Shown: in pieces, positions 1 through 64,000 of the stretch | Layout: every line of letters starts with the position of its first letter | Numbering within the stretch: position 1 is the first letter of the stretch | NCBI GenBank assembly: GCA_049472355.1 | Contig: JBLIRP010000004.1 | Coordinates: 1 to 64,000 of the forward strand | DNA: 64,000 nucleotides | Direction: 5' to 3' | DNA from: a bacterium | GTDB lineage: Bacteria; SZUA-182; DTGQ01; JAFGSM01 | Notes under the pieces: model-generated | Seen by the model: only the letters and a program-made list of their open reading frames with translations | The model's database searches: none | What the model was told of the DNA's origin: nothing | Position numbers and translations under genes: made by a program

Positions 1-265
1 GGGTCTTCTCGCCCACCGGCACCCGGATGGGCTCGCCAGTATCCTCCACATCGATTCCCCGCGCAATCCCGTCCGTCGAGGAAAGGGCCACCGCCCTCAC
101 CTGCCCTGCCCCGATGTGCTGCTGCACCTCCGCAAGGATGGTGGATTTCCTTCCCTCAACCGTCAGGTCGATCTTGAGGGCGTTGAAGATGGCCGGCAGA
201 CTGCCGGGCGGGAATTCCGCATCCAGGGTGGAGCCGATAATCTGCACTACCTTTCCTTTTGCCAT
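1..265 (-). CDS. atpD: F0F1 ATP synthase subunit beta, N-terminal part (gene continues past the window start)
   Basis: Minus-strand translation from the ATG at 263-265 gives MAKGKVVQIIGSTLDAEFPPGSLPAIFNALKIDLTVEGRKSTILAEVQQHIGAGQVRAVALSSTDGIARG..., the conserved beta-subunit N-terminal barrel. It lies directly downstream of atpG as in the canonical operon. Confidence 0.85.
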   Translation of the reverse strand, partial: MAKGKVVQIIGSTLDAEFPPGSLPAIFNALKIDLTVEGRKSTILAEVQQHIGAGQVRAVALSSTDGIARGIDVEDTGEPIRVPVGEKT

Positions 266-282
266 TGGTCAATCTCCTCGTG

Positions 283-1182
283 TCATTCCCTCTGAAGCGC
301 CAAAACGGTGCCCATTATTTCGTTGAGTTCCCTGGTTATCTTGGATTTTCTGAGGGCATGGTAGTCATTGCGCATCTCGGTGATCATGTCCCTTGCCGAG
401 GTCGAGGCCTGCTGCATGGCCAGCCTGCGGCTGATATGCTCGGAAACGATGCTCTCCAGGAGGGCCTGGAAGAGCCTGTTTTTCACAAGCTCCGGCAGGA
501 GGCCGTCGATCATGTCGTGCACGTTCGGCTCGCATACGAACTGGACACGCCCATGATTGGTTGAGGAATGCAGATCCTGGAAGAATTCGTCGCAGGGAAG
601 GAGCGCCTCCACCACCGGGTGCCTGATGGCGGTGGATTCCATGTGGGTATAGATGATGAGCACCTCATCCATCTCCCCGTGTTCCAGGGAGGTGATCAGG
701 CTCTCCGCAAGGGGCAGGATGTCCTCGTAGGTAAACTTGTCCGAAAACTGCTCGCTGGAGAACTTGATCTGGATCCCCTGATTCCGGAAATGCTGGATCG
801 CCTTCTTACCCACCGCAAAGACCTGGGGGACCAGATTTCTCCGGGAGAAGTGCTCATAGGCCCTGTCCGCCTCCTGAAGCACGTGGTGGTTGTATCCGCC
901 GCACATGCCCTGATTGCTCGTGACCACGATCAAGGCAACGGAGGTGATGTTCTCCCTGCCGTGGAGGAGACACAGGTCCCTGAGGCTGTTTTCCTCCTTG
1001 ATGGCGGTGTAGAAAAGATCAGCGGCCATCGCCTTGAGCGCCTTGGAATACTCCCTCGTCTTCTCCAGCCTCCGATTGGTCCGAATGACTCTGACCGCGG
1101 ATATCTTCTCCATGGTCTGGGTGATCTTCTGGATGTTGGCCGCCGCCTCGATCCTCTTGCGTATGTCCCTGAGATTGGCCAT
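283..1182 (-). CDS. atpG: F0F1 ATP synthase subunit gamma
   Basis: The 299-aa ORF begins MANLRDIRKRIEAAANIQKITQTMEKISAVR and ends ...LNEIMGTVLALQRE, the typical gamma-subunit N- and C-terminal helices. It sits between atpA and atpD. Confidence 0.95.
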   Translation of the reverse strand: MANLRDIRKRIEAAANIQKITQTMEKISAVRVIRTNRRLEKTREYSKALKAMAADLFYTAIKEENSLRDLCLLHGRENITSVALIVVTSNQGMCGGYNHHVLQEADRAYEHFSRRNLVPQVFAVGKKAIQHFRNQGIQIKFSSEQFSDKFTYEDILPLAESLITSLEHGEMDEVLIIYTHMESTAIRHPVVEALLPCDEFFQDLHSSTNHGRVQFVCEPNVHDMIDGLLPELVKNRLFQALLESIVSEHISRRLAMQQASTSARDMITEMRNDYHALRKSKITRELNEIMGTVLALQRE

Positions 1183-1200
1183 AGTTGCGTCCTTACCCGA

Positions 1201-2793
1201 TCATCGTCGGGCGCGGCCCTCCTTGACGAACGGCCCGGGGATATCGTCGTCATCAGGCTCTTCACCCGGCAGTTCAATGAGCTTGTGGTCCCTCAGGAAT
1301 TTCTGGCTGTATTCCTCCCCGATCTCGTTCAGGTGTTTCTTATTGGTAAGCTTGCCTGTCTCCCTGATACCCTTCAACACCTCGGGATACACCCCGTGCA
1401 CGTAATCGAGGAACTCCCGCTCGAACTCCTTGATCTTGTCAAGCGGGATCTCGTCACAATACCCGTGGGTAGCCACATAGATGATGAGGACCTGGTCCTC
1501 CACCGCCATGGTCCTGAACTGGAGCTGTTTCAGGACCTCCACCAGGCACATCCCCCGCTTCAATTGTCGCTGCGTTGCAGGGTCGAGGTTGGTGCCGAGT
1601 TGGGAGAATGCCTGGAGCTCACGGAACTGGGCCATCTCCAGTCTCAAGGTGCCCGCCACCTCCTTCATGGCCGGGATCTGGGCGTTCCCTCCCACACGGG
1701 AGACGGATATGCCCGCATCCACCGCTGGACGTATGCCTGCTGCGAAGAGGTTGGGCAGAAGGTAGATCTGGCCGTCGGTGATGGAGATGATATTGGTGGG
1801 GATATAGGCGGAGACCTCACCCTCCTGTGTCTCGATGATGGGGAGGGCGGTCATGGAACCACCGCCGCACTCGTCGGAGAGCTTTGCCGCCCGTTCCAAA
1901 AGGCGCGAGTGCAGGTAGAACACATCGCCGGGGTATGCCTCCCTGCCGGGAGGACGATTCAAAAGCAGGGAGAGCTGCCGGTAGGCATCGGCGTGTTTCG
2001 ACAGGTCGTCGTACACCACCAGGGTATCCTGCCCCTTTTCATACATGAAGTATTCGGCAATGGCGCACCCCGCATAGGGGGCGATGTACTGGAGGGGAAA
2101 GTTGCTGCTGGCGCCCGCCGAGACCACCACCGTGTAGTCCATTGAACCGCACTGCTTCATTTTTTCCACAACCGCGGCGATGGTGGAGGTCTTCTGGCCG
2201 ATTGCCACATATACGCAAATCACCCCGGTGTCCTTCTGGTTCAGGATCGTATCGATGGCGATGGCGGTCTTGCCGGTCTTGCGGTCCCCTATGATAAGCT
2301 CGCGCTGTCCCCTGCCGATGGGGACCATGGCGTCGATCGCCTTGAGCCCGCTCTGCAGCGGGACCTTGATCGGTTTGCGGGAGGCGATGCCCGGTGCGTT
2401 TGACTCCACCAGGCGATACTTCTTGCACCGCACCGGTCCCATGTCGTCCATGGGCACGCCGAGGGGGTCGATAACCCTGCCGAGAACGGCCTCTCCCACC
2501 GGAACGGAGAGGAGCTTTCCCAGCCTCTTCACCTGAAAACCCTCCTTTATCTTCAGATAATCGCCGAGGATCACCACGCCCACCGTTTCGTGCTCCAGGT
2601 TGAACACGATCCCCTGGATCCCGTTCTCGAATTCCACCATCTCCGACGACATGGCATTGTGCAGACCGCTCACCCGGGCGATCCCGTCCCCCAACTCGAG
2701 GACGGTGCCGATCTCGTCCACCTCGAGCTGGGATTCGTAGGTTTCCAACTCCTTTTGTATAATTTGTGACAGCTCAGCCAGATTCACCTTCAT
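1201..2793 (-). CDS. atpA: F0F1 ATP synthase subunit alpha, with a short acidic C-terminal extension
   Basis: The 530-aa ORF carries the Walker A motif [19 protein letters not shown] and other conserved alpha-subunit blocks. The C-terminus ends in an unusual [20 protein letters not shown] tail. Confidence 0.95.
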
Positions 2794-3431
2794 CGCTTTC
2801 CGTCCCCCTCACACGGCTTCAATAGAATGTGTGATTTCAGTTTCTCAAGCTCCCTTTTCAACGACATGTCGATCTTGATCGAATCCGCATAACATACAAA
2901 TCCCCCCAGTATGTCCGGATCAACCTCGTTACGGAGAATGACCTCCCTTTTCAAGGATTGCTCGAGCCCTTGTTGAAGTCTCTTCTTCTGGATATCGTTC
3001 AAGGGAAAGGGCGATATGACCCGGACCCTGCGCCGCTCCTGAACGTCGTCCGCCATGTTGCTGAGCGCTGCATAGATCGCCGGAAGAAGATCGACATGAT
3101 TGTTGTCCATAACCTTTTCGATAAAATAGAGGACGCTCGCATGGACAAATGTGCCGAAGAAATGGCGAAGCCGTGCCTTCCTCATTGTGCGATTGATGGC
3201 GTGACATTCCAGAAACTGCTTCAATGCAGGCACCTCGCGCCATACCCTGATGAAATCCCCGAACCCCGTGCAGACCTGTTCCAGAAGGCCCGTATCCCGC
3301 GCAAATACGAAAAGTGCGCGTGCATACGCCATGGAGGCCTTATACCGCTTATGGCCCAGGCTTAAAAGAACATCCTGCTCCGAATCCGGGCCGGCTGTTT
3401 CAGGTGTGCACGACTTAACCCCTTTTGACAT
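2790..3431 (-). CDS. atpH: F0F1 ATP synthase subunit delta (OSCP). The true start is probably the internal Met near 3332.
   Basis: It lies between atpF and atpA, and the C-terminal region [62 protein letters not shown] is delta-like. The 213-aa ORF is about 30 aa longer than typical delta. MAYARALF at about 3332 gives a standard length. Confidence 0.8.
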
Positions 3432-3936
3432 GTTTCAGGTACTCCTCGAGGTATTTATCCATGAGACGTTCACCCTCGCCGGGATCGATCTGCTTGAGGA
3501 GAAACTTCCTGCTCATCTCGAAGGTGATGTTCACCAATTCCCCCTTGAATTCCTCCAATGCCTTGTCCCGGAGCTGCTCTATATCCCTCTGTGCCTTCTG
3601 GAGGAGTTTCTCCGCCTCCTTCTTTGCCTCGGTCAGGATATTGTTCTTGATCTCGACCGTGGACGCCTTGGTCCTGCTCACGATGGAAAGGGACTCCTCC
3701 TTCGCCTTGAGGAGCATCTTCTTTCGCTGCTCCAGGAGACCGTCCGCGACCTCCTTCTCCTGCCTGATATGCTCCAGGTCATTGGCGATCCTCGCGGAGC
3801 GGGCATCCAGGGCATGCAGGATGGCCCTCCACACGTACTTCCACAGGACAAATACCATGAGACCGAAGGTGATGAGCGTCCAGATCACCATCCCGGGCTG
3901 GATCTCTAAGAGCCCCTCTCTGATGATATCGAGCAT
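3415..3936 (-). CDS. atpF: F0F1 ATP synthase F0 subunit b
   Basis: 173 aa with a single N-terminal TM segment (MVIWTLITFGLMVFVLWKYVW) followed by a long charged coiled coil, the typical b-subunit architecture. Operon position supports the call. Confidence 0.9.
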   Translation of the reverse strand: MLDIIREGLLEIQPGMVIWTLITFGLMVFVLWKYVWRAILHALDARSARIANDLEHIRQEKEVADGLLEQRKKMLLKAKEESLSIVSRTKASTVEIKNNILTEAKKEAEKLLQKAQRDIEQLRDKALEEFKGELVNITFEMSRKFLLKQIDPGEGERLMDKYLEEYLKHVKRG

Positions 3937-3957
3937 CGGACCGTCCCCCTCCTGTGA

Positions 3958-4188
3958 CTACTTCGTGGCCACGATGATACAGATCACCAGGGCGAAGAGG
4001 GCGATCCCTTCGACAAGGGCTGCGCCGATGAGCATGGTGGCCCTGAGGGGATTCAGGGTATCCGGCTGCCTGGCTATCCCCTGAAGGGAGGCCCCGCCGA
4101 TCAGACCAATCCCGATGCCTGCGCCCACAGCCGTCAATCCTGCGCCGAGTGCGGCTCCTAATGCTGCGATGTTTGGTACCATTTCCAT
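3958..4188 (-). CDS. atpE: F0F1 ATP synthase F0 subunit c (proteolipid)
   Basis: MEMVPNIAALGAALGAGLTAVGAGIGIGLIGGASLQGIARQPDTLNPLRATMLIGAALVEGIALFALVICIIVATK is a two-helix hairpin with the conserved ARQP loop and carboxylate E. A strong SD (AAGGAGG) precedes ATGGAAATG. The upstream in-frame Met at 4260 is unlikely to be the start. Confidence 0.9.
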   Translation of the reverse strand: MEMVPNIAALGAALGAGLTAVGAGIGIGLIGGASLQGIARQPDTLNPLRATMLIGAALVEGIALFALVICIIVATK

Positions 4189-4231
4189 ACCCTCCTTTGC
4201 GTGCTGCACGTTACCTATCAAACGGCGCCTG

Positions 4232-5065
4232 TCAATGCGCCTCTCCCGCCATGCCCACAAAGATGGCGGAGAGAAAGGTGAATATATATGCCTGCAGCAG
4301 GCATATGAAGATCTCCAGGAGACTCACCGCCACTGCGGTGGGGACCGTGAAGATCCCGATGAACACGTTTTTGAACATGATGACCAGGTAGAGGATCACA
4401 AAGATGACGATATGCCCTGCCAGCATGTTGGCAAACAGCCGTATCATGAGGGCGAAGGGCTTGCTGAACATGCTGATGAATTCGTTCAGCCCTATGATCG
4501 GGGCCAGGAACCACGGCACCCCCTCGGGCACCAGGTGCTTCCAGTATGTCAGCGGCCCGTTCAGGACCATGCCGTACACCTGCGTAAAGACAAAGGTGAC
4601 CAGGGCCAATCCCATGGTAACCGCCAGGTTCGAGGTCACGGTCACCGAATGGGGGAGCAAACCCATCAGGTTGCACGCCAGGATGAACAGGAACTGGGTG
4701 CAGAAAAAGTGCAGGTATGCCCGCTCCCTGTCAGGTCCTATGAAGGGACGGACAATGTCATCCCTGACGAACTCGATGAACAGCTCGAGCATGACCATGG
4801 AGCGGTCCGGGGCGCCGGTCCCCCGCTTCCTGTACCTTCGAGCGATCATGTACAGGGCGGAAAAGAGCAATGCGGAGGTGATCCACATGAAGATCACGTA
4901 CTTCGTGATGCTCATATCCAGGCCGAAGAACCTCATCCGCACCACAACGCTGTCCGAAAGGTGATGAGTAAGAAGCTCGAATATGTTGTCCGAAGGATGT
5001 GTCATACCCTTCCCGTACCCCCATACTTCATGACAAGGTGCCACTATCGTCGATTGAAGTCGCAT
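4232..5065 (-). CDS. atpB: F0F1 ATP synthase F0 subunit a. The start may be the internal Met at about 5005 (MTHPSDN).
   Basis: Polytopic membrane protein with the conserved LMIRLFANMLAGH motif carrying the essential Arg of subunit a. It is the first gene of the operon on the minus strand. Confidence 0.9.
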   Translation of the reverse strand: MRLQSTIVAPCHEVWGYGKGMTHPSDNIFELLTHHLSDSVVVRMRFFGLDMSITKYVIFMWITSALLFSALYMIARRYRKRGTGAPDRSMVMLELFIEFVRDDIVRPFIGPDRERAYLHFFCTQFLFILACNLMGLLPHSVTVTSNLAVTMGLALVTFVFTQVYGMVLNGPLTYWKHLVPEGVPWFLAPIIGLNEFISMFSKPFALMIRLFANMLAGHIVIFVILYLVIMFKNVFIGIFTVPTAVAVSLLEIFICLLQAYIFTFLSAIFVGMAGEAH

Positions 5066-5416
5066 GGTGATGGATGGTGATAGACATCGGCACCGACACC
5101 TCTGTGTCTAATTCCTTTATCGGCCGCGTATGGCAAAAACTTTGCGCAAATCGCGCATGTAACAACGTAAGTGCTCTTAAAAATGCCCGTCAATTTGGTA
5201 TAAGAAACCTCCTCGGGAGGGTTGCCCGGTTCCAGAGAGTGGTCGTTGTATGGGATAAGGCCCGAAAAACCCGCATCACTCCTTGCCTCAGGGGTAGTAA
5301 AGGTCATCGGGTCGCGGGAGCGCGATTGTTGTTGCACCACGCCCCGCGCTTTAGTAAGCTATGAGAAACCACGATTCACTGGATGAACACCAAAGGACTC
5401 CGGAGGAGCGAGCAGT

Positions 5417-6385
5417 TTGGAAACCCATAATCCTCACAGAGCGATTACCGGCAACCCTCCCGACCCTATCACCCTGTCCGGGAAGGAATCCTATCACCTG
5501 CAGTTTCGTTTCGAATACGGCTTTCTGGACGATGGGACCCTCTGGATAAGGACCCCCGCAAAGGGCCTCTATCATGTGGATTGGCTCACGCTTCGCCTGC
5601 TCCTGGAACTGAACGCGGGTGTACCGCTGGACACGCTCTGCAAAAAGTACAAGGTTGATCCACAGGAACTCGGAAAGCTCCTGATCAACCTGCAGCAGGA
5701 GGGGGCCGTCGTTTCTCCCAGGGAGGGCAAGATCACCCAGGCACACCAGACGGATGACATCCCTATCGCCCCCTTCGTGTTTCTCTTCATCCTGCTCGCC
5801 GCGATTCAGATCGAGTACTTCCAGGGTATGGCCCACACCTTTCGCCTCAGGCATTGGTACGAGGCCCTGCTCCTGGGCCTGGTCTCCATGCTTCCCATCG
5901 TGCTGCACGAACTGGGACACTATCTCACCTCGCGCCCCTACTTCCCTTCGCGCCTCGGTTTCACCTTCCTGTGGGTCTTCCCCGCTGTTTACATCGACAC
6001 CCATCCATCCTGGTGCCTGCCGCGCAACATTCGACTGCTCATCAACTCAGCGGGGCTCCTCGCGGACCTCGTGTTCAACACCCTCCTGATCTTCCTGGTG
6101 TTCTATAACCCTTCTTTGGAATACTATGTAACCCCGCTGCTCATACTGCAGTACACCCGCTGGAGCATCATTCTCAACCCCCTGGTAAACGGCGACGGAT
6201 ACTGGCTCCTCTCCGACTTCACCCGCACCGTCAACATGCGCCAGAAGGCATGGAAGTACCTTCGCACCCGGCGTTTCCACTGGCTTTCACTCTACGGGTT
6301 CCTCGCACTCCTCTTCTCGATCTTCTCGGTGCTGGGACTCATCTGGTTTGCCGTGAACCTGTTTCGCATAGGTATATCACTATGA
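5417..6385 (+). CDS. PqqD-like RiPP recognition element (RRE) fused to an M50-family (site-2 protease-like) integral membrane zinc metalloprotease. It has a TTG start with a GGAGGAG SD 8 nt upstream.
   Basis: The N-terminal ~100 aa (YHVDWLTLRLLLELNAGVPLDTLCKKYKVDPQELGKLLINLQQEGAVV) fit the PqqD/RRE pattern. The membrane domain has HELGH (HExxH) within a TM helix and a downstream NPLVNGDGYWLL (LDG-type) motif, as in M50 peptidases. It is divergent from atpB and directly upstream of the rSAM genes. Confidence 0.7.
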   Translation: METHNPHRAITGNPPDPITLSGKESYHLQFRFEYGFLDDGTLWIRTPAKGLYHVDWLTLRLLLELNAGVPLDTLCKKYKVDPQELGKLLINLQQEGAVVSPREGKITQAHQTDDIPIAPFVFLFILLAAIQIEYFQGMAHTFRLRHWYEALLLGLVSMLPIVLHELGHYLTSRPYFPSRLGFTFLWVFPAVYIDTHPSWCLPRNIRLLINSAGLLADLVFNTLLIFLVFYNPSLEYYVTPLLILQYTRWSIILNPLVNGDGYWLLSDFTRTVNMRQKAWKYLRTRRFHWLSLYGFLALLFSIFSVLGLIWFAVNLFRIGISL

Positions 6386-6406
6386 GGGTCTAACCCTTCG
6401 AGGGAG

Positions 6407-8461
6407 ATGACAATGAACTATGCCTTTCTGAAGATACTGTTGATCATACTGGGCGGCATTGCCCTGGTAGGCTCTTCGATGAAGATCATGAAGGAATATG
6501 AACGGGCCGTGGTCTTCCGCCTGGGAAAACTCCTTGGCACCAAGGGTCCCGGCCTGATATTCCTTATACCCCTCTTTGACCGGATCAAGACGGTGGACCT
6601 TCGGCTGGTGTCCATCGACGTGCCGCGGCAGGACATCATGACCAGAGACAATGTGCCGGTCACCGTGGACGCGGTGGTCTATTTTCAGATCACCGACCCC
6701 TCGTGCGCGGTCATCACCATCCAGGACATCTATCAGTCCACCTTCCTCATCGCCCAGGCGACGCTGCGCAACGTGCTCGGGCAGGTGGAACTGGATGATC
6801 TGCTCAGCCAGCAGACCAAGATAAACGAACAACTGGAGAAGATCATCTCCGTACATACCAAACAGTGGGGGATCCGGATTTCCATCGTGGAGATCAAGGA
6901 GGTCACCCTGCCGGAGCAGATGAAACGGGCCATGGCCAAACAGGCGGAGACGGAGCGGGAGCGGAGGGCCAGGCTCATCGATGCCCAGGCCGAGTATCAG
7001 GCCTCCCGGACCCTGGCGGATGCGGGAAGGATCCTGGCCCAGAATCCCCAGGGATTGCAGCTCCGCTATCTGCAAACCCTTAGGGATATCTCCTCGAACA
7101 AGGGCTCCACCATACTCTTTCCCATGCCGCTAAACCTCCTGAGCCCCTTCCTGGACAGGGTGGGCGAGGTGTTCAAGACCGCACGGGGTACACAGCCATC
7201 TGAGGCGGAATCCATCCCTGCCGGAAGGAGCGCATCCACACCTGCAGTCGAGCCCCTCACGGAAAAGCATAAGTCCGCAACCCCGGTTGCCGAACCATTT
7301 CCGGTGAATGAAAGGCCAGCAGCCACGCCCGCCGAGCCCCTCTTCGCGCAGACAAAAACCGCACCCCAGGCAGCCGTTCCGCAGGGCGACCTCACAGAGC
7401 AATCGCTCATCGAACGATATACCAAACGCACCGCGGAAGGGGGGGTGGTGCCGCGGTTCGTGCAGTGGGTGCTCACCGATCGATGCCAGTTTCAATGCCC
7501 CCACTGTGATACCGCCGCCGGGGGGCCACAGGAAGGCGAGCTTACCACTGAGCAGGCACACAAGGTGGTGGACGACCTTGCCGCGATGGGATGCGAGTTC
7601 CTCTCCCTCACCGGCGGAGAGCCGATGCTGCGCGAGGATTTCTTTGCCGTCGCCTGCTATGCCAAGGAGAAGGGATTGCCCCTCGGCCTGACCACCAACG
7701 CGCAGGCCGTCGAGGAGCACCTTGCAGCGCTTGCCGATCTCAAACTCGATTCGGTGGTGGTGACCCTGGACGGCTACGGCGACGTCCAGAACAGGATACG
7801 CAATGCGCATGATTCCTACGAGCGGGGGATCAGGGGGATCGAGTTCTTCCACGATATCGGCGTTCCCAGGATCTGCGTGTCCACGATCCTTGTCGAGGAG
7901 AGCCTCGCCGGGCTCCCCCGTTTGACGGAGGATGTGTTCCGGTCAGGCGCCAATCTGATGCAGGTACAGCCGCAGGTATACCTGAATGGCCGACCGGAGC
8001 GCAACACGCCCGAGGTGGTGAAGGGGGCCTTCAAATTCATCCTGGGGGCCCGAACACGCGGATTTCCCGTGGAGGCAGGGGAACAATTCGGCTTTCTTGG
8101 CCCCCTGGAGCAGATCCTGAGGCCATCCCCGTTTTTCTGCGGGTGCGGGTGGAACACCTTTTGCATTACCAACAATGGAACGATCCAGGGCTGTCAGGCC
8201 TTGTCCCGTACGGATATCCGCGAGGGAAACTGCACGCAGGATACATTAAGCATAATATGGCAGGAGGGTTTCACGTCTTTTCGTAAAGAAACACCCGAAT
8301 CCCTTCCGGAGGGATGTCGGCGATGCCCTCACCTTTCCGTGTGCAGGGGGGGATGCTGGATCCTCCGCGTGTACGGGTTGAATCCCTGCTTCCTGCTGGA
8401 GGCGGAACAGGTTCACCGGGAGATTACCGATGCAGCAGCGCTATATCCTCAAACTCCTTAA
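6407..8461 (+). CDS. Fusion protein: N-terminal TM anchor plus stomatin/SPFH (band 7) domain, a Pro/Ala/Thr-rich linker, then a radical SAM domain with a C-terminal SPASM domain
   Basis: Residues ~25-245 align almost residue-for-residue with stomatin (EYERAVVFRLGKLLGTKGPGLIFLIPLFDRIKTVDLR...IAQATLRNVLGQVELDDLLSQ...GLQLRYLQTLRDISSNKGSTILFPMPLNLL). Residues ~345-684 carry the CxxxCxxC motif (CQFQCPHC), a GGEP motif (LTGGEPML) and a Cys-rich SPASM tail (FFCGCGWNTFCITNNGTIQGC...CRRCPHLSVCRGGC). The SD sits at 6400-6406; ATG 6407 and ATG 6413 are both possible starts. Confidence 0.8.
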   Translation: MTMNYAFLKILLIILGGIALVGSSMKIMKEYERAVVFRLGKLLGTKGPGLIFLIPLFDRIKTVDLRLVSIDVPRQDIMTRDNVPVTVDAVVYFQITDPSCAVITIQDIYQSTFLIAQATLRNVLGQVELDDLLSQQTKINEQLEKIISVHTKQWGIRISIVEIKEVTLPEQMKRAMAKQAETERERRARLIDAQAEYQASRTLADAGRILAQNPQGLQLRYLQTLRDISSNKGSTILFPMPLNLLSPFLDRVGEVFKTARGTQPSEAESIPAGRSASTPAVEPLTEKHKSATPVAEPFPVNERPAATPAEPLFAQTKTAPQAAVPQGDLTEQSLIERYTKRTAEGGVVPRFVQWVLTDRCQFQCPHCDTAAGGPQEGELTTEQAHKVVDDLAAMGCEFLSLTGGEPMLREDFFAVACYAKEKGLPLGLTTNAQAVEEHLAALADLKLDSVVVTLDGYGDVQNRIRNAHDSYERGIRGIEFFHDIGVPRICVSTILVEESLAGLPRLTEDVFRSGANLMQVQPQVYLNGRPERNTPEVVKGAFKFILGARTRGFPVEAGEQFGFLGPLEQILRPSPFFCGCGWNTFCITNNGTIQGCQALSRTDIREGNCTQDTLSIIWQEGFTSFRKETPESLPEGCRRCPHLSVCRGGCWILRVYGLNPCFLLEAEQVHREITDAAALYPQTP

Positions 8462-9536
8462 GGAGCGACCCAGGTACTTCCTGGACCGGATCAGGTTCTA
8501 TCCCAAGAACGTGGTGTGGGAGCTCACCCTGCGGTGCAACATGAACTGCGCCCACTGCGGGTCCACCGCCGGGCATGCCAGGCAGGAGGAGCTGAATCAC
8601 GATGAGGCCCTGGATCTCTGCCGCCAGCTCGGGGAGATGGGGTGCGAGATCCTCACCCTGCTCGGGGGCGAGCCCTTCATGCGGGAGGACTGGGACGACC
8701 TCGCCCGGTGTCTCGGGTCGCACGGGGTGCGGGTGAATGCCATCACCAACGGCTATGCCATGGACCAGGCGCTGGCCGACCGGATCAAAAAGGCACGCCT
8801 CACCAACGTGGCCGTCAGTATCGACGGTCTCAAAAAAACACACGAGAAGATACGAAGAAAGCCCGACTGCTACCAGCGGGCCCTGAACGCCCTCGACATC
8901 CTTCAAAAAAACGGGATATCCACCGCGGTGGTCACCACCATCTGCCGTGACAACCTCCCGGAGCTGGACGGCCTCTACGAGGTGATACTCCGGCAACGGG
9001 TGGAGATCTGGCAGATCCAGATCGGGGTCCCCCGGGGGAGGCTGTGCGAACACAGCGACTACATCATCCAGCCGGAGAACCTCCCGGAGCTCGAGCGGTT
9101 CACCCTGAAGATTCGGGAGGAACGACGACTGCGCCTGGATATCGCAGACAATATCGGCTATTTCGGCAGAAGCGAGGAGGTCCTGAGGGCGGGCCCCACG
9201 GCGAGGCTGCCCTTCTGGACCGGCTGCTATGCGGGGATCCAGGCCATGGGCGTCGATGCAAACGGGGACATCAAGGGATGTCTCTCCATGCCGTCGTTGC
9301 CCGAATTCATCGAAGGAAACGTGCGCAAAGAGCCCCTCAAGACGATCTGGGAAAGGCCGGGGGCCTTTTCCTACAATCGCGATTTCCGTGCGGATATGCT
9401 CGAGGGGGATTGCGCGGATTGCGAATATGGTCATATCTGCCGTGCAGGATGTAAATCCACGGCCTATTGCTTTACCGGTTCCTTTTTCAACAACCCCTAT
9501 TGCTTTCACCGGATCGAAAGCAAAGGAAGGGAGTGA
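8430..9536 (+). CDS. Radical SAM/SPASM domain peptide-modifying enzyme (second of a tandem pair)
   Basis: The motifs are CNMNCAHC (CxxxCxxC), LLGGEPFMRED and a SPASM C-terminus (GCYAGIQAMGVDANGDIKGC...EGDCADCEYGHICRAGCKSTAYCF). It overlaps the upstream gene by 32 nt, which indicates translational coupling. Confidence 0.85.
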   Translation: MQQRYILKLLKERPRYFLDRIRFYPKNVVWELTLRCNMNCAHCGSTAGHARQEELNHDEALDLCRQLGEMGCEILTLLGGEPFMREDWDDLARCLGSHGVRVNAITNGYAMDQALADRIKKARLTNVAVSIDGLKKTHEKIRRKPDCYQRALNALDILQKNGISTAVVTTICRDNLPELDGLYEVILRQRVEIWQIQIGVPRGRLCEHSDYIIQPENLPELERFTLKIREERRLRLDIADNIGYFGRSEEVLRAGPTARLPFWTGCYAGIQAMGVDANGDIKGCLSMPSLPEFIEGNVRKEPLKTIWERPGAFSYNRDFRADMLEGDCADCEYGHICRAGCKSTAYCFTGSFFNNPYCFHRIESKGRE

Positions 9537-9543
9537 TACGACA

Positions 9544-10080
9544 ATGCCGCATATATTCTTTGAACCCCTGGAAAAAAGACGGAGCACGCAGACACTCTTT
9601 CCCACGTTCGGCGGCAATACCGCCATAGCCATCTACTCGGCACCGGTGCCCGAATACGGGGTCGGGATCGGATACACCCCGCCCTCAAACAACTACCTCC
9701 TGTACGGGATCAATCCGCCTTCGAGCGGCTATTCACCGTGGTCGGGAGGGGGGCTCTTCGGGTGGTCGAATCCCTTTAACAGCTACAATCCCTGGGGCTC
9801 ATGGGGTTCATCATGGAGCTCCCCCTGGGGCTGGGGCTCATCCTGGAGTTCCCCCTGGGGTTCCGGAAGCTGGTCCTCCCCCTTCGGGGGCTTCTTCGGC
9901 GGTTTCTTCGGGGGACTCTTCGGAGGCTCTTCTCCCTGGTCATGGGGAGGCAGCCCGAGCTTCCCGGACATCCGGCTTCTGTACGGGGTTTTCCCCAATC
10001 CCACCCCTCCCACTGAAATCATCGCCTTTTACGGGGTCGGGATACCGAGTGTGAGTTCATTCTCGGGAACCCTCTGGTAG
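9544..10080 (+). CDS. Gly/Ser/Trp/Pro-rich repetitive protein (178 aa). It is the candidate precursor or substrate of the adjacent radical SAM enzymes.
   Basis: ATG lies 8 nt after the rSAM stop, with a GGGAG SD. High GC3 throughout. The sequence reads MPHIFFEPLEKRRSTQTLFPTFGG...YSPWSGGGLFGWSNPFNSYNPWGSWGSSWSSPWGWGSSWSSPWGSGSWSSPFGGFFGGFFGGLFGGSSPWSWGGSPSF..., with degenerate tandem SSWSSPWG-like repeats at protein and DNA level. There is no obvious Sec signal. The antisense ORF in the same repeats is shorter and non-operonic. Confidence 0.55.
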   Translation: MPHIFFEPLEKRRSTQTLFPTFGGNTAIAIYSAPVPEYGVGIGYTPPSNNYLLYGINPPSSGYSPWSGGGLFGWSNPFNSYNPWGSWGSSWSSPWGWGSSWSSPWGSGSWSSPFGGFFGGFFGGLFGGSSPWSWGGSPSFPDIRLLYGVFPNPTPPTEIIAFYGVGIPSVSSFSGTLW

Positions 10081-10228
10081 AAGACAGATAGCGTGTTGAC
10101 CTGAAATCGTACGAGCGCGAGGGCTTGCATTACCCATAGGATGTTCTGCTGTATGCCGAATGCGGCGTGAGGATTGCTCCGGGCTTGCGCCCCCGCAATG
10201 ACATTTGCCCTGCGCCCGATCAGAACGT

Positions 10229-10264
10229 CAACAGGCCCGGGGACGATCGTCCCCGGGCCTGTTG
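10229..10264. terminator. Perfect 36-nt GC-rich palindrome (CAACAGGCCCGGGGACGATCGTCCCCGGGCCTGTTG) about 150 nt downstream of the GSW-rich ORF. It is likely an operon terminator or protein-binding site.
   Basis: Read directly. It has a 16-bp perfect stem around a GATC centre and no T-tract, so it could be a factor-dependent or bidirectional terminator or a regulatory hairpin. Confidence 0.45.
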
Positions 10265-10724
10265 CTCTGTCGTCCGGCACTACAGACCCGCTTGTTATGG
10301 CTGCATGTTCGTAATCACTACCCCTGCCTCCTTCCGGTTGCAAACGGCATCCACCGGCACGAGATCTCCCAATGGATCGACAAGTACAACCGATGGCTCT
10401 TTGCCTTCTACTTCAATTTCGCCGGAGATGATCTCGAAGGCGATCTATCCAACCCCCTGGTATCACATTTGCTACGAAATGCCATAAAGGGGACCTGCCT
10501 CTCCGGTCCCTTAATACGAATAATACGTAAGGAACCGCGGACAGCGATTCGTATGCTGGGCATGTAAGGGAGTGACAAGCAAACATGTCCGCCCATAATG
10601 ATACAACGCCACAATCGCACATCGATGGACCACATAGGTGAAGTTTGCACTGAACCAAGTCCTCGAGTACAATGAACATGAGGGAATTTTATCCATATCT
10701 TTTACGATATAAGGGCAACATTTT

Positions 10725-11630
10725 ATGAAGGTTGGATGGTTTTTCGTTTTCTTGAAGTATTACTTCAACACCCGGTTATTGGGCAGAAGGACCCCGCTTC
10801 TTGCCGGGTTCAAGATCACCCACAAGTGCAACCTCACCTGCCGCCACTGTCCCTTCTGGCACGAAAACCTCCCCCAGATGACCTTCCAGGAGGTTAAGGG
10901 GGTTTTAAAACGCCTGCATGCCATGGGGATCAGAATCCTTCTCATCGAGGGCGGGGAACCCTTCCTCTGGCGTGATGGAGCATTCGGGCTCCAGGATGTG
11001 GTGAATGAGGCGAAGCGTTATTTCTTGAGCGTGGGGGTGACCACAAACGGAACCATATCCCTGGACCTTGATTCCAACAGCCTCTGGGTGAGCCTGGACG
11101 GACTCAGGGACACGCACAACCACATCCGCGGCCAGGACATCTTCGATCGGGTGGTCGCAAACATCGAATCCTGCACCCATCCCAACCTCTATGTCAACAC
11201 CACCATCAACAGCCTCAACTGGAAGGAGATACCCGATCTGGTCAAGTTTCTGAAGGACAAGGTCAAGGGGGTGACCATTCAGTTCTACTACCCTTATGAA
11301 AAAACGGACCGGTTGATGCTCACCAACGGACAGAGGATAACCGTGCTCGATGAGCTCATCCGGCTCAAACGGGAGGGATGGCCGGTGATCAATTCATTCC
11401 GGGCACTTGAAAACCTGAAGACCAACAACTGGACCCGCCGATGCAAGGAATGGATGATCACGAGCGTCGAGCCTGACGGCACCATCACCCAGGGTTGCTA
11501 TGTGAAGAACCGTGATACCGTGCAGTGCGAGGTATGCGGATTTTCCACCAACACCGAGATCACCCTTGCCTACGAGCTTGTGTTCGAGTCCATCAATGTA
11601 GGAAGAAGGGTATTCAACTACAGCCGCTGA
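10725..11630 (+). CDS. Radical SAM protein (third in cluster) with a truncated C-terminal Cys-rich (twitch/SPASM-like) region
   Basis: Motifs are KCNLTCRHC (CxxxCxxC), LIEGGEPFL and C-terminal cysteines (CKEWMITSVEPDGTITQGCYVKNRDTVQCEVCGF). It is preceded by an AT-rich ~650-nt spacer. Confidence 0.8.
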   Translation: MKVGWFFVFLKYYFNTRLLGRRTPLLAGFKITHKCNLTCRHCPFWHENLPQMTFQEVKGVLKRLHAMGIRILLIEGGEPFLWRDGAFGLQDVVNEAKRYFLSVGVTTNGTISLDLDSNSLWVSLDGLRDTHNHIRGQDIFDRVVANIESCTHPNLYVNTTINSLNWKEIPDLVKFLKDKVKGVTIQFYYPYEKTDRLMLTNGQRITVLDELIRLKREGWPVINSFRALENLKTNNWTRRCKEWMITSVEPDGTITQGCYVKNRDTVQCEVCGFSTNTEITLAYELVFESINVGRRVFNYSR

Positions 11631-11862
11631 ACCGCCACCCCCTCGAAACCCCATGAAGGTATAACCTTAAATTCTCTGTCAATCAATCGTTTTTCTTACC
11701 ATACCCGTTCTCAGTGACAGTTCCCATTCAGTGACAGTTCCGATTTTGACGGTCTACAGTGGAGGGAGCTATGTGTACGCAGCGATAGGGGAGGCATTCT
11801 ATGGACTACCTGTGTCTGCCCCGCTCTCGGGTTGGAGGTAAAAAAGTGGCATTGCCGTGCTC

Positions 11863-12990
11863 TCACAGGGCGAGGTTCGGTATCTGATCGATCACCAGGA
11901 ACGCAAAGGAGACCCTGCTCACGGCGTTCTCCAGAAGCATCCTGGAGTAGGCGGGATTGTGGGCACCCCTGCTCCCGTCGGCCTTCACAAAGAGGTAAAC
12001 ATCCCGGGCAAGGGTATAAATCCCGTTGATCCGGCTTATGTCCTGCCCCATTTCCTCGGCCCTTCGAATGCCCTCGGCCAGCGCGGGAAGACGATCCTCC
12101 AGCGTCTTCAAGGTGCGGGCGATCACCGCCCTCTCCTGCTCCTCCTGCGACAAGGTTTGGGCATCGTGACACTCCAGGCATGTCTGGACAGGGCGGGGCA
12201 CGCACCCCTGAGTATGGCAGTCCACGCAGTCCAGACGGACACGCTGATGGGCGGAGGCCTCGCCTGCAGGGATGCCCCCCCCGATATTCCCCAGCAGCAT
12301 GGCCTCCTGATAGATGTGGCAGTATTCGCACTGACTCCGGGAGGCAATCTCGTCGTTGTGGCAGGGAAAACAGAAATCCTTCATGGTGGGGAGGTTTTTT
12401 CCTGCCGGATCGAAACCGTGGGCTATCCGGTCATGGCACACCACACAGGCATACCCTTTTGATATGTGGAGGGCGTGATTGACCCGGATCGAAGAGCCCC
12501 GGTCCATCGTCCACGGGTCGGTATGACATCCCCGGCGCACACAGTATACCGGTTTCTCCGCCTTTATATCATCATCGTAGTTGGCAGTCACATGGTTCCA
12601 CAGGAAAACGAGCCCCCCCAGCTTCGCCTTTATCTTCCCCCCAAAACCCGGGGCGGTGTGACATGCCAGGCAATCCTCCTTGCTCCCGGTGAGTGACCCG
12701 TGAAACGATCGCTCCCATGTCTCATGGGCGGGTTTCATTTCATGGCAGAGGATACAGGACTGCGGCCGGTAGGAATACTCGAGAATAAGCGACATGGCAG
12801 CAATTGCAACCACAAAGATTCCACCGGCCCAGAAGGCGAAACGGACCGGATCCTGGTGCCACAACCTCCTCAAGAAGAAGGAAAGCCCCCCGGTCGCCCC
12901 TGTTTTGTCATGCCCGGACTGGGCGTCGGTTCCCGGTTCAAATCCCATGGTACATCCCTGTTGTCTCGTGTGCTCAAAAGGGCACTCCAA
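11863..12990 (-). CDS. Membrane-anchored multiheme c-type cytochrome (seven CxxCH motifs; NapC/NirT/NrfH-like N-terminus)
   Basis: Heme motifs are CILCH, CLACH, CVVCH, CFPCH, CEYCH, CVDCH and CLECH. The N-terminal TM helix followed by CxxCH...W..S.H is typical of the NapC/NirT family. Confidence 0.8.
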   Translation of the reverse strand: MECPFEHTRQQGCTMGFEPGTDAQSGHDKTGATGGLSFFLRRLWHQDPVRFAFWAGGIFVVAIAAMSLILEYSYRPQSCILCHEMKPAHETWERSFHGSLTGSKEDCLACHTAPGFGGKIKAKLGGLVFLWNHVTANYDDDIKAEKPVYCVRRGCHTDPWTMDRGSSIRVNHALHISKGYACVVCHDRIAHGFDPAGKNLPTMKDFCFPCHNDEIASRSQCEYCHIYQEAMLLGNIGGGIPAGEASAHQRVRLDCVDCHTQGCVPRPVQTCLECHDAQTLSQEEQERAVIARTLKTLEDRLPALAEGIRRAEEMGQDISRINGIYTLARDVYLFVKADGSRGAHNPAYSRMLLENAVSRVSFAFLVIDQIPNLAL

Positions 12991-13158
12991 GGCCGGCCCT
13001 TTTTATGCGTGCTCATTGACGCTGCTACTATTACTATCGACACTTGCACGGGGGGAACTTGCCCAATGGCATGATCATGGTCAATGGCTCAGGGGCCAGG
13101 GCCTCATATGCCCCTGAACGAAGCCAACGCAGGAAAGGGAGCACGCTCTGGCCCAGTC

Positions 13159-14136
13159 TCATTTCCCTATGTACTGGATATTCAATTCCTTGGGAAGTTC
13201 CATCTTCAGCTTTTTCAGGACATGGGCGTTGGCGTAGAGTCTTGTTTCCGCCTCCGTAGGCCGCATCACAGGAAGATCGGCAGGAGACGTCCCACTGAGG
13301 ACCTTCGCGGCCAGCTTCCCGGCCATTTTACCCACCTCCGCATAGTCAACGCTGATGCAGAGGGTCCCTCCCCGCTCCAGAACGGAGGTACTGGTCATAC
13401 AGGTGGGGATCTGCCTTCGATTGACCGTGGAAAAGATGCGCTCGATGTATCCCACCACATCACGATCGGTCGGCAGGTATATGCAACTGACCCGGCCGGC
13501 GATCCTGTCGACGTAGGCGCCGAGTGACGTAAAGTTCTTCGTGAATTCAAAGGAGATCAGCTCCATACCCTTCTTCTCCAGGATGGCCTCCATCTCCTCC
13601 TTCAATTCCATCGATCCCTTGTCCGTGGGGCTGTAAATCAGGCCGATGTTCCCCGCCCCGAACACCTTGTGCATCAGCTCTATCTGAAGGGAGGTGGGAA
13701 TGGCGATGGACACCCCGGTCAGATTCGGCTGTTTGCTGTCCCAGGATTCGATGATCCTGTAGCCTATGGGATCCAAAACCTTGTTGAAGACGATGGGGGT
13801 CTTTGTATACGCCTTGGCGACCCGCGACGTTATGGTCGAACCGTAGGTATAGATCAATTGGTACTGCGTTTGATCCGTCTGATCGATCAGGTCCTTCAGC
13901 CGATTTACATCCTTGTAGACGTCGAGAACCGTATAGTTGATATTCTGGTCGACAAATTCCTGGGCCAGCGCCTCCTTGAATCCCTTTTCGGTCCCGGTCT
14001 CACCCTGCCACATGAACATCAGGATATTCAGCCTCTTGGCCCGGGCAGGGGCGGGGAAAAGGCATACCAGGAGCGCCATCACCACACCTGTCGCCATGTG
14101 TCTGAAATGGTGCAATCTCATTATTCCTCCTTTCAC
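13159..14136 (-). CDS. ABC transporter substrate-binding protein (COG2984/ABC_sub_bind-like periplasmic component)
   Basis: A signal peptide (ATGVVMALLVCLFPAPARA) is followed by a two-lobed SBP-like sequence (IYSPTDKGSMELKEEMEAILEKKGMEL...). It lies in the same orientation and directly upstream of the cytochrome gene. Confidence 0.6.
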   Translation of the reverse strand: MKGGIMRLHHFRHMATGVVMALLVCLFPAPARAKRLNILMFMWQGETGTEKGFKEALAQEFVDQNINYTVLDVYKDVNRLKDLIDQTDQTQYQLIYTYGSTITSRVAKAYTKTPIVFNKVLDPIGYRIIESWDSKQPNLTGVSIAIPTSLQIELMHKVFGAGNIGLIYSPTDKGSMELKEEMEAILEKKGMELISFEFTKNFTSLGAYVDRIAGRVSCIYLPTDRDVVGYIERIFSTVNRRQIPTCMTSTSVLERGGTLCISVDYAEVGKMAGKLAAKVLSGTSPADLPVMRPTEAETRLYANAHVLKKLKMELPKELNIQYIGK

Positions 14137-14314
14137 TCAAAAACCACCGGAATCGCCTCCCTCAAGGATGCGACGAGTGGATTTTTTCCGCATTGTGAAG
14201 ACATGAATCCTTCTTAGTATACATCATATGCAAATCCGGTGCATGGGTCCTGCACTCATTCCCGCATGACATATCCCTAAACATTACCATTGCAGGTGCA
14301 CAAGATCAAGACCT

Positions 14315-14348
14315 TTTGTCCTTCCTTTGTCCTTCGCTTTTGTCCTTC
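14315..14348. promoter_or_regulatory. Three direct repeats of TTTGTCCTTC spaced about one helical turn apart, in the divergent promoter region between the SBP-cytochrome operon and argC
   Basis: Read directly at 14315-14324, 14326-14335 and 14339-14348. Confidence 0.35.
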
Positions 14349-14502
14349 CGGGCAATTCAATTTGGACATTTCATCAGTGGCGGGCAGACATGTTTACGGA
14401 GCGATATAGCAGGACTTGCCCTCCTTGCGGGGAACATGCTACATTATTTCGTGAGAATGCTGCGGATGCACTGAAACCATTTCGCGAAGAAAGGAACCCT
14501 CC

Positions 14503-15561
14503 ATGCTCAAGGTCAAGATCTTCGGCGCGTGCGGATACGGCGGTGTCGGCATGATCGAGCTCCTGGTCAGACACCCGGAGGCAACGATTGCGGCGCTGAT
14601 CGATGTCGAGAATGCCGGCATGCCCGTCAGCGAGGTGTATCCTCACCTGAGGGGATTCTGTGATCTCCCCGTCATCCCCCCCGAGGATGACGATCCCGGG
14701 GATGGAGCGGCCAATGCCCTCTTCTTTGCGACCCCGGACGGCGTGGCCATGGATCAGGCGCCCCGCTACCTGGCCAAAGGCGTCAAGATCGTCGACTATA
14801 GCGGCGATTTTCGTTTTTCCACCCCTGAATCGTATGCCGCCTATGCAAAGAGGATCGGCAAGCCAACCGCCCATCGAACGCCCGAACTCCTGAAAGAGGC
14901 GGCGTACGGGCTGACGGAGATCAACCGCAGCGCCATAGCTTCGGCGCGCCTCGTAGGGAATCCGGGGTGCTTTGCAGTGGCCACCATCCTGGCCTTCACC
15001 CCGCTGGTAAAGGCACGAGCGGTGGATGTCGGGAGGCTCACCTGCGACGCAAAGACCGGGGTCTCGGGTGCAGGCAAGAAACCCTCTGCGGCGTTCCACT
15101 ATCCGGGCAGGTACGAAAACATGAATGCCTATAAGATCGGCATGCACCAGCATGTGGTGGAGATCGAACGTCAGCTCTCGCTCCAGGCAGGGGGAGCGTG
15201 CAAGGTCTTCCTGAATACGCAGGTGGTTCCCCTCACCCGTGGTATCATGGTATGCGCCTATGGAACGATTGAGGAGGGATGGGGATTTTCCCGCCTGTTC
15301 GATCTCTACAGCGAATTCTATCGCAACGAGCCGTTCGTGCGCGTACTTCCTCCGGATCAGGCGCCCGCATCAAAGGACGTGAGGGGTTCCAATTTCTGTC
15401 TTTTGTCGGTGTACGTGAACGAGGCAACGGGAACCTGCCTGGTTATCGGGCAAATCGACAACCTGGTCAAGGGACAGGCCGGCTCCGCCCTTCAGAATAT
15501 GAACCTGATGCATGGCTTGGACGAAACCATGGGGCTCCGTTTTCCCCCCATGGTCCCCTGA
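14503..15561 (+). CDS. argC: N-acetyl-gamma-glutamyl-phosphate reductase
   Basis: N-terminal Rossmann GACGYGG motif. The active-site region GNPGCFAVATILAFTPL has the catalytic Cys. Length is 352 aa. Confidence 0.9.
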   Translation: MLKVKIFGACGYGGVGMIELLVRHPEATIAALIDVENAGMPVSEVYPHLRGFCDLPVIPPEDDDPGDGAANALFFATPDGVAMDQAPRYLAKGVKIVDYSGDFRFSTPESYAAYAKRIGKPTAHRTPELLKEAAYGLTEINRSAIASARLVGNPGCFAVATILAFTPLVKARAVDVGRLTCDAKTGVSGAGKKPSAAFHYPGRYENMNAYKIGMHQHVVEIERQLSLQAGGACKVFLNTQVVPLTRGIMVCAYGTIEEGWGFSRLFDLYSEFYRNEPFVRVLPPDQAPASKDVRGSNFCLLSVYVNEATGTCLVIGQIDNLVKGQAGSALQNMNLMHGLDETMGLRFPPMVP

Positions 15562-15649
15562 ATACACCCGCGTTCCCTGTGCTCCGGAAATACTGCATGA
15601 ATCCCGGCGTGCAGGTCACCAGGTGAGGATATCGAGAAAGGAACAGGTT

Positions 15650-16216
15650 ATGACCGAATCGGAAAAGAGGCTTCTTACACTGCTCGCCAACATTTCTTAC
15701 CACTACAGCCCCACACCCAGCTTCCGCCTGGCCTCGGGCAGGATGAGTCAGTTCTATATCGATTGCAAGACCACCACCCTCACCCCCGAAGGTCTCGTTC
15801 TGACCGGTGAGGTGATCTACGAAAGGATCAAGGGGTGCAACCTGCAGGGTGTGGGCGGGCTCGAATTCGGCGCCATCCCCCTTGCCCTCGCCACTTCGAT
15901 GCACGCCTTCCGCCAGGGGGTATCCCTCCAGCCCTTCGTCGTTCGCAAACAGGCAAAGGAGAGAGGCCTCAAAAAGGCCATAGAGGGACAGATCGATGAA
16001 GGTGCACGGGTGGTGGTCCTCGAGGATGTGGTGACCACGGGGGGGTCCTCTCTCACCGCAGTGGAGCGGCTCAGGGAGGCCCGCATCGAGGTGGATCACA
16101 TCCTGGCGATGGTGGATCGGGACGAAGGGGGCAAGGAGGCCTTTCTTCGAGCCGGCCTGCGGATGGAATCCATCTTCACCCTGGACGACCTCATCCATGT
16201 CCTCCAGGAGCAATGA
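15650..16216 (+). CDS. pyrE: Orotate phosphoribosyltransferase
   Basis: PRPP-binding motif VVVLEDVVTTGGS. The 188-aa product starts MTESEKRLLTLL. The longer upstream ORF extension is unlikely to be real. Confidence 0.85.
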   Translation: MTESEKRLLTLLANISYHYSPTPSFRLASGRMSQFYIDCKTTTLTPEGLVLTGEVIYERIKGCNLQGVGGLEFGAIPLALATSMHAFRQGVSLQPFVVRKQAKERGLKKAIEGQIDEGARVVVLEDVVTTGGSSLTAVERLREARIEVDHILAMVDRDEGGKEAFLRAGLRMESIFTLDDLIHVLQEQ

Positions 16217-17507
16217 ACCCATCGTGTCCCCTGACGATCTCCCCTCCCTTGTTATTGCAGACATGGAGGGAAGGATTTTCGACCATCCCTCTATGGGCAT
16301 GGCGGGCATGTCCGGACGCACCCCGTGCCTGCCCCAGCCCGGCGAAATGGTGCCCCTCCCCTTCGGAAGCACCCTTTTTTACATGCCCGGCCGAGTGCCC
16401 CTGGGATGGGACAGGGAGAAAAACCGTATCGGACCCTGTACCGAGGCAACGACCAAGGGCCGCACAGGAATGTGCTTCGCGGTTGCCGCCTTTCTCCCCC
16501 CCGGATACGTCAGGACACTCCTCCCGGCAACCCGCCTCCTCAAAGGTGCGCCAACCCTCCCCCTCTGGGCTTACGCCGCCGTGGGATGGAAGGAGGGCAA
16601 ATTCTGGGCTACCGGCATCCATGTGGATCCGAATCCGCACTGGGACCCGGTCTTCTTTCAGGATGACGAGGGGCTCACTCGACTGGTTCGCGAGGCACTC
16701 TCCCGCATGCCCGGCAACAGGCTGCTCAGCCATCTGGCGCGCTGCGCCATGGAGTATCATTGCTTTGCCGCCAAGAACTGCTTCTATCGCCGATGGGAAC
16801 TGCCGTTGCCCACCTCCCCCGGATGCAACGCCCGATGCCTGGGATGCATCTCCCTCCAGCCCGCCGGATGCTGCCCCGCCCCCCATGGCAGGATCAGCTT
16901 CGTGCCCACCGTGGAAGAGATCTGCGACATCACCCTCCCCCACCTCCTGGAGGCGGAGGACCCGATCGCCAGTTTCGGGCAGGGATGTGAAGGCGAGCCC
17001 ATCCTCCAGGCAGGAGTGATCGAACGGGCAGTGGAACGGCTCAGAACACACACCACGCGGGGGATCATCAACCTCAATACGAACGGGAGCAAGCCGGATG
17101 TCATCGACCGGCTCTGCAAGGCAGGGACGGACAGCATCAGGGTCAGCCTGAATTCACCCCATCCGCCGTTCTTCACTACATACCATCGGCCAATGGGGTT
17201 CTCTTTGCAGGAGGTCAAAGCGTCGCTCATCCTGGCCCGTGAGGCGGGCGCCTCCTCCGCAATCAATCTCCTCGTATTTCCGGGTGTCACGGACAGGGAG
17301 GAAGAGCGTGACCGGCTGGTCCGGTTTATCCGGGAAACCGGCATCGACCAAATCCAGATGAGAAACCTGAACATCGATCCCGATCTCTACTGCGCCGCAG
17401 TAACGACCGAAGGTCCCCGGTATCCGCTGCCCCTCGTGATGGCAGACCTCCAGGAGGTGTCTCCGAACCTCACCTTCGGCTATTTCAACCGGGCAAAAAG
17501 GGAATGA
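16197..17507 (+). CDS. Radical SAM domain protein, uncharacterized family, Cys-rich N-terminal domain
   Basis: CNARCLGC (CxxxCxxC) at about residue 215. It overlaps the pyrE stop by 20 nt. Its function is not recognisable from sequence alone. Confidence 0.6.
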   Translation: MSSRSNEPIVSPDDLPSLVIADMEGRIFDHPSMGMAGMSGRTPCLPQPGEMVPLPFGSTLFYMPGRVPLGWDREKNRIGPCTEATTKGRTGMCFAVAAFLPPGYVRTLLPATRLLKGAPTLPLWAYAAVGWKEGKFWATGIHVDPNPHWDPVFFQDDEGLTRLVREALSRMPGNRLLSHLARCAMEYHCFAAKNCFYRRWELPLPTSPGCNARCLGCISLQPAGCCPAPHGRISFVPTVEEICDITLPHLLEAEDPIASFGQGCEGEPILQAGVIERAVERLRTHTTRGIINLNTNGSKPDVIDRLCKAGTDSIRVSLNSPHPPFFTTYHRPMGFSLQEVKASLILAREAGASSAINLLVFPGVTDREEERDRLVRFIRETGIDQIQMRNLNIDPDLYCAAVTTEGPRYPLPLVMADLQEVSPNLTFGYFNRAKRE

Positions 17508-17510
17508 TTA

Positions 17511-19271
17511 TCAGCGACCCCTGACCAGGACCTCCTGTCCGGGATAGATCACGCTATGTCTGCTGAGATTGTTGAGGGAGAGAAAATCGTTAAGGCGCAT
17601 ACCGTGCATCCGGGCGATATCATAGGCACAATCACCCTTCCTCACCGTGAAGGTCTTCAATCCGCCGCCACCGCCGGCGCTTGCCAGGACGGGGATGCTT
17701 CCCTTGCGAACGGGGATCTTGAGCCGCTGCCCGATCCTGAGCCTGTTATATCGTCGGATGTTATTGGCGCGGGCGATTGCGCGGACGTTGGTGCGATACC
17801 TTTGGGCGATATGGGAAAGGGTCTCGCCCTTTCTGACTCGGTGATACACATACTGCGGCTGAGGCGGTCTCCAGGAGGGAATTTCATCCAGCCCGGCAAG
17901 GGCGGTCTCCGTCATAGAAACCGGGACCTTCAAGGCATACTCGCTGTCCGGGGTGACCTTGTGCCGCAATTCCGGATTCATATCGATCAATTCCTTGGCC
18001 CCAACCCCTATCTTGGCAGCGAGGTCGGAAAGCTGGATCTGCCTGTCCACGGTGATCTCCTCGTAAAGAAGCGGACCGAGGGGTGGAGGCAACTCCAGCC
18101 CGTACTGCTCCGGATTCTCTATCAGGTGGAGGGCAGCCATGAACCGCGGCACATAGCGGGCCGTCTCCGAAGGAAGATGGGAGTATAAATCCCAGAAGTT
18201 GTCCAGGTAGTTGATATGCTGGCTCCGGATGACCCGCAGTACGGTCCCCTCACCGCAGTTATACGCAGCCAGTGCCGTGGTCCAATCACCAAAGATGTGA
18301 TGGAGCTGCGTAAGGTATTCGATGGCGGCCCTGGTGGCCTTTACGGGGTCCATGCGTTCGTCGATCCAACGGTCGCGTTCGAGACCGAATTTATAACCGG
18401 TTGACGGGATGAACTGCCACAGGCCGAGGGCACGGGCACGGGAAAGTGCCCGAATCAGAAACCCACTCTCGATAAGGGGCAGCCAGGAAAGGGTGTCCGG
18501 AAGGCCCGCCTTCCTCAATTCATCGAGAATCATGGGACGGAATCGTCCGGACCGCGCATAGCTGTCCAGAAAAAACGTCCTCTCAGGCCCGAGGAATCCC
18601 TTGATTTCCCGCTCCACGATGTCGTTCATGACAAGCGGGATCTCCGTGTGCTTCCCGTTTACCACCCGTTGCCGTGAGGCGTAGATCTCGACGATCCTCC
18701 TGGAAATGAGGAACCGGATGTCTTCCTTCTGCTGAAAGATCTCCGCATCCCCATTGGTCTCCACGTTGATAAGCAATTCGTAGGCCCTGTCAAGGAGTTC
18801 CAGTGACAGCTCGCTATTTCCAGCCTGCCACTCATCCTGTGCCTCCTGGCAGAGTCCCAGGGCCTCGTCCAGCTTGTCCTGCTTCTCCTGGACATTATGA
18901 ATCTCCTCGATAGGCGCAGCGGACATAAGGGAGCCGTTCGGGCCGTAAAAAGAGGCGAGGCTGCTCTCCGAACCATACCCGCTCGCTTTGCTCTCTCCGG
19001 CATCAGTGGATTCGACGGGCCCGAAGCCGGCCTCCGTGCCGTCCTGAAATAAGGATTGCTCCCCTTCCGTTTCCTCTAAGGACCTTCTGCCGGATTCCGG
19101 GGAGAACCCCTCCTCCCCGTTCTCTGCAAAGATGCCCTGGTAGTCCTCGTGAAGAAAATTTGCATATTTTGGGCCTTGTTTTCCATAATTGTGCACATTC
19201 GCGTCATGAACACATCCGGTGACAAGAACGGGCAGGATCAGAAATAAAAATAAATAGTTCCTTGATTTCAT
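17511..19271 (-). CDS. mltD: Membrane-bound lytic murein transglycosylase D-like protein (SLT domain plus two C-terminal LysM domains)
   Basis: It has a lipoprotein-like signal (LVTGC) and an SLT catalytic region (LWQFIPSTGYKFGL...AAYNCGEGTV). The two LysM repeats are YHRVRKGETLSHIAQRY and TFTVRKGDCAYDIARMHG. Confidence 0.8.
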   Translation of the reverse strand: MKSRNYLFLFLILPVLVTGCVHDANVHNYGKQGPKYANFLHEDYQGIFAENGEEGFSPESGRRSLEETEGEQSLFQDGTEAGFGPVESTDAGESKASGYGSESSLASFYGPNGSLMSAAPIEEIHNVQEKQDKLDEALGLCQEAQDEWQAGNSELSLELLDRAYELLINVETNGDAEIFQQKEDIRFLISRRIVEIYASRQRVVNGKHTEIPLVMNDIVEREIKGFLGPERTFFLDSYARSGRFRPMILDELRKAGLPDTLSWLPLIESGFLIRALSRARALGLWQFIPSTGYKFGLERDRWIDERMDPVKATRAAIEYLTQLHHIFGDWTTALAAYNCGEGTVLRVIRSQHINYLDNFWDLYSHLPSETARYVPRFMAALHLIENPEQYGLELPPPLGPLLYEEITVDRQIQLSDLAAKIGVGAKELIDMNPELRHKVTPDSEYALKVPVSMTETALAGLDEIPSWRPPQPQYVYHRVRKGETLSHIAQRYRTNVRAIARANNIRRYNRLRIGQRLKIPVRKGSIPVLASAGGGGGLKTFTVRKGDCAYDIARMHGMRLNDFLSLNNLSRHSVIYPGQEVLVRGR

Positions 19272-19385
19272 AAGGATAATACCTCCATGGTCACAGTAAC
19301 CTTATACCTGTTTATCGGAAAATATCCCAAAATCATTTTCTTAAACTGCAAAATACAGACCATGTTATTATGGACACCCAAGGAA

Positions 19386-20369
19386 TCATGCATCGGTTGC
19401 CTGGGCGATCACCCTGATGACCTCTCCGCACCCGCATGCCGCAGAAAAAATGGAGATGAAGAGCGCGGGAACCGCGGCGAAAAACGCCTGAAGAAAGAGG
19501 CCCCACCCCTGCCCGTGCCCTCGCCTCAGTGCCCCCATCCGGTGATTGGCAATGCTCATGTGCTCGAAAAGGGCGTTCCTTCTCACAAAGAGGTTTAAAA
19601 TGCTTTGGAGCGTGGTAAAGGGCCCGTATTCCCACGAGAGGAAATCCCATGAGATGGGTGAAAACCCAGCCTTGTGCAGGGCAAGGCGAACGGTGGAAGG
19701 GGTGTAATGGTGCATATGGTGAAGGGGGTCCCACCCCATCCAGGCGGTCTTGGTCATCCTCGCAGACCAGCTTGCCGCATTGGGGACCTCGATCAGCAGA
19801 TAGCCGCCGGGTCTTACCAGACCCCGGCAACAGCGCAGATAGAGAAGCGGATCAGGCAGATGTTCAAGTACATGCCACATGGTAACGATGTCGAACGAAT
19901 GCCGGCTGAACGACGCATGGGGCAGTTCGCCGATGAAACAATCGATCCCGAAGGTCTTGCGGATAAATGACCCTGCGGTAGCGGAAACCTGGGTCCCCGC
20001 CACCTGCCACCCCCGCTTGTGCAGCTCGTGGATCATGATTCCCCTTCCGCAGCCGACATCCAGGATCGACCCCTTTCTCCCGAGCACCCTCTCCACGTAT
20101 GATGCCCTTTTAATACGGAAAAATCGGCAGACCCGTTCCGCCGATTTGGAAAACCGCTCCCCCGCGGGGGAGTAAAACGAATCCTGATACCTGGCATGAA
20201 TCTGTTCTTTGTCAGGAAGGGGATGCGTGACCATCAGGCCACACCCCCGGCATACCAGGAGCGACGTCCCGAACTCGCGAAAGGTGAAGCGAGGAATGAG
20301 GGAAGACCCTCCGCATAGAGTGCATATCTGATCAGGCACCGCCGTCCTGTTCGTGTCACGGATAGCCAT
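19386..20369 (-). CDS. Class I SAM-dependent methyltransferase
   Basis: Motif I ILDVGCGRG and post-I region. Methyltransf_11/23-like. Has an N-terminal Cys cluster (CTLCGG...CRGCG). Confidence 0.7.
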   Translation of the reverse strand: MAIRDTNRTAVPDQICTLCGGSSLIPRFTFREFGTSLLVCRGCGLMVTHPLPDKEQIHARYQDSFYSPAGERFSKSAERVCRFFRIKRASYVERVLGRKGSILDVGCGRGIMIHELHKRGWQVAGTQVSATAGSFIRKTFGIDCFIGELPHASFSRHSFDIVTMWHVLEHLPDPLLYLRCCRGLVRPGGYLLIEVPNAASWSARMTKTAWMGWDPLHHMHHYTPSTVRLALHKAGFSPISWDFLSWEYGPFTTLQSILNLFVRRNALFEHMSIANHRMGALRRGHGQGWGLFLQAFFAAVPALFISIFSAACGCGEVIRVIAQATDA

Positions 20370-20782
20370 TCATACCAGCCACGGAAAAAACCGCTGTCGA
20401 TTCAGGGGTGAACTATACCATACGCCATTCATGTTGACAACCGCCCCGGACCACCGATCGGGAATTCCAATTGTGAACCTTCAGCCAGGGAGCACAAGCA
20501 GACATAGTTGCTCCGCTCGACACGAAGGGGGGATACGCCTTTAACCAAACATTGTTGGAGCGAAGCGAGGCTGCTCTTTTGTTACGAAAATATCCTGTAT
20601 TCATCTGAAAATATTATATTTTCATCCTTCGTGGCGCCACGAAGCGGCATGAGAGTTTGCTCCTTTCAACGACGGAAATGGCGACTGAAGGCATCCCTAT
20701 ATCGTTCCGTAGCCACGTATGCATGGCAAAAATCAACATTGACGGATCATCGTTGATATCATTGCCGGACCTTGCCAAGGGA

Positions 20783-21571
20783 TCAGGGCCTTGCCAGCTT
20801 CCTGCCGCCGGCGCTGAATATCGGGGTCTGGTAAAGTCCCATCTTCTGTCCGATCACCTGGAACGTGGTTTTTATCACCCCCAGGGCGTAGCGACAGCTC
20901 TTCCAGAAACCGATGGTTGACGCCTCTGCAAAGTAATGGGCCGGACAACTTACCTCCCCGATCCTGAACCCGAAAAAGATGACCTGGCAGAGCATCTGGT
21001 TATCAAAGAGATAATCATCACTGTTTTCAAGGATGGGCAGGGTCTCCAGCACCTCTCTGGTGAATCCCCGGTACCCGGTGTGGTATTCCGAAAGGCCCTG
21101 GGCGAGCACCAGGTTCTGGAAGGTAGTGAGGACACGGTTGGCCACGTACTTGTACCACGGCATTCCGCTCTTGATGGCCCCCCGTCCCAGCATCCGGGAG
21201 CCCTGCACATAGTCGTAGAACCCGGTGCCCAGGAGGTAGGCGATGGCAGGGATGATCCTGGGGGTGTACTGATAATCGGGGTGCACCATGATCACGATGT
21301 CGGCACCGATCTCGATCGCCTTCCTGTAACAGGTCTTCTGGTTCGCCCCGTACCCCATGTTCCGGTCGTGCTGCAACAGGACAAGCTCAAGATCGCGGGC
21401 TATATACAGGGTATCGTCGGAGCTGCAATCATCGGTAAGGATGATCTCGTCAACCAGGGTGCGATCGATCTCGTGGTAGGTCTTCTCAAGGGTCTTGGCC
21501 GCATTGTATGCCGGCATCACCACGATGAGCCGTTTCCCGAGAATCATCTCCCCTGCCCTCTCCCTCTGCAT
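20783..21571 (-). CDS. Family 2 glycosyltransferase (dolichyl-phosphate mannose synthase-like)
   Basis: GT-A fold motifs LIVVMPAYNAAKTL and DDCSSDDT, with a DxD-type acidic pair. Confidence 0.75.
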   Translation of the reverse strand: MQRERAGEMILGKRLIVVMPAYNAAKTLEKTYHEIDRTLVDEIILTDDCSSDDTLYIARDLELVLLQHDRNMGYGANQKTCYRKAIEIGADIVIMVHPDYQYTPRIIPAIAYLLGTGFYDYVQGSRMLGRGAIKSGMPWYKYVANRVLTTFQNLVLAQGLSEYHTGYRGFTREVLETLPILENSDDYLFDNQMLCQVIFFGFRIGEVSCPAHYFAEASTIGFWKSCRYALGVIKTTFQVIGQKMGLYQTPIFSAGGRKLARP

Positions 21572-21791
21572 GCATGGTTTCGATCCATTGCGGGCAAATC
21601 ATCCCCTACTATAGAATCCATGAGGAATCGTTGTCAAATGGCAAGTGATCAATAGGGTTGTTGCCCACAATGTGTTGAGCAGTTACCTCACATGACATCT
21701 TTTCAGGTTCCGCAGCAAGAAAAGCCGAACAATCCGATTCTATTCCGCCTTTAACGGATGCCTAATCGGCCTTGTCGAGCGCCGTTCCGTA

Positions 21792-23024
21792 TTGTCTTAT
21801 CCGGGCGGTAATGATAGATTGGTGCCAAAAGGAGCACGGATGGAGCAGAAAAAACAGGGCATGAAGAATGTGTTCCTGCTGGGTGTGGTGAGTTTTCTCA
21901 ACGACTTGAGCAGCGAAATGATCATGCCCATCCTGCCTTTGTTCATCGCCGCACTCGGCGGCAAGGGGATGGCGGTGGGACTGGTCGGAGGGGTGCGCGA
22001 GGGCGTATCGAGTGTTGTAAAGATAGTGAGCGGATATTTCTCCGACCGGACCGGCCACAGAAAACGGTTTGTAGTTCTCGGATACCTTAACTCGGCCCTG
22101 TTCAAGCTCCTTTTGGGGGCCTCGCGCATATGGCAGCACGTGCTGGTGGTCACGGGTCTGGAGAGGATCGGAAAGGGCCTTCGTACGGCTGCCCGGGATG
22201 CGATCATTGCGGAATCGACCCCCCTGCACAGGGGAAGGGGATTCGGCATCCACCGTGCCTTTGACACCGCCGGGGCCGTAGGGGGCGCCGGGGTAGCACT
22301 TCTTTTGTACTGGCTCTTCAGGCTTGATTTCAGGGCGATCATCGTCGTTGCTGCGATCCTCTCGTTCACCTCCCTCATCCCTCTGATATTCGTGGCCGAG
22401 ACAAGGGGCGTTCCCCAGCGGGTCTCCTTTTCTCTCAGCATTCGCAGCCTCTCCCCCCGGCTCAGGGTCTTTCTTCTCATCGCCGCCATATTCTACCTGG
22501 CAAATCTCAGCTACATGTTCTTCATCCTGCGGGCACAGGAATATTTTTCGGGAATCTATCCTGAAAAGACCGCAAATCTCCTCCCCATCATCCTTTATAT
22601 TGTCTCCAATGCCGTCTATGCAGCAGGGGCCGTTCCGTTCGGCGTTCTCTCCGATAGGGTGGGAAGAAGGCGGGTGCTCGTGTCAGGCTACCTCCTTTTT
22701 TCCATCACCTCACTCGGGTTCGCATTCCTTCAGTCCCTCCCGGCATTCCTCCTGCTCTTTTGCGCATACGGTGTTGTGAACGCCATTGTGGATGCAAACG
22801 AGCGGGCATATATCGCTGACCTGGCGCCGTCCCATCTCAAGGCCACCGCCCTGGGAACCTTCCACGCCACGATCGGGTTGATGAGCGTGATTGAAGGCGC
22901 CGTGGCGGGCGCCCTCTGGGAGTGGATCTCCCCGCAGGCTGCCTTCCTTTACGGTGCTGCGCTGACCGGATGCGCCGCATGGATGTTTCTTCTGTTCGGC
23001 GGATTCCTCGCACGGGCCGAGTAG
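21792..23024 (+). CDS. MFS transporter
   Basis: 12 predicted TM segments with the MFS signature FSDRTGHRKRF between TM2 and TM3. The start is possibly the Met at 21840. Confidence 0.75.
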   Translation: MSYPGGNDRLVPKGARMEQKKQGMKNVFLLGVVSFLNDLSSEMIMPILPLFIAALGGKGMAVGLVGGVREGVSSVVKIVSGYFSDRTGHRKRFVVLGYLNSALFKLLLGASRIWQHVLVVTGLERIGKGLRTAARDAIIAESTPLHRGRGFGIHRAFDTAGAVGGAGVALLLYWLFRLDFRAIIVVAAILSFTSLIPLIFVAETRGVPQRVSFSLSIRSLSPRLRVFLLIAAIFYLANLSYMFFILRAQEYFSGIYPEKTANLLPIILYIVSNAVYAAGAVPFGVLSDRVGRRRVLVSGYLLFSITSLGFAFLQSLPAFLLLFCAYGVVNAIVDANERAYIADLAPSHLKATALGTFHATIGLMSVIEGAVAGALWEWISPQAAFLYGAALTGCAAWMFLLFGGFLARAE

Positions 23025-23545
23025 CAAGCGTGGAAGGACCCAGGCATTATCTGCATCCCTGCAAACAAAGTACATAATGAAATGCAGAAGGTGGCTACCG
23101 AGAAATAGGGTTCGAAATCGTCAGGATCTACGTCACGGATAACGTCTCTTCCCATATGGAGAGGATGATGAACGAAACCTCCGTGTCAATGGACACCTTT
23201 CTTGCAAGTCCGGTCAAGAAAGGATATTCCCCACTGCCCCCCTGATTGCAGCCACCACAACGGCTCCTGTCCGCGCTCACCACATCCTTTTCAGGACATT
23301 CCATCATTTCTCTTGCCATACAATACCTATTGATACCCGCAACTTTCATTATATGGCTTTCTTATGCCATTGCTTTATGAGTCGACAAGACTTGCCGGGT
23401 GCATGTGCGATAACCTTGATCTCCCTTCCCAGGCCCTGGCATCTGCTATTGGTTTTTCGGTTTCCGAAATTTCACTTGAAAATCTCCTTTGGGGCATTTT
23501 CATGCTTCTTTGTGAGCCGAAGTCTCATGTGCGTTTCACTTCTGC

Positions 23546-23584
23546 ATTCTACATTCTACATTCTACATTCTACATTCTACATTC
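23546..23584. repeat. Heptanucleotide microsatellite (ACATTCT)x~5.5
   Basis: Read directly: attctacattctacattctacattctacattctacattc. Confidence 0.9.
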
Positions 23585-23637
23585 GCAGTTTCATCCGGCT
23601 CATGAGCGTTTCATCACATTCTCCATCAGCTTTTCTT

Positions 23638-23982
23638 TCAGGACTTCTCCTGCGCGAGCAATGGTTCCAGAAGAGCGACGAGCGCAGGGAGATCATCCTG
23701 CACGGTACGCCAGAGAATATCCAGGTTGATATCGAAATAGGCATGAACCAGCTTGTGGCGCATGCCGATGATGTCGTCCCAGGGGATATCCTGGAGTTGG
23801 TCCTGCGTGATTTCAGAGATTTGATAGGCAGCCTCGCCGATGATCTCGATATCCTTGACCAGCGACAAAACCAGCATGCGATCGCCGTCCAAGTCGCAAC
23901 GAACCCTGTTCCGTGCAAAACATATGGCCTCATGTGCGGCATCCAACATGTGTCGCAAGCGAACCGCATCATCCTTGTGCAT
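23638..23982 (-). CDS. hepT: HepT-like toxin (DUF86, nucleotidyltransferase substrate-binding family) of a HepT/MNT toxin-antitoxin pair
   Basis: Conserved R(x)4HxY-type motif (MRHKLVHAY) in a ~115-aa protein. Its start overlaps the end of the MNT gene by about 14 nt. Confidence 0.75.
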
Positions 23983-24271
23983 ACTGCAGCTCCGCTTCTT
24001 GCAGGACATCCTGGCGAAAATACCGGCTGAGGTCCTCCGCAGTCCTGAGGTCTACTTTTCGGCCACCGAAGATACCTGAAAGTTCGCGCTCCAATCGAGC
24101 AATGCCGAAAAGCCCTGGCGCATGTTCAGGCTCAAACTCGACCAGAACATCCACGTCGCTATCCGGTCCAAAATCCTCCCGCAGCACCGATCCAAAAAAC
24201 GCCAGACGCCGAATGTGATGCTGCTGACAGAAGGAGGCAAGTTGTTTTTGATCGAAAGATATGTTCACCAT
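23969..24271 (-). CDS. mntA: MNT-type minimal nucleotidyltransferase antitoxin (MntA)
   Basis: GSxxRGxxxxxSDxD motif ([20 protein letters not shown]) in a 100-aa protein. It lies upstream of and overlaps hepT. Confidence 0.8.
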
Positions 24272-24317
24272 CAGTGTGCCTCCATAATCTTGAAACTCTC
24301 TATACTCCAGTCTTCCA

Positions 24318-24539
24318 TGTTTAAAAGCTATCCTCTTGTAATTGAAGGCTTAAAAAGCGGCGAAACAGCTTTTCATGTGCACCCCCGTCATGGGCATGGA
24401 TTAAAGTCAAACATCTCCCTGTCGATGGACCATATGGTCATTTTTTTAGATGATATACAGACGACTATTGAAAGGCAAGGGCTAAGACAATGGAATTATG
24501 AATTCGAGTCCCTTGTGATTCATGATCTCCCTTGAATTC
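24318..24539 (+). CDS. Small hypothetical protein (73 aa)
   Basis: Open frame [29 protein letters not shown]... in the low-GC islet. No recognisable domain. Confidence 0.25.
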
Positions 24540-24548
24540 AACCATTAT

Positions 24549-24578
24549 ACGTTAGACGTTAGTTGCGTTAGGCGTTAG
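24549..24578. repeat. Short tandem repeat (ACGTTAG/GCGTTAG) x4
   Basis: Read directly: acgttagacgttagttgcgttaggcgttag. Confidence 0.8.
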
Positions 24579-24596
24579 GTGGCTCCAGACTTGCTG

Positions 24597-25330
24597 TCAA
24601 TTCTCAAGCCTCCTGATCAGGTTCAGGCAGTGCTCATTTCCTGGATGAAGCTGTATTCCTCTCATGGCAATGTCTCTCGCGCGATCCTCCCTGCTGATGT
24701 TTAGATACAGCCATAATAGGCGGGAGCATTCTGTCGCAGAAAGGTTGGGCAGGTGACGTTCCATTGCGCTCGCCACCTGTTCGATGAGCAGTCGGACTTC
24801 AGGTGACCAGGCATCCTCCAATCGCCGACCCTTAAGCTCACGAATCCTATTGTTTATTCGGTTTGCGAGGGTGCCAATCTCGCTGGCGGTGACGTATGGC
24901 AGGAGGGCAGCCTCGGATAGTGCATGGACCTCTCCAACTACGTCTTCTGTAGAATGGCACAAATCTGCCAGCTTCAACCATGCGCCCCTCCTATCATGCG
25001 CATCTGCGGTCTCGAGGAATCGCCGGAGGTATGTCCTGCAAAGTCTCGAAAGCGAGTGGTGATGAGAACCTTGTTGGGTGGACGGATGTGAGCGTCTATC
25101 CAGTTAAAGACATCGGCTGGATTATCAAGTGTTTCAAAATTATCGAGGACGAACAAGCTCGGTCCAGCCGCGCCATTCGCAAGGCAGCATTGAAAGTAGA
25201 CCTCGGGTTGAAAATTAGGGCTGTATACTTCCGATGGCTCAAGGAGCTTAACTGCTGCTTGTGCGATATCCTCTTCGCGGACGACCCGGGGACAAACAGG
25301 CTTTGGGCCAAATTATAGAAGATCAATGTC
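24597..25330 (-). pseudogene. Probable frameshifted or degraded remnant of a larger NTPase (STAND/NB-ARC-like) protein, split into two or more ORFs
   Basis: Two abutting minus-strand ORFs (24974-25156, then 24597-24977) are separated by a stop/start junction. The upstream fragment reads ...GPSLFVLDNFETLDNPADVFNWIDAHIRPPNKVLITTRFRDF, which resembles the hhhhDD / hhhTTR Walker B-to-sensor region of NB-ARC/NACHT ATPases. The region is low-GC. Confidence 0.3.
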
Positions 25331-25716
25331 TCGGGCATGATCCAAAGAATTACATCATAGGGTGTCGTTCAAGCTCGGCTATCGACTGGATCGCTGCGAT
25401 GGTTTTCATATGCATAGATTGACTATGACAAGATGCCCTTATGGAACCCTCACATCTGGACAGCAGTTATTGAATATGGTATAAATAATATAGAAATTTT
25501 TATGTCATTTTTGTTATCCATCGTTCTTTTTGACCGGTAGTGCGATATACCAGGGTATGTTCGGATAATAAGGGAGTCTTCCTTTTGAAGGATCCGGCAC
25601 ATAACCATTAATTCCGGAATTCATTCTCTTGACGGGGATTTTCATAAAGGGACGAGGCAACACGGGTGCATCGCTTCACCCATTTAGAAAAAGCGCATGG
25701 TAAGGAGGAGTGCATA

Positions 25717-26229
25717 ATGGAGGGTCCAAATCGTTCAATTGACAAATACCTGCGGCAGGCGGCGTGCATAGTGAGCATGCTGCTCATCGTTGCAGTGACA
25801 ACACCGACAATGGCTTCAGCCCAAATCTGGTATGGATACGGCGGTGGCTACCGGCCCACAGGGGGATGGACCCCCATGGGTATGGGTTATAACACCATGG
25901 CGGGTATGCCGAACTATTGGGGTATGGCAGCGCCCGTGTCTTATGGTGCAGGGGGCTGGGCCAGGCAGGGCAGCGGGTACTGGGGAGCGGCATCACCCAC
26001 CTGGGGAACGGGGATAGGTTACGCGGGATTCCAGTCAATGGCGCCCAGATATTATGGCTCCTCAGGACCATACGGCACTGGACCGCAGGCGCAATGGATG
26101 AATACGCCTACCTTCCCGCAGCAGGGGTGGCCCTCGTATGCCGGTTATTCTGCCGGTGGGTGGCAGCAGCCTATTGCCGACATTCCTTCCGGGTGGATAG
26201 GCCCGAACAGTTTCGTGTCAACCGGGTGA
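25717..26229 (+). CDS. Secreted Gly/Trp/Tyr-rich low-complexity protein (signal peptide plus about 140 aa of GW/GY-rich sequence)
   Basis: Strong SD AAGGAGG 8 nt before the ATG at 25717. The signal peptide is MEGPNRSIDKYLRQAACIVSMLLIVAVTTPTMASA|QIW. The mature part reads YGYGGGYRPTGGWTPMGMGY...GGWARQGSGYWGAASPTWGTGIGYAGF... An AT-rich promoter region lies at 25440-25660. Confidence 0.6.
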   Translation: MEGPNRSIDKYLRQAACIVSMLLIVAVTTPTMASAQIWYGYGGGYRPTGGWTPMGMGYNTMAGMPNYWGMAAPVSYGAGGWARQGSGYWGAASPTWGTGIGYAGFQSMAPRYYGSSGPYGTGPQAQWMNTPTFPQQGWPSYAGYSAGGWQQPIADIPSGWIGPNSFVSTG

Positions 26230-26506
26230 GGCTGCTAACAGTTCCGGCGGTCAGCCGGACAACGGTCAAGCGGCTTCAGGAAAATAAAGTCTTCCTTAAC
26301 GATGACGGGGAGAGACGGCGATGTAACGTATCGGGCGCACCGGGATCGGGTACGGCGGGAAGGTTGACAACCTCCGGGACCTATGTTTAAATGAAACGTT
26401 ACGATGGGAGCGCACTGGTGCCGTTTAGGGCACCTTTTTTTTAATTCATTTTTCAAACCCGCCTGCTCGCGCGGATGGATTCGGAGGACGTACTTACGGC
26501 GGCATC

Positions 26507-27721
26507 ATGGATGTGAAAAAACCACGATACGTAGTCATTGTCCCGGATGGCATGGGGGACTATCCGATCCCGGAACTCGGGTGGAAAACCATCCTCCAGA
26601 GTGCACGAACGCCCAATATGGATCTCATCGCCTCCAGGGGATTGATCGGGACCGTTCGCACGGTGCCGTCCGGGTTTCAGGCGGGAAGCGACGTGGCGAA
26701 CCTTTCCGCACTGGGATTCGATCCGGTGATATACTACACCGGACGCGCCCCGCTGGAGGCAGCCAATATCGGGGTTGCGCTTGCCGACGGTGACGTCGCC
26801 TACCGGTGCAACCTGGTGACCCTCGGGGATGGGAGGATGAAGGATTTCAGCGCCCAGCACATTCCCACACCCGAGGCCGCCGCGCTCATCCGGCACATCG
26901 ATGAACACCTGGGAGGCGACCGGGTGCGGTTCTATCCCGGCACCAGCTACCGGCACCTTATGGTATGGTCGGGAGGAGAGGCAGGCCCTGAGTGCACCCC
27001 GCCCCATGATATCTCAGGCAGGGAGTACGCCCCATACCTGCCGAAGGGACCGGGGGCCGATTTTCTGATTGCACTCATGAAGCAGTCGCAGGGGCTTCTT
27101 CAGGGACACGCGGTGAACAGGGAACGTCTGGAGGCGGGGAAATTACCTGCAACGAGCATCTGGCTCTGGGGCCAGGGGACGCGTCCCCACCTTCCGAAGT
27201 TTCATGATACGTACGGCCTGAAGGGCGGGATCATCTCGGCGGTGGACCTCCTGAAGGGGATCGGCATCTACCTGGGGCTCGAGGTGATCACGGTGCCGGG
27301 GGCAACCGGCTATTTTGACACCAACTACGAAGGGAAGGCGGAATACGCACTCAAGGGGCTGGAGCACCTCGATTTCGTGTTCATCCACGTCGAGGCGCCT
27401 GACGAGGCGGGTCATAACGGCGACACCAAGGGGAAGATACAGGCGGTGGAGGACGTGGACCGCCTCATCGTGGGAAGGATACTGGAGGGACTGAAGCGGT
27501 TTCCCCGCCACCACGTCATGGTCCTCCCCGACCACTACACCCCGATCAGCGTGCGGACCCATACCAGCGAGCCGGTGCCCTTCTGCATCTACACCTCGGA
27601 GGGAAGGCAGCAGGGGCAGGGGCAGGCTGCGCAGTTCGACGAGGAAACCGCAGGAAAAAGCGGCCGCTCCTTTTCAAACGGTCAGGAGCTTATGGCCTTC
27701 TTTCTCAAGAAGGATGGGTAG
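26507..27721 (+). CDS. apgM: 2,3-bisphosphoglycerate-independent phosphoglycerate mutase, archaeal type
   Basis: Metal-binding motifs VPDGMGD and HVEAPDEAGHNGD. About 400 aa, typical of the ApgM family. Confidence 0.85.
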   Translation: MDVKKPRYVVIVPDGMGDYPIPELGWKTILQSARTPNMDLIASRGLIGTVRTVPSGFQAGSDVANLSALGFDPVIYYTGRAPLEAANIGVALADGDVAYRCNLVTLGDGRMKDFSAQHIPTPEAAALIRHIDEHLGGDRVRFYPGTSYRHLMVWSGGEAGPECTPPHDISGREYAPYLPKGPGADFLIALMKQSQGLLQGHAVNRERLEAGKLPATSIWLWGQGTRPHLPKFHDTYGLKGGIISAVDLLKGIGIYLGLEVITVPGATGYFDTNYEGKAEYALKGLEHLDFVFIHVEAPDEAGHNGDTKGKIQAVEDVDRLIVGRILEGLKRFPRHHVMVLPDHYTPISVRTHTSEPVPFCIYTSEGRQQGQGQAAQFDEETAGKSGRSFSNGQELMAFFLKKDG

Positions 27722-27816
27722 GATTTCATTCGGTCGGAACATGAAACAGTGCCCCTCTTTTCCGGGGGTCTTTCCCTGAAGGCCTTCTGACCGGACATGG
27801 AGGAACGACATACGGT

Positions 27817-29088
27817 ATGAGCAGGATCATCGTTCAGAAATACGGCGGTACTTCGGTCGGCTCCATCGAGCGGATAAAGGCGGTTGCCCACCGGGCGGTG
27901 AAGACCCACAGCGAGGGGCATCGCGTCCTGGTGGTGGTGTCCGCAATGAGCGGACAGACCGATCACCTCGTCAACCTTGCCTATGAAATCACGCCCCAGC
28001 CGAACGACCGGGAACTGGACATGCTGCTTGCCACCGGCGAGCAGGTGACCATCGCCCTGCTTGCCATGGCCATCCAGCACATGGGCGCCCCGGCCATCTC
28101 CATGACCGGATTTCAGGCGAATATCCTGACCGACATGGCTCACACCAAGGCCCGGATCATGGATATCCCCACGGACCGGCTGCTCAGGGAGTTCGAAAAG
28201 GGAAGGATCGTGATCGTGGCCGGGTTCCAGGGGGTCACCGCAAACGGCGACATCACCACCCTGGGCCGCGGGGGTTCGGACACCTCCGCGGTGGCCCTGG
28301 CAGCCGCGCTCAAGGCGGAACTGTGCGAGATCTACACCGACGTGGACGGGGTCTTCACCACCGATCCCAACATCGTGCCCGAGGCGCGCAAGATAGATCG
28401 CATCTCCTACGAGGAGATGCTGGAGATGGCGAGCCTCGGGGCCAAGGTGCTCCAGATCAGGTCGGTGGAGTTCGCCATGAAGTACGGGGTGACCATTCAT
28501 GTGCGCTCCAGCTTCAATGACAATCCGGGGACGATTGTCACCAAGGAGGAACCAGTAATGGAACAGGTGCTCGTGCAAGGGGTAACATACAGCAAAAACG
28601 AGGCGAAGCTGACGGTGATGGGGGTTCCGGACAGGCCGGGGATAGCCGCCACCATCTTTAATCACCTCTCCGAGGCGAATATCATCGTGGACATGATCAT
28701 CCAGAACGTGAGCGAGCAGGGGCTCGCGGACATCTCCTTCACCGTGTTGAAAAACGAGTGTGAAAAGGCGCTGCAGGTGATCAAGAGGCTGATCAAGGAC
28801 CCCCTGGACGCACGGGAGGTGCAGTGCGATGACAAGATCGCCAAGGTTTCCATCGTGGGCGTGGGCATGAAGAACCACTCCGGGGTGGCTGCCACGATGT
28901 TCGACACCCTCGCCAGGGAGGGGATCAACATCCTGATGATCTCCACCTCCGAGATCGCGATCTCGTGTGTGATCGATTCAAAGTATACCGAGCTGGCGGT
29001 CAGGTCGCTCCACGAGGCATTCGAGCTGGACAAGCCGCGGCCAAGCCCAAGCCATGCAGGGAGCAAGGAATGTCCGACAAGGTCTTGA
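27817..29088 (+). CDS. lysC: Aspartate kinase (with two C-terminal ACT domains)
   Basis: N-terminal [10 protein letters not shown] motif and [11 protein letters not shown]. The C-terminal ACT repeats are [20 protein letters not shown] and [22 protein letters not shown]. Confidence 0.9.
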
Positions 29089-30692
29089 TCTATGACACCA
29101 CCCTCAGGGATGGCACCCAGGCGGAGGGGGTGTCCCTGTCCGTGGAGGACAAGCTGAGGATAACCCGGAAACTCGACGAGATGGGCATCGATTACATCGA
29201 GGGGGGGTGGCCCAGTTCCAATCCCAAGGACATGCTCTTTTTCAAAAAGGTTAAGGACTACTCCTTCGCCCATACCAGGATCGCCGCCTTCTCCAGCACC
29301 CGGAATCCCAGGCATGCCATCGACAAGGATACCAACATCCAGGGGCTGCTGGAGGCCGAAACCACGGTAGTGACCATATTCGGGAAGAGCTGGGACCTCC
29401 ACGTGACCGATGCGCTCGGCATCCCGCTCGAGCAGAACCTGGACATCATCAGGGAAAGCGTGGCATATCTCAAGGCACGGGTTGCGGAGGTGATCTACGA
29501 CGCGGAGCACTTCTTCGACGGGTACAAAAGAAATCCCGCGTATGCGATGAAAAGCCTTCTCGCCGCAGAGGAGGGGGGCGCCGACTGCCTGGTGCTGTGC
29601 GATACGAACGGCGGCACCATGCCCTTTGACCTCGAGCGCATCATCGCCGACATCCAAAAAAGGGTACGCGCACCCCTGGGGATACATACCCACAATGACT
29701 CTGAGACCGCGGTGGCGAACTCTATCCTGGCGGTCACCATGGGGATCAGGCACGTGCAGGGCACCATCAACGGGTACGGGGAGCGGTGCGGGAACGCCAA
29801 CCTCTGCTCCATCATCCCCAATATCCAGCTCAAGATGGGATTGACCTGCATCAGCCCCGAGCAGCTCCGGCAACTGCGGGAGACCTCACGGTTCGTGAGC
29901 GAGATCGCCAACCTCAAGCACTGGGGACACCAGCCCTTCGTGGGGGACAGCGCCTTCGCCCACAAGGGGGGCATCCACGTGAGCGCCATCCGGAAAAACA
30001 AGCTGACCTACGAGCACATCGACCCGGAGCTGGTGGGCAATCACCAGCGTATCCTGGTGTCGGAGCTCTCCGGCCGAAGCAACGTGCTCTCCAAGGCGGC
30101 GGAATACCAGATCAACCTCGCCGCTGACCGGCCCGAGGTGCAGCGGCTGGTGAGGGAGCTGAAGGAGCTGGAAAACCAGGGCTTCCAGTTCGAGGGTGCG
30201 GAGGCGTCCTTCGAGCTCCTGATGCGCAAGGTACTCGGGACCTACAGCCCGTACTTCGACCTGGTGGGGTTCAGGGTAATCGTGGAGCGCAGGGAGGGGG
30301 ACGAGCAGACCCGGTCCGAGGCAACCATCAAGGTCAAGGTAAAGGGGATCGAGGAGCATACGGCCGCGGATGGAAACGGCCCGGTGAACGCCCTCGACAA
30401 CGCCCTTCGCAAGGCGCTGGAGGAATTCTTTCCCGATCTGAGGGAGGTCAACCTGATCGATTACAAGGTCAGGATACTGGAGGGACGGGAAGGAACGGGT
30501 GCACGGACACGGGTGCTGATCGAATCCGCCGACCCGGACAACAAGTGGGGCACCGTGGGGGTCTCCGACAACATCATCGAGGCGAGCTGGCAGGCGCTCG
30601 TGGACAGCATCGAATACAAGCTGCTCAAGGACGAAGACCTGGCGAGCCGGGCAAATGACTGCGAGAGGACTGATCCGGATCAGTCCTCGTGA
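29070..30692 (+). CDS. cimA: (R)-citramalate synthase (LeuA/CimA family). The start is the Met at 29070 rather than the upstream ORF extension.
   Basis: [27 protein letters not shown], plus [13 protein letters not shown] and the C-terminal regulatory domain. The ~540-aa length matches CimA (TIGR00977-like). Confidence 0.8.
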
Positions 30693-30885
30693 CCACAGGC
30701 AATTATACATTCCATGGTCACTCATTCAGTTTTGTTTTTACCACAGAGGGCGCAGAGAGATTTAATAGCTCCGTGTTCTCGGTGTATTTGTGGTTAATTT
30801 AAAAGGGCAGTCTATGCCCGATGCGAGTGTAACGTTGCAGACGCCATCCACCGGCATGGTTTTGGCTTCAGCGGTTATGTGACAC

Positions 30886-31797
30886 ATGAAATACCAGGCA
30901 ACCGGGATCTCCCTATCCGAGTATCTGAGGGGCAGGCAGGAAACCATCAATGCATGGCTTATCCGGCTCTTACCCCCTGTGGATGCATTTCCCCCCACCA
31001 TCCACCGATCCATGCACTATTCGATTACTGCAGGGGGAAAGCGCCTGAGGCCGATCCTCGCCATCGCCGCCTCCGAAGCAATGGGAGGAGGGATGCAAAC
31101 GGTGCTTCCCTTTGCCTGTGCCGTGGAGATGGTCCATACCTATTCCCTCATCCACGACGACCTGCCCGCCATGGACAACGACGACCTGCGGCGCGGAAAG
31201 CCCACAAGCCACAAGGTATTCGGTGAAGGGATCGCCATCCTGGCGGGGGATGCACTCCTCACCCACGCATTCATCACCATGAGCAGGCCGGACCTGGGGG
31301 GAGACATCGATTCGGGAATCCGCCTGAGGATCATCCACGAGCTTGCCCATGCCTCGGGCACCGAGGGGATGATCGGCGGGCAGGTGCTGGACCTGGAGGC
31401 ACAGGGGAGGTCCCTCTCGATCGAGGAACTTGCCGTAATCCACCGGCTCAAAACCGGGCGTCTCATCAGGGCGTCGGTGCGGATCGGCGCCATGGCGGCA
31501 GGCGCCGGGGAGAAGGAGATTGAATCCATGTCCGCGTACGGCGAGCACCTCGGCCTCGCCTTCCAGATCATGGACGATCTTTTGGACATCGAGGGCTCGG
31601 AGGAGGTCATGGGAAAGACATCAAAGAGCGACCTGGCCAATCACAAGTCCACCTACCCCGCCCTCATGGGCATCGACGCATCGCGGGTGAAGGCACGGGA
31701 ATCCATCGAGCAGGCGCTCGACGTACTTGCCCCGTTCGGCCTGCGCGCGGATCCCTTGCGTGAGCTTGCCCGTTACACCATAACCAGAGAGAAATAG
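30886..31797 (+). CDS. ispA: Polyprenyl synthetase (farnesyl/geranyl diphosphate synthase)
   Basis: First and second Asp-rich motifs LIHDDLPAMDNDDLRRGKPT and FQIMDDLLD. Confidence 0.85.
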   Translation: MKYQATGISLSEYLRGRQETINAWLIRLLPPVDAFPPTIHRSMHYSITAGGKRLRPILAIAASEAMGGGMQTVLPFACAVEMVHTYSLIHDDLPAMDNDDLRRGKPTSHKVFGEGIAILAGDALLTHAFITMSRPDLGGDIDSGIRLRIIHELAHASGTEGMIGGQVLDLEAQGRSLSIEELAVIHRLKTGRLIRASVRIGAMAAGAGEKEIESMSAYGEHLGLAFQIMDDLLDIEGSEEVMGKTSKSDLANHKSTYPALMGIDASRVKARESIEQALDVLAPFGLRADPLRELARYTITREK

Positions 31798-31799
31798 GC

Positions 31800-33692
31800 A
31801 TGGACACACTCCTTTCCCGGATCGAGGGTCCCGAAGACCTCAAAGACATCCCCGTTGCGGATTTACCTTCGGTCGCCGAGGAGATACGGGACCTCATCAT
31901 CGCCACGGTGTCGAAACGGGGGGGACACCTCGCCTCCAGCCTAGGGGTGGTTGAACTGGCCATTGCCCTCCTCTACTGCTACGACACCCCGCAGGACAAG
32001 ATCATATGGGACGTGGGACACCAGTGCTATGCCCACAAGATCCTCACCGGCAGGAGGGATCGATTCTGCACCCTCAGGGACTACGCGGGCATCAGCGGAT
32101 TCCCCAAGTGCGAGGAGAGCCCCTATGACTGCTTCAACACCGGTCACAGCAGCACCTCCATCTCCGCAGGGCTGGGCATGGCGGTGGCCCGGGACCTCCA
32201 TGAACAAGACTACAAGATCGTCTGCGTCATCGGCGACGGCGCCATGACCGCCGGGATGGCATTCGAGGGCCTCAACCAGGCCGGTGCACTGAAGAAGGAC
32301 CTGTGCGTCATCCTGAACGACAACGCCATGTCCATATCGAAAAACGTGGGCGCCCTTGCCACCTATCTGAATCGCATCATCACCGGCCAGCTCTATAACC
32401 GCATCAAGGAGGACATGGAGACCGTACTCCGCTCCATCCCCCAGGTGGGTGCATCCATCTTCAAGTTCGCCGCCAAGATGGACGAGGCGGTCAAATCACT
32501 CTTCATCCCCGGCATCATGTTCGAGGAGCTGGGATTCAAATACGTGGGCCCCGTGGACGGGCACTCCCTGCCGAACCTCATCGACACCCTCAATGCGGTG
32601 AGGAAGCTGCGGCGTCCCATCCTGCTCCACGTGATCACCACCAAGGGGAAGGGATACAACCCGGCGGAGGAAAACGCCTCCTCCTTTCACAGCGCCCTTC
32701 CCTTCAGCATCGAATCGGGCAGATTCGAGCGGGGAGAGGGTTCGAGCATCACCTTTACCGAGGCATTCTCACAGGCCGTCTGCAGCCTGGCGGAACATGA
32801 CGAACGGATATGCGCCATCACCGCGGCAATGCCGGAGGGGACCGGCTTGGACCGTTTCGGGGAGCGGTTTCCACAGCGCTTCTTCGATGTGGGGATTGCG
32901 GAGCAGCATGCCCTGACCTTTGCCGCAGGCATGGCCACCCAGGGTATGAGACCGGTGGTGGCGATGTATTCCACCTTCCTGCAGCGGGGCTATGATCAGG
33001 TACTCCACGACATCTGTCTCCAGGGTCTTCCGGTATGCATCGCCCTGGACAGGGCAGGCATCGTGGGACGGGATGGTCCCACCCACAACGGCGTCTTCGA
33101 CCTCTCCTACCTGCGCCACCTGCCCAATATGATCCTCATGGCGCCGAAGGACGGGGATGAACTGGCGAGGATGCTCGCCACCGCCCTCGCGAGCAATCAG
33201 CCGGTCGCAATCCGGTACCCAAAGGAACGCACCAATGCTGATACGCTCCATGGGACCTTTGAGCCGCTTCCCATAGGCAAAGGAGAGGTCCTCAAGGAGG
33301 GGAAGGACTGCCTGCTGGTGGCCATCGGCTCCATGGCTTCCATGGCGCTCAAGGCGGCGGAAATCCTGGAGAGTGAAGGAATAGAGGCAACGGTGGTGAA
33401 CGCACGGTTCGTAAAGCCGCTGGACAGGGAGATCATCTGCGCCCTTGCTCAAAAGACGGGAAACGTCATCACCATAGAGGAAAACGTCCTGGCGGGGGGA
33501 TTCGGGAGCGCCGTCATGGAGATGCTCAATGAGGAGGGACTGGCCCAGGCTGTTCGGGTCTTTTGTATGGGTATTCCGGACACCTTTTCCCCGGCGGGCT
33601 CCCAGGAGAAGATACGCGGCCTGTACGGCCTCACCCCGAAGGGCATCGCCAAGTTCTGCCGCGGCGTGATCGCTCAAACCAAACTTTGTTAG
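31800..33692 (+). CDS. dxs: 1-deoxy-D-xylulose-5-phosphate synthase
   Basis: 630 aa with the TPP-binding motif GDGAMTAGMAFEGLNQAG and a transketolase-like C-terminal domain. It lies immediately downstream of ispA, a common arrangement. Confidence 0.95.
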   Translation: MDTLLSRIEGPEDLKDIPVADLPSVAEEIRDLIIATVSKRGGHLASSLGVVELAIALLYCYDTPQDKIIWDVGHQCYAHKILTGRRDRFCTLRDYAGISGFPKCEESPYDCFNTGHSSTSISAGLGMAVARDLHEQDYKIVCVIGDGAMTAGMAFEGLNQAGALKKDLCVILNDNAMSISKNVGALATYLNRIITGQLYNRIKEDMETVLRSIPQVGASIFKFAAKMDEAVKSLFIPGIMFEELGFKYVGPVDGHSLPNLIDTLNAVRKLRRPILLHVITTKGKGYNPAEENASSFHSALPFSIESGRFERGEGSSITFTEAFSQAVCSLAEHDERICAITAAMPEGTGLDRFGERFPQRFFDVGIAEQHALTFAAGMATQGMRPVVAMYSTFLQRGYDQVLHDICLQGLPVCIALDRAGIVGRDGPTHNGVFDLSYLRHLPNMILMAPKDGDELARMLATALASNQPVAIRYPKERTNADTLHGTFEPLPIGKGEVLKEGKDCLLVAIGSMASMALKAAEILESEGIEATVVNARFVKPLDREIICALAQKTGNVITIEENVLAGGFGSAVMEMLNEEGLAQAVRVFCMGIPDTFSPAGSQEKIRGLYGLTPKGIAKFCRGVIAQTKLC

Positions 33693-34076
33693 GGCGCAGC
33701 GTAAGCGAAGGCTCAAACCAAGCTTGCCAGGGCGGAGCGCAGCGGAGCCACTATGCTCCCCTTCCAATCCACCAAAAGGCCTTGCGACAACACCTTTAAA
33801 AAGCTTGCCAGGGCGGAGCGCAGCGGAGCCACTATGCTCCCCTTTCCATTCTCCCAAAAGGCCCGCAACTCCGCCTTTAAAAAGCTCCTCAGGCCTGGCG
33901 CAGCAAAGCTAATCGATCTCTTCCTATCACACAAAGGCAGCGTCTGGAATATCTACCTTTCCTTTGGGATCACAATCGCAATCACATCAGGCAGGCTGGC
34001 GAATATCTGCCCTGTCAACAGCGGGATTCGTAGAGCCATTGATAAATAATATGTAATTGATTATATTTGTAATATA
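33674..34076. repeat. Composite repeat element, copy 1. Partial unit overlaps the dxs stop, then two tandem ~82-bp units, a spacer, and a ~170-bp conserved module ending in a sigma70-like promoter.
   Basis: Units: aagcttgccagggcggagcgcagcggagccactatgctccccttccaatccaccaaaaggccttgcgacaacacctttaaaa, present twice. The module 33930-34076 is about 85-90% identical to 41090-41246. Confidence 0.85.
34040..34068 (+). promoter_or_regulatory. Near-consensus sigma70 promoter TTGATA-17nt-TATATT at the 3' end of the repeat module. It faces the hypothetical ORF and giant-protein gene.
   Basis: The -35 TTGATA is at 34040-34045 and the -10 TATATT at 34063-34068, with exactly 17-nt spacing. The identical promoter is found at 41207-41235. 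Confidence 0.5.
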
Positions 34077-34126
34077 CCTGAGATTGCTTCGGCTCTCGCC
34101 GTGCGCTTTGCTCGGGGCTTCTGCTA

Positions 34127-34236
34127 CACCGCCATGATCTTCTGATCACAACGAAGCATGAACGTTTTTAGAAACAAGTGATTATTTGAAAACCTTCACA
34201 TAAACCGCCATGATCTAGCGATCACAACGAAGGATG
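34127..34236. repeat. Two 34-bp direct repeats (ACCGCCATGATCTnnnGATCACAACGAAGnATGA) separated by 76 bp
   Basis: Copies are at 34127-34160 and 34203-34236. Each contains an internal TGATC...GATCA inverted repeat. Confidence 0.7.
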
Positions 34237-34359
34237 AAAATAAATAAAACAAAGGGCTGTTAAATTATTTTCTTATAAACGCAATGGCATCTTGGGGACC
34301 CCGTATCGAGTCGTCAAGGGCACCATTATAGAAAAAAATTACTGAATCGGAAAAGATAA

Positions 34360-34767
34360 ATGCCCTGGAGCAGGCGAAACGATTGCGAAATCCCTCTTTC
34401 TCGGACAGTTGCCGAAACCGAGGTTGAATGTTACGAAAAAGATGGATTACAGGAGAGGATAGATCTTTTAGGATATAGACACCGGAATCTCATTACGATT
34501 TTTGATGGTAAGATGTCGAATGTCATTGATTTCACAAACATAGTTGATCCGACCTGTTTTGATAGGCGTGACCCTGGTGGAACTGCATCACGTGCTTATT
34601 TACTGCGAAGTCAAAAAAACTGTTTATCCTCTTCCGGGGATTCCATTTTTTGCAGGGTGTTTGGGCGCTTATACCGTGGCGACCGAGGAATCTCTTCAGA
34701 AGAGACAATTTTTTCAATGACTCTCCATAGATCTGCCAGTAACAATTTTATTCCTTCCTTGCTTTAG
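34360..34767 (+). CDS. Hypothetical protein (135 aa)
   Basis: ORF between the promoter module and the giant gene. No recognisable domain and lower GC than neighbours. Confidence 0.25.
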   Translation: MPWSRRNDCEIPLSRTVAETEVECYEKDGLQERIDLLGYRHRNLITIFDGKMSNVIDFTNIVDPTCFDRRDPGGTASRAYLLRSQKNCLSSSGDSIFCRVFGRLYRGDRGISSEETIFSMTLHRSASNNFIPSLL

Positions 34768-34802
34768 CTTTTCCTTGTTTTAACAAAGTTAAGGGGGCAT
34801 AT

Positions 34803-37800
34803 ATGGCTTCAAAAAACCGTCATAAAAAAATCAGTTTCATAACCTTGGCAGGCTCGATTCTTCTTCTGTTTTTCTGGGTAAATACTTCCCGGGCGCAAAC
34901 GGCTGCCGAATACATTGCACAGGGGAGGGCGCATCTCTCACAGCATACGATGGAAGGTCTCATGAATGCCCATTCGAAATTTCAGGCAGCACTGGTGATT
35001 GAACCCAATAATCCAGAGGCCAATTTTTTCTTTTCGCTCACTCGCCTGCCTGCACTTTTGGATAATTCCGCATCATATACCGATGGTTTTCCCATTGAAA
35101 ATGCCAAGGAACTCTTGGATGGTCTTGATGTGGATGCGGAAGGGAGGGACCTCTTTGAATGGGAAGCCAAATTCACTGAAGACGGCAGCGGGGATGTCCT
35201 TTTGCCTTCTGATTCCCCCACAGGTGATGTAGTTCAGGATTTTTTAACATCTGTCATCATGTCCGAGATTGAAGGGGTACTTACCGATCTCACCAATTTG
35301 GATGCGACATTTACTACCGTGTTGACCGCTTCGGAGACCGGAGAGGAACAAGATATTGAGATCGATTATGGGGATATCCTTTTGTACCGATCCCTACTGA
35401 ATGTCGCCAAGATGGGGCTCTCTTTCATATCCGCCTACGACATGGATGTGGATATCGATACCTTAGTGAATATGAACAGCGAGCTTTTTGATGTGGACGA
35501 GGATCTTCTCGATGTTTATCCGAACCTGTTGACACTGCTCTTGGATGGCGACGATCTCATGGCTGATGCAGGGAATGCCCTGCTCTCGGCCATTGATGCC
35601 TTTGATGAGGCCTCTTTGTTCATTCAGGAGACAGAAACGGACAACCAGGAGGACGATCTTGTCACCCCTGATGAAATAGCCGGAGGTGGTGATTTCAAAT
35701 GCAAACCAATAGTGGAACAGATCAAAGGCTCCCTGGTGAACAAGGAGCCTGCAGACCTTTCGCGCATTGAGGAAACCTGGGAATTGACGGATGATCATGG
35801 AAATACCATCCTTATGAGAATAGAAAAAGACCATGCCGGCAATTTCCTGGGCGGGGACTTTCACGGCATCGATGGTTGCAGTTTTCTGGCCTGCCGCGGA
35901 TGGGTTGAAGACTTCTCAATGGTGGACTCAAATATAGTCATCACCACTGCATGCGGGGGCGGGTGTCCTTGCTCAGCCATACTCGAAGGTCGGATGAACG
36001 AAGATGGGACGCGAATCATTTCAGGGACGTATCTGTCGCAGGATTGTCTCGAAACTGTATCCGGGACCTTTACCGGACTAAGGACCGAATATGAAGAGAC
36101 TCCTATGAGGATTGATGTGAGCGAGTTCTTTGACGACCCCATCAGCATCCGGGATTATCTGCCTGGGCTTACCCATGATCCATACACACGTGAGATCATG
36201 CTGGCAAAAAGTCTTATGGAGTCTTTCCCGGACCGGACCCTGTCGGGCATCTTTCCTGACGGATTGCCGGTCGAAGGATTCGGGCTCGATCTGGTCACGA
36301 TCCGAGGGGGAAGCGCATCCGGGGGGTCTTCTTACGGCGTTGCTTCATGCCTTGTGTGGGGCCTTGCCCCCTGGGATATCGAGTCCCTCACCATTTATGG
36401 TCCTCTGGGTTTGCAGTATGAATTTGATCTGGAAAAGGACACCATGGTGTTTTACAAATACGGGATGATGTATAACGTTAGTGCTCCTTCCTATCCGCCT
36501 GAAGGGTGGTATGAATTTGTTTTGATCGACAAACAGGGTCGAAGCGTATCTGCAGGCAGATATTTCACCCCCAATCCCATCGATGTGGTGGATATAGCAA
36601 CAGGCGAATCTCCCGCAGACAAGGCCTATGTAAACACCCTGACGCCTGCCTTGAACTGGTCGCCTGTGACGGATGAACGGATTGATACGCTATATTACAG
36701 GGTGAATATCATGGACTGGAATGGGAAGGTCAATGTCTATTCATCCGACAGGGTTGCAGGCACGACAATAACGGTGCCGGCGGGTATCCTGATGCCCAAC
36801 GAGGTCTATCAATGGAATGTTCGGGTATTTGACAGCGCGAACGGCACCAGTGCGAATAATTTTTCTTCCAGTGATTGGAAGGTCTTTTGCACAGGCGGTG
36901 AAAACGATCCGCTGAATATCGAATTGGCCTTTGTTCATAGCAGGGTGGAGCCAGATGATATGCATGACATGACCCTTTTTGCCATCGATATAGACGGGCC
37001 TGCACCCTATGATATCGGCTCCCTGGCAGTGTCAGGCCCGGGAGGATTCTCGCATACCTTCGACCCCATCGATGATTACCATTCCGATATCTACCTGCAC
37101 CACGAAGACGGTATCCTTACGGACGGGACCTATACCTTTACTATTGTGGATGATCGAGACGGCAACACACTGTCTGTTGACCGGGATTTTACTTTCAATC
37201 GCCTGCCCGTCCCTGAAGAGCTGCATACCCCATCCTTTGAGTCATATGTCCGGACGACCACGCCAACCTTCAGCTGGAGCAGGGCACATGACGAGACGGT
37301 GGATCCCCTCTCCTATCGGGTGATGATCTATGATTATAATCATAACATTATTTACAAATCTCCTCGCTCCCCGGAGACATCCGCAACGGTTCCCCCGGAT
37401 TGCTTGAAAATCCATAACCCCTATTTCTGGCGCGTTCAGGTGTTTGATGGGACCTCCACGATTCAAAACAGCGCGGTTACGAATATGATGCCCTTTTATG
37501 TTGTAGCGGACAATCCACCTTCGATCATTTCAGGACAGATTGAGACAGGGATGAGCGGTTATACGGGCGGCGATATCTTCGTCTGCGTGTTCGATCAGGC
37601 CCTGCAACCTCTTGCATCTCCCCTCTTCTGTGTCACCCTTTCCGATATAGGTTCGTATACCCTGTATGACCCGCCTACCAATACGGATCTTTATATCTAT
37701 GCCCTCTGGGACAAGGACGGGAGTGATTGTTACACAGCCGGTGACTGGGCGGGGATATACGCTGAAAATCCGGTTGTGCTCGACGACGGCGGTATTTTTA

Positions 37801-40784
37801 CGAATGCCGATATCGCCTTAAATAACGAGATCCCATCGGCATCGGTGACCGGGCATGTCAGTTGTGATGATTTTGAGCCGGGTCTCGGTGACATCTCTAT
37901 TTTTGCATTTGACGGGGAAGATCCCTCAGATGCGCATCTGCTTGATTCCACGTCCATTGGGAGCCCATCCGAGGCATACACCCTGTCCAATCTTCCGGTC
38001 GATGTCTATGCCTACCTGTTTGCCCGTTGGGATAGGGATGGTAGCGGGACGAAGACACCACCGGACTGTCTGGGAAAATATTCAGAGAATCCGCTCCTTA
38101 TAGAAAGTGGGGGCCTTACGGGCATCGATATTGCGCTTATTCCAACGCTCATTGACCCATTTTCCGTAGATATTCACTGGATCTATTACAATGACAATTC
38201 CGGCAGAACGATTGATTATGATTATTTCGATGCGGATGACATCAATGAAGATGGAGATATCACCTTCCCCCCGGAGGCTCTCATATCCGTTCCTGATGAG
38301 GAATCAAATGCCATCTTCACCTGGGAATCCGTAATGGGAAATCAGGAAACATATATTTCCGGCGGGGTATATCAGGTGGCAGTACCCCAGGCCCAGGACG
38401 CGGTCAAGGCAATTCCCACTGCAGATATCAGCATATATAGTCCAATCGAGGAATGGGATGGGATCCCGTTATATATCGAGGATGCATTGCTCGATAATCC
38501 ATCGTGGATCCCCGAAGGTGCGGATGCGGATATGCACTATCTGAAATTGGCTTATAGCCCTGATCTTTCTAAACTCAATATCCTCATGAAATTGGAGGGT
38601 GAGGCGAATCCGAACGTCTGGTATCGTCTCTTCCTGGATAAGGATTTGGATGGAAGGACGGATGAACCGGGAGACTATCACATAGATTTTCAAAATCAAG
38701 CCGGTATTTGGGAGGTCGTAAGCCAGGGTTGGAATTCTGAAAATGGCTGGGACCGGTATCCGGTTGAGGAAAATGGCATGGTTGTCATATCCGGCGAATT
38801 CATACAAGCGACCGTAAACACCGCATCTTTCGGGCTTCCGGGTGAAGTCAATATCTACGGCCGTACAATGCAAAATGACTATCCTTACAGCAATTATGAC
38901 ACCTTTTCCACTAATTATTTAGAGGCGAACGGCCTATCCGTGATAGGCGGGCATAACATTACGGCATCATCTCCGACGGAATGGGAGTTTGCCCTGGGCA
39001 CTACGAACTTCCGAAATGTGTCGAAGGATCAGCATTATTACGATGTGTGTGTCGGGATCGGGGGTTCACGTTTTGCGAGAGGAAATGTAGAGGCCGATAT
39101 TGATGCGGCATGGTTTACCGGCACATACCAGGGCGTTTTTTATGAAGATGCCCTGATATTCACGGCACATGTTTACAATCAACTGGGTGGGGACGATCAC
39201 TATGCATGGGATTGGGACCTCGAAACCGGAGAGGGGCTCATCCTGACCGGGCTCGATCCGACAAGCACGACGTTGGACTTCAAGGTGACAACCACGGATG
39301 ATGGTCGGACCTTTTCCGGCTATTATCGCATAAACAGCAATGATGAATCGGACTGGCAGTTATTGGTCACGCATACCTTGCCCCCGGATACCGGAGTAAT
39401 ATGTGGCTTTCCTGAATGCTCCCCTTCGGTACATTTCGAGACGGGGATAATCCCGCTCGAATATCTTTGTGATGGTGATATCAATCACGATGATGAAATA
39501 ACCCCCATCGATGCCCTATGTGCCTTCCAAACCTATTTGGAGATATGTCCGACAAGATGCGGGCCATGTGAGGGCATATGCTGCGATGTGAATATGGATG
39601 ACGACTGCACGCCGGCCGATGCGCTGTGTATTTTCCGGAAATATCTCGGAATCCCCTGTTGTCTGGATAAAGAAAATCTCAACATAGGTAAGGCCTTTGC
39701 TCTTCTGAATACGGGGGAGCAAGGCACAACTCGGCTTATTGTGCTTGCGGATATCAGAGACGATACAGGGGCACAGGTGCCTTTTGCCGATGTATGGGTG
39801 GTTGATCCTCAAGGGAATACGATACAGCTAAGACGAAATAACGGGCACGGTCTTTATGAAGGAAGTCCTGCCGGTTCCGAGATCTTGCTCGGAGATTATA
39901 CGTTTTATGCCGAATACGCGATTCATGAAGCAGCGCCGGTAGTGAAAAATGTAAGTAGTTTAGAGATCCTTGAGCCTCCGGTGTTGTTAAATTTTCAGCT
40001 TCCTGAGGAAGGACAGCCCTGGGCTGTTTCCTGGGAGCAGGTTCCGGGAGCGCAAGGTTATCTTGTCATGCTCAGGTATGACAATAATGACGACCAACCG
40101 CTCTTTACAAATGTTGCTGATATTTTTTCAAGTACGTTGCCGACCGCTCATTCGGTGGAGATCCCTGCAGGATTGGTGCATCCTCATGCGGATTATGAGC
40201 TGGAAGTGATTGCGGCCAACGGCACGACTCTTGAAGGTACGACCGCGATTTCTTCGCTGCAAGAGGAATTCAGTACCAGGCCGCCATTTTCTGTTCCCTA
40301 TAAGACGATAGCTATTGATGGAAATTACAACGACTGGTCGGATCCAAACGACCTTGTGTATTGGGACACGGACGGCCCGGATTGTGCTGGGGGGCAGGAT
40401 ATCCAAAAGGTATATCTTGCGCAGGACGATACCTTCCTGTATGTGCGTTATGTGCTTGGCGGCCCGTTGGACCAGTCATTTGGATATAAGTTTGGTGACG
40501 GCCGGTTGCACACCTACGTTTCAAATACCAATGGTCAGAAGCGTTTATTCTGGGCCTGGGATCATACAGAGTATGACATAGATGATTTGGGTTATCCCTT
40601 GAGCAGCCAAGAGCAACCTGCTGATTTCGTTTCAATAGACGGGAATCAATTTGAAATAAAGTTCCTTAAATCAGACGCTCGGATTTGGCAAGGGAGGGAC
40701 ATTGATGCCTGGAGCGACCAAGGTCATGAAACTGTCTGCACGGACATGTGCCGGTTGCCGGAGATATTGGATTTGGATTTCTGA
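34803..40784 (+). CDS. Giant secreted repetitive protein (1993 aa). It has an N-terminal signal peptide and TPR-like region, multiple FN3/Ig-like beta modules, and a Cys-rich dockerin-type double calcium-binding repeat near residue 1560.
   Basis: Signal peptide MASKNRHKKISFITLAGSILLLFFWVNTSRAQT. Repeated modules include YVNTLTPALNWSPVTDERIDTLYYRVNIMDWNGKV...YQWNVRVFD and TPTFSWSRAHDETVDPLSYRVMIYDY...YFWRVQVFD. The dockerin-like segments are CDGDINHDDEITPIDALCAFQTYLE and CDVNMDDDCTPADALCIFRKYLG. Confidence 0.85.
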   Translation: MASKNRHKKISFITLAGSILLLFFWVNTSRAQTAAEYIAQGRAHLSQHTMEGLMNAHSKFQAALVIEPNNPEANFFFSLTRLPALLDNSASYTDGFPIENAKELLDGLDVDAEGRDLFEWEAKFTEDGSGDVLLPSDSPTGDVVQDFLTSVIMSEIEGVLTDLTNLDATFTTVLTASETGEEQDIEIDYGDILLYRSLLNVAKMGLSFISAYDMDVDIDTLVNMNSELFDVDEDLLDVYPNLLTLLLDGDDLMADAGNALLSAIDAFDEASLFIQETETDNQEDDLVTPDEIAGGGDFKCKPIVEQIKGSLVNKEPADLSRIEETWELTDDHGNTILMRIEKDHAGNFLGGDFHGIDGCSFLACRGWVEDFSMVDSNIVITTACGGGCPCSAILEGRMNEDGTRIISGTYLSQDCLETVSGTFTGLRTEYEETPMRIDVSEFFDDPISIRDYLPGLTHDPYTREIMLAKSLMESFPDRTLSGIFPDGLPVEGFGLDLVTIRGGSASGGSSYGVASCLVWGLAPWDIESLTIYGPLGLQYEFDLEKDTMVFYKYGMMYNVSAPSYPPEGWYEFVLIDKQGRSVSAGRYFTPNPIDVVDIATGESPADKAYVNTLTPALNWSPVTDERIDTLYYRVNIMDWNGKVNVYSSDRVAGTTITVPAGILMPNEVYQWNVRVFDSANGTSANNFSSSDWKVFCTGGENDPLNIELAFVHSRVEPDDMHDMTLFAIDIDGPAPYDIGSLAVSGPGGFSHTFDPIDDYHSDIYLHHEDGILTDGTYTFTIVDDRDGNTLSVDRDFTFNRLPVPEELHTPSFESYVRTTTPTFSWSRAHDETVDPLSYRVMIYDYNHNIIYKSPRSPETSATVPPDCLKIHNPYFWRVQVFDGTSTIQNSAVTNMMPFYVVADNPPSIISGQIETGMSGYTGGDIFVCVFDQALQPLASPLFCVTLSDIGSYTLYDPPTNTDLYIYALWDKDGSDCYTAGDWAGIYAENPVVLDDGGIFTNADIALNNEIPSASVTGHVSCDDFEPGLGDISIFAFDGEDPSDAHLLDSTSIGSPSEAYTLSNLPVDVYAYLFARWDRDGSGTKTPPDCLGKYSENPLLIESGGLTGIDIALIPTLIDPFSVDIHWIYYNDNSGRTIDYDYFDADDINEDGDITFPPEALISVPDEESNAIFTWESVMGNQETYISGGVYQVAVPQAQDAVKAIPTADISIYSPIEEWDGIPLYIEDALLDNPSWIPEGADADMHYLKLAYSPDLSKLNILMKLEGEANPNVWYRLFLDKDLDGRTDEPGDYHIDFQNQAGIWEVVSQGWNSENGWDRYPVEENGMVVISGEFIQATVNTASFGLPGEVNIYGRTMQNDYPYSNYDTFSTNYLEANGLSVIGGHNITASSPTEWEFALGTTNFRNVSKDQHYYDVCVGIGGSRFARGNVEADIDAAWFTGTYQGVFYEDALIFTAHVYNQLGGDDHYAWDWDLETGEGLILTGLDPTSTTLDFKVTTTDDGRTFSGYYRINSNDESDWQLLVTHTLPPDTGVICGFPECSPSVHFETGIIPLEYLCDGDINHDDEITPIDALCAFQTYLEICPTRCGPCEGICCDVNMDDDCTPADALCIFRKYLGIPCCLDKENLNIGKAFALLNTGEQGTTRLIVLADIRDDTGAQVPFADVWVVDPQGNTIQLRRNNGHGLYEGSPAGSEILLGDYTFYAEYAIHEAAPVVKNVSSLEILEPPVLLNFQLPEEGQPWAVSWEQVPGAQGYLVMLRYDNNDDQPLFTNVADIFSSTLPTAHSVEIPAGLVHPHADYELEVIAANGTTLEGTTAISSLQEEFSTRPPFSVPYKTIAIDGNYNDWSDPNDLVYWDTDGPDCAGGQDIQKVYLAQDDTFLYVRYVLGGPLDQSFGYKFGDGRLHTYVSNTNGQKRLFWAWDHTEYDIDDLGYPLSSQEQPADFVSIDGNQFEIKFLKSDARIWQGRDIDAWSDQGHETVCTDMCRLPEILDLDF

Positions 40785-40953
40785 TCTGATAAGAAATTTA
40801 ATTGTAGTCGGTGCCCAAATGGTGCCCATCGTTATGGAAAAATCGAAAACATGTAAAATCCCGAAAGGTTCATTAAGAGGGATTCTCGGCGAAAAATTAA
40901 TAAGTTCATGCCATTAAACAGATTATCCTCGACGAGTTAAGCGAACCAAAGCC

Positions 40954-41258
40954 TCAAACCAAACTTTGTTAGGGCGGAGCGTAAGCGGAGCCTCTATGCT
41001 CCCCTTCCAATCCACCAAAAGACCCTGCGATTACGCGTTTTAAAAAACTCTGTTAGGCCGAAGCGTAAGCGAAGCCACCAGACCTCTTCCTGACACACAA
41101 GGGCAGCGTTTGGCAGTACCTTCCTTCCCTTTGGGACCGACAATCGCAACCAAAACAGGCAGGCTGGTGAATGTCCGCTCTGTCAACAGCGGGATTCACT
41201 CAGCCATTGATAAATAATATGTAATTGATTATATTTGTAATATATATGCATAGGGTTT
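40954..41258. repeat. Composite repeat element, copy 2. It begins with a 24-nt duplicate of the dxs 3' end (ctcaaaccaaactttgttagggcg), then a degenerate unit and the conserved ~170-bp promoter module.
   Basis: 40954-40977 is identical to 33674-33697. 41090-41246 is about 85-90% identical to 33930-34076, including the TTGATA-17-TATATT promoter at 41207-41235. Confidence 0.85.
41207..41235 (+). promoter_or_regulatory. Second copy of the TTGATA-17nt-TATATT promoter, about 90 nt upstream of the 619-aa secreted protein gene
   Basis: Identical -35/-10/spacer to the copy at 34040-34068. Confidence 0.5.
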
Positions 41259-41323
41259 TCTCATGATTCTCCAAATTTGATGGGCCTCACTACATGATTT
41301 CGACAAGGTCATAATTGTGACAG

Positions 41324-43183
41324 GTGGACGCAATGATGCAAAGGGCAAGATGTCTATGCATCCTGACGGTCTTTATCGTGCTGCTTACCTTGATGACAGG
41401 TATGGCCGGGGCGAAGACGGGGACCGAGCACCCATTCCTTTTGGACGTTCCCGCCTCCTATAACCTGCCGTTGTGGATGTATTCCTGGAATCCCTCTTTG
41501 GCCTGGAAGGGCATGGCCGGGGCGAAGATAGAGATCCAATATCCAGTCCCTTTGGACATTCCCGGCTCTTATACATCATCGATAGGGATGCCTTTATGGA
41601 ATACACCCTTAGGCCGGATCGGGAATGGCCCTGCCGATCACCTCAGTCATGCCTATTATGCATGGTTGTATCCATCAACCCTCAATTATATTCCCCTGTG
41701 GTCCCATCCATGGTTCTATTCCTCTTCCCCATCCCAAAAAGCGGCAAAACCGTTCCACCCTGTTTTTGAGAACCTGAGTCTTTTCAAAATGGGCCCTCTC
41801 TATGCCCAAATCGATGAGCCCTACCGATATCTGTTCATCGCTGATTATACATATCATACATCCGAGAGCATAGAGTTGTACTTTATGGATGGTGATCAGC
41901 TCTCATGTACCAGTATTTTTGATCTCTTGCTTCATCCCGTAGAATTCCTCCTCTTTGTCAACGACCCCAATGATCCGAATGATCCGGTGGCGAAATACTG
42001 GATGGATCTCGGGGCGGACCCGGCCCTGTTTGGTGAAAACGATCCGCATATGGCTGCCCTTTTCGGCAGGGCATCGTTCAAGGTCGATCTCGACCTGCCC
42101 ATCTTTGCTGACCCGAATCTAAGGTTCGGTGGTCATTTGGCGGAGAGGATCATCGAACAGGGCCATATGGGGTGGAAGGTAACCGTGAATGGAGCTGTTC
42201 AGGGGCAGCCCCTGCAGATCAATCCGCTCCCGGTGGACCCCTATGATGGTATGCCCACCTATCTGCCGGCAAACTATACCGCGGTCAAGACGATAGATGC
42301 CTATGCCAAGCCATTCTATCGTATGGACGTTGTGTTCGTTCTGGAGGGCGCGCTGTGGAACTCCGGTGTGTCGGTCTGGCCGAATGTGGCTGCACTGGAT
42401 TACACGCCGCAGGATTTTGAAGACCTGATGGTGACCATCGAGGTGACCAACGGAATAGATTCGGAGGTCAGCATCTTTCCCATCACCGTACTTGATTACC
42501 CTGTGGAAAATTATGATCCTGTGCCGGCATCCGATGAGGTCGAACTGACAGTATATGTGGGAGAATCGTTTCGTTATGCTCTTTGGTGCATCGACCCGGA
42601 TTGTTTCATCTTCTCACAGGCTTACAATCTGTATGGAGAGGTCCCTGACACCACGCATGTGCCTTGGAATGCCCCGGGCATGGCATTCAGGACTGACATG
42701 TCCTCCCTGGAATGGGACATTCCGGGGGACTACTCCATCAGCAACTTCAATCCATCCTCGGGGCTCATCTCATGGGTCCCGGTGCGTGAAGGGATTCATA
42801 CTATGGTCGTGACCTGTTCGGACAACCATGGCGGTACCGCCGACATCGAATTGAAAATCTCCACTGAATGCCGCGGAGGCCCCTGCAATAATCCGCCCAT
42901 CATCACAGGCGCTCCCACACAAATCCTGACAATCATTGCCGGACAGGAGTTCGTCCTGGGTCCACCCGATTTCTCAGTGGAAGATCCGGATTACGATGAG
43001 ATCTACGCATCCTGCAATGTCGGTTCCTGCGAGAGGGATGGGGATGGCAACTTTGTGTGGAAATTTCAGAGCGACTTCCCAGGCTCTTATATGGTTGAGA
43101 TCATCTTCCACGATATCAGAGGGGGACATGCAATAATGGAATTCTTTGTGGACGTGCAACCATGGTGGGTGAATCCTTCATGA
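41324..43183 (+). CDS. Secreted hypothetical protein (619 aa) with an N-terminal signal peptide. The likely start is ATG 41333.
   Basis: MMQRARCLCILTVFIVLLTLMTGMAGA signal. There is an internal duplication (MAGAKTGTEHPFLLDVPASYNLPLWMYSWNPSLAW / MAGAKIEIQYPVPLDIPGSYTSSIGMPLWNTPLG). C-terminal beta-rich Ig-like regions. No catalytic motif recognised. Confidence 0.6.
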   Translation: MDAMMQRARCLCILTVFIVLLTLMTGMAGAKTGTEHPFLLDVPASYNLPLWMYSWNPSLAWKGMAGAKIEIQYPVPLDIPGSYTSSIGMPLWNTPLGRIGNGPADHLSHAYYAWLYPSTLNYIPLWSHPWFYSSSPSQKAAKPFHPVFENLSLFKMGPLYAQIDEPYRYLFIADYTYHTSESIELYFMDGDQLSCTSIFDLLLHPVEFLLFVNDPNDPNDPVAKYWMDLGADPALFGENDPHMAALFGRASFKVDLDLPIFADPNLRFGGHLAERIIEQGHMGWKVTVNGAVQGQPLQINPLPVDPYDGMPTYLPANYTAVKTIDAYAKPFYRMDVVFVLEGALWNSGVSVWPNVAALDYTPQDFEDLMVTIEVTNGIDSEVSIFPITVLDYPVENYDPVPASDEVELTVYVGESFRYALWCIDPDCFIFSQAYNLYGEVPDTTHVPWNAPGMAFRTDMSSLEWDIPGDYSISNFNPSSGLISWVPVREGIHTMVVTCSDNHGGTADIELKISTECRGGPCNNPPIITGAPTQILTIIAGQEFVLGPPDFSVEDPDYDEIYASCNVGSCERDGDGNFVWKFQSDFPGSYMVEIIFHDIRGGHAIMEFFVDVQPWWVNPS

Positions 43184-43439
43184 TACCCTTGCGGGAGAAT
43201 TCAGGCGCGCGGTCACGGAGATGCTCAATGAGGAAGCGCTCGCCCAGGCCACATCCAGGTCTTCCATATGGATATCCCGGACAACTCTTGCCCGGCGGGC
43301 TCACAGGAGAAGATCCGGGGCATCTGTAGTCTCAGCCCAAAGGGCATCACCCCCGGTTCTGCTGACGCGTGATTATTTTATCCTGACGCCCCCTCGAATC
43401 AAAAATTGAAATCCTGTCATTGCGGAGGAAGCAACCCGG

Positions 43440-43650
43440 AGCAACCAAGCTTGCCAGGGCGAAGCGCAGCGGAGCCACTATGCTCCCCTTCCAAACTACC
43501 AAAAGGCCTTGCGACAACACGTTTAAAAAGCTTGCCAGGGCGAAGCGCAGCGGAGCCACTATGCTCCCCTTCCAAACTACCAAAAGGCCTTGCGACAACA
43601 CCCTTAAAAAGCTTTGTTAGGGCAAGGTGCGGCGAAGCCTCTACGCCGAC
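43440..43650. repeat. Composite repeat element, copy 3 (two complete ~82-bp tandem units plus a partial unit, without the promoter module)
   Basis: The unit aagcttgccagggcgaagcgcagcggagccactatgctccccttccaaactaccaaaaggccttgcgacaacacgtttaaaa is present twice (43449-43530, 43531-43612). It lies downstream of the 619-aa gene. Confidence 0.85.
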
Positions 43651-43769
43651 TTCTCCAGCAACCTATACATTATTATATACGTTCTCAGGTACAGATTCCT
43701 TAATGAATCCATACCGATGAAGATGAACTGCCTCTCAATCAATAATCCCTCACAGCGCCTTCACCGGCA

Positions 43770-44435
43770 TCAGAACCGGTACACGATCCCCAGTGCATAC
43801 CCGACTTCCTGGACCATGTTGACCTCCATCCGCAGGTGCATGTTCTCCAGGATCGGTGCATACACCCCGGCTGCGATCAGCATTGAGGTCTGGTCGTGAT
43901 CCTGCCCGGGTGCCTCCAACTCGGAATAGAGGATGCCGAAGTTCAGGTAGGGCACACTGCGCACATACCGCCACTCCAGCCCGCCCGTGGCGATGATCCG
44001 CCGATGGGTGACATCCTCATCTTTATTCTCTCTTTCGTGCTTTGCCGTGCTGTACGAGAAGGAGATGGTGAAGTCCGCGGGCACCCCCATGGGAATGGCG
44101 CGCACTGCGTACGCCTTCCCCCCTATCCGGAAGGCAAGGGCGGGATCGAGGTCGTATGTCGTTCCGGCCAGCCGGACATCCATGTCCTGCCAGCTCAACC
44201 CGACGAAGATATCAAAGGTCTGGGGAAGGGAATAGCCGATCCTGGCGCCTCCCTGGGATACATCCAGCTCCTGGCCGTCCTTGGACTGCTCCTCGTAAAA
44301 CTCCCACTCCAGCCTCATGTCGAATCCCGGGGGGTACCCCTGGGCGTACATCCTCGGTGCAGAGACGAGGAGCAGGCACAGTGAGACTCCCACAGAGATC
44401 AAAAGCATACGGTACTTGTGGTGCATTCTGGGCAT
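43770..44435 (-). CDS. Outer-membrane beta-barrel protein (small OMP, 221 aa)
   Basis: Signal peptide, alternating amphipathic beta strands and a C-terminal aromatic terminus ...GIVYRF, the typical BAM recognition signal. Confidence 0.6.
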   Translation of the reverse strand: MPRMHHKYRMLLISVGVSLCLLLVSAPRMYAQGYPPGFDMRLEWEFYEEQSKDGQELDVSQGGARIGYSLPQTFDIFVGLSWQDMDVRLAGTTYDLDPALAFRIGGKAYAVRAIPMGVPADFTISFSYSTAKHERENKDEDVTHRRIIATGGLEWRYVRSVPYLNFGILYSELEAPGQDHDQTSMLIAAGVYAPILENMHLRMEVNMVQEVGYALGIVYRF

Positions 44436-44447
44436 CCTTTCTTTCTG

Positions 44448-45038
44448 TTACCAGCCGAAAACCGCCTTCTTGGCCTGCTTGCGGATCTCCTTTTCCTCGG
44501 ACCACTCGATCAATCCGGTGGTGAGGTCCGCGAGTTCGAGGTTGATCTTATAGTAGACATCCTTCTTTCGATTCGCCGTCTTGACGATGGAGATGATATC
44601 CCCGTAGAGCATCAGGTCGGCACCCACCTGCTTCCCGATCGCGGTGCGGGTCCTTGGGTCCACCATCCCGGACTCCGATTGATACCGAAGCTGGTCGATC
44701 ATCTCCTCGTTCACCTCGCTGACGGCGGTGAACCGCACCTTGCCCGACTTGAGCATCGCGGTCTTGATCTTGTCGGTGATCGCCTCGGTATCGATGTGCT
44801 CGGAGGTCTTGTTCCGGATCCTGCTCACGTATACCACCGGCCTTCCCTCGAGCACCGGGTGCACGAGGAGGGATTCAACCATCTTTTCCGCTATCGACTG
44901 AAGGTCGGTCGATCCATAGTCAACGCTTACGGTCTCCACAGCATCCGGGTCACCGTAGTTCACCCGCATCCCCCCGCAGCCTGCCACCAAAAAAAGGGCT
45001 GCGAAGAGCGCAGGCACGGCCATTCTCATGTTCATCAT
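44448..45038 (-). CDS. lpoB: LpoB-like lipoprotein (COG3417 family, penicillin-binding protein activator LpoB-like)
   Basis: Lipobox LVAGC. Conserved core ...VYVSRIRNKTSEHIDTEAITDKIKTAMLKSGKVRF...GKQVGADLMLYGDIISI matches the LpoB family pattern. It lies adjacent to a YcfL-like gene, as ycfL-lpoB in E. coli. Confidence 0.65.
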   Translation of the reverse strand: MMNMRMAVPALFAALFLVAGCGGMRVNYGDPDAVETVSVDYGSTDLQSIAEKMVESLLVHPVLEGRPVVYVSRIRNKTSEHIDTEAITDKIKTAMLKSGKVRFTAVSEVNEEMIDQLRYQSESGMVDPRTRTAIGKQVGADLMLYGDIISIVKTANRKKDVYYKINLELADLTTGLIEWSEEKEIRKQAKKAVFGW

Positions 45039-45048
45039 CGTCCCCCTC

Positions 45049-45513
45049 TCATCGAATGGGATGTGCCTCCCGTAGATTTACCCTGAACTTGACCGCCTCC
45101 GGGTTCGGAGCGGTGGCAACAATGGTTTTCACCTCCTGGCCATAGATCAGGACCGGGGTCCAATGCTCCTTTACGGACCCGATCTCGAAGCCGTTGTCGT
45201 CGAACCATTGGAATCGGTACTCGAAGTTGTAATTCCGGTCATTCTTGTTCATGACCTGCACCTGCGCCTGAAACAGGTCATTCAATCTCCGGCCGGTGAT
45301 GTCCACGATCTGCAGATTCCGCGCAAGCTCCTGGTTGTTGATCAGCACGTATTGACTGAAGGAATAGTTCCCCTCCGGTGTGTAGGCAAGCTCCCCGATA
45401 CCCACGTTGCTCGTGGTGGCGGAGCAGGCGCACAGGAGGGCCAAAAAAACAGCCGGCAGGAAAAAACGTTTCTTCATCGCTGCTTCCCCCTTATGTTTGG
45501 AAATGTCACCCAT
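45049..45513 (-). CDS. ycfL: YcfL-like periplasmic lipoprotein (DUF1425 family). Probable start at the Met near 45477 (MKKRFFLPAVFLALLCACS).
   Basis: Lipobox LCAC. It is the right size (about 140 aa) and in the ycfL-lpoB order. Conserved FEYRFQWFDDNGFEI-type block. Confidence 0.55.
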   Translation of the reverse strand: MGDISKHKGEAAMKKRFFLPAVFLALLCACSATTSNVGIGELAYTPEGNYSFSQYVLINNQELARNLQIVDITGRRLNDLFQAQVQVMNKNDRNYNFEYRFQWFDDNGFEIGSVKEHWTPVLIYGQEVKTIVATAPNPEAVKFRVNLREAHPIR

Positions 45514-45516
45514 CGT

Positions 45517-46905
45517 CTATGAAAGATGGGCGACCATCCTCGATCCAATGGTACGGACATCCAGGATATGGTATCCCCCCGGTTGTATCTCCACCTCGAC
45601 CTGCATGCTCCCCGCGCCTTCGACGAGATCCAGATGAACCACGTGCCTTCCCGGCGGCAACCGCAATCTGCCCGCCTGGATGGAAAGCGGGATGGTCAGC
45701 CAGGAACGGAGGTCTGCCCGTTCACTCACAATATTATATATAGTTGTCACCATGGAGGCAAGGCTCCCCCCCTTTCGTGATACCTCGCGGGAGGCGGTCG
45801 CCTTCACCAGCATCCTCGCCACCTGCCGGGTAACCATGCCGGGGATGCGCTCCCTGAGGGATTCCAGTGCCAGTGAATAGACGTCCACCAACTCCTGGGT
45901 TTCACACCTCTCCCCGCCGGCGGTGACCGCAAGATGCATGGGCGAAGGGGCGCCCTGGGCATAGACGGGAATCGCCATGATAACGACCTGCCCCTTGATC
46001 TCGACCGGCACCCTCAACTCCTGCAACTCGGGAATAAGCCCCTGATGATGGATAATGAAAAGCTCCCCGGTCTCCTTCCTCCTCTGCCCTCCCCCCGATC
46101 CCCATGAGGATTGCATCCGCTTCTCGAGCTGCGATACCAGGGGGCCAAGGTATTCCTGCCTCACCCCCAGGTCCCGGAGCCGCCGGTAATCGATGAGGGC
46201 CTCGTCAGGATACCCCTCCCTCTCATACAGCCATCCGGACAGATAGTAGACAAGGGGATTCAGGCTGAAGGAGGAGTAGTGTTCGGGCATACCGTACCGC
46301 GTTTTGTAGACATCCAGCACCTTATCCTCGGCCGCCTTGGCTTCGGGGGCATCCCTGAACTGGGCCGCCCTCTTCTCCTGCCACCGGTCAAATGCCTTCT
46401 TTTGCACCTGTTCGGCCTTCTTGATCTCGATCCTCGCCCCCTCCTGATCATTCTCCATGAGGTAGGCAAGCGCCAGGTAGAGGTGCACGAGGACCCGCTC
46501 GTAGGTCATACCCTGGTAGGTGATGAGATAATCGTTCACGGCAAGGGTGCCGATCTGTTCACTGACCTCCCTGACACTCACCGTTGGACGGTAGTCGAAC
46601 CGCTCCATCATTTTCTCGGCTTCGAGCCATTCCGGGATGCACTTCCCGAAGTCCCCTTCCAGGTAGTACACCATGCCCGTTTCCATGGAATGCAGCAGTT
46701 GATCCTGACCTGACCGGACCCGGGCCTCCAGTTCCTTTACCGCCAATTGATCCCGACCCTCGATGAGATACATCCTGGCGCGGGATACGCGCATGGGGTA
46801 GTGGACCCATACGCTGGTCGAGCAGCCGAACGTGAGCATGAGGCACCAGGCCCCTATACATGCTATACCGGCATGAAACGTGAGATCCCTTTTCATCGCA
46901 CCCAT
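45517..46905 (-). CDS. Lipoprotein with TPR-like helical repeats (COG3014-like), first gene of the envelope lipoprotein operon
   Basis: Lipobox LTFGCS. Helical-repeat-rich 462-aa protein, translationally coupled to the ycfL-like gene (4-nt gap). Confidence 0.5.
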   Translation of the reverse strand: MGAMKRDLTFHAGIACIGAWCLMLTFGCSTSVWVHYPMRVSRARMYLIEGRDQLAVKELEARVRSGQDQLLHSMETGMVYYLEGDFGKCIPEWLEAEKMMERFDYRPTVSVREVSEQIGTLAVNDYLITYQGMTYERVLVHLYLALAYLMENDQEGARIEIKKAEQVQKKAFDRWQEKRAAQFRDAPEAKAAEDKVLDVYKTRYGMPEHYSSFSLNPLVYYLSGWLYEREGYPDEALIDYRRLRDLGVRQEYLGPLVSQLEKRMQSSWGSGGGQRRKETGELFIIHHQGLIPELQELRVPVEIKGQVVIMAIPVYAQGAPSPMHLAVTAGGERCETQELVDVYSLALESLRERIPGMVTRQVARMLVKATASREVSRKGGSLASMVTTIYNIVSERADLRSWLTIPLSIQAGRLRLPPGRHVVHLDLVEGAGSMQVEVEIQPGGYHILDVRTIGSRMVAHLS

Positions 46906-46944
46906 TCCATCATCCCGAATTCATCCCCCAACCGACATGTCCCT

Positions 46945-47514
46945 TCAATCAAAAGGCCAGGGGCCGAACACCAGATCCCTCAACTCCTTCCGGTCCCTGT
47001 TCCCTTCCCCCCCGGCACCCTCCTTCGGGTACCCCACAGCCAAAACCGCCATCAATTCATATGATTTTGGAGCGTCGAGGAGTTCCTTCACCTCCCGCGC
47101 CCTGTTGAGGATCTCGCCCATCCAGCACGCCCCCAGTCCGATTGCCTGGATTTGAAGGAGCATGTTCTCTATGCATGCGCCAACGGCAAGGATATCCTTT
47201 TCCCGTGAGTAGCTCGCCTCCTGGTCGAGAAACACGGCAATGGCGGTGGGCGCCTGCAGGATGATGGAGGAATACTTGGTCATCGATGCGAGCTTGAGAA
47301 GCGCATGTTCCTCCTCCACCACCGCAAACCTCCACGGCTGGTTATTCAAGCCGGAAGGCGCCCAGCGACCCGCCTCCAGGATCGAGGCCAGGGCCCCACG
47401 CGTGACGTGGCGTGATTCGAATCCCCTGATACTCCTCCGGTTAAGGATTACCTCCAGCACCCCGGCCCCTTTCTCGTCCATGTCCCCCTCCCCTACAATT
47501 TCAACAATATCCAT
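46945..47514 (-). CDS. Nitroreductase family protein
   Basis: RRSIRGF...GLNNQPWRF motif typical of the NfsB/FRP nitroreductase superfamily. 189 aa. Confidence 0.8.
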   Translation of the reverse strand: MDIVEIVGEGDMDEKGAGVLEVILNRRSIRGFESRHVTRGALASILEAGRWAPSGLNNQPWRFAVVEEEHALLKLASMTKYSSIILQAPTAIAVFLDQEASYSREKDILAVGACIENMLLQIQAIGLGACWMGEILNRAREVKELLDAPKSYELMAVLAVGYPKEGAGGEGNRDRKELRDLVFGPWPFD

Positions 47515-48058
47515 CTCTCCTCAGCCACGATTAGTGACTATTTATTGTAATATACATGAAACGAAATTGAAATCATACCCCAAAGAATACCCCGGAATAA
47601 TACCTCAGGAAAAGGCATCCAAAAACCCTGAAGCGACACCCCCTGCCACGCACAATACCCCGCGCCTCCTGCGCAGAGAGCACCCAATCGGATTCCTTAA
47701 CCCATGAAACGCGAGTGCACCCATTCGTTCCCTGCAACGATATCCTTCACTCCCTGCCGAACAAAGACCACAGCAAAAAAATCAGTGAGTCACCTTCTTT
47801 CATGTACCATCGAATAAGCGGAGAGCAAATGCCGAATAAGAGGCATACTGTTAAGCCATAATTATATTATTAAAAAAATGATAATCGAAAATATTTTGTT
47901 TTACTTACCGATTAAAACCCTGCATATCATGGGTTCCATTGGGAAGGCATGAACTTTTTTAACAACAATTAAAGGCAGGTAAACCAGGTGGTTTCAGGGT
48001 TGGTGTAGAGGCCTCGCGTACATTGCGGATGTAAAGGTCATAGCAGAAGGGGGTTATT

Positions 48059-49744
48059 GTGGACCTCGATGACAAAAGGGAATTGATCAAGGATTTTGTC
48101 GATGAATCCTGTGAGTTCATTGACGGGTTTGAAGGCCTGCTCCTTGAGCTGGAGCAGGGGGTGGGAGGGACCCCGGACGCAAATCTGCTGAGCGAGATCC
48201 TGCGGCAGCTTCACACCTTTAAGGGCAATTCCGGGATGATGGGGTATTCCCACCTCCAAACCTACGCCCACCGGATGGAGGACCTCTTCAAGGCGCTCCA
48301 GGCTGGTGATGCAGAGTGCGATGCAGAGCTCGTCGAATTTGTCATGCAGTGCACGACCATCATCCGCACCGCTATTGATCAAATCTCTAAAGACACCAGC
48401 GTCGAGCCCTCCCTTGCCAAAGAAATTGAGGCACTGGAGGCATTTCTTGACCAAAGGCGGGAGAGGGAATCCGAAAATACGGTGATTCATCACGTCGCCT
48501 CGGCCAAGGAGCACTTCAATCCCTTTGCGCAGAAGACCAATCTGCTCAAGGTCGATTTCGAGCGTATGGATCACCTGCTGAACCTGATGGGAGAGATGGT
48601 CATTCAACGAACCCGCCTCGGGCAGATTGATGTCCAGTTCAAGGAGGCATTCGGGGAACGGGGAGTGGTGATGGACCTTTCCAACACCGCGGAGCAGATG
48701 GGCAAGGTCACCACCGAGCTTCATGAGGCCATCATGAAGGTGCGGATGCTCCCCATTAAGCAGGTGTTCATGCGGTTTCCCCGATACGTAAGGGACTTTT
48801 CCCGTGAAAGGGGAAAGGAGATCAACCTCCGGTTCGAGGGTGAGGAAACGGAGCTCGACAAGACCGTGATCGATGAGATCGGGGAGCCCCTCATGCACCT
48901 GATCCGCAACGCCATCGACCATGGTATCGAAAAACCCGAGGAGCGAAAGGCATTGGGGAAGCCTCCGGCAGGGTTGATCAAGCTCAAGGCATACCAGGAA
49001 TCAAGCCACATCATCATCACCGTCGAGGATGACGGCAAGGGCATTGATGAGGAAAAGCTGCGCACAAAGGCCGCACAATCCGGACTCCTTAAAAAGAATG
49101 AGACATCCTCACAGGATCTCATGAACCTGATCTTCATCTCCGGTTTCTCAACCGCAGAGCGCGTTACCGAGGTCTCAGGCCGCGGTGTGGGGATGGATGC
49201 AGTCAAAAAGAGCCTGGCAAAAATCAACGGTTCCATCGAGGTCGAAAGCATTATCAACATGGGGACCCGTTTCACCATCAAGCTTCCCCTTACATTGGCC
49301 ATTATCACTGCACTCATGGTTGACGTCTCCGGCGAGCAATACGCCATTCCCCTCACCTCGGTGGTGGAGAGCATTCGCATCGGGGATGAAGAGATCCATC
49401 TCGTCAACAACCGGGAGGTGACCCGGGTCCGGGACCGCATCCTTCCCCTTGTCCGGGTGTCCGACCTGTTCGGGCTTGCTCGGGCCGCACACAAAAAGGG
49501 GAACTATGTGGTGATCGTTCAGAGCGGCATCCGTGAAATGGGTATCGTCGTGGATGCCCTCCTCGGGCAACAGGAGATCGTGATCAAGGCCCTGGACGAC
49601 TATATCAGTGGCTCGGCAGGGATTGCAGGGGCCACCATCCTGGGAGACGGAAAGGTGGTCCTCATCCTGGATGTCCTCGAGATGATCAATGAAGTCAGGG
49701 AATTCCATGAACAGGAAAAGCCATTGGAGGTACAGAATGCTTAA
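48059..49744 (+). CDS. cheA: Chemotaxis histidine kinase CheA (Hpt-dimerisation-HATPase-CheW-like domains). GTG start.
   Basis: Hpt phosphorylation site LHTFKGNSGMMG. HATPase G1/G2 boxes HLIRNAIDHGIE and GRGVGMDAV. C-terminal CheW-like regulatory domain. Confidence 0.9.
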   Translation: MDLDDKRELIKDFVDESCEFIDGFEGLLLELEQGVGGTPDANLLSEILRQLHTFKGNSGMMGYSHLQTYAHRMEDLFKALQAGDAECDAELVEFVMQCTTIIRTAIDQISKDTSVEPSLAKEIEALEAFLDQRRERESENTVIHHVASAKEHFNPFAQKTNLLKVDFERMDHLLNLMGEMVIQRTRLGQIDVQFKEAFGERGVVMDLSNTAEQMGKVTTELHEAIMKVRMLPIKQVFMRFPRYVRDFSRERGKEINLRFEGEETELDKTVIDEIGEPLMHLIRNAIDHGIEKPEERKALGKPPAGLIKLKAYQESSHIIITVEDDGKGIDEEKLRTKAAQSGLLKKNETSSQDLMNLIFISGFSTAERVTEVSGRGVGMDAVKKSLAKINGSIEVESIINMGTRFTIKLPLTLAIITALMVDVSGEQYAIPLTSVVESIRIGDEEIHLVNNREVTRVRDRILPLVRVSDLFGLARAAHKKGNYVVIVQSGIREMGIVVDALLGQQEIVIKALDDYISGSAGIAGATILGDGKVVLILDVLEMINEVREFHEQEKPLEVQNA

Positions 49745-50111
49745 AAAGGTATTGATTGTGGAGGATTCGGCCCTCCAGGCCAAGATGTACCGGATGGTGT
49801 TCAGCTCATACCAGGGATGTGAGCTTCTCTTTGCCGAAAACGGCATCGAGGCCATGAACCAGCTTGCCCTGCAAGGGGATATCGATCTGATCATCTCGGA
49901 TATCAATATGCCCAAGATGGATGGCATCACCTTTCTGCAGGCCATGAGCAGGGAAGGCTACAGTCACATTCCGGTCATCGTCATCAGCACCGAGGACAAG
50001 GACGATGACATCCGGAGGGCCATCGATCTGGGGGCGAAGGCATATGTGAAAAAACCCTGGAAACAGGACGACGTGCGGGCAATCGTCAACCGGATAAAGA
50101 ACTGGAACTGA
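49737..50111 (+). CDS. cheY: CheY-like single-domain response regulator
   Basis: MLKKVLIVEDSALQ...DLIISDINMPKMDG...VIVISTEDK...AYVKKP: the receiver-domain acidic pocket, phospho-Asp and conserved Lys. Confidence 0.85.
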   Translation: MLKKVLIVEDSALQAKMYRMVFSSYQGCELLFAENGIEAMNQLALQGDIDLIISDINMPKMDGITFLQAMSREGYSHIPVIVISTEDKDDDIRRAIDLGAKAYVKKPWKQDDVRAIVNRIKNWN

Positions 50112-50124
50112 CAAGGAGGAAGCA

Positions 50125-50862
50125 ATGGGAGAAAAGGGAAGAAAAAAACGGGAGGCACACTCACAACCCCCACCCCTGCCCTCATGCGGGCTTGCAGAGG
50201 ATATCCTGAGGCCGGATCTCTCCTCTGAGACCAAGGCGTCCGAGGGGCCCGGCACAGGAAGAAACAGAGCACAAAAAAAGGGGGAGAAGGAGGCCATGGA
50301 GCAACCCCCACCCCTGCCCTCATGCGGCCTTGCCGAGGATATCCTGAAGCCGGACTTTTTTGCCGAAATGAAGACTGCGGAGAAGCAGGAGCAGAGAAAA
50401 TCAGGAAACAACAGCACCATCAGGAGGGAAGGATTGACAAAATTCGTCACCTTCTTCCTTGACGCAGAGGAATATGCCCTTCCCGTCTCACAGGTCAGGG
50501 AGATCAAGCGGGTGGGAGAGATCACCCGGGTTCCCAATGCACCTCAGCACATCAGGGGCGTGATGAACCTTCGGGGGCGGATCGTCCCGGTGCTCGAGCT
50601 CAAGAAACGCCTTCAACTCGGGGAGGCGGCCATCGACATGGACAGCAGGATCGTGGTGGTGGAGCAGGGAAACAGGGTGCTCGGGCTTATGGTGGATCGG
50701 GTCTCCCAGGTCATGAACATCGCAGCCGAGCAGATCGACAATGCCCCGGAGGAGGTGGTGCAGGTGAATGAAAACTACCTCAAAGGGGTGGGAAAACTTG
50801 ACGAGCGGATGATTATCCTGCTGGACCTCGAACAGATAACGGGGAAGGAGGTGGAGTCATAA
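50125..50862 (+). CDS. cheW: CheW-like coupling protein with an N-terminal low-complexity extension containing a tandem duplication (QPPPLPSCGLAEDIL[RK]PD x2). The alternative start is ATG 50297.
   Basis: The C-terminal ~150 aa form a CheW domain (TKFVTFFLDAEEYALPVSQVREI...VPVLELKKRL...VLGLMVDRVSQV). DNA 50163-50217 and 50301-50355 are about 90% identical direct repeats, each preceded by SD plus ATG. Confidence 0.75.
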   Translation: MGEKGRKKREAHSQPPPLPSCGLAEDILRPDLSSETKASEGPGTGRNRAQKKGEKEAMEQPPPLPSCGLAEDILKPDFFAEMKTAEKQEQRKSGNNSTIRREGLTKFVTFFLDAEEYALPVSQVREIKRVGEITRVPNAPQHIRGVMNLRGRIVPVLELKKRLQLGEAAIDMDSRIVVVEQGNRVLGLMVDRVSQVMNIAAEQIDNAPEEVVQVNENYLKGVGKLDERMIILLDLEQITGKEVES

Positions 50863-51122
50863 TTAAGGAATCAGGGGGCAAGTCTCTATGCCTTATGCCT
50901 TTTCGTATTGCTATCTACGATCATAATTAAATTTTTCCCCTATTTGTAAGAGCGAGGGAGGGACTGCACAAAGTGAATGTAATTGTTTGGTTTACCTTCC
51001 AATGTTGAGAAGACATACGGAGGTGTAAATCCGGGATCGGCTTTTCCCATTTCTTACCCAGGAACAAGCCGAAATGGTCAAGAATCGAGGTTGCCGACAC
51101 TGAGAAACAAACAGAGAGCACA

Positions 51123-53537
51123 ATGGAGGGAGGAAAGATGAAATTCACAATCGGAACAAAACTCATCGGGGGATTTATCATCGTATCACTTTTAGTCGCG
51201 ATTGCCGGAGGTTTGGGACTCTCTGCCATGAAGCGTATAAGCACTGCAGCAGATCAAGTAATCAACGAGGAAGTACCAATCGTCAAGGAAACCCTGAACC
51301 TGAAAGCCTATTCTGTTGTTGCCCGGGATGCCATGGCGGAGTATCTCCTGAAAGATACGGACAAGATCGAAGAACTCACCGACATTAATTCCGAATTCAG
51401 GAACACCATCCAGGCAATCGAAATGCGCACCCAGGCCATCATTTCAGGGAATGAAGACCTGCATATCAAGGCGGCATCGTCGGACTCAAAGATCATCCCA
51501 AGCTGTAGAGAGATCCTCAGCATCAATAATAAATTAAAAGACAACGCGAATGAGCTCATGAAGACTCACCGAGAGGCCCTCGAGTTGAAGACTCAGCCCG
51601 GAGCCAAGATGGAAGAAATGGATGCCATGGCAGATGAACTTCTCGATACTGCCAGGGAAGAAAATTTTTCCGTTGAAACAATTACCTCTCTCTGGGCACA
51701 GGTAATGGCGGTAAATGATTTCCTCATCACCGGGGAAGACGAAGAAATAAAGGCCTTCAAGGAATCGTTTGATATTGTTCGCTCCGATCCAAAATACTAT
51801 ACCATCAAATCGATGCACTCCAAGGTCACCCAACTGGGTGAAGAGACGATCAATCTCTTCAAAGAATACAAAAAAAAGGCGGATACCACGTTCGCCCTCA
51901 TGGAGATTGTTGATGAAACCAGTGAACAGCTTATGGATCTTTCCGATCATGTCTCCCAGGAGGCAATCAGAGGCATGAACGAATCCGTTCTCTCCGCCCA
52001 GGGGGTGAGAAAGGCCTCTCAAAATCTGCTTATATCAATTACGACAATTGCGCTTATATCAGCCATCTTGATTGGTTTCCTCCTCGCCAGAGGGATTACA
52101 AGGCCGATCTCCCTGTGCGTGGAATTCGCCAAGCAGGTGGCCCGCGGCGACCTCTCCAGGCAGGTGGAGATCAATACCCAGGACGAGACCCGCGACCTGG
52201 GCGACGCCCTGAACGGCATGTTCGGGTACCTGAAGGGTATGGCGGAGGTGGCCGACGGGATCGCCGGGGGCGACCTCACCATGCACGTGAAGCCCGCCTC
52301 CGAGCACGACGTGTTCGGCAACTCCTTTACCAGGATGGTGGGGAGTTTGCGGGACATGGTCGGCAAGGTGCGCACCTCCTCCGAGTCGGTGGCGAGCGCC
52401 GCCGACGAGATCTCCGCAGCCACGGACCAGATCACCAAGGGGGCCCAGAACCAGGCGAGCGCCTCGGAGGAGACCGGCTCCACCATGGAGGAGATGTCCG
52501 TACAGATCCAGAACGTGGCAAAGAACGCCGAGGGGCTTGCCCGGAACGTGGACGAGACCACCAGCTCCATCCAGCAGATGGGGAGCACCGCCGAGGGTGT
52601 TGCCAAGATGGCCGAGTCCATGGCGAGCAACGTGGCGGAGACCAGCTCCACCATCGAGCAGATGATCGTGACCCTGGAAAAGACCGCAGCCAATGTGAGT
52701 GAGGCGGACAAGCTCTCCAAGCAGGCGAGCGATGAGGCAGTCAACGGCGGTGACGCGGTCATGAAGATGGTGGAGGGGATGAAGATCATCGGCGAGATGA
52801 TGGGGAACATCACCGGCGTAATCCAGAGCCTGGGACAGCGCTCCGAGGCCATCGGCTCCATCGTGAAGGTGATCGAGGAGATCGCCGACCAGACCAACCT
52901 GCTCGCCCTGAACGCCGCCATCGAGGCCGCCCGGGCAGGCGAGGCGGGACAGGGATTTGCGGTGGTGGCGGACGAGGTGCGCAAGCTCGCCGAGCGGTCG
53001 GTCAAGGCCACCAAGGAGATCGGCGACGTGATCAAGCAGGTGCAGGCGGAGACCACCTCTGCGGTGAAGGCGACCGAAGAGGGTGCAAAGAGCTCCAGGG
53101 AGGGATTGGGCCTTGCCGATCAGGCAGCGAGCGCCATCGCCCGGATCATGGATTCGGTAAAGTCCACCTCCAACATCATGCAGGAGATCTCACGGGCCAC
53201 CACCGAGCAATCCACCGCGGCAAGGAACGTGGTGGCAGCGGTGGAGGAGATGAACAGGCTCACCCAGTCGGTCACCCAGTCCACCAGCGAGCAGGCTGCC
53301 GGCATCCAGCAGGTGGTAAAGGCAGCGGAGGCAATGAGCCAGCTCACCGAACAGGTGAAGAACGCCACCACGGAGCAGAAGAGAGGCGGCGACAACGTGC
53401 TCAAGGCGGTGGAGAACATCAGCGAGATCGCCAAGGGAAACCTTTCGGCGGTGGAGCAGCTCTCCCGTTCCGCCAAGGACATGGCCAGGCAATCAGAAGG
53501 GCTTCAGGAACTGGTCCAGACATTCAGGCTGAGCTAA
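51123..53537 (+). CDS. Methyl-accepting chemotaxis protein (MCP) with a large periplasmic/helical sensor region, HAMP and a 40H-class signalling domain
   Basis: Highly conserved signalling hairpin [38 protein letters not shown] motif after the second TM. Methylation-site heptads. Confidence 0.9.
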
Positions 53538-53559
53538 CAGGCGATCGTGAAGAAGTGTG

Positions 53560-53780
53560 ACGGGGGGGTTGATTCGGATGCACCTGGCAACCGGTTGTGA
53601 CGGGGATTCGATTCGAATTACCTATTAATCCGGTTGTGACAAGAAGTGTGAATCGGATGTACCTGATCGCAAGGTTATGACAGGGTGAAATTGTGACAGG
53701 GGTTTGATTCGAACATACCTGTTCGCAGCGTAGCGACGGAGATTGCGATTCGAACATACCTGTTATTGTTTAAAGTTGTG
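53560..53780. repeat. Intergenic array of five ~40-48-bp direct repeats (GATTCGRAYRTACCTG...GTGACRGGG) between the MCP and cheW genes
   Basis: Copies start at about 53568, 53606, 53650, 53702 and 53745. Read directly. Confidence 0.75.
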
Positions 53781-53793
53781 GGAGGGACACGCA

Positions 53794-54309
53794 ATGATCG
53801 GGCAGATGAGCAAGGCGAGCGACACAAACCAACTGGTCACCTTCCGCCTGGGCCAGGAGACTTACGGAATCGATATATTCAAGATCAGGGAGGTGATCCA
53901 CCTCAAAAGAATCAATGCAATTCCGAATGCCCCGAAGTTTGTGGAAGGGGTGATCGATGTCCGCAATCAGATCATACCGGTGGTAAACCTGAAAAGGCGC
54001 CTGGGAATCAAGGACGATAAAAACGAACGGCAGCGGATCGTTATACTGGACCTCGATGATCAATTCCTGGGCGTCATCGTCGACGACATCTCAAAGGTCC
54101 TCAAGCTGGAGACGGAGCGCTACGAGACCCTTCCCGACATGGTGATGGACTCGCGAGAGAAGGCATGCATCACCAGACTGGCGAAAACCGAGGATGGCCT
54201 GATCATCGTCATTTCCCCTGAGCGAATCCTGACCAGAATCGAAAAAAAGGCCCTCAAGGATTTCGAACAGGCACACGAGCAGGCCCTTACGGAGGCATCA
54301 GCCGCATAG
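53794..54309 (+). CDS. cheW: CheW coupling protein (canonical, single domain)
   Basis: LVTFRLGQETYGIDIFKIREVI...IPVVNLKRRLG...FLGVIVDDISKV, a canonical CheW fold. 171 aa starting at MIGQMSKAS. Confidence 0.85.
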   Translation: MIGQMSKASDTNQLVTFRLGQETYGIDIFKIREVIHLKRINAIPNAPKFVEGVIDVRNQIIPVVNLKRRLGIKDDKNERQRIVILDLDDQFLGVIVDDISKVLKLETERYETLPDMVMDSREKACITRLAKTEDGLIIVISPERILTRIEKKALKDFEQAHEQALTEASAA

Positions 54310-54394
54310 TCACGGCCGGAATAGCAACTGCACATGTCGTTGTTTGCACCGGCATGCCATTCCACCCGAATGAGGAGACAACGGGGACCCGTAC

Positions 54395-55324
54395 ATGGCA
54401 CATTGTTCATCCGATGTGTTCGAAGATCTTCAGAAGCTCATCTACGATCATTGCTCCTTGCGATTTTCGCCCTCCCGGCTGAACGGCCTGAAGACATACC
54501 TTTCGGAGAGGATGCACAGGCGGGAGCTTTCCTCGCTGGAGGACTATTACCGCCTCCTCCGGAGGGACAATGAGGAATTCGATGCACTCGTCAACGGCAT
54601 CACCACCAAGGAGACCTATTTCTTCCGCCTCCCCGATCAATTCAAGGCGATCACCAGCCTGGTCATCCCCCGGATCGAACAGCGGCTTTTGCAGGATGCC
54701 CAGCGGGTGATCACCAAACAAGGCTGGTCCGGCCCCCGCATCATTCCCTTCCGGATCTGGAGCACCGGGTGTGCGACCGGTGAAGAGCCTTATTCCATCG
54801 CCATGACCATCCTGGAAGGCCTCAGGTATCCGAAGGCATGGAAGGTGGATATCATGGCAAGCGACATCAGCAGGGAGGCGGTGACCACTGCATGCACCGG
54901 GCGTTATGAATCCGATGTGCTGAAACGCATCCCTGTACAGTATCAAAAACGGTATCTGAGACAGTCCAACGGCAGTGCAGTGATGGGTGATGATCTCAGG
55001 GAACGGATCGCGTTCCGTATCTTTAACCTGCGTAATCTCGCCCCGCGGCGAGGGTGCCCCTGCACCTTCACAAAGCTGGACGGGACCAGCGACATGATTG
55101 ACCTGCATGAGTATTTCGATATCGTCTTCTGCAGGAACGTCATGATATATTTCGATTTCGCTGCCCAGCAGCAGCTCATCGATCGACTCTATGCATGCCT
55201 GAAACCCGGGGGGTATCTTTTCACCGGGGATGCGGAACTCCTCCACATCTATCAGCACCGATTCCAGACCCTGGAATGCGAAGGCGCCTACTTTTACCAT
55301 AAACCGGAGGGGCAGCCATGTTAA
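54395..55324 (+). CDS. cheR: Chemotaxis protein methyltransferase CheR (copy 1)
   Basis: N-terminal CheR all-alpha domain (FEDLQKLIYDHCSLRF...ETYFFR) and the SAM-binding domain IWSTGCATGEEPYSIAM...FCRNVMIYF. Confidence 0.85.
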   Translation: MAHCSSDVFEDLQKLIYDHCSLRFSPSRLNGLKTYLSERMHRRELSSLEDYYRLLRRDNEEFDALVNGITTKETYFFRLPDQFKAITSLVIPRIEQRLLQDAQRVITKQGWSGPRIIPFRIWSTGCATGEEPYSIAMTILEGLRYPKAWKVDIMASDISREAVTTACTGRYESDVLKRIPVQYQKRYLRQSNGSAVMGDDLRERIAFRIFNLRNLAPRRGCPCTFTKLDGTSDMIDLHEYFDIVFCRNVMIYFDFAAQQQLIDRLYACLKPGGYLFTGDAELLHIYQHRFQTLECEGAYFYHKPEGQPC

Positions 55325-57708
55325 GGAAACCGCACACAACGAATCTTCTCGAAGGGGCACCCGCACGGCTGCGCTCCAGGGTCGAGGAGACACGCTATGC
55401 AGCGGTTAAGGAACTATCCCGGATCCAATCGGTCGATGTGCTCCCCCATCTCTTGAAAGCGGTCGGAGACACAAGCTTAAGGATCAGGGAGGAGGCCCTG
55501 CAGGGCATCTGCTCCTTCCCGCAGGAGGTGATCTTTCCAAGGCTCGAGGATTTATTAAGGGACCAGGAGCATGCGCATTTCCGTACCGCGGCCATGGAGG
55601 CATTTCCGCGCTACGGCAAGGAGGCAACTCCCTGGCTTCTCGGATTGCTCAAGGATGGCGATGAGGAGGTCCGCATGTTCAGCGCCGCCATCCTCGGGGA
55701 CATCAGGGACCCGGCAGCAGTGGAGGATCTCATTAATGCCCTCAACGACCCGGATGATAATGTAAGGCATGCATCCGCTGAAGGCCTCGGCAAGATCGGG
55801 GATGCACGGGCGGTGCGCCCCCTCATAGACTGCCTTCACCAGGACTTCTGGATTCAATACCCGGCAATCATCGCCCTCGGAAGGATCGGTGACCCCTGTG
55901 CCATCGAACACCTCCTCCCGCTTCTTGATGACGAGATGCTCCGGCAGGCGGTGGTCGAATCCCTCGGACAGATCGGTGATGTTGCGGCAATCCCCGCGCT
56001 GACGGGGGCGCTTTCCTGCAACGATCCTGCCCTACGGAACGATACGATCGCCTCTCTGGTCAATATCCAGCGAATGGCAAAACCGAAGGGAGGGTGTCTG
56101 CCGGGCATCAAACACGCCCTCAGGAATGGCGATCTGATCGAGCATTTGCTGCGCTCCCTCCAGGACGGCGATCTGGAGATACGGAGGAATGCCGTCATCG
56201 CACTGGGATGGCTCAAGGATAAACGGGCAGTGGCGCCCCTCGTGGCACTCATGACCAGCTATGACCTGGAGGAATATGTGGTCGGAGCCCTGGTTTCCAT
56301 CGGCGACGGCGCTGTTCCCTGCATCATCGAAGGGCTCCACAACCCAGATCCGAGAATCAGGGCATGTATCATCCGCTGCATCGACTGGATAGGAAACAGA
56401 CAGGGGGTAGAGGCCTGCATCCCCTGCCTCAAGGATGAGAACATTGAGGTACGCAATCAGGCGGCAATGGCCATGGCAGGGTGGCTGGATCTGGCGGCGA
56501 TAGAGGATGGTCTCTTCGAGTCCCTTTCCGACCCTGAGCCGGAAATGAGATCCCTTGTGGCGGAGATCCTGGGGAGGTCCTCATCGAAGCGCCTGGTCGA
56601 CAGGCTTTTGCCCGAACTCTTCGTGAAGGACCGCTCAAGGAGGCTCCTTGCAATCACTATCCTTGGTCGATTAAAAAATCCCCGCACCTGCAGTCCCCTC
56701 AAGGGTCTCCTTGAAGACCCGAGCGACGAGATACGGTCCGCGGCGTATATCGCACTGAGCAGCCTGACGGTTAAAGGGCTTTCCGAAGAGCTCCTCGCGA
56801 GGGGAATCACCGATGCAAGTCCCAGGGTGCGCAAGGCCGTTGCATCGAGCATCACCGCTGAAACGGGAACTCCGCTCGAAGGCACGCTCCTCGTGCTCCT
56901 CGGGGACCAGGACCAGGATGTCAGGCTTGCGGCAATCGAGGCGCTGGGGAGGATCGGCGATCCGTGCTGTGCCGAGGATCTTGTCCGGGCCTTTTCCGAT
57001 ACGCCTAAGCACCTGGGTCTTGCAATCCTGAGGGCCATGGGGAACCTCCGCACCGCGAGGAGTCTCCGCTTCCTCACCGGGTTCCTCAAGAGACACGACC
57101 GTGACCTGAAACGTGTGGCCATCGAATCACTGGGGATGCTCAAGGACAAAGGATCAATCCCCGACCTGATCGTGGCCATGGATGATTGCGACTGGAGTAT
57201 CCGCAGCGCCGCCGTCCAGGCCCTTGCACAAATAGGGGACCGGCGATGTTCGGGCGCGCTCCGCAAAAAATTGAAGGACCCGGACGATATTGTCAGAAAG
57301 GAGGCGGTCCGTGCCCTGGGTATGCTCGGAGACCAGGCAGCGGCAAATGCCCTGCTTCCGTTCCTGCACGACGAGCACGTTCAGGATGAGGTCCTGAATT
57401 CCCTGGAGACGCTTGGGATCCCTGATCTGGTGGCCTTTGCCGAGCACTTCAGACGGTCGAATGCCCGGCTCAAGTGCCGCCTTATTGCCCTGCTCGGACG
57501 GCTCAGGGAGCCGGGGATGGTCGAGTTTCTCACCGGGATACTGGACGAGGAGTTTTTCACGGTACGATGCTGGATAGCCAAGGCCCTCGGCAACCTGGGG
57601 GACCCGCGGGCGATCCCACCCTTACGCAGGCTCCGGAAGGAAGACCCAAGCGAAGAGGTGCGGAAGGAGGCCACGGCTGCCCTGAAAAAATTGGGGGACA
57701 GGCGATGA
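55318..57708 (+). CDS. HEAT/PBS-lyase repeat protein (about 20 tandem HEAT-like repeats) embedded in the chemotaxis operon
   Basis: The PBS-lyase HEAT-like unit (..R..A..ALG.IGD..A...L...L.D.D..VR..A...L) recurs across all 796 aa. The stop overlaps the cheR2 start (ATGATGA). Confidence 0.75.
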   Translation: MLRKPHTTNLLEGAPARLRSRVEETRYAAVKELSRIQSVDVLPHLLKAVGDTSLRIREEALQGICSFPQEVIFPRLEDLLRDQEHAHFRTAAMEAFPRYGKEATPWLLGLLKDGDEEVRMFSAAILGDIRDPAAVEDLINALNDPDDNVRHASAEGLGKIGDARAVRPLIDCLHQDFWIQYPAIIALGRIGDPCAIEHLLPLLDDEMLRQAVVESLGQIGDVAAIPALTGALSCNDPALRNDTIASLVNIQRMAKPKGGCLPGIKHALRNGDLIEHLLRSLQDGDLEIRRNAVIALGWLKDKRAVAPLVALMTSYDLEEYVVGALVSIGDGAVPCIIEGLHNPDPRIRACIIRCIDWIGNRQGVEACIPCLKDENIEVRNQAAMAMAGWLDLAAIEDGLFESLSDPEPEMRSLVAEILGRSSSKRLVDRLLPELFVKDRSRRLLAITILGRLKNPRTCSPLKGLLEDPSDEIRSAAYIALSSLTVKGLSEELLARGITDASPRVRKAVASSITAETGTPLEGTLLVLLGDQDQDVRLAAIEALGRIGDPCCAEDLVRAFSDTPKHLGLAILRAMGNLRTARSLRFLTGFLKRHDRDLKRVAIESLGMLKDKGSIPDLIVAMDDCDWSIRSAAVQALAQIGDRRCSGALRKKLKDPDDIVRKEAVRALGMLGDQAAANALLPFLHDEHVQDEVLNSLETLGIPDLVAFAEHFRRSNARLKCRLIALLGRLREPGMVEFLTGILDEEFFTVRCWIAKALGNLGDPRAIPPLRRLRKEDPSEEVRKEATAALKKLGDRR

Positions 57709-58544
57709 TGTACGAGTTCGAAATTACCGAAAAGGAATTCCGCCTGATACGGGATCTCATCCACGAACGATTCGGGATCTTCTTCAAGGACGAAAAACGC
57801 TCGTATATCCAAATGAGGCTCTATGCACGCCTGACGAGCCTTGGATTCGGTTCCTTCAGCGAATACATCAACTTCGTCAAATACGACCCTCATGCACACG
57901 AGGAACTCCTGCGGATGATCTCGCTGCTGAGCAACACCGAAACCTACCTCTTCCGCGAGCTGCCCCAATTGCTGATCTTTCGTGACCACCTCCTGCCGGA
58001 ATTCAAGGAAAAGGCCATCGCCAGGAATGAAAAGACGCTCAAGATCCTCTCGGCAGGGTGCTCTTCCGGAGAGGAGGCGTACACCCTTGCCATGCTGACC
58101 CATGATTCGGGCTCCTTCTTCTGGGGGTGGGACATCACCATAACCGGGATGGACATAAACGAAAGGGCACTTGAATCCGCCTGCCACGGAATATATTACG
58201 AACGGTCATTCCGGATGACCGACCCGGCGTACCAAAGGAGATACTTTACAGCGAACTCCGGCGATTTTTTGGTCAAGGAGAACATACGAAGGATGGTCTC
58301 GTTTATGTGCGGGAACATTGTCACCCCCCTCCCTATCAGGGATTTCGATATCATCCTGTGCAGGAATGTGCTCATCTATTTTTCCGAGGAAAAGACGAAA
58401 ACCGCCATAGGCAATCTCCATGACGCCCTGCGTCCCGGAGGCTGTCTTCTGCTCGGACATTCGGAGACCCTGACCGGGATATTCGACGAATTCGAAACAC
58501 GACGTTTTCCAGAAACCATCATCTACCAGAAGAAAGAACGTTAA
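57705..58544 (+). CDS. cheR: Chemotaxis protein methyltransferase CheR (copy 2). The start is the ATG overlapping the HEAT-protein stop.
   Basis: MMYEFEITEKEFRLIRDLIHERFGIFF...ETYLFRE then ILSAGCSSGEEAYTLAM...LCRNVLIYF: the CheR N-domain and methyltransferase domain. Confidence 0.8.
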   Translation: MMYEFEITEKEFRLIRDLIHERFGIFFKDEKRSYIQMRLYARLTSLGFGSFSEYINFVKYDPHAHEELLRMISLLSNTETYLFRELPQLLIFRDHLLPEFKEKAIARNEKTLKILSAGCSSGEEAYTLAMLTHDSGSFFWGWDITITGMDINERALESACHGIYYERSFRMTDPAYQRRYFTANSGDFLVKENIRRMVSFMCGNIVTPLPIRDFDIILCRNVLIYFSEEKTKTAIGNLHDALRPGGCLLLGHSETLTGIFDEFETRRFPETIIYQKKER

Positions 58545-58548
58545 GGAT

Positions 58549-59613
58549 ATGTCTTCGCGCAGAATAGGCGTATTGATCGTTGATGATTCGGCCTTCATCC
58601 GCAAGGCCATGAAACGGATGCTCGGCTCCGATCCGGCAATCAAGGTTGTCGGAGAGGCACGCGACGGGTACGAGGCAATCCAAATGGTCAAGGGGCTCAA
58701 CCCGGATGTGGTCACCCTGGATGTGAAGATGCCGGACATGGACGGCCTCCAGGCGCTTGAACGCATCATGCGCGAACATCCCGTCCCCGTTCTCATGGTC
58801 AGTTCCCTGACCAGCGAGGGAGGCGCCGTTACCCTCAAGGCGCTGGAGATGGGCGCCGTGGATTTTATCGACAAGTCCTCCTGTCATACCGCCATGGACA
58901 TTGCCGACATTGCCGCATCCCTCATCCAGAAGGTCAAGGTGATTGCAGGAGTGGACCTGAAAAAGGTTGTGGAGTCAATGCCGGAACACAGGCCGGTGTC
59001 GCCGGCCACCCCTTCCGCACTCAGCGCGACCCGGGATGAGAGCCCTGCCCTCCTGGTGGCCATAGGTACCTCCACGGGGGGGCCCATGTCCCTGGAGAAG
59101 GTTCTTACCCCGCTGCCTGCGAACTTTCCCGGCACCATCCTGGTGGTACAGCACATGCCCCTCGGATTCACCGGTTCCCTCGCCCAGCGCATGAACAACC
59201 AATGCCCCATGGAGGTGAAGGAGGCGGAGGAGGACGATCCGCTTTGTCCGGGAAGGATCTATATCGCGCCCAGCGGGTATCATCTCAAGCTCAGGCGGTC
59301 ATTGAACCGCTACCATGTGGTCTTGAGCAAGGAACCCCGGGATATGCCCCATTGCCCATCCGTGGATGTCATGATGGAATCGATCGCGCAGACGTGGCAT
59401 GGAAGGATGATGGGCGTGGTCATGACCGGGATGGGACATGACGGTTCAGAGGGGGTCAAGGCCATGAAGCAGCGGGGAGGAACCATCCTCGCCCAGAACG
59501 AAGAGACGTGTGTGGTCTACGGCATGCCAAGGGCCGCATACCTCACCGGGTGCGTCGACCGGATGCTCCCCCTCTATGAGATAGCCAACGCAATATGCCT
59601 GTTCGCACGTTAA
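58549..59613 (+). CDS. cheB: Chemotaxis response regulator protein-glutamate methylesterase CheB
   Basis: The receiver domain (VLIVDDSAFIRK...VVTLDVKMPDMDG) plus the methylesterase catalytic domain (IGTSTGGP...HMP.GFT..LAQR..., Ser-His-Asp triad context). Confidence 0.9.
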   Translation: MSSRRIGVLIVDDSAFIRKAMKRMLGSDPAIKVVGEARDGYEAIQMVKGLNPDVVTLDVKMPDMDGLQALERIMREHPVPVLMVSSLTSEGGAVTLKALEMGAVDFIDKSSCHTAMDIADIAASLIQKVKVIAGVDLKKVVESMPEHRPVSPATPSALSATRDESPALLVAIGTSTGGPMSLEKVLTPLPANFPGTILVVQHMPLGFTGSLAQRMNNQCPMEVKEAEEDDPLCPGRIYIAPSGYHLKLRRSLNRYHVVLSKEPRDMPHCPSVDVMMESIAQTWHGRMMGVVMTGMGHDGSEGVKAMKQRGGTILAQNEETCVVYGMPRAAYLTGCVDRMLPLYEIANAICLFAR

Positions 59614-59851
59614 AGAAAATATCCACGCCTCGACCTGTTGCATGGAGTCCTGACCTTCCCCGGATTGGATGCGACGGGTGTTCGGATCATGACCATTCCC
59701 TTTCCCAGCCGAATCCTGTAAATGGCCGATAACCGGAGCACGCCCAAAAGGATACCGAAAGGCTTTATTATAAGAGTGAACAAGGGGTGTGGTGTTGCAC
59801 TGTTTTAGTGTTGTGCCCTCCTTATTGCATCATCGCGCAATATTCGCCCGT

Positions 59852-59885
59852 TCCCCCGTGCGGGGACAAATCTTTTTTATCATTA
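59852..59885 (+). terminator. Rho-independent terminator-like hairpin (CCCCG-TG-CGGGG followed by ACAAATCTTTTTTA)
   Basis: Read directly, about 240 nt downstream of cheB. Confidence 0.45.
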
Positions 59886-60340
59886 ATATCAATTAGTTAT
59901 AATATTGCAGTGCTATGGGCATACGAAATGCAATTATACTATAACAAATCCCAACAATGACCAAAACTATACCTGAGGCAATTAATACATCGTTCTTAAC
60001 TGCTCTAAATCTCAAAAAACGGACTTTGTGAAAGGGGGTTTCCAAATGTTGTATCAATTGGTGTGGGTTCCGGTCCTTGGCAGCCTGAGCGTTCTGTGTG
60101 TCCTACTCTGCAACCGGGCGTAATGCTCTTTTAAAGGGAGGCATCCGGCAAGAGAACTCGTAAAAAATTAATCGTTCTTCATGACCTCTTCCCGGGCAGA
60201 CCCTGAAAGGAGCCCTTTTTCAAATCTAAATCCAACACAGTATATATCGATAACCTGTTACATTGAGATATTTGTTTAACAATGAGCGCTTTTTCCTAAA
60301 GGCTTCCCCTACGTATTTCTTTTAAGGCACTATCTCCTCC

Positions 60341-60380
60341 AAAAGGGGTACCGGATCCGGTACCCCTTTCTCTTTTTTCG
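60341..60380. terminator. Strong, possibly bidirectional intrinsic terminator. It is a perfect 22-nt palindrome GGGGTACCGGATCCGGTACCCC flanked by AAAA / TTTCTCTTTTTT.
   Basis: Read directly. The stem is >=11 bp with a following T-tract on the plus strand and an A-tract (T-tract on minus) upstream. Confidence 0.6.
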
Positions 60381-60823
60381 GCGACGAACGGGATACAAGA
60401 GCGAAACAGCATCACTTATCCGGCATCACAGGTGCTCGACTCATTGTATGAGGGAAGTGGGGCCGCTTAAAAAAATATGCTGCATCACATCCCCTTACGT
60501 AATTTTTATACGCAACCGATCATATTTTTTCCTTCCATCCCACAACAACTGCGTTCCCGCCTTCCGGGCCACATAACAGCATAACGATTTAACCTTTTGT
60601 TAAATATATAGTTCTTGAGAACAATCCCCATGGCATCTCCAAAAGTCGATCCCGCACTGCAATGGCATTGTATTTGCTCAACCTTACATTCGACAATATA
60701 TCACTCTAATACCGATGGTAATAGTAACAGGCGAAGTTCTATAAGGAGGTCGATGTCGTTTACCCACAAGCAGTTATTCGAGATTGGTTAACGTGCAAGG
60801 TTAGTTAACGCGGCAACGTAAGG

Positions 60824-63800
60824 ATGGAAATCATGATGAGACTCAACGTCAGAAGCATCGCCCACTTTTTGAGCCTTCTCCTTGTCATTCTTCTCCTTTG
60901 GGGCAGCAAAGGATTCCTGATTGCAAATCCCCTGGTGAGCGCACCGATTCTGCTTCTCTTTTCCATTCTCTATCTCGTCATCGGGCTGACGCTCGATTCC
61001 TCGTTCTTCGTCTATCCTGCGGTGGCCCTTTTCACCCTTGCTTACTATCTTGGCGCATATCACCTGCATCCCTATCCCATTCACGCACCGCTCCTCTCGG
61101 TCATCCTGGTCGGGATATTTCTGTGGGCCGCCTTCAAGTATCAGACGAAAAAAATCCTCTTTGCCCCTTTCAGACACGGCGCATACGGATTGGTAATATA
61201 CTTCACCATATTCCTGCTCGGCAAGGCGAATCATTATGTCCGGGCGGACCAGCTTATTCCGATGATCACCTTTGGCTCCTATGCGCTGGCGATCGGCATT
61301 CAAGGCCTCATTGACAAAAGGAGACGTTTTCGCTACTGGTCACTGATCAATGCATCCCTTGCATTTCTGTTTGCCCTGTATTCAATCAACCGGATCCCGC
61401 TGGGACACTATAGCATCTACCTCATGGCCTTCTTTGTCAGTATGATGCACATCGGCACCCTTGTTCACAGGAGGATGGGGTTCGGGGAGGCGCAACCGTT
61501 CTATTGGGTGGGGTTCTTCGGCCTTGCTTTCGGCCCGCTTTACTCCGTGCACAATCCGGGCATTCTCCTTTCACTTCAGGCGTTCTATGCACTTCATTTC
61601 TGGGAAATACACTATGAAATCAAAACAATAGAGCAAGGGGCCGTTACAAAGTGTAAAACATGCCGCGTATTCACTATGATGGTATATCCCTTGACCTTTG
61701 TCTGCCTTGCCCTGATCATCCAACAGCATTTTCCCATAACCTTTGCGGTCATCGGAGCCTGTCTCATCTTCGCATTCCTCTACTTCAAGATCGCCCACGA
61801 TCGTCGTGATTCCTGGAGGGGAAGGGACCTGTTCTTTGTCATTACCGGTACCATGTTTCTCACCATTGCATACCTCACCGGCCTGTTTCTCCTCCTGAAT
61901 CCGACCATCCATCCGTGGGCACTGCTTCTGTCCGTGCCGCTGGTGTGGCTCCTGCTCGCCATGGGGCGTATCTATACACACATAAAAAGCCAACAACTGG
62001 GAAGGGCTTTCTATTGGGTGCATTATGCAGTCATGGCAGTGTGTCTCGCTATGCCACTGTTTTTTAGAGCACAAAATATCACCGTTCTGCTGGTGCTCGA
62101 CAGCGCCTTCCTGGTCACCTGCCTCATGATGTACCTTATGGAACGTTGGTGGGGCTTTCTCTATGCCCTCCCCCTCACCCTGACCTATCTCTACTATCTG
62201 GCACTTCAGGAGGCCTTTGTCCCCCCACACTTCATCAGCCCGGCCTTCATCATTCCGGGGATCATTATCGTGTCCTTCGCCATCTGGCTGGTCAGAAAAT
62301 CATCCCGATGGCAGGGGATCTTTTTCCTCTGGTTTTATACCCTCAGTTTCTGTGCACTGATCACCCTTGATTGTTTTCATGTTACCATGGGGTACAGTCT
62401 GGCACTTTGGGGAGTCCTCTACCTCCTGGTGGGCACCTTCGCCAGGCTCCCTTCGGAACATCAGGGGTCATACTTTACCACCGCCGGACATACCCTGACC
62501 CATGCAGCCGCACTCGCCATCCTCCTGTTCTCCGCTCCGCAGGCAACGCTCCACGTATTCCTCATCATCGGCGTGCCGTATTTGATGATCTATCTCCATA
62601 CGAGGAGGGAAAGACACCTTTATACCGTTGCCGTTGCAGGCACAGTCAGTTACTTTCTCACCTTCCTGCACGGTCTTCCCTGGGACCTCGCCTGTCTGGG
62701 ATCGGTGCCCCTGGTCGCGCTCCTCTACGGCACCTGGGTCGCCATGGATCAGCGCCACCAAAAAGGCGCCGGCGTTCCACTCAAACGGGTCGGACATGCA
62801 ACGGCCATCGTTGTCACCCTCATGCTCATGTTCAATCTCTCCACGGCGACTGCCGGAGTGGCCATCACCGCATTCACGCTCTATGCAGTGATCTATTGCC
62901 TGCTCGCAATGCTTTACCGGACATACGATCTCATATTCCTGGGCATCGGCTTCGGCTCGCTGATATATTTCGAGATACTGGGTATCCCATCAACCATGCA
63001 GCCGGAAAGACACCTCCAGCTCTTCAGCCTCATCATGATCCCGCTGTCAGCCATCGGTTATTGGTTATGGAGGCGCACAAAGGAGGCATGGTCACTGCCC
63101 CTGCTCGATGCCGCGGTGATCGTCTCCCTTATCACCACACTCCTGTCCCTGTCCCAGGGCTTTGTGTGGACCACCCAGGTGATCCTGATCATCAGCGCCG
63201 TGCTGTTCATGCTCCTGTCCCTGGTCCTCAAAAAGGACCTCTACATCTTCCTCACCACGCTCTGTCTGGGGCTCTCCGCATACAATTCGCTCGTAGCCAC
63301 AAAGAATAAATTCGTCATCGATCTGGTGGTCTACTCGATCTATGCCCTGATCTTCATCGGGATCTTCTTCTTCCTTCCGGTATTCAAGCGTATCCTCAAT
63401 TTCCGGGGACCCCGTTACATGTTCAGGGCGATCAACTGGAAGGCGGTGCTCTTCTATGGATCATTCGGGGCGGTCATCGTGATCGTGTTCGTGTTCCTCT
63501 ACTCCCTCCAGCTTGCCAATTTCCCCGGATTCTGTACCAAATGCCACTTCATGAAACCCTATGCCGAGGCATGGGAGCATTCCACCCACAAGAATGTCAA
63601 TTGTGTTGACTGTCATTACGAACCGGGACTGAGACCGGTCGTTCAGGGAAAGATCAACGGACTGGTCTCGGTGGTCAAATATGTCACCAAGACCTATGCC
63701 ATCAAGCCAAATTCGGAAATAAGCGACGCAAGCTGCCTGCGAATCGGTTGCCACGACCGCATGGAGCTCCATAGCGAGATTACATTTAAAAACGACATCA

Positions 63801-64000
63801 AATTTAATCACTATCACCACCTCAAAAATCTCCGCAGGGGCAAACTACTTCGCTGCACCACCTGCCATTCGCAGATCGTGCAGGGTGAGCACATCACGGT
63901 CACCGAATCGATCTGCTTTACCTGTCATTTCAAGGGCAGGAACAGGCAGGGGGTGGGGATCGGACGGTGCATGATCTGTCATGATAATCCCTCCGAGCCG
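60824..64000 (+). CDS. Large polytopic integral membrane protein (about 30 predicted TM helices) fused to a C-terminal NapC/NirT/NrfH-type multiheme cytochrome c domain. The ORF is open to the window end.
   Basis: Hand translation from ATG 60824 (MEIMMRLNVRSIAHFLSLLLVILLLWG...) stays open for 1059 codons to position 64000. The C-terminal part has CTKCH...W..S.H...CVDCH, CLRIGCH, CTTCH, CFTCH and CMICH. The ORF is not in the supplied ORF track, presumably because no stop falls inside the window. Confidence 0.7.
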   Translation, partial: MEIMMRLNVRSIAHFLSLLLVILLLWGSKGFLIANPLVSAPILLLFSILYLVIGLTLDSSFFVYPAVALFTLAYYLGAYHLHPYPIHAPLLSVILVGIFLWAAFKYQTKKILFAPFRHGAYGLVIYFTIFLLGKANHYVRADQLIPMITFGSYALAIGIQGLIDKRRRFRYWSLINASLAFLFALYSINRIPLGHYSIYLMAFFVSMMHIGTLVHRRMGFGEAQPFYWVGFFGLAFGPLYSVHNPGILLSLQAFYALHFWEIHYEIKTIEQGAVTKCKTCRVFTMMVYPLTFVCLALIIQQHFPITFAVIGACLIFAFLYFKIAHDRRDSWRGRDLFFVITGTMFLTIAYLTGLFLLLNPTIHPWALLLSVPLVWLLLAMGRIYTHIKSQQLGRAFYWVHYAVMAVCLAMPLFFRAQNITVLLVLDSAFLVTCLMMYLMERWWGFLYALPLTLTYLYYLALQEAFVPPHFISPAFIIPGIIIVSFAIWLVRKSSRWQGIFFLWFYTLSFCALITLDCFHVTMGYSLALWGVLYLLVGTFARLPSEHQGSYFTTAGHTLTHAAALAILLFSAPQATLHVFLIIGVPYLMIYLHTRRERHLYTVAVAGTVSYFLTFLHGLPWDLACLGSVPLVALLYGTWVAMDQRHQKGAGVPLKRVGHATAIVVTLMLMFNLSTATAGVAITAFTLYAVIYCLLAMLYRTYDLIFLGIGFGSLIYFEILGIPSTMQPERHLQLFSLIMIPLSAIGYWLWRRTKEAWSLPLLDAAVIVSLITTLLSLSQGFVWTTQVILIISAVLFMLLSLVLKKDLYIFLTTLCLGLSAYNSLVATKNKFVIDLVVYSIYALIFIGIFFFLPVFKRILNFRGPRYMFRAINWKAVLFYGSFGAVIVIVFVFLYSLQLANFPGFCTKCHFMKPYAEAWEHSTHKNVNCVDCHYEPGLRPVVQGKINGLVSVVKYVTKTYAIKPNSEISDASCLRIGCHDRMELHSEITFKNDIKFNHYHHLKNLRRGKLLRCTTCHSQIVQGEHITVTESICFTCHFKGRNRQGVGIGRCMICHDNPSEP

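What the first reader, a model, noticed from the sequence alone, without database searches (positions are those of the whole stretch)
5417..11630. Candidate novel membrane-tethered RiPP-like maturation system: RRE-M50 protease, SPFH-rSAM/SPASM, rSAM/SPASM, GSW-rich repeat protein, third rSAM
Five co-directional, partly overlapping genes encode the components of a peptide-modification pathway in unusual fusions. These are a PqqD-like recognition element on an intramembrane M50 metalloprotease, two SPASM-type radical SAM enzymes (one fused to a stomatin/SPFH scaffold domain), a third radical SAM enzyme, and a 178-aa Gly/Ser/Trp/Pro-rich repetitive ORF starting 8 nt after the second rSAM gene. 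The parts (RRE, SPASM-rSAM, protease, peptide) are read directly from the sequence. Their combination with SPFH and M50 domains, and the PqqE/MftC/streptide/darobactin-type logic, is established knowledge applied by inference. I do not recognise this domain arrangement as a described system.
Basis: partly seen in the sequence, partly recalled or inferred. Interest (0 to 1): 0.9.

Follow-up and report, generated by a model that had tools for sequence, protein, structure and literature searches.

The report
Membrane-anchored peptide-modifying gene cassette
Four tightly packed genes encode what looks like an undescribed peptide-maturation machine, in which a membrane protease with a built-in peptide-docking domain, a stomatin scaffold fused to a radical enzyme, and a second radical enzyme act on a long, floppy, tyrosine/tryptophan-rich protein that carries a short conserved N-terminal tag.

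Summary
Genes A (5417-6385), B (6407-8461), C (8430-9536) and D (9544-10080) form a tightly coupled operon.

- **B** is stomatin/SPFH fused to a radical SAM/SPASM enzyme.
- **C** is a radical SAM/SPASM enzyme without its own RRE.
- **D** is a predicted-disordered, Cys-free protein. It has an invariant 19-residue N-terminal leader and enriched [L/Y]-Y-G-[V/I]-x-x-P motifs.

A-B-C recurs in about 13 related loci from unclassified MAGs, and 11 of them carry one to three leader-bearing D genes. More distant loci (Elusimicrobiota and metagenomes) keep the RRE-protease and the same leader. Four of five also keep a free-standing SPFH gene. They vary the tailoring enzyme (unfused rSAMs, or an ATP-grasp ligase with plesiocin-like TTxxxxEE repeats).

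The third rSAM (10725-11630) lies 644 nt downstream, is absent from most homologous loci, and is probably not part of the system.

No curated family or searchable paper describes this arrangement. It is a new variant of RiPP logic. The chemistry is unknown.

The parts
5107..5230 (.). Conserved elements in the divergent intergenic region between atpB (minus strand) and gene A. These are an invariant block TCTAATTC..TATCGGCC..AAAAACTTT (5107-5143) and a hairpin GAAACCTCCTCGGGAGGGTTG (5204-5230). It is a probable promoter/5'-UTR region; whether it belongs to the cassette or to the ATP synthase operon is unresolved.
   Evidence: Window 5100-5400 is 93-98% identical to L007, as high as the coding sequence, while the D-E spacer is 74-84% identical. 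The block is invariant in six loci. There is no Rfam match.
5417..5749 (+). Gene A, N-terminal cytoplasmic domain (residues 1-111). It is a PqqD-like RiPP recognition element with a beta3-alpha3 winged helix.
5750..6385 (+). Gene A, membrane domain (residues 112-322). It is a site-2-protease/M50-type intramembrane zinc metalloprotease with HExxH at residues 164-168 and NPLVNGDG at 254-261.
6407..8461 (+). Gene B (684 aa). It has an N-terminal membrane anchor (residues ~5-27), a stomatin-type SPFH domain (residues 27-196, nt 6485-6994), a variable Pro/Ala/Thr-rich linker (~nt 7172-7426), a radical SAM core with CQFQCPHC (residues 355-495, nt 7469-7891) and a SPASM domain with CRRCPHLSVCRGGC (residues 578-641, nt 8138-8329).
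   Evidence: Pfam: Band_7 1.6e-37, Radical_SAM 1.8e-23, SPASM 1.7e-6. About 20 fusion homologues of 619-884 aa exist, and all other hits are SPFH only. In L019 the B-type rSAM and SPFH are separate genes.
8430..9536 (+). Gene C (368 aa). It is a soluble radical SAM/SPASM enzyme (CNMNCAHC; CADCEYGHICRAGC) with no N-terminal RRE. It overlaps the end of B by 32 nt.
   Evidence: Pfam: Radical_SAM 1.1e-24, SPASM 2.2e-7. The best NCBIfam hits are peptide maturases TIGR04103 (290 bits) and TIGR03913 (248 bits), both below cut-off. PDB relatives are SkfB, PqqE, CteB and SuiB. The alignment starts at residue ~25 of C but ~100 of the RRE-bearing enzymes.
9544..9600 (+). Gene D, leader (residues 1-19, MPHIFFEPLEKRRSTQTLF). 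This is the conserved N-terminal recognition tag.
   Evidence: M1, H3, F5, F6, L9, E10, R12, S14, T15 and Q16 are invariant in 16 homologues. The same motif [LI]F.E.LE.R[KR]ST occurs in distant loci L017, L019, L020 and L021. A related form (LHFIEDLETRRNA) occurs in L024. It resembles the LFIEDL leader of plesiocin.
9601..10080 (+). Gene D, core (residues 20-178). It is Cys-free, almost uncharged and rich in S/G/P/F/W/Y. It has Y-G-[V/I] motifs at Y38, Y54, Y147 and Y163 (nt 9655, 9703, 9982, 10030), a central W/F-x-N/S-P and GGLFGG region, and a C-terminal aromatic residue.
   Evidence: The Y[GA][VILAPT] motif occurs 140 times against 36.9 +/- 5.7 in shuffles across 30 clade-1 homologues; the site context is [LY]-Y-G-[VI]-x-x-P. 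AF2 gives pLDDT 36 with no secondary structure. PGAP calls it hypothetical protein ACMUIL_01170.
10172..10264 (+). Elements after D. A 32-nt element (10172-10203) is conserved after the last D gene in L010 and L023. A perfect 16-bp GC-rich hairpin (10229-10264) follows. This is the probable end of the operon.
   Evidence: blastn gives 90.6% identity over 32 nt. The hairpin was seen in the sequence and in the RNA fold, z = -2.9. It is not followed by a U-run, so it is not a canonical intrinsic terminator.
10725..11630 (+). Gene E (301 aa). This is the third radical SAM enzyme (CNLTCRHC; DUF3463/PTO1314-like, no SPASM domain). It is a neighbour and probably not part of the cassette.
   Evidence: Pfam and NCBIfam results are. 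It lies 644 nt from D, with promoter-like sites at 10572-10599 and 10644-10673. It is present downstream only in L007, L010, L016 and L023, and absent in the other cassette loci.

Best explanation
A-B-C-D is a RiPP-like post-translational maturation operon that assembles at the cytoplasmic face of the membrane.

**Shown**
- D is an intrinsically disordered precursor. Its invariant 19-residue N-terminal leader is the only part shared with precursors of distant relatives.
- A carries the only RRE in the operon, fused to a site-2/M50 intramembrane protease.
- B and C are complete SPASM-type radical SAM enzymes that lack RREs of their own.

**Inferred**
- A's RRE docks the leader, as PqqD does for PqqE, and so presents the core to C and to the rSAM domain of B.
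- These enzymes install radical-mediated cross-links or other C-H functionalisations that cannot be thioethers, because D has no Cys.
- C most likely acts at the recurring [L/Y]-Y-G-[V/I]-x-x-P motifs. B most likely acts on the central aromatic-x-Asn/Ser-Pro region.
- A's protease domain then removes the leader and may pass the product to or through the membrane, as proposed for EpeP/YydH.
- The stomatin/SPFH domain oligomerises into a membrane microdomain or cage around the protease. This is analogous to HflK/C-FtsH and stomatin-NfeD, and it keeps enzymes and substrate together.
- The platform (leader + RRE-protease, usually with SPFH) is modular. Relatives use it with unfused rSAMs or with an ATP-grasp ligase.
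For: **Domain calls.**. Structure of A. Protease motifs invariant.

**Operon coupling.**

**Conservation of the cassette.** A-B-C recurs in L001, L003, L004, L005, L006, L007, L010, L015, L018 and L023. Variants are L011 (D-rSAM-rSAM-A-B) and L016 (A-B-E).

**Leader-bearing D genes.**
- They are present in 11 of 13 informative clade-1 loci, often in 2-3 copies (L001, L006, L010, L023).
- The leader is invariant while the core varies and gains or loses YG[VI] units.

**Distant loci.**
- They keep A plus a leader-bearing repeat protein and rearrange or exchange the enzymes; four of the five also keep SPFH (not adjacent in the short contig L024).
- L020 and L021: D(KYAPPxP repeats)-rSAM_C-A-SPFH.
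- L019: both rSAM types unfused, plus SPFH, D (KYGPGP and MYGIEP repeats) and A.
- L017: ATP-grasp-A-SPFH-657-aa precursor with about 25 TTKSIGEEG repeats.
- L024: 59-aa precursor-ATP-grasp-A-like.
- Sources.

**C-type rSAM tracks the Y-[GA] motif.** L011 lacks a C-type rSAM, and its D has no YG[VI] motif.

**No RRE on the rSAMs.** C aligns to PqqE from its N-terminus, but to SkfB, CteB and SuiB only after their RRE.

**D properties.** Predicted disordered. Zero Cys.

**Precedents.**
- M50 proteases are established RiPP leader or scaffold peptidases: EpeP, TglG and TmoG (PMC10885120).
- Stomatin-subfamily relatives of B elsewhere are fused to NfeD or ClpP-type protease domains (Pfam columns for P0032, P0108 and P0115).
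Against: - No modification, cleavage or complex has been observed; everything is comparative.
- No transporter or immunity gene is conserved in the cassette.
- D (170-250 aa) is much longer than classical RiPP precursors.
- In L015 no D gene is adjacent. In the L016 MAG, C and D lie on another contig.
- In graspetides the LFIEDL leader is bound by the ATP-grasp enzyme itself, not by an RRE. Leader-RRE pairing here is therefore an inference.
- The assignment of B and C to particular motifs rests on very few natural variants.
- The SPFH scaffold role is by analogy only.
Confidence: 0.68

Rival explanations
1. The enzymology is the same, but the product is not a diffusible natural product. D would be a structural or material protein, for example an envelope- or matrix-associated aromatic/Gly/Pro-rich polymer. 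It would be cross-linked by B and C, and released or inserted at the membrane by the S2P-like protease within a stomatin microdomain.
For: - D is 170-250 aa (657 aa in L017), almost uncharged and rich in W/Y/F/G/P.
- Its block order is conserved along the whole length, which is not typical of hypervariable toxin cores.
- No transporter, immunity or regulator genes are conserved.
- The cassette sits among housekeeping genes such as ATP synthase and endonuclease III.
Against: - There is no signal peptide or membrane segment in D.
- The multi-copy, divergent D paralogues per locus and the graspetide-type relatives look like natural-product precursors.
Confidence: 0.2
2. The cassette is a cofactor or small-molecule factory. 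Each Y-G-[V/I] unit would be cross-linked and then excised to give many copies of a small Tyr-derived molecule. This follows the logic of PQQ (Glu-Tyr), mycofactocin (Val-Tyr) or pearlins, where an M50 protease (TglG) releases the product.
For: - The Tyr-containing motif is repeated 4-9 times per precursor.
- B and C have partial similarity to PqqE and MftC.
- M50 proteases release small products in pearlin pathways.
- The genomic context is housekeeping and redox-related, with cytochromes and ATP synthase nearby.
Against: - PqqE and MftC scores are far below their family cut-offs and below those of peptide-maturase families.
- No downstream tailoring enzymes (oxidase, glycosyltransferase, PqqB/C-like) are present.
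- The ATP-grasp relatives point to macrocyclic peptides rather than cofactors.
- The conserved non-motif blocks of D would have no role.
Confidence: 0.07
3. All five genes, including the third radical SAM enzyme E (10725-11630), form one pathway.
For: E is co-directional and lies downstream of the cassette in the window, L007, L010, L016 and L023. In L016 it directly follows B.
Against: - There is a 644-nt spacer containing a strong hairpin and promoter-like sites. The spacer evolves like non-coding DNA.
- E is absent from L001, L003, L004, L005, L006, L011, L015 and L017-L021.
- E has no SPASM domain. Its affinity is to DUF3463/PTO1314/HpnH-type enzymes.
- It stays syntenic with the NapC/NirT cytochrome on its other side.
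Confidence: 0.12
4. D is a spurious low-complexity ORF. A and B would be a general membrane-protein quality-control pair (SPFH plus protease), and the rSAMs would act on something else.
For: - D has no family hit, low complexity and a disordered prediction.
- SPFH-protease pairs are generally housekeeping (established knowledge).
Against: - The reading frame, the start codon with its SD sequence and the 19-aa N-terminus of D are conserved across indels. This holds in relatives whose A protein is only 39-48% identical and that belong to different phyla.
- D is duplicated in several loci.
- A carries an RRE, which is a peptide-substrate docking domain.
- The rSAMs score best against peptide maturases.
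Confidence: 0.03

Closest known systems
Epipeptide (YydF/EpeX) and daptide pathways: radical SAM or other tailoring enzyme plus an intramembrane M50/HExxH leader peptidase (YydH/EpeP; daptide HExxH protease)
   Same: - A membrane-embedded HExxH metalloprotease is encoded next to a RiPP tailoring enzyme and its precursor.
- These are A's only NCBIfam hits (E 1e-12 to 1e-13).
- EpeP is thought to both cleave and export (PMC10885120). That would explain the lack of a transporter here.
   Different: - Scores are far below the family cut-offs (about 50 bits against 225 and 300).
- I know of no RRE fused to those proteases (prior knowledge; their structures were not examined here), and no SPFH partner appeared in the literature searches.
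- Their precursors are short peptides. YydG is an epimerase, and daptides use different chemistry.
PqqD/PqqE (and MftB/MftC): an RRE supplied in trans to an RRE-less radical SAM/SPASM enzyme
   Same: - C and the rSAM part of B are SPASM enzymes without an N-terminal RRE.
- They align with PqqE from the N-terminus.
- The substrate motif contains Tyr.
   Different: - The RRE is fused to a protease, not free or on PqqC.
- TIGR02109 and TIGR03962 scores are far below cut-off.
- The precursor is long and multi-motif.
- No PqqB, PqqC or MftD/E-type enzymes are present.
Lasso-peptide B proteins (RRE fused or paired with the leader peptidase B2)
   Same: The logic of an RRE joined to the leader peptidase is the same. 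The best RRE structural match is TfuB1 bound to its leader. RRE-dependent proteolysis is documented.
   Different: The lasso protease is a soluble transglutaminase-like Cys protease. Here it is an intramembrane zinc protease, and there is no lasso cyclase.
Group 2 graspetides (plesiocin; leader LFIEDL, core TTxxxxEE, ATP-grasp PsnB)
   Same: - The leader motif [LI]F.E.LE is shared.
- The relatives L017 and L024 are bona fide ATP-grasp clusters with TTxxIGEE cores and the same RRE-M50 protein.
- The precursors have a multi-repeat architecture.
   Different: - The window has no ATP-grasp enzyme, and D has almost no Thr/Lys/Glu/Asp pairs to ligate.
- In plesiocin the leader binds the ATP-grasp enzyme directly.
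- No M50 or SPFH terms occur in the graspetide surveys I could read.
HflK/C-FtsH and stomatin-NfeD (SPFH scaffold enclosing or regulating a membrane protease)
   Same: - A stomatin-type SPFH protein is encoded next to, and co-conserved with, a membrane protease.
- B's SPFH domain is about 50% identical to eukaryotic stomatins.
- It is related to bacterial stomatins fused to NfeD or ClpP domains.
   Different: - The partner protease is an S2P/M50 enzyme with an RRE.
- The SPFH protein is fused to a Fe-S radical enzyme and so must face the cytoplasm.
- The function appears to be biosynthetic rather than quality control.
Haft's peptide-maturase rSAM/SPASM families TIGR04103 (nif11-class maturase 3) and TIGR03913 (GDL-motif peptide-associated, 'rad_SAM_trio')
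   Same: These are the best-scoring curated families for C (290 and 248 bits) and for the C-type rSAMs of L019-L021. They are SPASM peptide maturases found in small conserved cassettes.
   Different: - All scores are well under half the trusted cut-offs (725 and 592).
- No Nif11 or GDL-motif precursor is present.
- No curated NCBIfam model matches A, D or the SPFH partner as a system component.

Membership tests
RiPP biosynthetic gene cluster (generic definition) | A gene-encoded precursor with a conserved leader and a variable core lies next to the tailoring enzymes | tested here: met
   The leader M-x-H-I-F-F-E-x-L-E-x-R-x-S-T-Q is invariant and the core is variable with indels of motif units. 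A leader-bearing ORF is adjacent in 11 of 13 clade-1 loci and 5 of 5 distant loci.
RiPP biosynthetic gene cluster (generic definition) | A RiPP recognition element (PqqD-like winged helix) is present in the cluster | tested here: met
RiPP biosynthetic gene cluster (generic definition) | Demonstrated post-translational modification and leader removal | not testable with these tools
   This requires expression and mass spectrometry.
Peptidase M50 / site-2 protease | HExxH in a transmembrane helix plus a downstream NxxPxxxxDG motif supplying the third zinc ligand | tested here: met
   H164-E165-x-x-H168 and N254-P255-x-x-x-x-D260-G261 are invariant in 25 sequences.
Peptidase M50 / site-2 protease | S2P core fold | tested here: met
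Peptidase M50 / site-2 protease | Pfam PF02163 gathering score (27.2 bits) | tested here: not met
   15.7 bits, E 0.0095, short stretch only. This is a divergent branch of the superfamily.
YydH/LiaK epipeptide protease (NF058609) and daptide HExxH protease (NF041824) | NCBIfam trusted cut-off (225 and 300 bits) | tested here: not met
   47.5 and 49.7 bits. A is related to both but is a member of neither.
Radical SAM / SPASM subfamily | CxxxCxxC cluster motif plus a SPASM domain (Cx2Cx5Cx3C) above Pfam thresholds | tested here: met
   B: PF04055 84 bits and PF13186 28.6 bits. C: 87.9 and 31.5 bits. The motifs were read in the sequences. E has the rSAM motif but no SPASM domain.
TIGR04103 / TIGR03913 peptide maturases | NCBIfam trusted cut-off (725 and 591.75 bits) | tested here: not met
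   C: 290 and 248 bits. B: 115 and 110 bits.
SPFH / Band 7 (stomatin type) | PF01145 above threshold, with an N-terminal membrane anchor | tested here: met
   129.7 bits against 23.6. Hydrophobic segment at residues 1-29. About 50% identity to animal stomatins.
Sactipeptides / ranthipeptides (thioether-forming rSAM/SPASM RiPPs) | Cys residues in the core as sulfur donors | tested here: not met
   Window D has 0 Cys, and 28 of the 30 clade-1 D sequences have none (exceptions: one L001 copy with 1, L011 with 3).
Graspetides | An ATP-grasp ligase in the cluster, and a core with Thr/Ser/Lys plus Asp/Glu pairs | tested here: not met
   No ATP-grasp ORF lies in 5417-11630. The whole D protein, leader included, has 1 Lys and 5 Asp+Glu. 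The feature is met only in relatives L017 and L024.
PQQ and mycofactocin systems | PqqE (TIGR02109, 381 bits) or MftC (TIGR03962, 265 bits) cut-offs, plus the accessory genes | tested here: not met
   C: 94.8 and 118.5 bits. B: 82.8 and 111.5 bits. No PqqB/C or MftD/E-type genes are in the cassette.
   TIGR03942 is not among the top 25 families for B or C. No sulfatase is among the neighbouring genes checked.
Triceptides (three-residue cyclophane RiPPs, aromatic-X-X motif) | A C-C bond between the aromatic ring of residue 1 and C-beta of residue 3, made by a 3-CyFE rSAM/SPASM enzyme | not testable with these tools
   Y-G-[V/I] would fit an aromatic-X-X pattern, but this is only a resemblance recalled from prior knowledge. 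No 3-CyFE family model was available to test, and the chemistry is unknown.

The most novel reading that the evidence does not exclude
A previously unrecognised, modular membrane 'maturation platform' may exist. In it, a stomatin/SPFH assembly and an RRE-bearing site-2 protease recruit interchangeable tailoring enzymes to a common leader. The enzymes are two radical SAM/SPASM enzymes here (one physically fused to the stomatin) and an ATP-grasp ligase in Elusimicrobiota. The platform would process very long, disordered, multi-motif precursors and couple leader cleavage to membrane delivery. The rSAMs would install a new, non-thioether, Tyr-centred modification at [L/Y]-Y-G-[V/I]-x-x-P motifs. 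This would give bacterial stomatins a first biosynthetic role and define a new RiPP class.
Probability: 0.35. Interest if true: 0.85.

Novelty: new variant of a known kind. Interest (0 to 1): 0.72.

Why it matters
1. It would define a new RiPP class with unknown chemistry. The precursor is Cys-free and Tyr/Trp-rich and is acted on by two SPASM enzymes, so the chemistry is probably new.
2. It would be the first case of an SPFH/stomatin protein wired, and here fused, to a biosynthetic enzyme. That gives a concrete, testable function for a bacterial stomatin and a genetic handle on how SPFH assemblies organise membrane proteases.
3. An RRE fused to a site-2 protease shows how an intramembrane protease can be directed to a soluble substrate.
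4. The rSAM-to-ATP-grasp swap on one leader/protease platform is a natural example of combinatorial RiPP evolution and is useful for engineering.

The system is rare: about 40 A-family clusters among 5.8 billion protein clusters. It is confined to uncultured lineages, which explains why it has been missed.

Tried and rejected
It confirms B, C and E but fails for A (M50 sub-threshold, no PqqD hit) and for D.
- **Profile search of A against PDB sequences.** Only non-significant hits: Zalpha winged helix at E 0.08 and MjS2P at E 0.49.
- **Rfam.** No match on the whole window or on the conserved upstream region.
- **Haft & Basu 2011.** I could not retrieve it to check what the TIGR03913 'trio' is. 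Searches for TIGR03913, TIGR04103 and GDL motif found nothing relevant.
- **Literature linking SPFH, band 7 or stomatin with radical SAM or RiPP.** Nothing relevant found. The graspetide surveys contain no M50 or SPFH terms.
- **Metagenome scan with the A profile.** It used generic protease patterns and returned only distant (26-33% identical) protease-only relatives, with no RRE or SPFH. It gave no statistics on the family itself.
- **Decayed second D copy in the D-E spacer.** Rejected: no similarity to D genes.
- **E as a core member.** Rejected.
- **Thioether chemistry.** Rejected because D has no Cys.
- **Taxonomy of the source.** Unresolved. The NCBI records say only 'MAG: bacterium'.

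Full report
**1. What is in the sequence**

Five + strand ORFs lie at the stated coordinates:
- A: 5417-6385, 322 aa, TTG start.
- B: 6407-8461, 684 aa.
- C: 8430-9536, 368 aa.
- D: 9544-10080, 178 aa.
- E: 10725-11630, 301 aa.

A to D are packed as one operon. The gaps are 21 nt (A to B), a 32-nt overlap (B and C) and 7 nt (C to D), and D has a Shine-Dalgarno-like GGAAGGGAG upstream. E lies 644 nt further on. That spacer contains a perfect 16-bp hairpin (10229-10264) and promoter-like sites.

Pfam and NCBIfam results:
- B is SPFH/Band 7 + radical SAM + SPASM.
- C is radical SAM + SPASM.
- E is radical SAM with a near-threshold DUF3463, related to PTO1314/HpnH-type enzymes, and has no SPASM domain.
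- D matches nothing.
- A gives only sub-threshold hits: M50, the daptide HExxH protease and the YydH/LiaK epipeptide protease.

The public record annotates these genes only as 'SPFH domain-containing protein', 'radical SAM protein' and 'hypothetical protein' in an unclassified MAG.

**2. Gene A is an RRE fused to a site-2 protease**

- In 25 homologues, HExxH (H164, E165, H168) and NPxxxxDG (N254 to G261) are invariant. These are the two zinc-ligand motifs of the M50/S2P family (established knowledge).
- An AlphaFold2 model built on that alignment has mean pLDDT 84 and pTM 0.76.
- Residues 30-94 form three beta-strands followed by three helices, which is the PqqD/RRE topology.
- Foldseek E-values are not significant. 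Its two most probable local matches are the RRE-bearing RiPP proteins TigE and TfuB1, and TbiB1 and CteB are among the next-ranked.
- A has no signal peptide, so the RRE is cytoplasmic. This is an inference.

**3. Genes B and C**

- Both have intact CxxxCxxC and Cx2Cx5Cx3C motifs.
- Both score best against curated peptide-maturase families (TIGR04103, TIGR03913, TIGR04133, MftC, StsB, WgkB, PqqE). None reaches a trusted cut-off, and anaerobic sulfatase maturase is not among the top hits.
- Their nearest solved relatives are SkfB, PqqE, CteB and SuiB.
- C aligns from residue ~25 to residue ~100 of the RRE-bearing enzymes, but to residue ~27 of PqqE. C and the rSAM part of B therefore lack their own RRE, as PqqE does.
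- B's SPFH domain is a canonical stomatin, about 50% identical to animal stomatins. Relatives in other bacteria are fused to NfeD or ClpP protease domains.
- B has one N-terminal hydrophobic anchor. Because it is fused to an Fe-S enzyme, the SPFH domain must face the cytoplasm. This is an inference.
- Only about 20 SPFH-rSAM fusion proteins turned up among 5.8 billion protein clusters, and all belong to this family.

**4. The cassette is conserved as a unit and D is its substrate-like member**

- A-B-C recurs in contigs from many MAGs and metagenomes, in differing flanking contexts.
- A regular-expression scan for the N-terminus of D found leader-bearing ORFs in 11 of 13 informative clade-1 loci. 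The exceptions:
  - L015 has no adjacent D.
  - In the MAG that carries L016, C-D-D lie on another contig.
- Several loci carry two or three divergent copies: L001, L006, L010 and L023.
- Across 16 homologues the first 19 residues are almost invariant (MxHIFFExLExRxSTQ).
- The rest keeps a block order of IAIYSAP, LLYGINPP, FPWSGGGLFG, WTNPFNSYNPW, FSPIWNFFGGLFGG, PDIRLLYGVFPNP and PPTNIxAYYGV, ending in an aromatic residue. Whole YG[VI] units are inserted or deleted.
- Y[GA][VILAPT] occurs 140 times in 30 sequences against 36.9 +/- 5.7 after shuffling. The site context is [L/Y]-Y-G-[V/I]-x-x-P.
- Window D has no Cys, and 28 of 30 clade-1 D sequences have none. After the leader they carry very few charged residues.
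- AlphaFold predicts D to be entirely disordered (pLDDT 36). The alignment was shallow, so this is weak evidence.

**5. Distant relatives show which parts belong together**

A-family proteins are rare. There are 39 clusters in the 5.8-billion set. In the 1.84-billion representative set, 27 score E<=1e-30 and roughly 45 cover both domains. Thousands of relatives share only the protease domain, and the ten I sampled resemble daptide or YydH proteases.

The 39-48%-identical members sit in differently arranged clusters:
- **L020 and L021:** precursor (KYAPPxP repeats), C-type rSAM, A, free-standing SPFH.
- **L019 (Elusimicrobiota):** C-type rSAM, SPFH, precursor (KYGPGP and MYGIEP repeats), unfused B-type rSAM, A, then an RND efflux system.
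- **L017 (Ca. Ruminimicrobiellum):** ATP-grasp ligase, A, SPFH, then a 657-aa protein with about 25 TTKSIGEEGATTKNEGGADV repeats.
- **L024:** a 59-aa peptide (…LHFIEDLETRRNAAGITTMAIGEETGGGWW), ATP-grasp, A-like. The short contig shows no adjacent SPFH.

What follows from these loci:
- Every one of these precursors carries the same leader motif, [LI]F.E.LE.R[KR] (mostly followed by ST). It resembles the LFIEDL leader of the group-2 graspetide plesiocin.
- The constant set is therefore leader + RRE-protease, with SPFH in four of the five. The tailoring enzyme is exchangeable.
- The separate SPFH and B-type rSAM genes in L019 are a Rosetta-stone argument that the fusion in the window reflects a functional association.
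- L011 lacks a C-type rSAM, and its D lacks YG[VI] motifs but keeps aromatic-x-N/S-P motifs. This tentatively assigns C to the Tyr motif and B to the central region.
- Fourteen distant protease-only relatives from metagenomes have neither RRE nor SPFH.

**6. Gene E**

- E follows the cassette only in the closest, ATP-synthase-linked sublineage (L007 at 91% identity, L010 at 82%, L016 at 77%, and L023).
- There it stays next to a NapC/NirT cytochrome.
- It is absent from all other cassette loci.
- The D-E spacer evolves like non-coding DNA, at 74-84% identity to L007 against 90-98% for the genes.
- I treat E as a neighbour, with a probability of about 0.12 that it participates.

**7. Mechanism**

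- **Shown:** the domain content, operon structure, co-conservation, leader conservation and absence of Cys.
- **Inferred:**
  - A's RRE binds the leader.
  - B and C, which have no RRE, modify the core by radical chemistry, most plausibly Tyr/Trp-centred C-C or C-O cross-links or another C-H functionalisation.
  - A's protease removes the leader and may hand the product to or through the membrane, as proposed for EpeP (PMC10885120).
  - SPFH oligomers organise the complex, as in HflK/C-FtsH or stomatin-NfeD (established knowledge, applied by analogy).
- **Rivals:**
  - D is a structural cross-linked protein rather than a natural product (0.20).
  - The cassette is a PQQ/mycofactocin/pearlin-like small-molecule factory (0.07).
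  - It is a five-gene pathway that includes E (0.12).
  - D is spurious (0.03).

**8. Comparison with known systems**

The nearest systems each share one feature:
- Epipeptide and daptide pathways share the M50 leader peptidase.
- PqqD/PqqE shares an RRE supplied in trans to an RRE-less SPASM enzyme.
- Lasso B proteins share an RRE joined to the protease.
- Group-2 graspetides share the leader motif and multi-repeat precursors.
- HflKC-FtsH and stomatin-NfeD share SPFH with a membrane protease.

None of the curated family cut-offs is met for A or for the rSAM domains of B and C, and D has no family at all. No paper in the searchable library links SPFH with rSAM or RiPP biosynthesis. I could not read Haft & Basu 2011, so I cannot exclude that a related 'trio' was noted there. 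No NCBIfam model derived from that work matches A, D or the SPFH partner.

**9. Verdict**

This is a real, conserved and rare gene system that follows RiPP logic in a new architecture, so I rate it a new variant of a known kind. Interest is 0.72, for three reasons:
- It is directly testable by co-expression.
- The chemistry is likely to be new.
- It offers an unexpected biosynthetic role for a stomatin.

No biochemical step has been demonstrated, and the final product and its function remain unknown.

Noticed in passing
window 5100-5400 (especially 5107-5143 and 5204-5230): The divergent intergenic region between atpB and gene A is 93-98% identical to L007, as conserved as the coding DNA. It contains a block (TCTAATTC..TATCGGCC..AAAAACTTT) invariant in six loci and a conserved CCUCC-UCGG-GAGG hairpin. 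There is no Rfam match, and I could not tell which operon it regulates.
   Followed up: partly
window 10172-10264: A 32-nt element (GATTGCTCCGGGCTTGCGCCCCCGCAATGACA) is 91% conserved after the last precursor gene in L010 and L023, although the surrounding spacer is not. A perfect 16-bp hairpin without a U-tail follows it.
   Followed up: partly
L017 7025-11761 (Ca. Ruminimicrobiellum bubulum, JAGCCP010000018): A graspetide-type version of the platform: ATP-grasp, RRE-M50, SPFH and a 657-aa precursor with about 25 near-identical TTKSIGEEGATTKNEGGADV repeats. This is an unusually large multi-core graspetide candidate.
   Followed up: partly
L019 8954-16954 (Elusimicrobiota MAG GCA_043813605.1): An outer-membrane factor, a periplasmic adaptor and two RND pumps lie directly downstream of the RRE-M50 gene. 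This is the only locus with a candidate export system.
   Followed up: no
L016 8998-11934 and L022 347-2988 (same MAG, GCA_016934595.1): The cassette is split. A-B is followed directly by the E homologue on one contig, and C-D-D2 lie on another. This is either a real rearrangement or a chimeric assembly.
   Followed up: partly
L018 7740-12061 (MAG299, second copy): This copy is decaying. A is truncated to the RRE domain only (207-aa ORF), and the D-like ORF is short (99 aa) and has lost the YG motifs. B and C look intact. The same MAG has a complete copy (L014).
   Followed up: no
L011 1712-7957 (MF1_201704_bin_296, second copy): Variant order D-rSAM/SPASM-rSAM(no SPASM)-A-B. It has no C-type rSAM, and its precursor lacks Y-G-[V/I] motifs and has 3 Cys. 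It may be a different modification set on the same platform.
   Followed up: partly
L021 about 6290-6400 and L020 6248-6679: The precursor genes with KYAPPxP repeats are interrupted by a run of masked N (L021) or an apparent frameshift (L020). These are probably assembly problems in repeats, so the true precursor lengths there are unknown.
   Followed up: no
window 34000-42000: A low-GC stretch (0.455-0.51 against about 0.55-0.60 elsewhere) encodes a 1993-aa protein with only an Ig-like domain hit, and a 619-aa protein with no Pfam hit. It may be a horizontally acquired island.
   Followed up: no
window 16197-17507: A fourth radical SAM gene (436 aa, rSAM domain in the C-terminal half) lies in the window. 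It is syntenic in L023 and has no evident link to the cassette.
   Followed up: no
L001 13822-13893: A 23-codon ORF carries an intact leader (MAHIFFERLENRQSTQALYGGED) followed by a stop. It lies between two full-length precursor genes and is either a truncated precursor copy or a leader-only peptide.
   Followed up: no

What the first reader, a model, noticed from the sequence alone, without database searches (positions are those of the whole stretch)
6407..8461. Stomatin/SPFH domain fused to a radical SAM/SPASM enzyme
The N-terminal 245 aa align almost residue-for-residue with eukaryotic and prokaryotic stomatin, including the membrane anchor. After a ~100-aa Pro/Ala/Thr-rich linker comes a complete CxxxCxxC + SPASM maturase. 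SPFH proteins normally form membrane rings or cages that scaffold or gate partner proteases such as HflK/C-FtsH and stomatin-NfeD, and here the partner gene is an M50 protease. This predicts an rSAM enzyme held in an oligomeric membrane cage next to an intramembrane protease. I do not recognise this architecture as described.
Basis: partly seen in the sequence, partly recalled or inferred. Interest (0 to 1): 0.85.

Follow-up and report, generated by a model that had tools for sequence, protein, structure and literature searches.

The report
Stomatin fused to radical SAM maturase
A real, conserved but very rare bacterial gene joins a complete stomatin membrane-scaffold protein to a radical SAM peptide-modifying enzyme, inside an operon with a leader-binding intramembrane protease and an odd repeat-rich substrate, giving a defined system in which to test what bacterial stomatin scaffolds do.

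Summary
ORF 6407-8461 (probable start 6413) is intact and encodes four parts:
- a membrane anchor;
- a full stomatin module (E 7e-64 to human stomatin, including the cap beta-strand motif);
- a disordered tether, 106 aa here and 34-240 aa in relatives;
- a complete CX3CX2C radical SAM plus 8-Cys SPASM domain.

It is not an assembly artefact. About 20 homologues at 54-100% identity from independent assemblies keep the same architecture. The SPFH part is the most conserved region (80% mean pairwise identity).

The family is very rare: one 50%-identity cluster among 1.84 billion representative proteins. I found no paper describing it.

The operon has four genes: a leader-binding (RRE) domain fused to an S2P/M50-type protease, the fusion, a second rSAM/SPASM, and one to three precursor proteins. 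The precursors carry a conserved HIFFEKLEKRRSTQ-type leader and a Cys-free, aromatic/Gly/Ser/Pro-rich core with Y-G-V/I repeats.

Five of six sampled distant cassettes (Elusimicrobiota and unclassified metagenome contigs) encode a separate stomatin beside the same protease, so the partnership predates the fusion.

The inferred mechanism is a membrane-organised RiPP-type maturation complex. Cage assembly, geometry and chemistry remain untested.

The parts
5417..6385 (+). RRE-S2P/M50-type intramembrane zinc metalloprotease (322 aa), first gene of the operon. The RRE-like domain is about residues 30-94 (nt 5504-5698). HExxH is residues 164-168 (nt 5906-5920). NPxxxxDG is residues 254-261.
6407..8461 (+). 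SPFH(stomatin)-tether-rSAM/SPASM fusion ORF (684 aa; probable true start ATG 6413, 682 aa).
6419..6478 (+). N-terminal hydrophobic membrane anchor (residues about 5-24), followed by the K/R-rich KIMKEYER.
   Evidence: Read from the sequence. The basic residues lie on the C-terminal side of the anchor. The homologous E. coli QmcA faces the cytoplasm. The orientation is inferred.
6479..7147 (+). Stomatin module: SPFH1/2, wall and cap helices, and the cap beta-strand motif STILFPMPLNLL (residues 25-247).
   Evidence: Pfam Band_7 E 1.6e-37. phmmer to the human stomatin 16-mer entries 9wmj, 9oh9, 9wkz and 9z7u gives E about 1e-63 over residues 18-247; QmcA gives 1e-32. Foldseek gives 2e-17. Within the family it shows 80% mean pairwise identity and 106 of 223 invariant columns.
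7148..7441 (+). Disordered P/A/T/E-rich tether (residues 248-345).
   Evidence: pLDDT is below 50. Mean pairwise identity is 22% with 1 invariant column. Tether length is 34-240 aa in homologues.
7442..7966 (+). Radical SAM core (residues 346-520). CX3CX2C is C360/C364/C367 (nt 7484-7507). GGEP is residues 403-406.
   Evidence: Pfam Radical_SAM E 1.8e-23. The cysteines and GGEP are invariant. Foldseek matches SkfB, PqqE, SuiB and anSME at 1e-13 to 1e-10.
8138..8389 (+). SPASM region (residues 578-661) with eight invariant Cys: 578, 586, 596, 637, 640, 646, 650, 661.
   Evidence: Pfam SPASM scores 28.6 bits, above the 21.5 cut-off. Invariant columns are listed.
8430..9536 (+). Second rSAM/SPASM maturase (rSAM2, 368 aa). 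Its start overlaps the fusion's stop by 32 nt.
   Evidence: Pfam Radical_SAM and SPASM. The best NCBIfam models, nif11_3 and GDL-motif maturases, fall far below their cut-offs. It is present downstream of the fusion in 5 of 6 related loci. Orthologues at 39-42% identity occur in the split cassettes.
9544..10080 (+). Candidate precursor or substrate protein (178 aa). The leader MPHIFFEPLEKRRSTQTLF occupies nt 9544-9600. The core has no Cys, is rich in W/F/Y/G/S/P, and carries repeated h-Y-G-(V/I)-x-P motifs.
   Evidence: A conserved leader with a variable core sits at the same position in L001 (3 copies), L003, L004 (2 copies) and L006. A related leader occurs in the distant cassettes L084, L085, L087, L089 and L095. 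The Y-[GAS]-[VIPAT] motif is enriched over shuffles: 6 observed against a mean of 1.0, with 1 of 2000 shuffles reaching it. No Pfam or NCBIfam family matches.
10725..11630 (+). Third radical SAM protein (PTO1314/DUF3463-like, 301 aa). Its membership in the system is uncertain.
   Evidence: Pfam and NCBIfam hits are sub-threshold. It is conserved only in the closest relatives, L004 and L005/L093, and absent from L001, L003 and L006. A 645-nt gap with promoter-like sites separates it from the operon.

Best explanation
The ORF is one genuine gene. Its product is anchored in the cytoplasmic membrane by a short N-terminal hydrophobic segment. It carries a complete stomatin-type SPFH oligomerisation module on the cytoplasmic face. 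Through a flexible 34-240 aa tether it presents a catalytically complete radical SAM/SPASM domain that has no leader-binding domain of its own.

It is the second gene of a RiPP-type operon. The only leader-recognition (RRE) domain sits on the neighbouring S2P/M50-type intramembrane metalloprotease.

Proposed mechanism (inferred):
- The precursor's conserved N-terminal leader docks on the protease's RRE at the membrane.
- The stomatin module self-assembles around or beside the protease and concentrates the tethered rSAM domains there.
- The tethered rSAM1 and the soluble rSAM2 install radical modifications on the repeat-rich, Cys-free aromatic core.
- The protease then removes the leader, and may help release or export the product.

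The fusion is a lineage-specific hard-wiring of an older stomatin + RRE-S2P + rSAM partnership. That partnership still exists as separate genes in other phyla.

Shown here: the architecture, its conservation, the operon, the RRE-S2P identity, and the split-gene relatives. Inferred: topology, oligomeric state, physical contact with the protease, substrate identity and chemistry.
For: - The ORF is intact and all three domains score above Pfam thresholds.
- About 20 clusters of full-length homologues at 54-100% identity come from independent assemblies and share the architecture.
- The SPFH part is the most conserved region (80% mean pairwise identity, against 63% for the rSAM core and 22% for the tether), so it is under selection.
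- The stomatin match runs through the wall and cap helices and the cap beta-strand that builds the 16-mer barrel in human stomatin (PMC12344292).
- The catalytic Cys, GGEP and eight SPASM Cys are invariant.
- The cassette of protease, fusion, rSAM2 and precursors recurs in different genomic flanks.
- Five of six sampled distant cassettes (L084, L085/86, L089, L090, L095) encode a stand-alone stomatin next to the same protease and rSAM/SPASM genes. These stomatins hit the fusion proteins best and carry the Y(Y)QSTFLIAQ signature, or HFDSTFMIAQ in L090. The signature is absent from about 100 generic stomatins.
- L084 has the unfused orthologue of the fused rSAM domain (41% identity).
- M50 proteases are known RiPP leader peptidases (EpeP, TglG; PMC10885120).
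- E. coli QmcA faces the cytoplasm, and a C-terminal GFP fusion still forms membrane foci.
Against: - There is no direct evidence of oligomerisation, of contact with the protease, or of any modification.
- By homology the tether exits at the apex of the dome. That would put the rSAM domains outside a closed cage while an enclosed protease's RRE would be inside. Sixteen 37-kDa domains cannot fit in a cavity of about 12 nm.
- Some human inter-subunit salt-bridge residues (E262, K235/E243) are not conserved here. I mapped these from the alignment using my own count of the human residue numbers.
- One lineage (L093/L094) keeps the protease, the fusion and rSAM3 but has no rSAM2 and no leader-type ORF within 10 kb.
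- L006 has lost the protease's membrane part.
- One distant cassette (L087/88) has no stomatin.
- In the split cassettes L085, L089 and L090 the adjacent rSAM is the rSAM2 type, not the fused type.
- The RRE has no sequence-level PqqD hit, and Foldseek found nothing significant for that model.
Confidence: 0.62

Rival explanations
1. Artefact: a frameshift or chimeric assembly has joined a stomatin gene to an rSAM gene.
For: One short metagenome contig (L091) reads the stomatin C-terminus in frame 0 and the rSAM part in frame 2. The change lies inside an A-rich (Lys-rich) stretch of the tether.
Against: About 20 independent homologues from NCBI, JGI, ENA and Logan assemblies have an uninterrupted fused ORF with tethers of differing length and sequence. 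The window ORF has no stop for 2055 nt. The L091 frame change sits in a homopolymer-prone region, and the alternative frame continues the family's consensus.
Confidence: 0.02
2. The stomatin module acts only as a membrane anchor and multimerisation tag. It raises the local rSAM concentration at the membrane, for example near an exporter or a hydrophobic substrate. It neither encloses nor regulates the protease.
For: The tether leaves from the dome apex by homology, which fits an outward display better than enclosure. The core peptides are uncharged and aromatic-rich, and could be membrane-associated.
Against: A simple anchor would not need the full wall and cap helices and the barrel motif kept at 80% identity. 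The stomatin gene is specifically adjacent to the RRE-S2P gene even where it is not fused to any enzyme.
Confidence: 0.2
3. The fused rSAM does not act on the HIFFE-leader proteins. It acts on another target, such as a lipid, a cofactor, the protease or stomatin itself. rSAM2 alone matures the precursor.
For: L093/L094 retain the protease, the fusion and rSAM3 without rSAM2 or a precursor nearby. rSAM2-type enzymes, not rSAM1-type, are the common partner in most split cassettes. rSAM3 resembles PTO1314/HpnH-type enzymes.
Against: The closest structural and sequence relatives of the fused domain are peptide maturases: PqqE, SkfB, SuiB, MftC and nif11/GDL types. Its unfused orthologue in L084 sits directly between a precursor gene and the protease gene. 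A precursor may lie elsewhere in the L093 genome.
Confidence: 0.1
4. The stomatin part is a cleavable tether. The partner protease cuts in or near the hydrophobic C-terminal stomatin motif or the linker and releases the active rSAM domain. The model is Pyrococcus stomatin PH1511, which is cleaved by its operon partner protease (recalled from memory, not checked here).
For: The tether starts right after the hydrophobic FP(M/L)P(L/I)xLL motif. A membrane protease is encoded immediately upstream.
Against: Nothing observed here points to cleavage. The partner is an S2P-type enzyme, not an NfeD serine protease. There is no conserved site in the tether (1 invariant column of 98).
Confidence: 0.05

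Closest known systems
Stomatin-NfeD operons (Pyrococcus PH1511/PH1510; E. coli QmcA-YbbJ, PDB 8z5g) and human stomatin 16-mer cages (PDB 9oh9, 9wmj, 9z7u)
   Same: The N-terminal anchor, SPFH domain, wall and cap helices and C-terminal barrel motif all align over residues 18-247 (E 7e-64 to human stomatin; 1e-32 to QmcA). The gene sits next to a membrane protease gene.
   Different: The partner is an RRE-S2P/M50 metalloprotease, and there is no NfeD gene in the cassette. The stomatin carries a 330-aa iron-sulfur enzyme at its C-terminus. Some human inter-subunit salt-bridge residues are not conserved.
HflK/C-FtsH and prohibitin-m-AAA complexes
   Same: An SPFH assembly is paired with a membrane zinc metalloprotease. 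The working hypothesis here borrows their logic of scaffolding or gating.
   Different: They are distant in sequence (HflK E 1e-9, prohibitin about 1e-3). HflK/C faces the periplasm. Their partner is an AAA+ protease. No enzyme is fused to the scaffold.
Radical SAM/SPASM RiPP maturases (PqqE, SuiB, SkfB, MftC, anSME fold)
   Same: CX3CX2C, a GGE motif and a SPASM domain with enough Cys for two auxiliary clusters. These are the best structural matches.
   Different: All NCBIfam equivalog scores are far below their cut-offs (for example 121 against 425 and 111 against 265). The domain has no RRE of its own and no PqqD partner. It is tethered to a membrane scaffold rather than soluble.
Epipeptide (YydFGHIJ/EpeXEPAB) and daptide clusters
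   Same: An rSAM enzyme works together with an HExxH intramembrane M50-type leader peptidase. The upstream protein's only NCBIfam hits are to these protease families (PMC10885120).
   Different: Scores are sub-threshold (50 against 300 bits). There is no RRE on EpeP/YydH as far as reported and no SPFH protein. Their precursors are short peptides, not 100-270 aa repeat proteins.
Lasso-peptide B1/B2 (RRE + leader peptidase)
   Different: The lasso protease is a soluble transglutaminase-fold cysteine protease. Here it is an intramembrane zinc protease.

Membership tests
SPFH / stomatin family | SPFH (Band 7) domain scoring above the curated threshold | tested here: met
   PF01145 scores 129.7 bits against a 23.6 cut-off, over residues 27-196.
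SPFH / stomatin family | Stomatin-type N-terminal hydrophobic anchor, wall and cap helices, and the C-terminal beta-strand motif (STIxFPxPxxxL) that forms the cap barrel | tested here: met
   Residues 18-247 align with human stomatin chains of the 16-mer structures at E about 1e-63, including STILFPMPLNLL. The role of the motif is taken from PMC12344292.
SPFH / stomatin family | Assembly into a homo-oligomeric ring or dome on the membrane | not testable with these tools
   Only a monomer model was possible (pLDDT 63.6). Of the salt-bridge residues named in the human paper, E30/K41, R174 and E196/R220 are conserved; the equivalents of E262 and K235/E243 are not (my mapping).
SPFH / stomatin family | NfeD partner gene in the operon (typical of prokaryotic stomatins) | tested here: not met
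   No NfeD domain occurs in the window cassette or in related loci. Many generic stomatin hits do carry NfeD domains.
Radical SAM superfamily | CX3CX2C cluster motif, a SAM-binding GGE motif, and Pfam PF04055 above threshold | tested here: met
   PF04055 scores 84 bits against 29.5. C360, C364, C367 and G403-G404-E405-P406 are invariant in 18 sequences.
SPASM subfamily | C-terminal SPASM domain with 7-8 Cys for two auxiliary [4Fe-4S] clusters | tested here: met
   PF13186 scores 28.6 bits against 21.5. Eight invariant Cys: 578, 586, 596, 637, 640, 646, 650, 661. Cluster binding itself was not tested.
Named rSAM/SPASM equivalogs (TIGR04133, nif11_3, MftC, GDL-motif, PqqE, StsB, WgkB and others) | Whole-protein score above the NCBIfam cut-off | tested here: not met
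   The best is 121 bits against a 425 cut-off. MftC scores 111 against 265 and PqqE 83 against 381. It is not a member of any curated equivalog.
S2P / peptidase M50 (upstream gene 5417-6385) | HExxH and NxxPxxxxDG zinc-ligand motifs in transmembrane helices, and the S2P fold | tested here: met
RiPP recognition element (PqqD-like RRE; N-domain of the upstream gene) | Three-strand, three-helix winged-helix fold that binds leader peptides | tested here: inconclusive
RiPP biosynthetic gene cluster | Precursor with a conserved leader and variable core, encoded beside the modifying enzyme, an RRE and a leader peptidase | tested here: met
   Actual modification and cleavage cannot be tested here. The cores are unusually long (100-270 aa).
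Anti-phage defence systems (PADLOC) | Match to a defence-system protein model beyond generic domain similarity | tested here: not met
   There is only partial rSAM-core similarity to pVip models, and nothing for the protease or the precursor.

The most novel reading that the evidence does not exclude
A dedicated bacterial stomatin assembly forms a membrane-bound reaction compartment for radical peptide chemistry. The SPFH ring organises an RRE-bearing S2P protease and a crown of tethered rSAM domains, so that leader capture, radical modification of a long repeat-rich protein, leader removal and release are coupled at one membrane site. This would be the first SPFH scaffold with a genetically defined enzyme and client set. 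It would also define a new RiPP-like class: an FxExLExRxST leader, tandem-repeat Pro/aromatic cores, and an RRE-S2P protease.
Probability: 0.3. Interest if true: 0.85.

Novelty: new variant of a known kind. Interest (0 to 1): 0.72.

Why it matters
What SPFH/stomatin cages do, and how they choose clients, is still open, especially for bacterial cytoplasm-facing stomatins such as QmcA. This family states the client in the gene itself. The scaffold is covalently joined to one enzyme, and in both fused and unfused relatives it is genetically locked to an intramembrane protease that carries the leader-binding domain. That makes three questions directly testable:
- whether an SPFH assembly organises a multi-enzyme pathway;
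- whether it gates an S2P-type protease;
- how a C-terminal cargo is arranged on the dome.

For RiPP research it shows three things: an RRE on an M50-type leader peptidase, rSAM maturases that lack their own RRE, and a family of long Cys-free repeat precursors of unknown chemistry.

Tried and rejected
- Frameshift or chimera: rejected because the fused ORF is conserved. L091 is the single split-frame case, and the change lies in an A-rich run.
- Independent SPFH-rSAM fusions elsewhere: the exhaustive HMMER search found only one cluster. The other two-stretch hit, P0176, is a tandem stomatin.
- A word-indexed search with the rSAM domain alone returned only 7 proteins and missed the fusions themselves, so it is not informative for a census.
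- Pfam on the RRE domain and on the precursors gave nothing.
- Defence-system explanation: PADLOC gave only generic viperin-like rSAM similarity.
- Rfam on the whole window gave no match.
- The promoter and terminator scan was uninformative for the operon start.
- The phylum of the fusion-bearing MAGs was not resolved, because NCBI labels them only 'bacterium'. The look-up of P0001's contig failed.
- rSAM3 as part of the system is left open. It is conserved only among the closest relatives, which also share flanking synteny.
- Literature searches for SPFH/stomatin/Band 7 combined with radical SAM/SPASM/RiPP/site-2 protease found no relevant paper. The corpus is open-access only.
Full report
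**1. Observation**

The + strand ORF 6407-8461 is open for 684 codons. Three Pfam domains score above their gathering thresholds:
- Band_7/SPFH, residues 27-196, E 1.6e-37.
- Radical_SAM, residues 355-495, E 1.8e-23.
- SPASM, residues 578-641, 28.6 bits against a 21.5 cut-off.

Against PDB sequences, residues 18-247 align with human stomatin (the 16-chain cryo-EM entries 9wmj, 9oh9, 9wkz, 9z7u) at E about 1e-63 with one 2-residue gap. The match includes the C-terminal STILFPMPLNLL motif, which is STIVFPLPIDML in the human protein. Pyrococcus stomatin scores 1e-49 and E. coli QmcA 1e-32. HflK/C, flotillin and prohibitin are far weaker.

The rSAM part matches PqqE, SkfB and MoaA by sequence. By fold it matches SkfB, PqqE, SuiB and anSME (Foldseek 1e-13 to 1e-10).

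The segment between the cap motif and the rSAM core is 106 aa. It is 64% P/E/K/S/T/A/Q and is predicted to be disordered.

The one correction is the start codon. ATG 6413 (MNYAF...) is 9 nt downstream of the RBS-like GAGGGAG (6397-6403), while ATG 6407 is only 3 nt downstream, so 6413 has the better spacing. It is also the start used by the identical NCBI protein P0001 (682 aa) and by most homologues.

**2. The fusion is real**

A search of 5.8 billion clustered proteins found P0001 (100% identity, NCBI MAG, annotated 'SPFH domain-containing protein'). It also found about 18 further full-length proteins at 54-87% identity with the same Band_7 + Radical_SAM (+SPASM) content. They come from NCBI, JGI, ENA and Logan assemblies.

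In the alignment of 18 members these residues are invariant: CX3CX2C (C360, C364, C367), GGEP (403-406) and eight cysteines of the SPASM region (578, 586, 596, 637, 640, 646, 650, 661).

Conservation by region (tether lengths):

| Region | Mean pairwise identity | Invariant columns |
|---|---|---|
| SPFH module | 80% | 106 of 223 |
| rSAM core | 63% | 39 of 175 |
| SPASM | 62% | 44 of 155 |
| Tether | 22% | 1 of 98 |

The tether ranges from 34 to 240 aa across the family. A conserved scaffold, a conserved enzyme and a free-running linker are the signature of a functional fusion, not of an assembly error.

One short contig (L091) reads the two halves in different frames. The change lies inside an A-rich stretch of the tether, so it is either a homopolymer error or a rare secondary split.

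**3. Rarity**

An index-free HMMER search of 1.84 billion 50%-identity representatives, standing for about 15 billion proteins, found a single cluster with both domains (P0004) and one fragment of it (P0169). The only other two-stretch hit, P0176, is a tandem stomatin.

Among GTDB species representatives, three full-length loci were recovered, all labelled only 'MAG: bacterium'.

No NCBIfam model reaches its cut-off. Seven literature searches combined SPFH, stomatin or Band 7 with radical SAM, SPASM, RiPP or site-2 protease. None found a description.

**4. Genomic context**

Upstream on the minus strand lies an F-type ATPase operon, and the rest of the window is housekeeping and chemotaxis genes. 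The fusion sits in a + strand operon.

(i) *Gene 5417-6385, 322 aa.* Its only family hits are sub-threshold matches to the daptide and YydH/LiaK epipeptide intramembrane HExxH proteases, plus a faint M50 match.
- Twenty-three homologues show invariant HExxH (H164, E165, H168) and NPxxxxDG (N254, P255, D260, G261).
- The AF2 model (pLDDT 82.4) has an N-terminal beta3-alpha3 domain followed by a helical membrane domain.
- The protein is therefore an RRE fused to an S2P/M50-type protease.
- Sequence-level PqqD detection and Foldseek both failed, so the RRE call rests on fold alone.

(ii) *The fusion.*

(iii) *Gene 8430-9536.* A second rSAM/SPASM (rSAM2) whose start overlaps the fusion's stop. It is about 30% identical to the fused rSAM domain.

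(iv) *Gene 9544-10080.* A 178-aa protein with no family match. Its first 19 residues (MPHIFFEPLEKRRSTQTLF) are conserved in the proteins at the same position in related loci. The remainder is a Cys-free, nearly uncharged core rich in W/F/Y/G/S/P, with repeated (L/Y/F)-Y-G-(V/I)-x-P motifs. The motif is enriched over shuffles.

The unit of protease, fusion, rSAM2 and one to three precursor genes recurs in loci with unrelated flanks: L001/L002, L003 and L004, plus L006, where the protease gene is reduced to its RRE domain. A third rSAM (10725-11630, PTO1314/DUF3463-like) is shared only with the closest relatives and lies beyond a 645-nt gap, so its membership is uncertain.

**5. The partnership is older than the fusion**

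The protease family has about 46 clusters. Members at 38-51% identity belong to cassettes in an Elusimicrobiota MAG (L084) and in unclassified metagenome contigs; one further member (P0159) is annotated Omnitrophica. I looked at six of these cassettes.

Five encode a stand-alone 251-257 aa stomatin beside the protease and rSAM/SPASM genes:
- L084.
- L085/L086 and L089, with the order precursor, rSAM2-type, protease, stomatin.
- L090, with protease, stomatin, then an rSAM2-type gene 10 nt downstream.
- L095.

L087/L088 has no stomatin.

These stomatins are 52-60% identical to the window's SPFH part and up to 65% identical to other family members. Their best BLAST hits in a set of 120 stomatin-like proteins are the fusion proteins. 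Four of the five carry the YYQSTFLIAQ signature and L090 has HFDSTFMIAQ. Among the top 120 hits, the YQSTF core of this signature occurs only in the fusions. One caveat: that comparison set was chosen for its similarity to the fusion.

L084 also holds the unfused orthologue of the fused rSAM domain (41% identity over 340 residues), and RND/OEP export genes follow that cassette.

All these cassettes have precursors with a related leader ((L/I)F(I/L)E(D/E)LE(K/Q/V)R(K/R)STS). Their cores are tandem repeats: KYGPGP and PMYGIEPTPVPVQ, KYAPPEPPI, or KPIPILAPTPIVAKPVVG.

This is a classic split-and-fused gene relationship, and it argues for a functional and probably physical link between the stomatin, the RRE-S2P protease and the rSAM chemistry.

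**6. Mechanism**

*Shown:*
- Complete catalytic motifs.
- A complete stomatin module, including the strand that forms the cap barrel in human stomatin. In the human structure that strand ends at two prolines, after which the C-termini leave the apex (PMC12344292).
- The RRE lies on the protease and on neither rSAM.

*Inferred:*
- Orientation. The basic residues follow the anchor, rSAM enzymes need the cytoplasm, and homologous QmcA faces the cytoplasm and tolerates a C-terminal GFP.
- Oligomerisation, by homology.
- The leader docks on the protease's RRE.
- The rSAM domains are concentrated at that site by the stomatin assembly.
- The leader is removed by the S2P-type enzyme, as for M50 proteases in epipeptide and pearlin pathways (PMC10885120).

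*Unknown:* the chemistry. There is no Cys, which argues against thioether (sactipeptide or ranthipeptide-type) crosslinks. The recurring Tyr-small-V/I/P motif and the Trp-rich region suggest carbon-carbon or carbon-oxygen crosslinks or epimerisation, but that is speculation.

**7. Difficulties**

- If the module forms a closed dome, the tether exits outside at the apex while an enclosed protease's RRE would be inside. Sixteen 37-kDa domains cannot fit in a cavity of about 12 nm.
- L093/L094 keep the protease, the fusion and rSAM3 but have no rSAM2 or precursor within 10 kb.
- L006 retains only the RRE domain of the protease.
- Most split cassettes pair the stomatin with an rSAM2-type enzyme rather than the type that became fused.

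These points keep alive two simpler readings: the module may be just an anchor and multimeriser, or the fused enzyme may have a different target.

**8. Verdict**

The finding is real, conserved, very rare and undescribed as far as I could search. Both domains are ordinary members of known superfamilies, and the operon is of the RiPP type, so I rate it a new variant of a known kind rather than categorically new.

It stands out because it ties a stomatin scaffold genetically to a defined enzyme and to a leader-binding intramembrane protease. That gives a tractable system for the open question of what SPFH assemblies organise.

Noticed in passing
window 9544-10080 (+); also L001:11019-11660, L001:12387-13004, L003:10948-11586, L004:9027-9584 and 9787-10389, L084:5162-5686, L085 about 4995 onward, L095:2254-3060: An unannotated family of long (100-270 aa) precursor-like proteins. 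They have a conserved N-terminal leader (HIFFEKLEKRRSTQ or LFIEDLEKRKSTS) and hypervariable, Cys-free, tandem-repeat or low-complexity cores (Y-G-V/I-x-P, KYAPP, KPIPILAPTP, WGSSWSSPWG, GGLFGG). No Pfam or NCBIfam model matches them.
   Followed up: partly
window 5417-6385 (+): An RRE (PqqD-like leader-binding fold) fused to an S2P/M50-type intramembrane metalloprotease. The RiPP protease review I read mentions RRE-protease coupling only for lasso-peptide cysteine proteases. In L006 the RRE survives as a stand-alone ORF without the protease part.
   Followed up: yes
L087:4926-7001, L088:357-2432, L095:3197-5281; L090:916-2984: In distant cassettes of the same superfamily, the rSAM/SPASM enzyme is fused to, or followed by, a RimK-type ATP-grasp ligase. 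This suggests a further modification (ligation) on related precursors.
   Followed up: no
window 10725-11630 (+): A third radical SAM gene (PTO1314/DUF3463, HpnH-like, sub-threshold). It is conserved next to the cassette only in the closest relatives, including the one that lacks rSAM2 and a precursor (L093).
   Followed up: partly
L091:1-1310: A metagenome contig in which the stomatin C-terminus and the rSAM part of a family member lie in different reading frames. The change is inside an A-rich linker stretch, so it is either a homopolymer error or a natural re-split of the fusion.
   Followed up: partly
window 11863-12990 (-): A multihaem c-type cytochrome (NapC/NirT N-terminal region plus cytochrome c7/c3-like domains) lies just downstream of the cassette. 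This suggests an anaerobic respiratory lifestyle for the host.
   Followed up: no
window 34803-40784 (+) and 41324-43183 (+): A 1993-aa ORF with only one weak Ig-like Pfam hit, followed by a 619-aa ORF with no Pfam hit. These are large uncharacterised proteins.
   Followed up: no
window 16197-17507 (+): A further radical SAM protein (436 aa, Pfam Radical_SAM E 5e-13) a few kb from the cassette. It was not examined.
   Followed up: no
window 48059-59613: A chemotaxis gene cluster (CheA, an MCP, CheB) together with a 796-aa HEAT-repeat protein.
   Followed up: no

What the first reader, a model, noticed from the sequence alone, without database searches (positions are those of the whole stretch)
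9544..10080. 178-aa Trp/Ser/Gly/Pro-rich repeat protein as multi-core precursor candidate (W-x-x-W and SSWSSPWG repeats)
The ORF has a non-repetitive 45-aa N-terminal segment that could act as a leader: MPHIFFEPLEKRRSTQTLFPTFGGNTAIAIYSAPVPEYGVGIGYTP. It then has a low-complexity region with about eight Trp residues in recurring SPWG / SSWSS / WGW contexts, a (F)GGFFGG run, and a distinct C-terminal tail. Radical SAM/SPASM enzymes are known to crosslink Trp (streptide Lys-Trp, darobactin Trp-Trp ether and Trp-Lys, three-residue cyclophanes at W-x-x motifs). The repeated W-x-x(-x)-W spacing is therefore suggestive. Repeats are visible at the DNA level too, so the region could expand or contract.
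Basis: partly seen in the sequence, partly recalled or inferred. Interest (0 to 1): 0.8.

Follow-up and report, generated by a model that had tools for sequence, protein, structure and literature searches.

The report
New radical-SAM peptide precursor family
The 178-residue Trp/Ser/Gly/Pro-rich ORF is a real, conserved gene that most likely encodes the substrate of an undescribed peptide-modification cassette (two radical SAM enzymes, one fused to a stomatin ring domain, plus a membrane protease with a leader-binding domain), but its conserved features are an 18-residue N-terminal tag and repeated Tyr-Gly-Ile/Val motifs, not the tryptophan repeats.

Summary
Window 9544-10080 (+) encodes a 178-aa protein with 13 Trp, a 30-nt x2 repeat and a 12-nt x4.3 repeat. 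The + frame is the coding frame: against a 95%-identical orthologue there are 28 synonymous and 5 non-synonymous codon differences, plus one 12-nt indel.

The ORF is the last gene of a tight operon: an RRE-fused site-2-type HExxH membrane protease, a stomatin(SPFH)::rSAM/SPASM fusion, a second rSAM/SPASM, then the ORF. This cassette recurs in at least 10 uncultured-bacterium MAGs. A split version occurs in an Elusimicrobiota MAG.

The family is rare: 29 clusters among 1.84 billion representatives. All members share an almost invariant N-terminus, M-x-H-I-F-F-E-x-L-E-x-R-x-S-T-Q. It is followed by a hypervariable, disordered aromatic/Gly/Pro/Ser-rich region of 80-240 aa.

The recurrent conserved element is ΦΦ-Y-G-[I/V]-x-x-P, at 3-6 copies per protein against 0.1-0.5 expected. 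The W-x-x-W repeats are lineage-specific. The core has no Cys or Lys, which excludes thioether and Lys-Trp chemistry.

Best reading: a new RiPP-like precursor family modified at several Y-G-I/V sites. The chemistry is not determined; a Tyr-to-Cβ cyclophane or Ile/Val epimerisation are the main candidates.

The parts
5417..6385 (+). RRE-fused site-2-type HExxH intramembrane metalloprotease (322 aa), the putative leader peptidase
6407..8461 (+). Stomatin/SPFH domain fused through a Pro/Ala/Thr-rich linker to a radical SAM/SPASM enzyme (684 aa)
   Evidence: Pfam finds Band_7 at aa 27-196, Radical_SAM at 355-495 and SPASM at 578-641. The SPFH part scores 219 bits to human stomatin, whose PDB entries list 16 chains per entry. 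The best NCBIfam match for the catalytic part is TIGR04133, at 121 bits against a cutoff of 425. The fusion is conserved in L001, L006-L008, L015, L019, L021, L024 and L027. In L032, Band_7 is a separate gene.
8430..9536 (+). Radical SAM/SPASM enzyme (368 aa) with no N-terminal RRE
   Evidence: Pfam finds Radical_SAM and SPASM. The best NCBIfam matches are TIGR04103 (290 bits, cutoff 725) and TIGR03913 (248 bits, cutoff 592). Orthologues at 66% identity or more form only about 17 clusters; those whose surroundings were examined belong to this cassette. Identity then drops to about 50%. The family ORF always follows directly.
9544..10080 (+). The finding: a 178-aa precursor-like protein (NCBI MGA1794441.1, annotated 'hypothetical protein')
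   Evidence: establish the gene. AF2 predicts no fold (pLDDT 36). It matches no Pfam or NCBIfam family.
9544..9597 (+). Leader-like tag, aa 1-18: MPHIFFEPLEKRRSTQTL
   Evidence: H3, F5, F6, L9, E10, R12, T15 and Q16 are invariant in 58 unique family members. A related tag, KKLF[LI]EDLE[QK]R[KR]STS, occurs in the distant cassettes L032 and L033.
9655..9663 (+). Y-G-V motif 1 (aa 38-40, VPEYGVGIG)
9703..9711 (+). Y-G-I motif 2 (aa 54-56, LLYGINPP)
   Evidence: Y54 and G55 are invariant in A1.
9793..9873 (+). Lineage-specific Trp-rich repeat (aa 84-110), containing the 30-nt x2 DNA repeat
   Evidence: One search shows the DNA repeat. The region is an insertion relative to most homologues.
9883..9927 (+). 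FGGFFGGFFGGLFGG (aa 114-128), a 12-nt repeat and part of the family's central FSPxxNxFGGLFGG motif
   Evidence: One search shows the repeat. The central motif was seen by eye in many members; a loose pattern I wrote for it matches 26 of 58 unique members.
9982..9990 (+). Y-G-V motif 3 (aa 147-149, DIRLLYGVFPNP)
   Evidence: R144, Y147 and G148 are invariant in A1.
10030..10038 (+). Y-G-V motif 4 (aa 163-165, IIAFYGVGIP)
   Evidence: Y163 is invariant and G164 nearly invariant in A1.
10231..10264 (+). 16-bp perfect GC-rich hairpin about 150 nt after the stop codon; possible operon terminator or mRNA end
   Evidence: Folding of 10215-10285, which contains it, gives -42.6 kcal/mol, z = -5.8, with 0 of 200 shuffles as stable. 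It has no U-tract and was not flagged by the terminator scan.

Best explanation
The ORF encodes a ribosomally made substrate (a RiPP-like precursor) of the three enzymes encoded just upstream.

Proposed steps:
1. The almost invariant 18-residue N-terminus, M-x-HIFFE-x-LE-x-R-x-STQ, acts as a leader. It docks on the PqqD-like RRE domain that forms the cytoplasmic N-terminus of the HExxH site-2-type membrane protease.
2. This holds the intrinsically disordered aromatic/Gly/Pro/Ser-rich remainder at the membrane. There the stomatin-fused rSAM/SPASM enzyme, probably an oligomeric ring with many tethered catalytic domains, and the free rSAM/SPASM enzyme modify it at several sites.
3. The most likely sites are the recurrent ΦΦ-Y-G-[I/V]-x-x-P motifs, four in this protein.
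4. The most likely chemistry is H-abstraction at the Ile/Val followed by a Tyr-aryl-to-Cβ crosslink, a triceptide-like Ω1-X2-X3 cyclophane. Epimerisation of the Ile/Val, as in epipeptides, is the alternative.
5. The protease domain then removes the leader and releases, or helps export, a modified polypeptide of about 160 residues.

What is shown: the gene is real and under purifying selection; its linkage to the cassette is conserved; the domain identities of the enzymes; the conservation of the leader; the enrichment of the motif; and the co-variation of Y-G-[I/V] with the TIGR04103-like rSAM.

What is inferred: leader-RRE binding, the site and type of chemistry, the cleavage position, export, and the biological role.

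The Trp repeats are a lineage-specific expansion of the low-complexity spacer. They may or may not be additional modification sites.
For: - **Coding frame.** 28 synonymous against 5 non-synonymous codon changes relative to the orthologue.
- **Conserved linkage.** The order HExxH, SPFH::rSAM, rSAM, then 1-2 family genes holds in L001-L003, L006-L008, L015, L019 and L024. The parts of it that the contig covers are seen in L012, L025 and L027. In L004/L009 the downstream context differs, so the linkage is not mere synteny.
- **Operon structure.** Gene spacings are 21 nt, a 32-nt overlap, and 7 nt.
- **Leader versus core.** 10 of the first 16 residues are invariant in A1, against 16 of the remaining 162. 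This holds for 58 unique members.
- **Scattered paralogues.** Several paralogues per genome share the leader but have unrelated cores. Some are unlinked and some sit beside other rSAM pairs. This is a pattern typical of RiPP precursor families.
- **RRE plus S2P architecture** of the HExxH protein. The same architecture removes the leader in daptides (PMC10028931), and an M50 membrane protease matures rSAM-made epipeptides (PMC10885120).
- **Motif enrichment.** Y-G-[IV] occurs 3-6 times per protein against 0.1-0.5 in shuffles, 171 motifs in all with a consensus ending in Pro at +5.
- **Cross-phylum conservation.** The Elusimicrobiota cassette L032 has both rSAM types, Band_7 and HExxH. Its 174-aa ORF carries a related leader and 5 x PMYGIEPTPVPVQ.
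- **Co-variation.** Cassettes without a TIGR04103-like rSAM (L033, L017, L021) have precursors with 0-1 Y-G-[IV].
- **Disorder.** AF2 predicts no fold for the ORF.
- **Intact enzymes.** Both rSAMs keep CxxxCxxC and the SPASM cysteines (translations).
Against: - There is no experimental evidence of modification, cleavage or expression.
- At 139-260 aa, family members are much longer than typical RiPP precursors, and the leader is unusually short.
- Neither rSAM has its own RRE. Neither reaches the curated cutoff of any NCBIfam peptide-maturase family.
- No transporter lies in the window cassette.
- The co-variation of Y-G-[IV] with one rSAM type rests on only about 5 cassette types.
- One cassette-linked member (L024, 99 aa) has no Y-G-[IV].
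- The central FGGLFGG motif and the over-represented aromatic C-terminus (35 of 58) are unexplained by this model.
Confidence: 0.72

Rival explanations
1. One reading: the Trp residues in W-x-x-W / SSWSSPWG repeats are the cores of a multi-core precursor and are crosslinked by the rSAMs (streptide-, darobactin- or Trp-cyclophane-type).
For: The protein has 13 Trp, eight of them in a regular repeat. Several distant members are also Trp-rich, with SPW/NPW/PWD repeats: L012, L017 and P0014. W-S-S, W-G-S and W-S-N are formally Ω1-X2-X3 motifs. Two rSAMs are present, so a second type of site is possible.
Against: The repeat block is an insertion absent from most close homologues. Trp counts range from 2 to 18. 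Only W66 is invariant and W105 nearly invariant in A1. The core has no Lys, so Lys-Trp links are impossible. The repeat number changes between near-identical strains, which suggests a spacer rather than a defined pharmacophore. There are no conserved cleavage sites between units.
Confidence: 0.12
2. It is not a small natural-product precursor but a protein-sized structural or material substrate. A disordered aromatic/Gly-rich polypeptide would be targeted by its N-terminal tag to the stomatin/S2P membrane platform and crosslinked by the rSAMs, within or between chains. It would then be deposited in the envelope or matrix or form a condensate. This overlaps with the best explanation and differs in the nature and role of the product.
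For: Members are 139-260 aa long. The composition is 20% Gly, 19% Ser, 13% Pro and 22% aromatic, with almost no charge in the core (4 charged residues). The protein is predicted to be disordered. An FG-like FGGLFGG motif is conserved, and the C-terminal residue is aromatic far more often than expected (35/58, P 1.6e-11). The rSAM is fused to stomatin, a scaffold-forming domain. The same genome encodes another, Sec-targeted G/Y/W-rich protein.
Against: No Sec/Tat signal or sorting motif is present. Hypervariable cores with several paralogues per genome and adjacent efflux genes (TolC/MFP/RND in L032, FtsX in L021) fit secreted bioactive peptides at least as well. There is no direct evidence either way.
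Confidence: 0.14
3. It is a spurious or antisense-coded ORF: the low-complexity sequence merely stays open by chance, or the real gene is the antisense PPKK ORF at 9783-10022.
For: Low-complexity GC-rich DNA keeps several frames open. Frame +2 is open for 141 codons and the antisense frames for about 80.
Against: The 28:5 synonymous to non-synonymous ratio applies to the + frame. An invariant N-terminal peptide is conserved across 58 sequences and more than one phylum. An RBS is present and the start is tightly coupled to the upstream gene. The length of the antisense open stretches is erratic in homologues. The gene is called in independent assemblies.
Confidence: 0.01

Closest known systems
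Daptides (MpaA precursors; MpaP, an RRE fused to an intramembrane site-2 protease) - PMC10028931
   Same: The leader peptidase architecture is the same: an N-terminal RRE fused to an S2P-type HExxH membrane protease. There is weak sequence similarity to NCBIfam daptide_HExxH. Both have a short conserved acidic N-terminal leader motif (ELExMEAP in daptides, FFExLExR here) and several precursors per genome.
   Different: No MpaB/C/D/M-type enzymes are present. The modifying enzymes here are two rSAM/SPASM proteins. The C-terminal residue is aromatic, not the invariant Thr. Cores are 80-240 aa of low-complexity sequence rather than short aliphatic helices. The protease scores 49.7 bits against a cutoff of 300.
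Epipeptides (YydF/EpeX, rSAM epimerase YydG/EpeE, M50 membrane protease YydH/EpeP) - PMC10885120
   Same: Both combine an rSAM enzyme with an intramembrane M50/HExxH protease for maturation. From my own knowledge, YydG epimerises Val and Ile that follow aromatic residues, which resembles the invariant I/V of the Y-G-[I/V] motif. The protease gives a weak hit to the YydH/LiaK family.
   Different: The precursor is about 3.5 times longer and unrelated in sequence. There are two rSAM/SPASM enzymes, one fused to stomatin. The protease carries an RRE. The score of 47.5 bits is far below the 225 cutoff.
Triceptides (three-residue cyclophane RiPPs made by 3-CyFE rSAM/SPASM enzymes) - PMC11499958
   Same: The precursor carries several Ω1-X2-X3 motifs (Y-G-I/V) in one chain. 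The maturase is an rSAM/SPASM enzyme. Tyr-containing motifs have precedent: YDR is modified by ChlB.
   Different: None of the motifs named in the paper read here has Ile/Val at X3. The maturases here lack the N-terminal RRE and are closest to the uncharacterised TIGR04103/TIGR03913/TIGR04133 families. The precursors are far longer. The crosslink itself is untested.
Nif11-class / GDL-motif peptide rSAM maturase systems (NCBIfam TIGR04103, TIGR03913)
   Same: These are the best sequence matches for the 368-aa rSAM, covering nearly the whole profile (290 and 248 bits).
   Different: The scores are far below the curated cutoffs of 725 and 592. The precursor has no Nif11 or GDL-peptide signature (no NCBIfam or Pfam hit). 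The next-closest rSAM homologues, at about 50% identity, sit beside RimK/ATP-grasp genes and not this cassette.
Stomatin/SPFH-protease operon pairs (stomatin-NfeD, HflK/C-FtsH)
   Same: An SPFH/stomatin protein is encoded next to a membrane protease. The stomatin part is full-length (219 bits to human stomatin). HflK/C are also hit.
   Different: Here the SPFH domain is covalently fused to an rSAM/SPASM enzyme and the partner protease is an RRE-S2P. A full-text search found no paper that combines SPFH or stomatin with rSAM peptide maturation.

Membership tests
RiPP precursor (generic definition) | Gene-encoded peptide with a conserved recognition (leader) segment and a variable core | tested here: met
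   The 18-aa N-terminus is nearly invariant in 58 members and the remainder is hypervariable.
RiPP precursor (generic definition) | Conserved genomic linkage to post-translational modification enzymes and a leader peptidase | tested here: met
   The cassette is conserved in at least 10 MAGs plus a split version in Elusimicrobiota.
RiPP precursor (generic definition) | An RRE (PqqD-like) domain is present in the pathway | tested here: met
   [not shown]
RiPP precursor (generic definition) | Demonstrated post-translational modification and leader removal | not testable with these tools
   This needs co-expression and mass spectrometry.
Triceptides | Ω1-X2-X3 motif(s), with Ω1 aromatic, in the core | tested here: met
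   Y-G-[I/V] occurs 4 times here and 3-6 times in most members, 10-30 times more often than in shuffles. The definition is taken from PMC11499958.
Triceptides | The maturase belongs to the 3-CyFE rSAM/SPASM clades | tested here: inconclusive
   The best NCBIfam hits are the uncharacterised TIGR04103/03913/04133 families, all below cutoff. The nearest PDB relatives, SkfB, PqqE, CteB and SuiB, score only 31-58 bits. No 3-CyFE reference set was available for a tree.
Triceptides | Aromatic-carbon-to-Cβ crosslink (-2 Da per motif) | not testable with these tools
   This needs MS/MS and NMR.
Daptides | RRE-S2P fusion peptidase scoring as MpaP (NF041824) | tested here: not met
   The architecture is the same, but the score is 49.7 bits against a cutoff of 300 and covers only the membrane part.
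Daptides | Invariant C-terminal Thr and the ELExMEAP leader | tested here: not met
   The C-terminus is Trp here and aromatic in 35 of 58 members. The leader is FFExLExRxSTQ. The daptide features are from PMC10028931.
Daptides | MpaB/C/D/M modification enzymes in the cluster | tested here: not met
   The cassette contains only two rSAM/SPASM enzymes and the protease.
Epipeptides | YydH/LiaK-family M50 protease (NF058609) | tested here: not met
   The score is 47.5 bits against a cutoff of 225.
Epipeptides | YydG-type rSAM epimerase and a YydF-like precursor of about 50 aa | tested here: inconclusive
   The precursor is 178 aa and unrelated in sequence. No YydG family appears among the top 25 NCBIfam hits of either rSAM, but only the top 25 were listed.
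Streptide / darobactin-type Lys-Trp crosslinked RiPPs | Lys and Trp partners in the core | tested here: not met
   There is no Lys after residue 11. The core has only 4 charged residues: E37, D142, R144 and E158. DynA scores 82 bits against 450 and WgkB 124 bits against 650.
Sactipeptides / ranthipeptides | Cys donors in the core | tested here: not met
   There are 0 Cys in the window protein and in nearly all members.
Nif11-class rSAM maturase 3 system (TIGR04103) | The rSAM scores above the curated cutoff and the precursor has a Nif11-type leader | tested here: not met
   The score is 290 bits against a cutoff of 725. The precursor has no NCBIfam or Pfam hit.
Mycofactocin | MftC-type rSAM, MftB RRE protein, and a precursor ending in G-V-Y | tested here: not met
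   TIGR03962 scores 118 and 111 bits against a cutoff of 265. The C-terminus is ...SGTLW. However, the aromatic C-termini across the family are unexplained.

The most novel reading that the evidence does not exclude
This would be a new class of protein-sized RiPP. A polypeptide of about 160 residues, intrinsically disordered, almost uncharged and rich in aromatic residues and Gly, is captured through an 18-residue tag by an RRE-site-2-protease. It is then processed inside or under a stomatin-type ring that carries many tethered radical SAM domains. This amounts to a membrane 'maturation cage' that installs several Tyr-(Ile/Val) crosslinks or D-residues before release. Neither the stomatin-rSAM fusion nor this precursor family turned up in the literature searches run here.
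Probability: 0.3. Interest if true: 0.85.

Novelty: new variant of a known kind. Interest (0 to 1): 0.7.

Why it matters
If confirmed, this defines a new rSAM-dependent RiPP-like family. It has an unusually short invariant leader and unusually long, low-complexity, rapidly evolving cores. It also has a new recurrent target motif, Y-G-[I/V]-x-x-P.

It would be the first case of a radical SAM maturase fused to a stomatin/SPFH scaffold. That implies peptide maturation organised on a membrane microdomain or cage together with an RRE-dependent intramembrane leader peptidase.

It would give enzymologists two uncharacterised rSAM/SPASM clades with a clear candidate substrate. The leader is also a convenient handle: a pattern taken from its first nine residues found further precursors in genomes, including unlinked ones.

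The family is confined to uncultured lineages and is annotated only as 'hypothetical protein'.

Tried and rejected
- **Family scans of the ORF.** Pfam and NCBIfam scans of the ORF and of the antisense ORF gave no hits.
- **Structure of the ORF.** AF2 with a 16-sequence alignment predicted no structure (pLDDT 36). This fits disorder, but the alignment is shallow.
- **Rfam.** A scan of the whole window found no RNA family.
- **Terminator scan.** It did not flag the strong hairpin at 10231-10264 because there is no U-tract.
- **Literature.** Searches for SPFH or stomatin with rSAM or RiPP, and for TIGR04103/TIGR03913, returned nothing relevant.
- **Chemistry from neighbours.** I looked for clues in the next-closest rSAM homologues (about 50% identity). 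They sit beside RimK/ATP-grasp genes in unrelated contexts and were uninformative.
- **Second family copy in the window.** None was found in the 640-bp downstream gap or elsewhere. There were only weak compositional hits, the best to an unrelated secreted G/Y/W-rich ORF.
- **Downstream rSAM (10725-11630).** I considered it as part of the system and rejected it. It is separated by 640 bp with promoter-like sites and is absent downstream of the family genes in L004/L009.
- **Taxonomy.** This could not be resolved. NCBI labels the source MAGs only as 'bacterium'.
Full report
**1. The observation**

It starts 7 nt after the stop of the upstream radical SAM gene and is preceded by AGGGAG.

It has 13 Trp (7.3%). 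Eight of them fall in aa 84-110 in SPWG/SSWSS/WGW contexts. FGGFFGGFFGGLFGG follows at aa 114-128.

Tandem Repeats Finder confirms the DNA-level repeats: a 30-nt unit x2 at 9802-9860 and a 12-nt unit x4.3 at 9882-9932. The prediction that the region can expand or contract is borne out. The 95%-identical orthologue in L006, and P0001, each carry one extra 12-nt FGGx unit.

**2. Coding frame**

I aligned the ORF codon by codon with the L006 orthologue. There are 145 identical codons, 28 codons with synonymous-only differences and 5 with non-synonymous differences. That is strong purifying selection in the + frame.

The antisense PPKK ORF (9783-10022) is a by-product of low-complexity composition. 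Antisense open stretches vary erratically among homologues.

The gene is called independently in many assemblies. It is deposited at NCBI as MGA1794441.1, 'MAG: hypothetical protein [bacterium]'.

**3. Genomic context**

Four genes on the + strand form a tight unit:
- 5417-6385: an HExxH membrane protein.
- 6407-8461: an SPFH/Band 7 domain fused to radical SAM/SPASM.
- 8430-9536: a radical SAM/SPASM enzyme. It overlaps the previous gene by 32 nt.
- 9544-10080: the ORF.

A 16-bp perfect hairpin at 10231-10264 follows the ORF. The next gene, a DUF3463-type rSAM at 10725, lies 640 bp away behind promoter-like sites. It is absent downstream of the family genes in L004/L009, so I do not count it as part of the system.

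**4. Conservation of the ORF and the cassette**

A search of 5.8 billion proteins found 15 homologues, all annotated as hypothetical. A profile search of 1.84 billion representatives found only 29 clusters. The family is real but rare.

Gene neighbourhoods show the order HExxH, SPFH::rSAM, rSAM-368, then one or two tandem family genes in L001-L003, L006-L008, L015, L019 and L024. The parts of it that the contig covers are seen in L012, L025 and L027. In L004/L009 the downstream context differs, so the linkage to the rSAM is not passive synteny.

**5. What is conserved in the protein**

*The leader.* In 58 unique members the N-terminus is M-[APS]-H-I-F-F-E-[RKP]-L-E-[KN]-R-[QRK]-S-T-Q-[STA]-L. 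H3, F5, F6, L9, E10, R12, T15 and Q16 are invariant.

*The variable remainder.* Beyond about residue 18 the sequences become hypervariable. They are 80-240 residues long, rich in Gly, Ser, Pro, Tyr, Phe and Trp, nearly uncharged and free of Cys.

*Paralogues.* Single genomes carry several paralogues with the same tag and unrelated remainders. Some are unlinked (L010, L011, L013, L014, L016, L018, L022, L023). Some sit beside other rSAM pairs (L017, L021). This conserved-leader, variable-core, scattered-paralogue pattern is typical of RiPP precursor families.

*Trp is not the conserved element.* The SSWSSPWG block is an insertion seen only in this lineage, and partly in P0014 and P0015. Trp counts range from 2 to 18. 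In the close subfamily only W66 is invariant and W105 nearly invariant.

*The recurrent motif.* What recurs everywhere is Y-G-[I/V]. It appears 3-6 times per protein against 0.1-0.5 expected from shuffles. There are 171 motifs in all, with the consensus [VRQ]-[LPA]-[LY]-Y-G-[VI]-[SN]-[PIV]-P. In the window protein they are at aa 38-40, 54-56, 147-149 and 163-165.

*Two further features I cannot explain.* A central FSPxxNxFGGLFGG motif recurs. The C-terminal residue is aromatic in 35 of 58 members against 20% expected (P about 1.6e-11).

AF2 predicts no fold for the protein (pLDDT 36).

**6. The enzymes**

*The two rSAMs.* Both keep the CxxxCxxC and SPASM cysteines. rSAM-368 is closest to NCBIfam TIGR04103 (290 bits, cutoff 725) and TIGR03913 (248 bits, cutoff 592). 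The catalytic half of the fusion is closest to TIGR04133 (121 bits, cutoff 425). Neither belongs to a curated family. The nearest solved structures, SkfB, PqqE, CteB and SuiB, are distant.

*The stomatin part.* The N-terminal half of the fusion is a full stomatin. It scores 219 bits to human stomatin, whose PDB entries list 16 chains per entry. It is joined to the rSAM by a Pro/Ala/Thr-rich linker of about 100 residues.

*The HExxH protein.* It was modelled with 32 homologues (pLDDT 85, pTM 0.79).
- Residues 30-94 form a β3-α3 domain.
- The remainder is a helical membrane domain carrying HELGH.
- Foldseek E-values were not significant, though RRE proteins ranked highest by probability. Pfam sees no PqqD domain.

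An RRE fused to an intramembrane S2P is the leader peptidase architecture described for daptides (PMC10028931). An M50 membrane protease matures the rSAM-made epipeptides (PMC10885120).

In L024 a truncated gene keeps only the RRE-like domain. That is consistent with the domain being a separate module.

**7. A distant version of the system**

HExxH homologues at 43-48% identity occur in other phyla.

In an Elusimicrobiota MAG (L032) the neighbourhood holds a TIGR04103-like rSAM, a TIGR04133-like rSAM, a separate Band_7 gene, the HExxH protease and a TolC/MFP/RND exporter. It also has a 174-aa ORF that begins MDKKKLFLEDLEQRKSTS and contains 5 x PMYGIEPTPVPVQ. So both the leader motif (ΦFΦE-x-LE-x-R-x-ST) and the Y-G-[I/V]-x-P motif cross phylum boundaries.

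In L033 the protease sits beside an rSAM(TIGR04133-like)::ATP-grasp fusion. The precursor has the same leader type but different repeats and no Y-G-[I/V].

The precursors beside the L017 and L021 rSAM pairs, which lack a TIGR04103-like enzyme, have 1 and 0 motifs.

From this small sample, Y-G-[I/V] co-varies with the TIGR04103-like rSAM (rSAM-368 here). This is a suggestion, not a proof.

**8. Mechanism**

I commit to the following model, with 0.72 confidence for the precursor role. It is inferred except where a call is cited.

1. The disordered precursor docks by its 18-residue tag on the RRE of the membrane protease.
2. The stomatin::rSAM fusion and rSAM-368 then modify the tethered chain. 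By analogy with stomatin, the fusion is probably an oligomeric ring presenting many flexibly tethered catalytic domains on the cytoplasmic face. The cytoplasmic orientation is an inference from the Fe-S and SAM requirement.
3. The S2P domain removes the leader and releases or exports the product.

For the chemistry I favour a Tyr-aryl-to-Cβ(Ile/Val) three-residue cyclophane. Y-G-[I/V] fits the triceptide Ω1-X2-X3 definition (PMC11499958).

Ile/Val epimerisation is the main alternative. It is epipeptide-like, and the resemblance to YydG specificity comes from my own knowledge.

The composition excludes thioether links, because there is no Cys. It also excludes Lys-Trp links, because there is no Lys after residue 11.

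Trp modification is neither shown nor excluded, but it cannot be the conserved function.

**9. Comparison with known families, and novelty**

The system works like an rSAM RiPP pathway with a daptide-type RRE-S2P leader peptidase. It fails the membership tests for every family I considered: daptides, epipeptides, the Nif11/TIGR04103 system, mycofactocin, sacti- and ranthipeptides, and streptide/darobactin (see the membership table). Triceptide membership is open: the motif test is met, the enzyme clade is inconclusive and the crosslink is untestable here.

I found no literature linking SPFH or stomatin to rSAM peptide maturation. No curated model exists for the precursor.

I therefore class it as a new variant of a known kind: a new candidate RiPP-like family. 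Its unusual features are protein-sized low-complexity cores, a very short invariant leader and a stomatin-fused maturase.

**10. Verdict on the finding**

The conserved target motif is Y-G-[I/V], not W-x-x-W. 'Multi-site' fits better than 'multi-core'.

Interest is 0.7.

Noticed in passing
window 6407-8461 (+): A full-length stomatin/SPFH domain (219 bits to human stomatin, whose PDB entries list 16 chains per entry) is fused to a radical SAM/SPASM enzyme through a Pro/Ala/Thr-rich linker of about 100 aa. In the Elusimicrobiota relative (L032 5135-5890) Band_7 is a separate gene in the same neighbourhood. I found no description of such a fusion in the literature searches.
   Followed up: partly
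[not shown]
   Followed up: yes
window 10231-10264 (+): A perfect 16-bp GC-rich hairpin (the 71-nt stretch around it folds at -42.6 kcal/mol, z = -5.8) lies about 150 nt downstream of the ORF stop and has no U-tract. It may be a terminator or an RNA-stabilising end. The rest of the 640-bp gap up to 10724 is unexplained.
   Followed up: partly
window 25666-26229 (+): A 187-aa ORF has an N-terminal hydrophobic, signal-like segment followed by a Gly/Tyr/Trp/Met/Pro-rich low-complexity region (IWYGYGGGYRPTGGWTPMGMGY...). It lacks the HIFFE leader, so it is not a family member. It shows that this genome encodes other aromatic/Gly-rich proteins.
   Followed up: no
window 10725-11630 (+) and 11863-12990 (-): A third radical SAM gene (PTO1314/HpnH-like with DUF3463) and a NapC/NirT-type multihaem cytochrome lie downstream. 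They are syntenic in close relatives (L001, L006, L007) but absent next to the cassette in L004/L009, so they are probably unrelated to the precursor.
   Followed up: partly
window 13159-14136 (-): An ABC substrate-binding protein has its best NCBIfam hit to the tryptophan-binding TrpX (123 bits, cutoff 390). It lies a few kb from a Trp-rich ORF. This is probably coincidence.
   Followed up: no
L017 2861-3643 and L021 1712-2371: Two family members beside a different rSAM pair share, in addition to the HIFFE leader, a conserved helical-looking C-terminal tail (...K[MV]RE[NS]LIA[LF]F[RQ]NKGILS[DE]...QRLL...). This may be a second recognition or 'follower' element. L021 is flanked by FtsX-type permeases.
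   Followed up: no
L024 5979-6602 and 10775-12532: In a second cassette of MAG299 the HExxH gene is truncated to the RRE-like domain only. The linked family member is short (99 aa, no Y-G-[I/V]). A subtilisin-like protease, judged by eye from its GHGTH and GTSPAA motifs, lies downstream. This is either a decaying copy or a variant using a different protease.
   Followed up: no
L033 5261-5788 and 5926-8001: A distant cassette pairs the same type of leader (MKKKLFIEDLEKRRSTS) with an rSAM/SPASM::ATP-grasp fusion enzyme. Its core has two PIAPQPVVGSGGGATTLAMGEEGDGPI repeats. The leader/RRE-S2P module seems to be shared among different chemistries.
   Followed up: partly
family-wide (58 sequences; window aa 178): The C-terminal residue is aromatic (Y, F or W) in 35 of 58 members against 20% expected (P about 1.6e-11). 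A central FSPxxNxFGGLFGG motif recurs in many members. Neither feature is explained by the proposed mechanism.
   Followed up: partly
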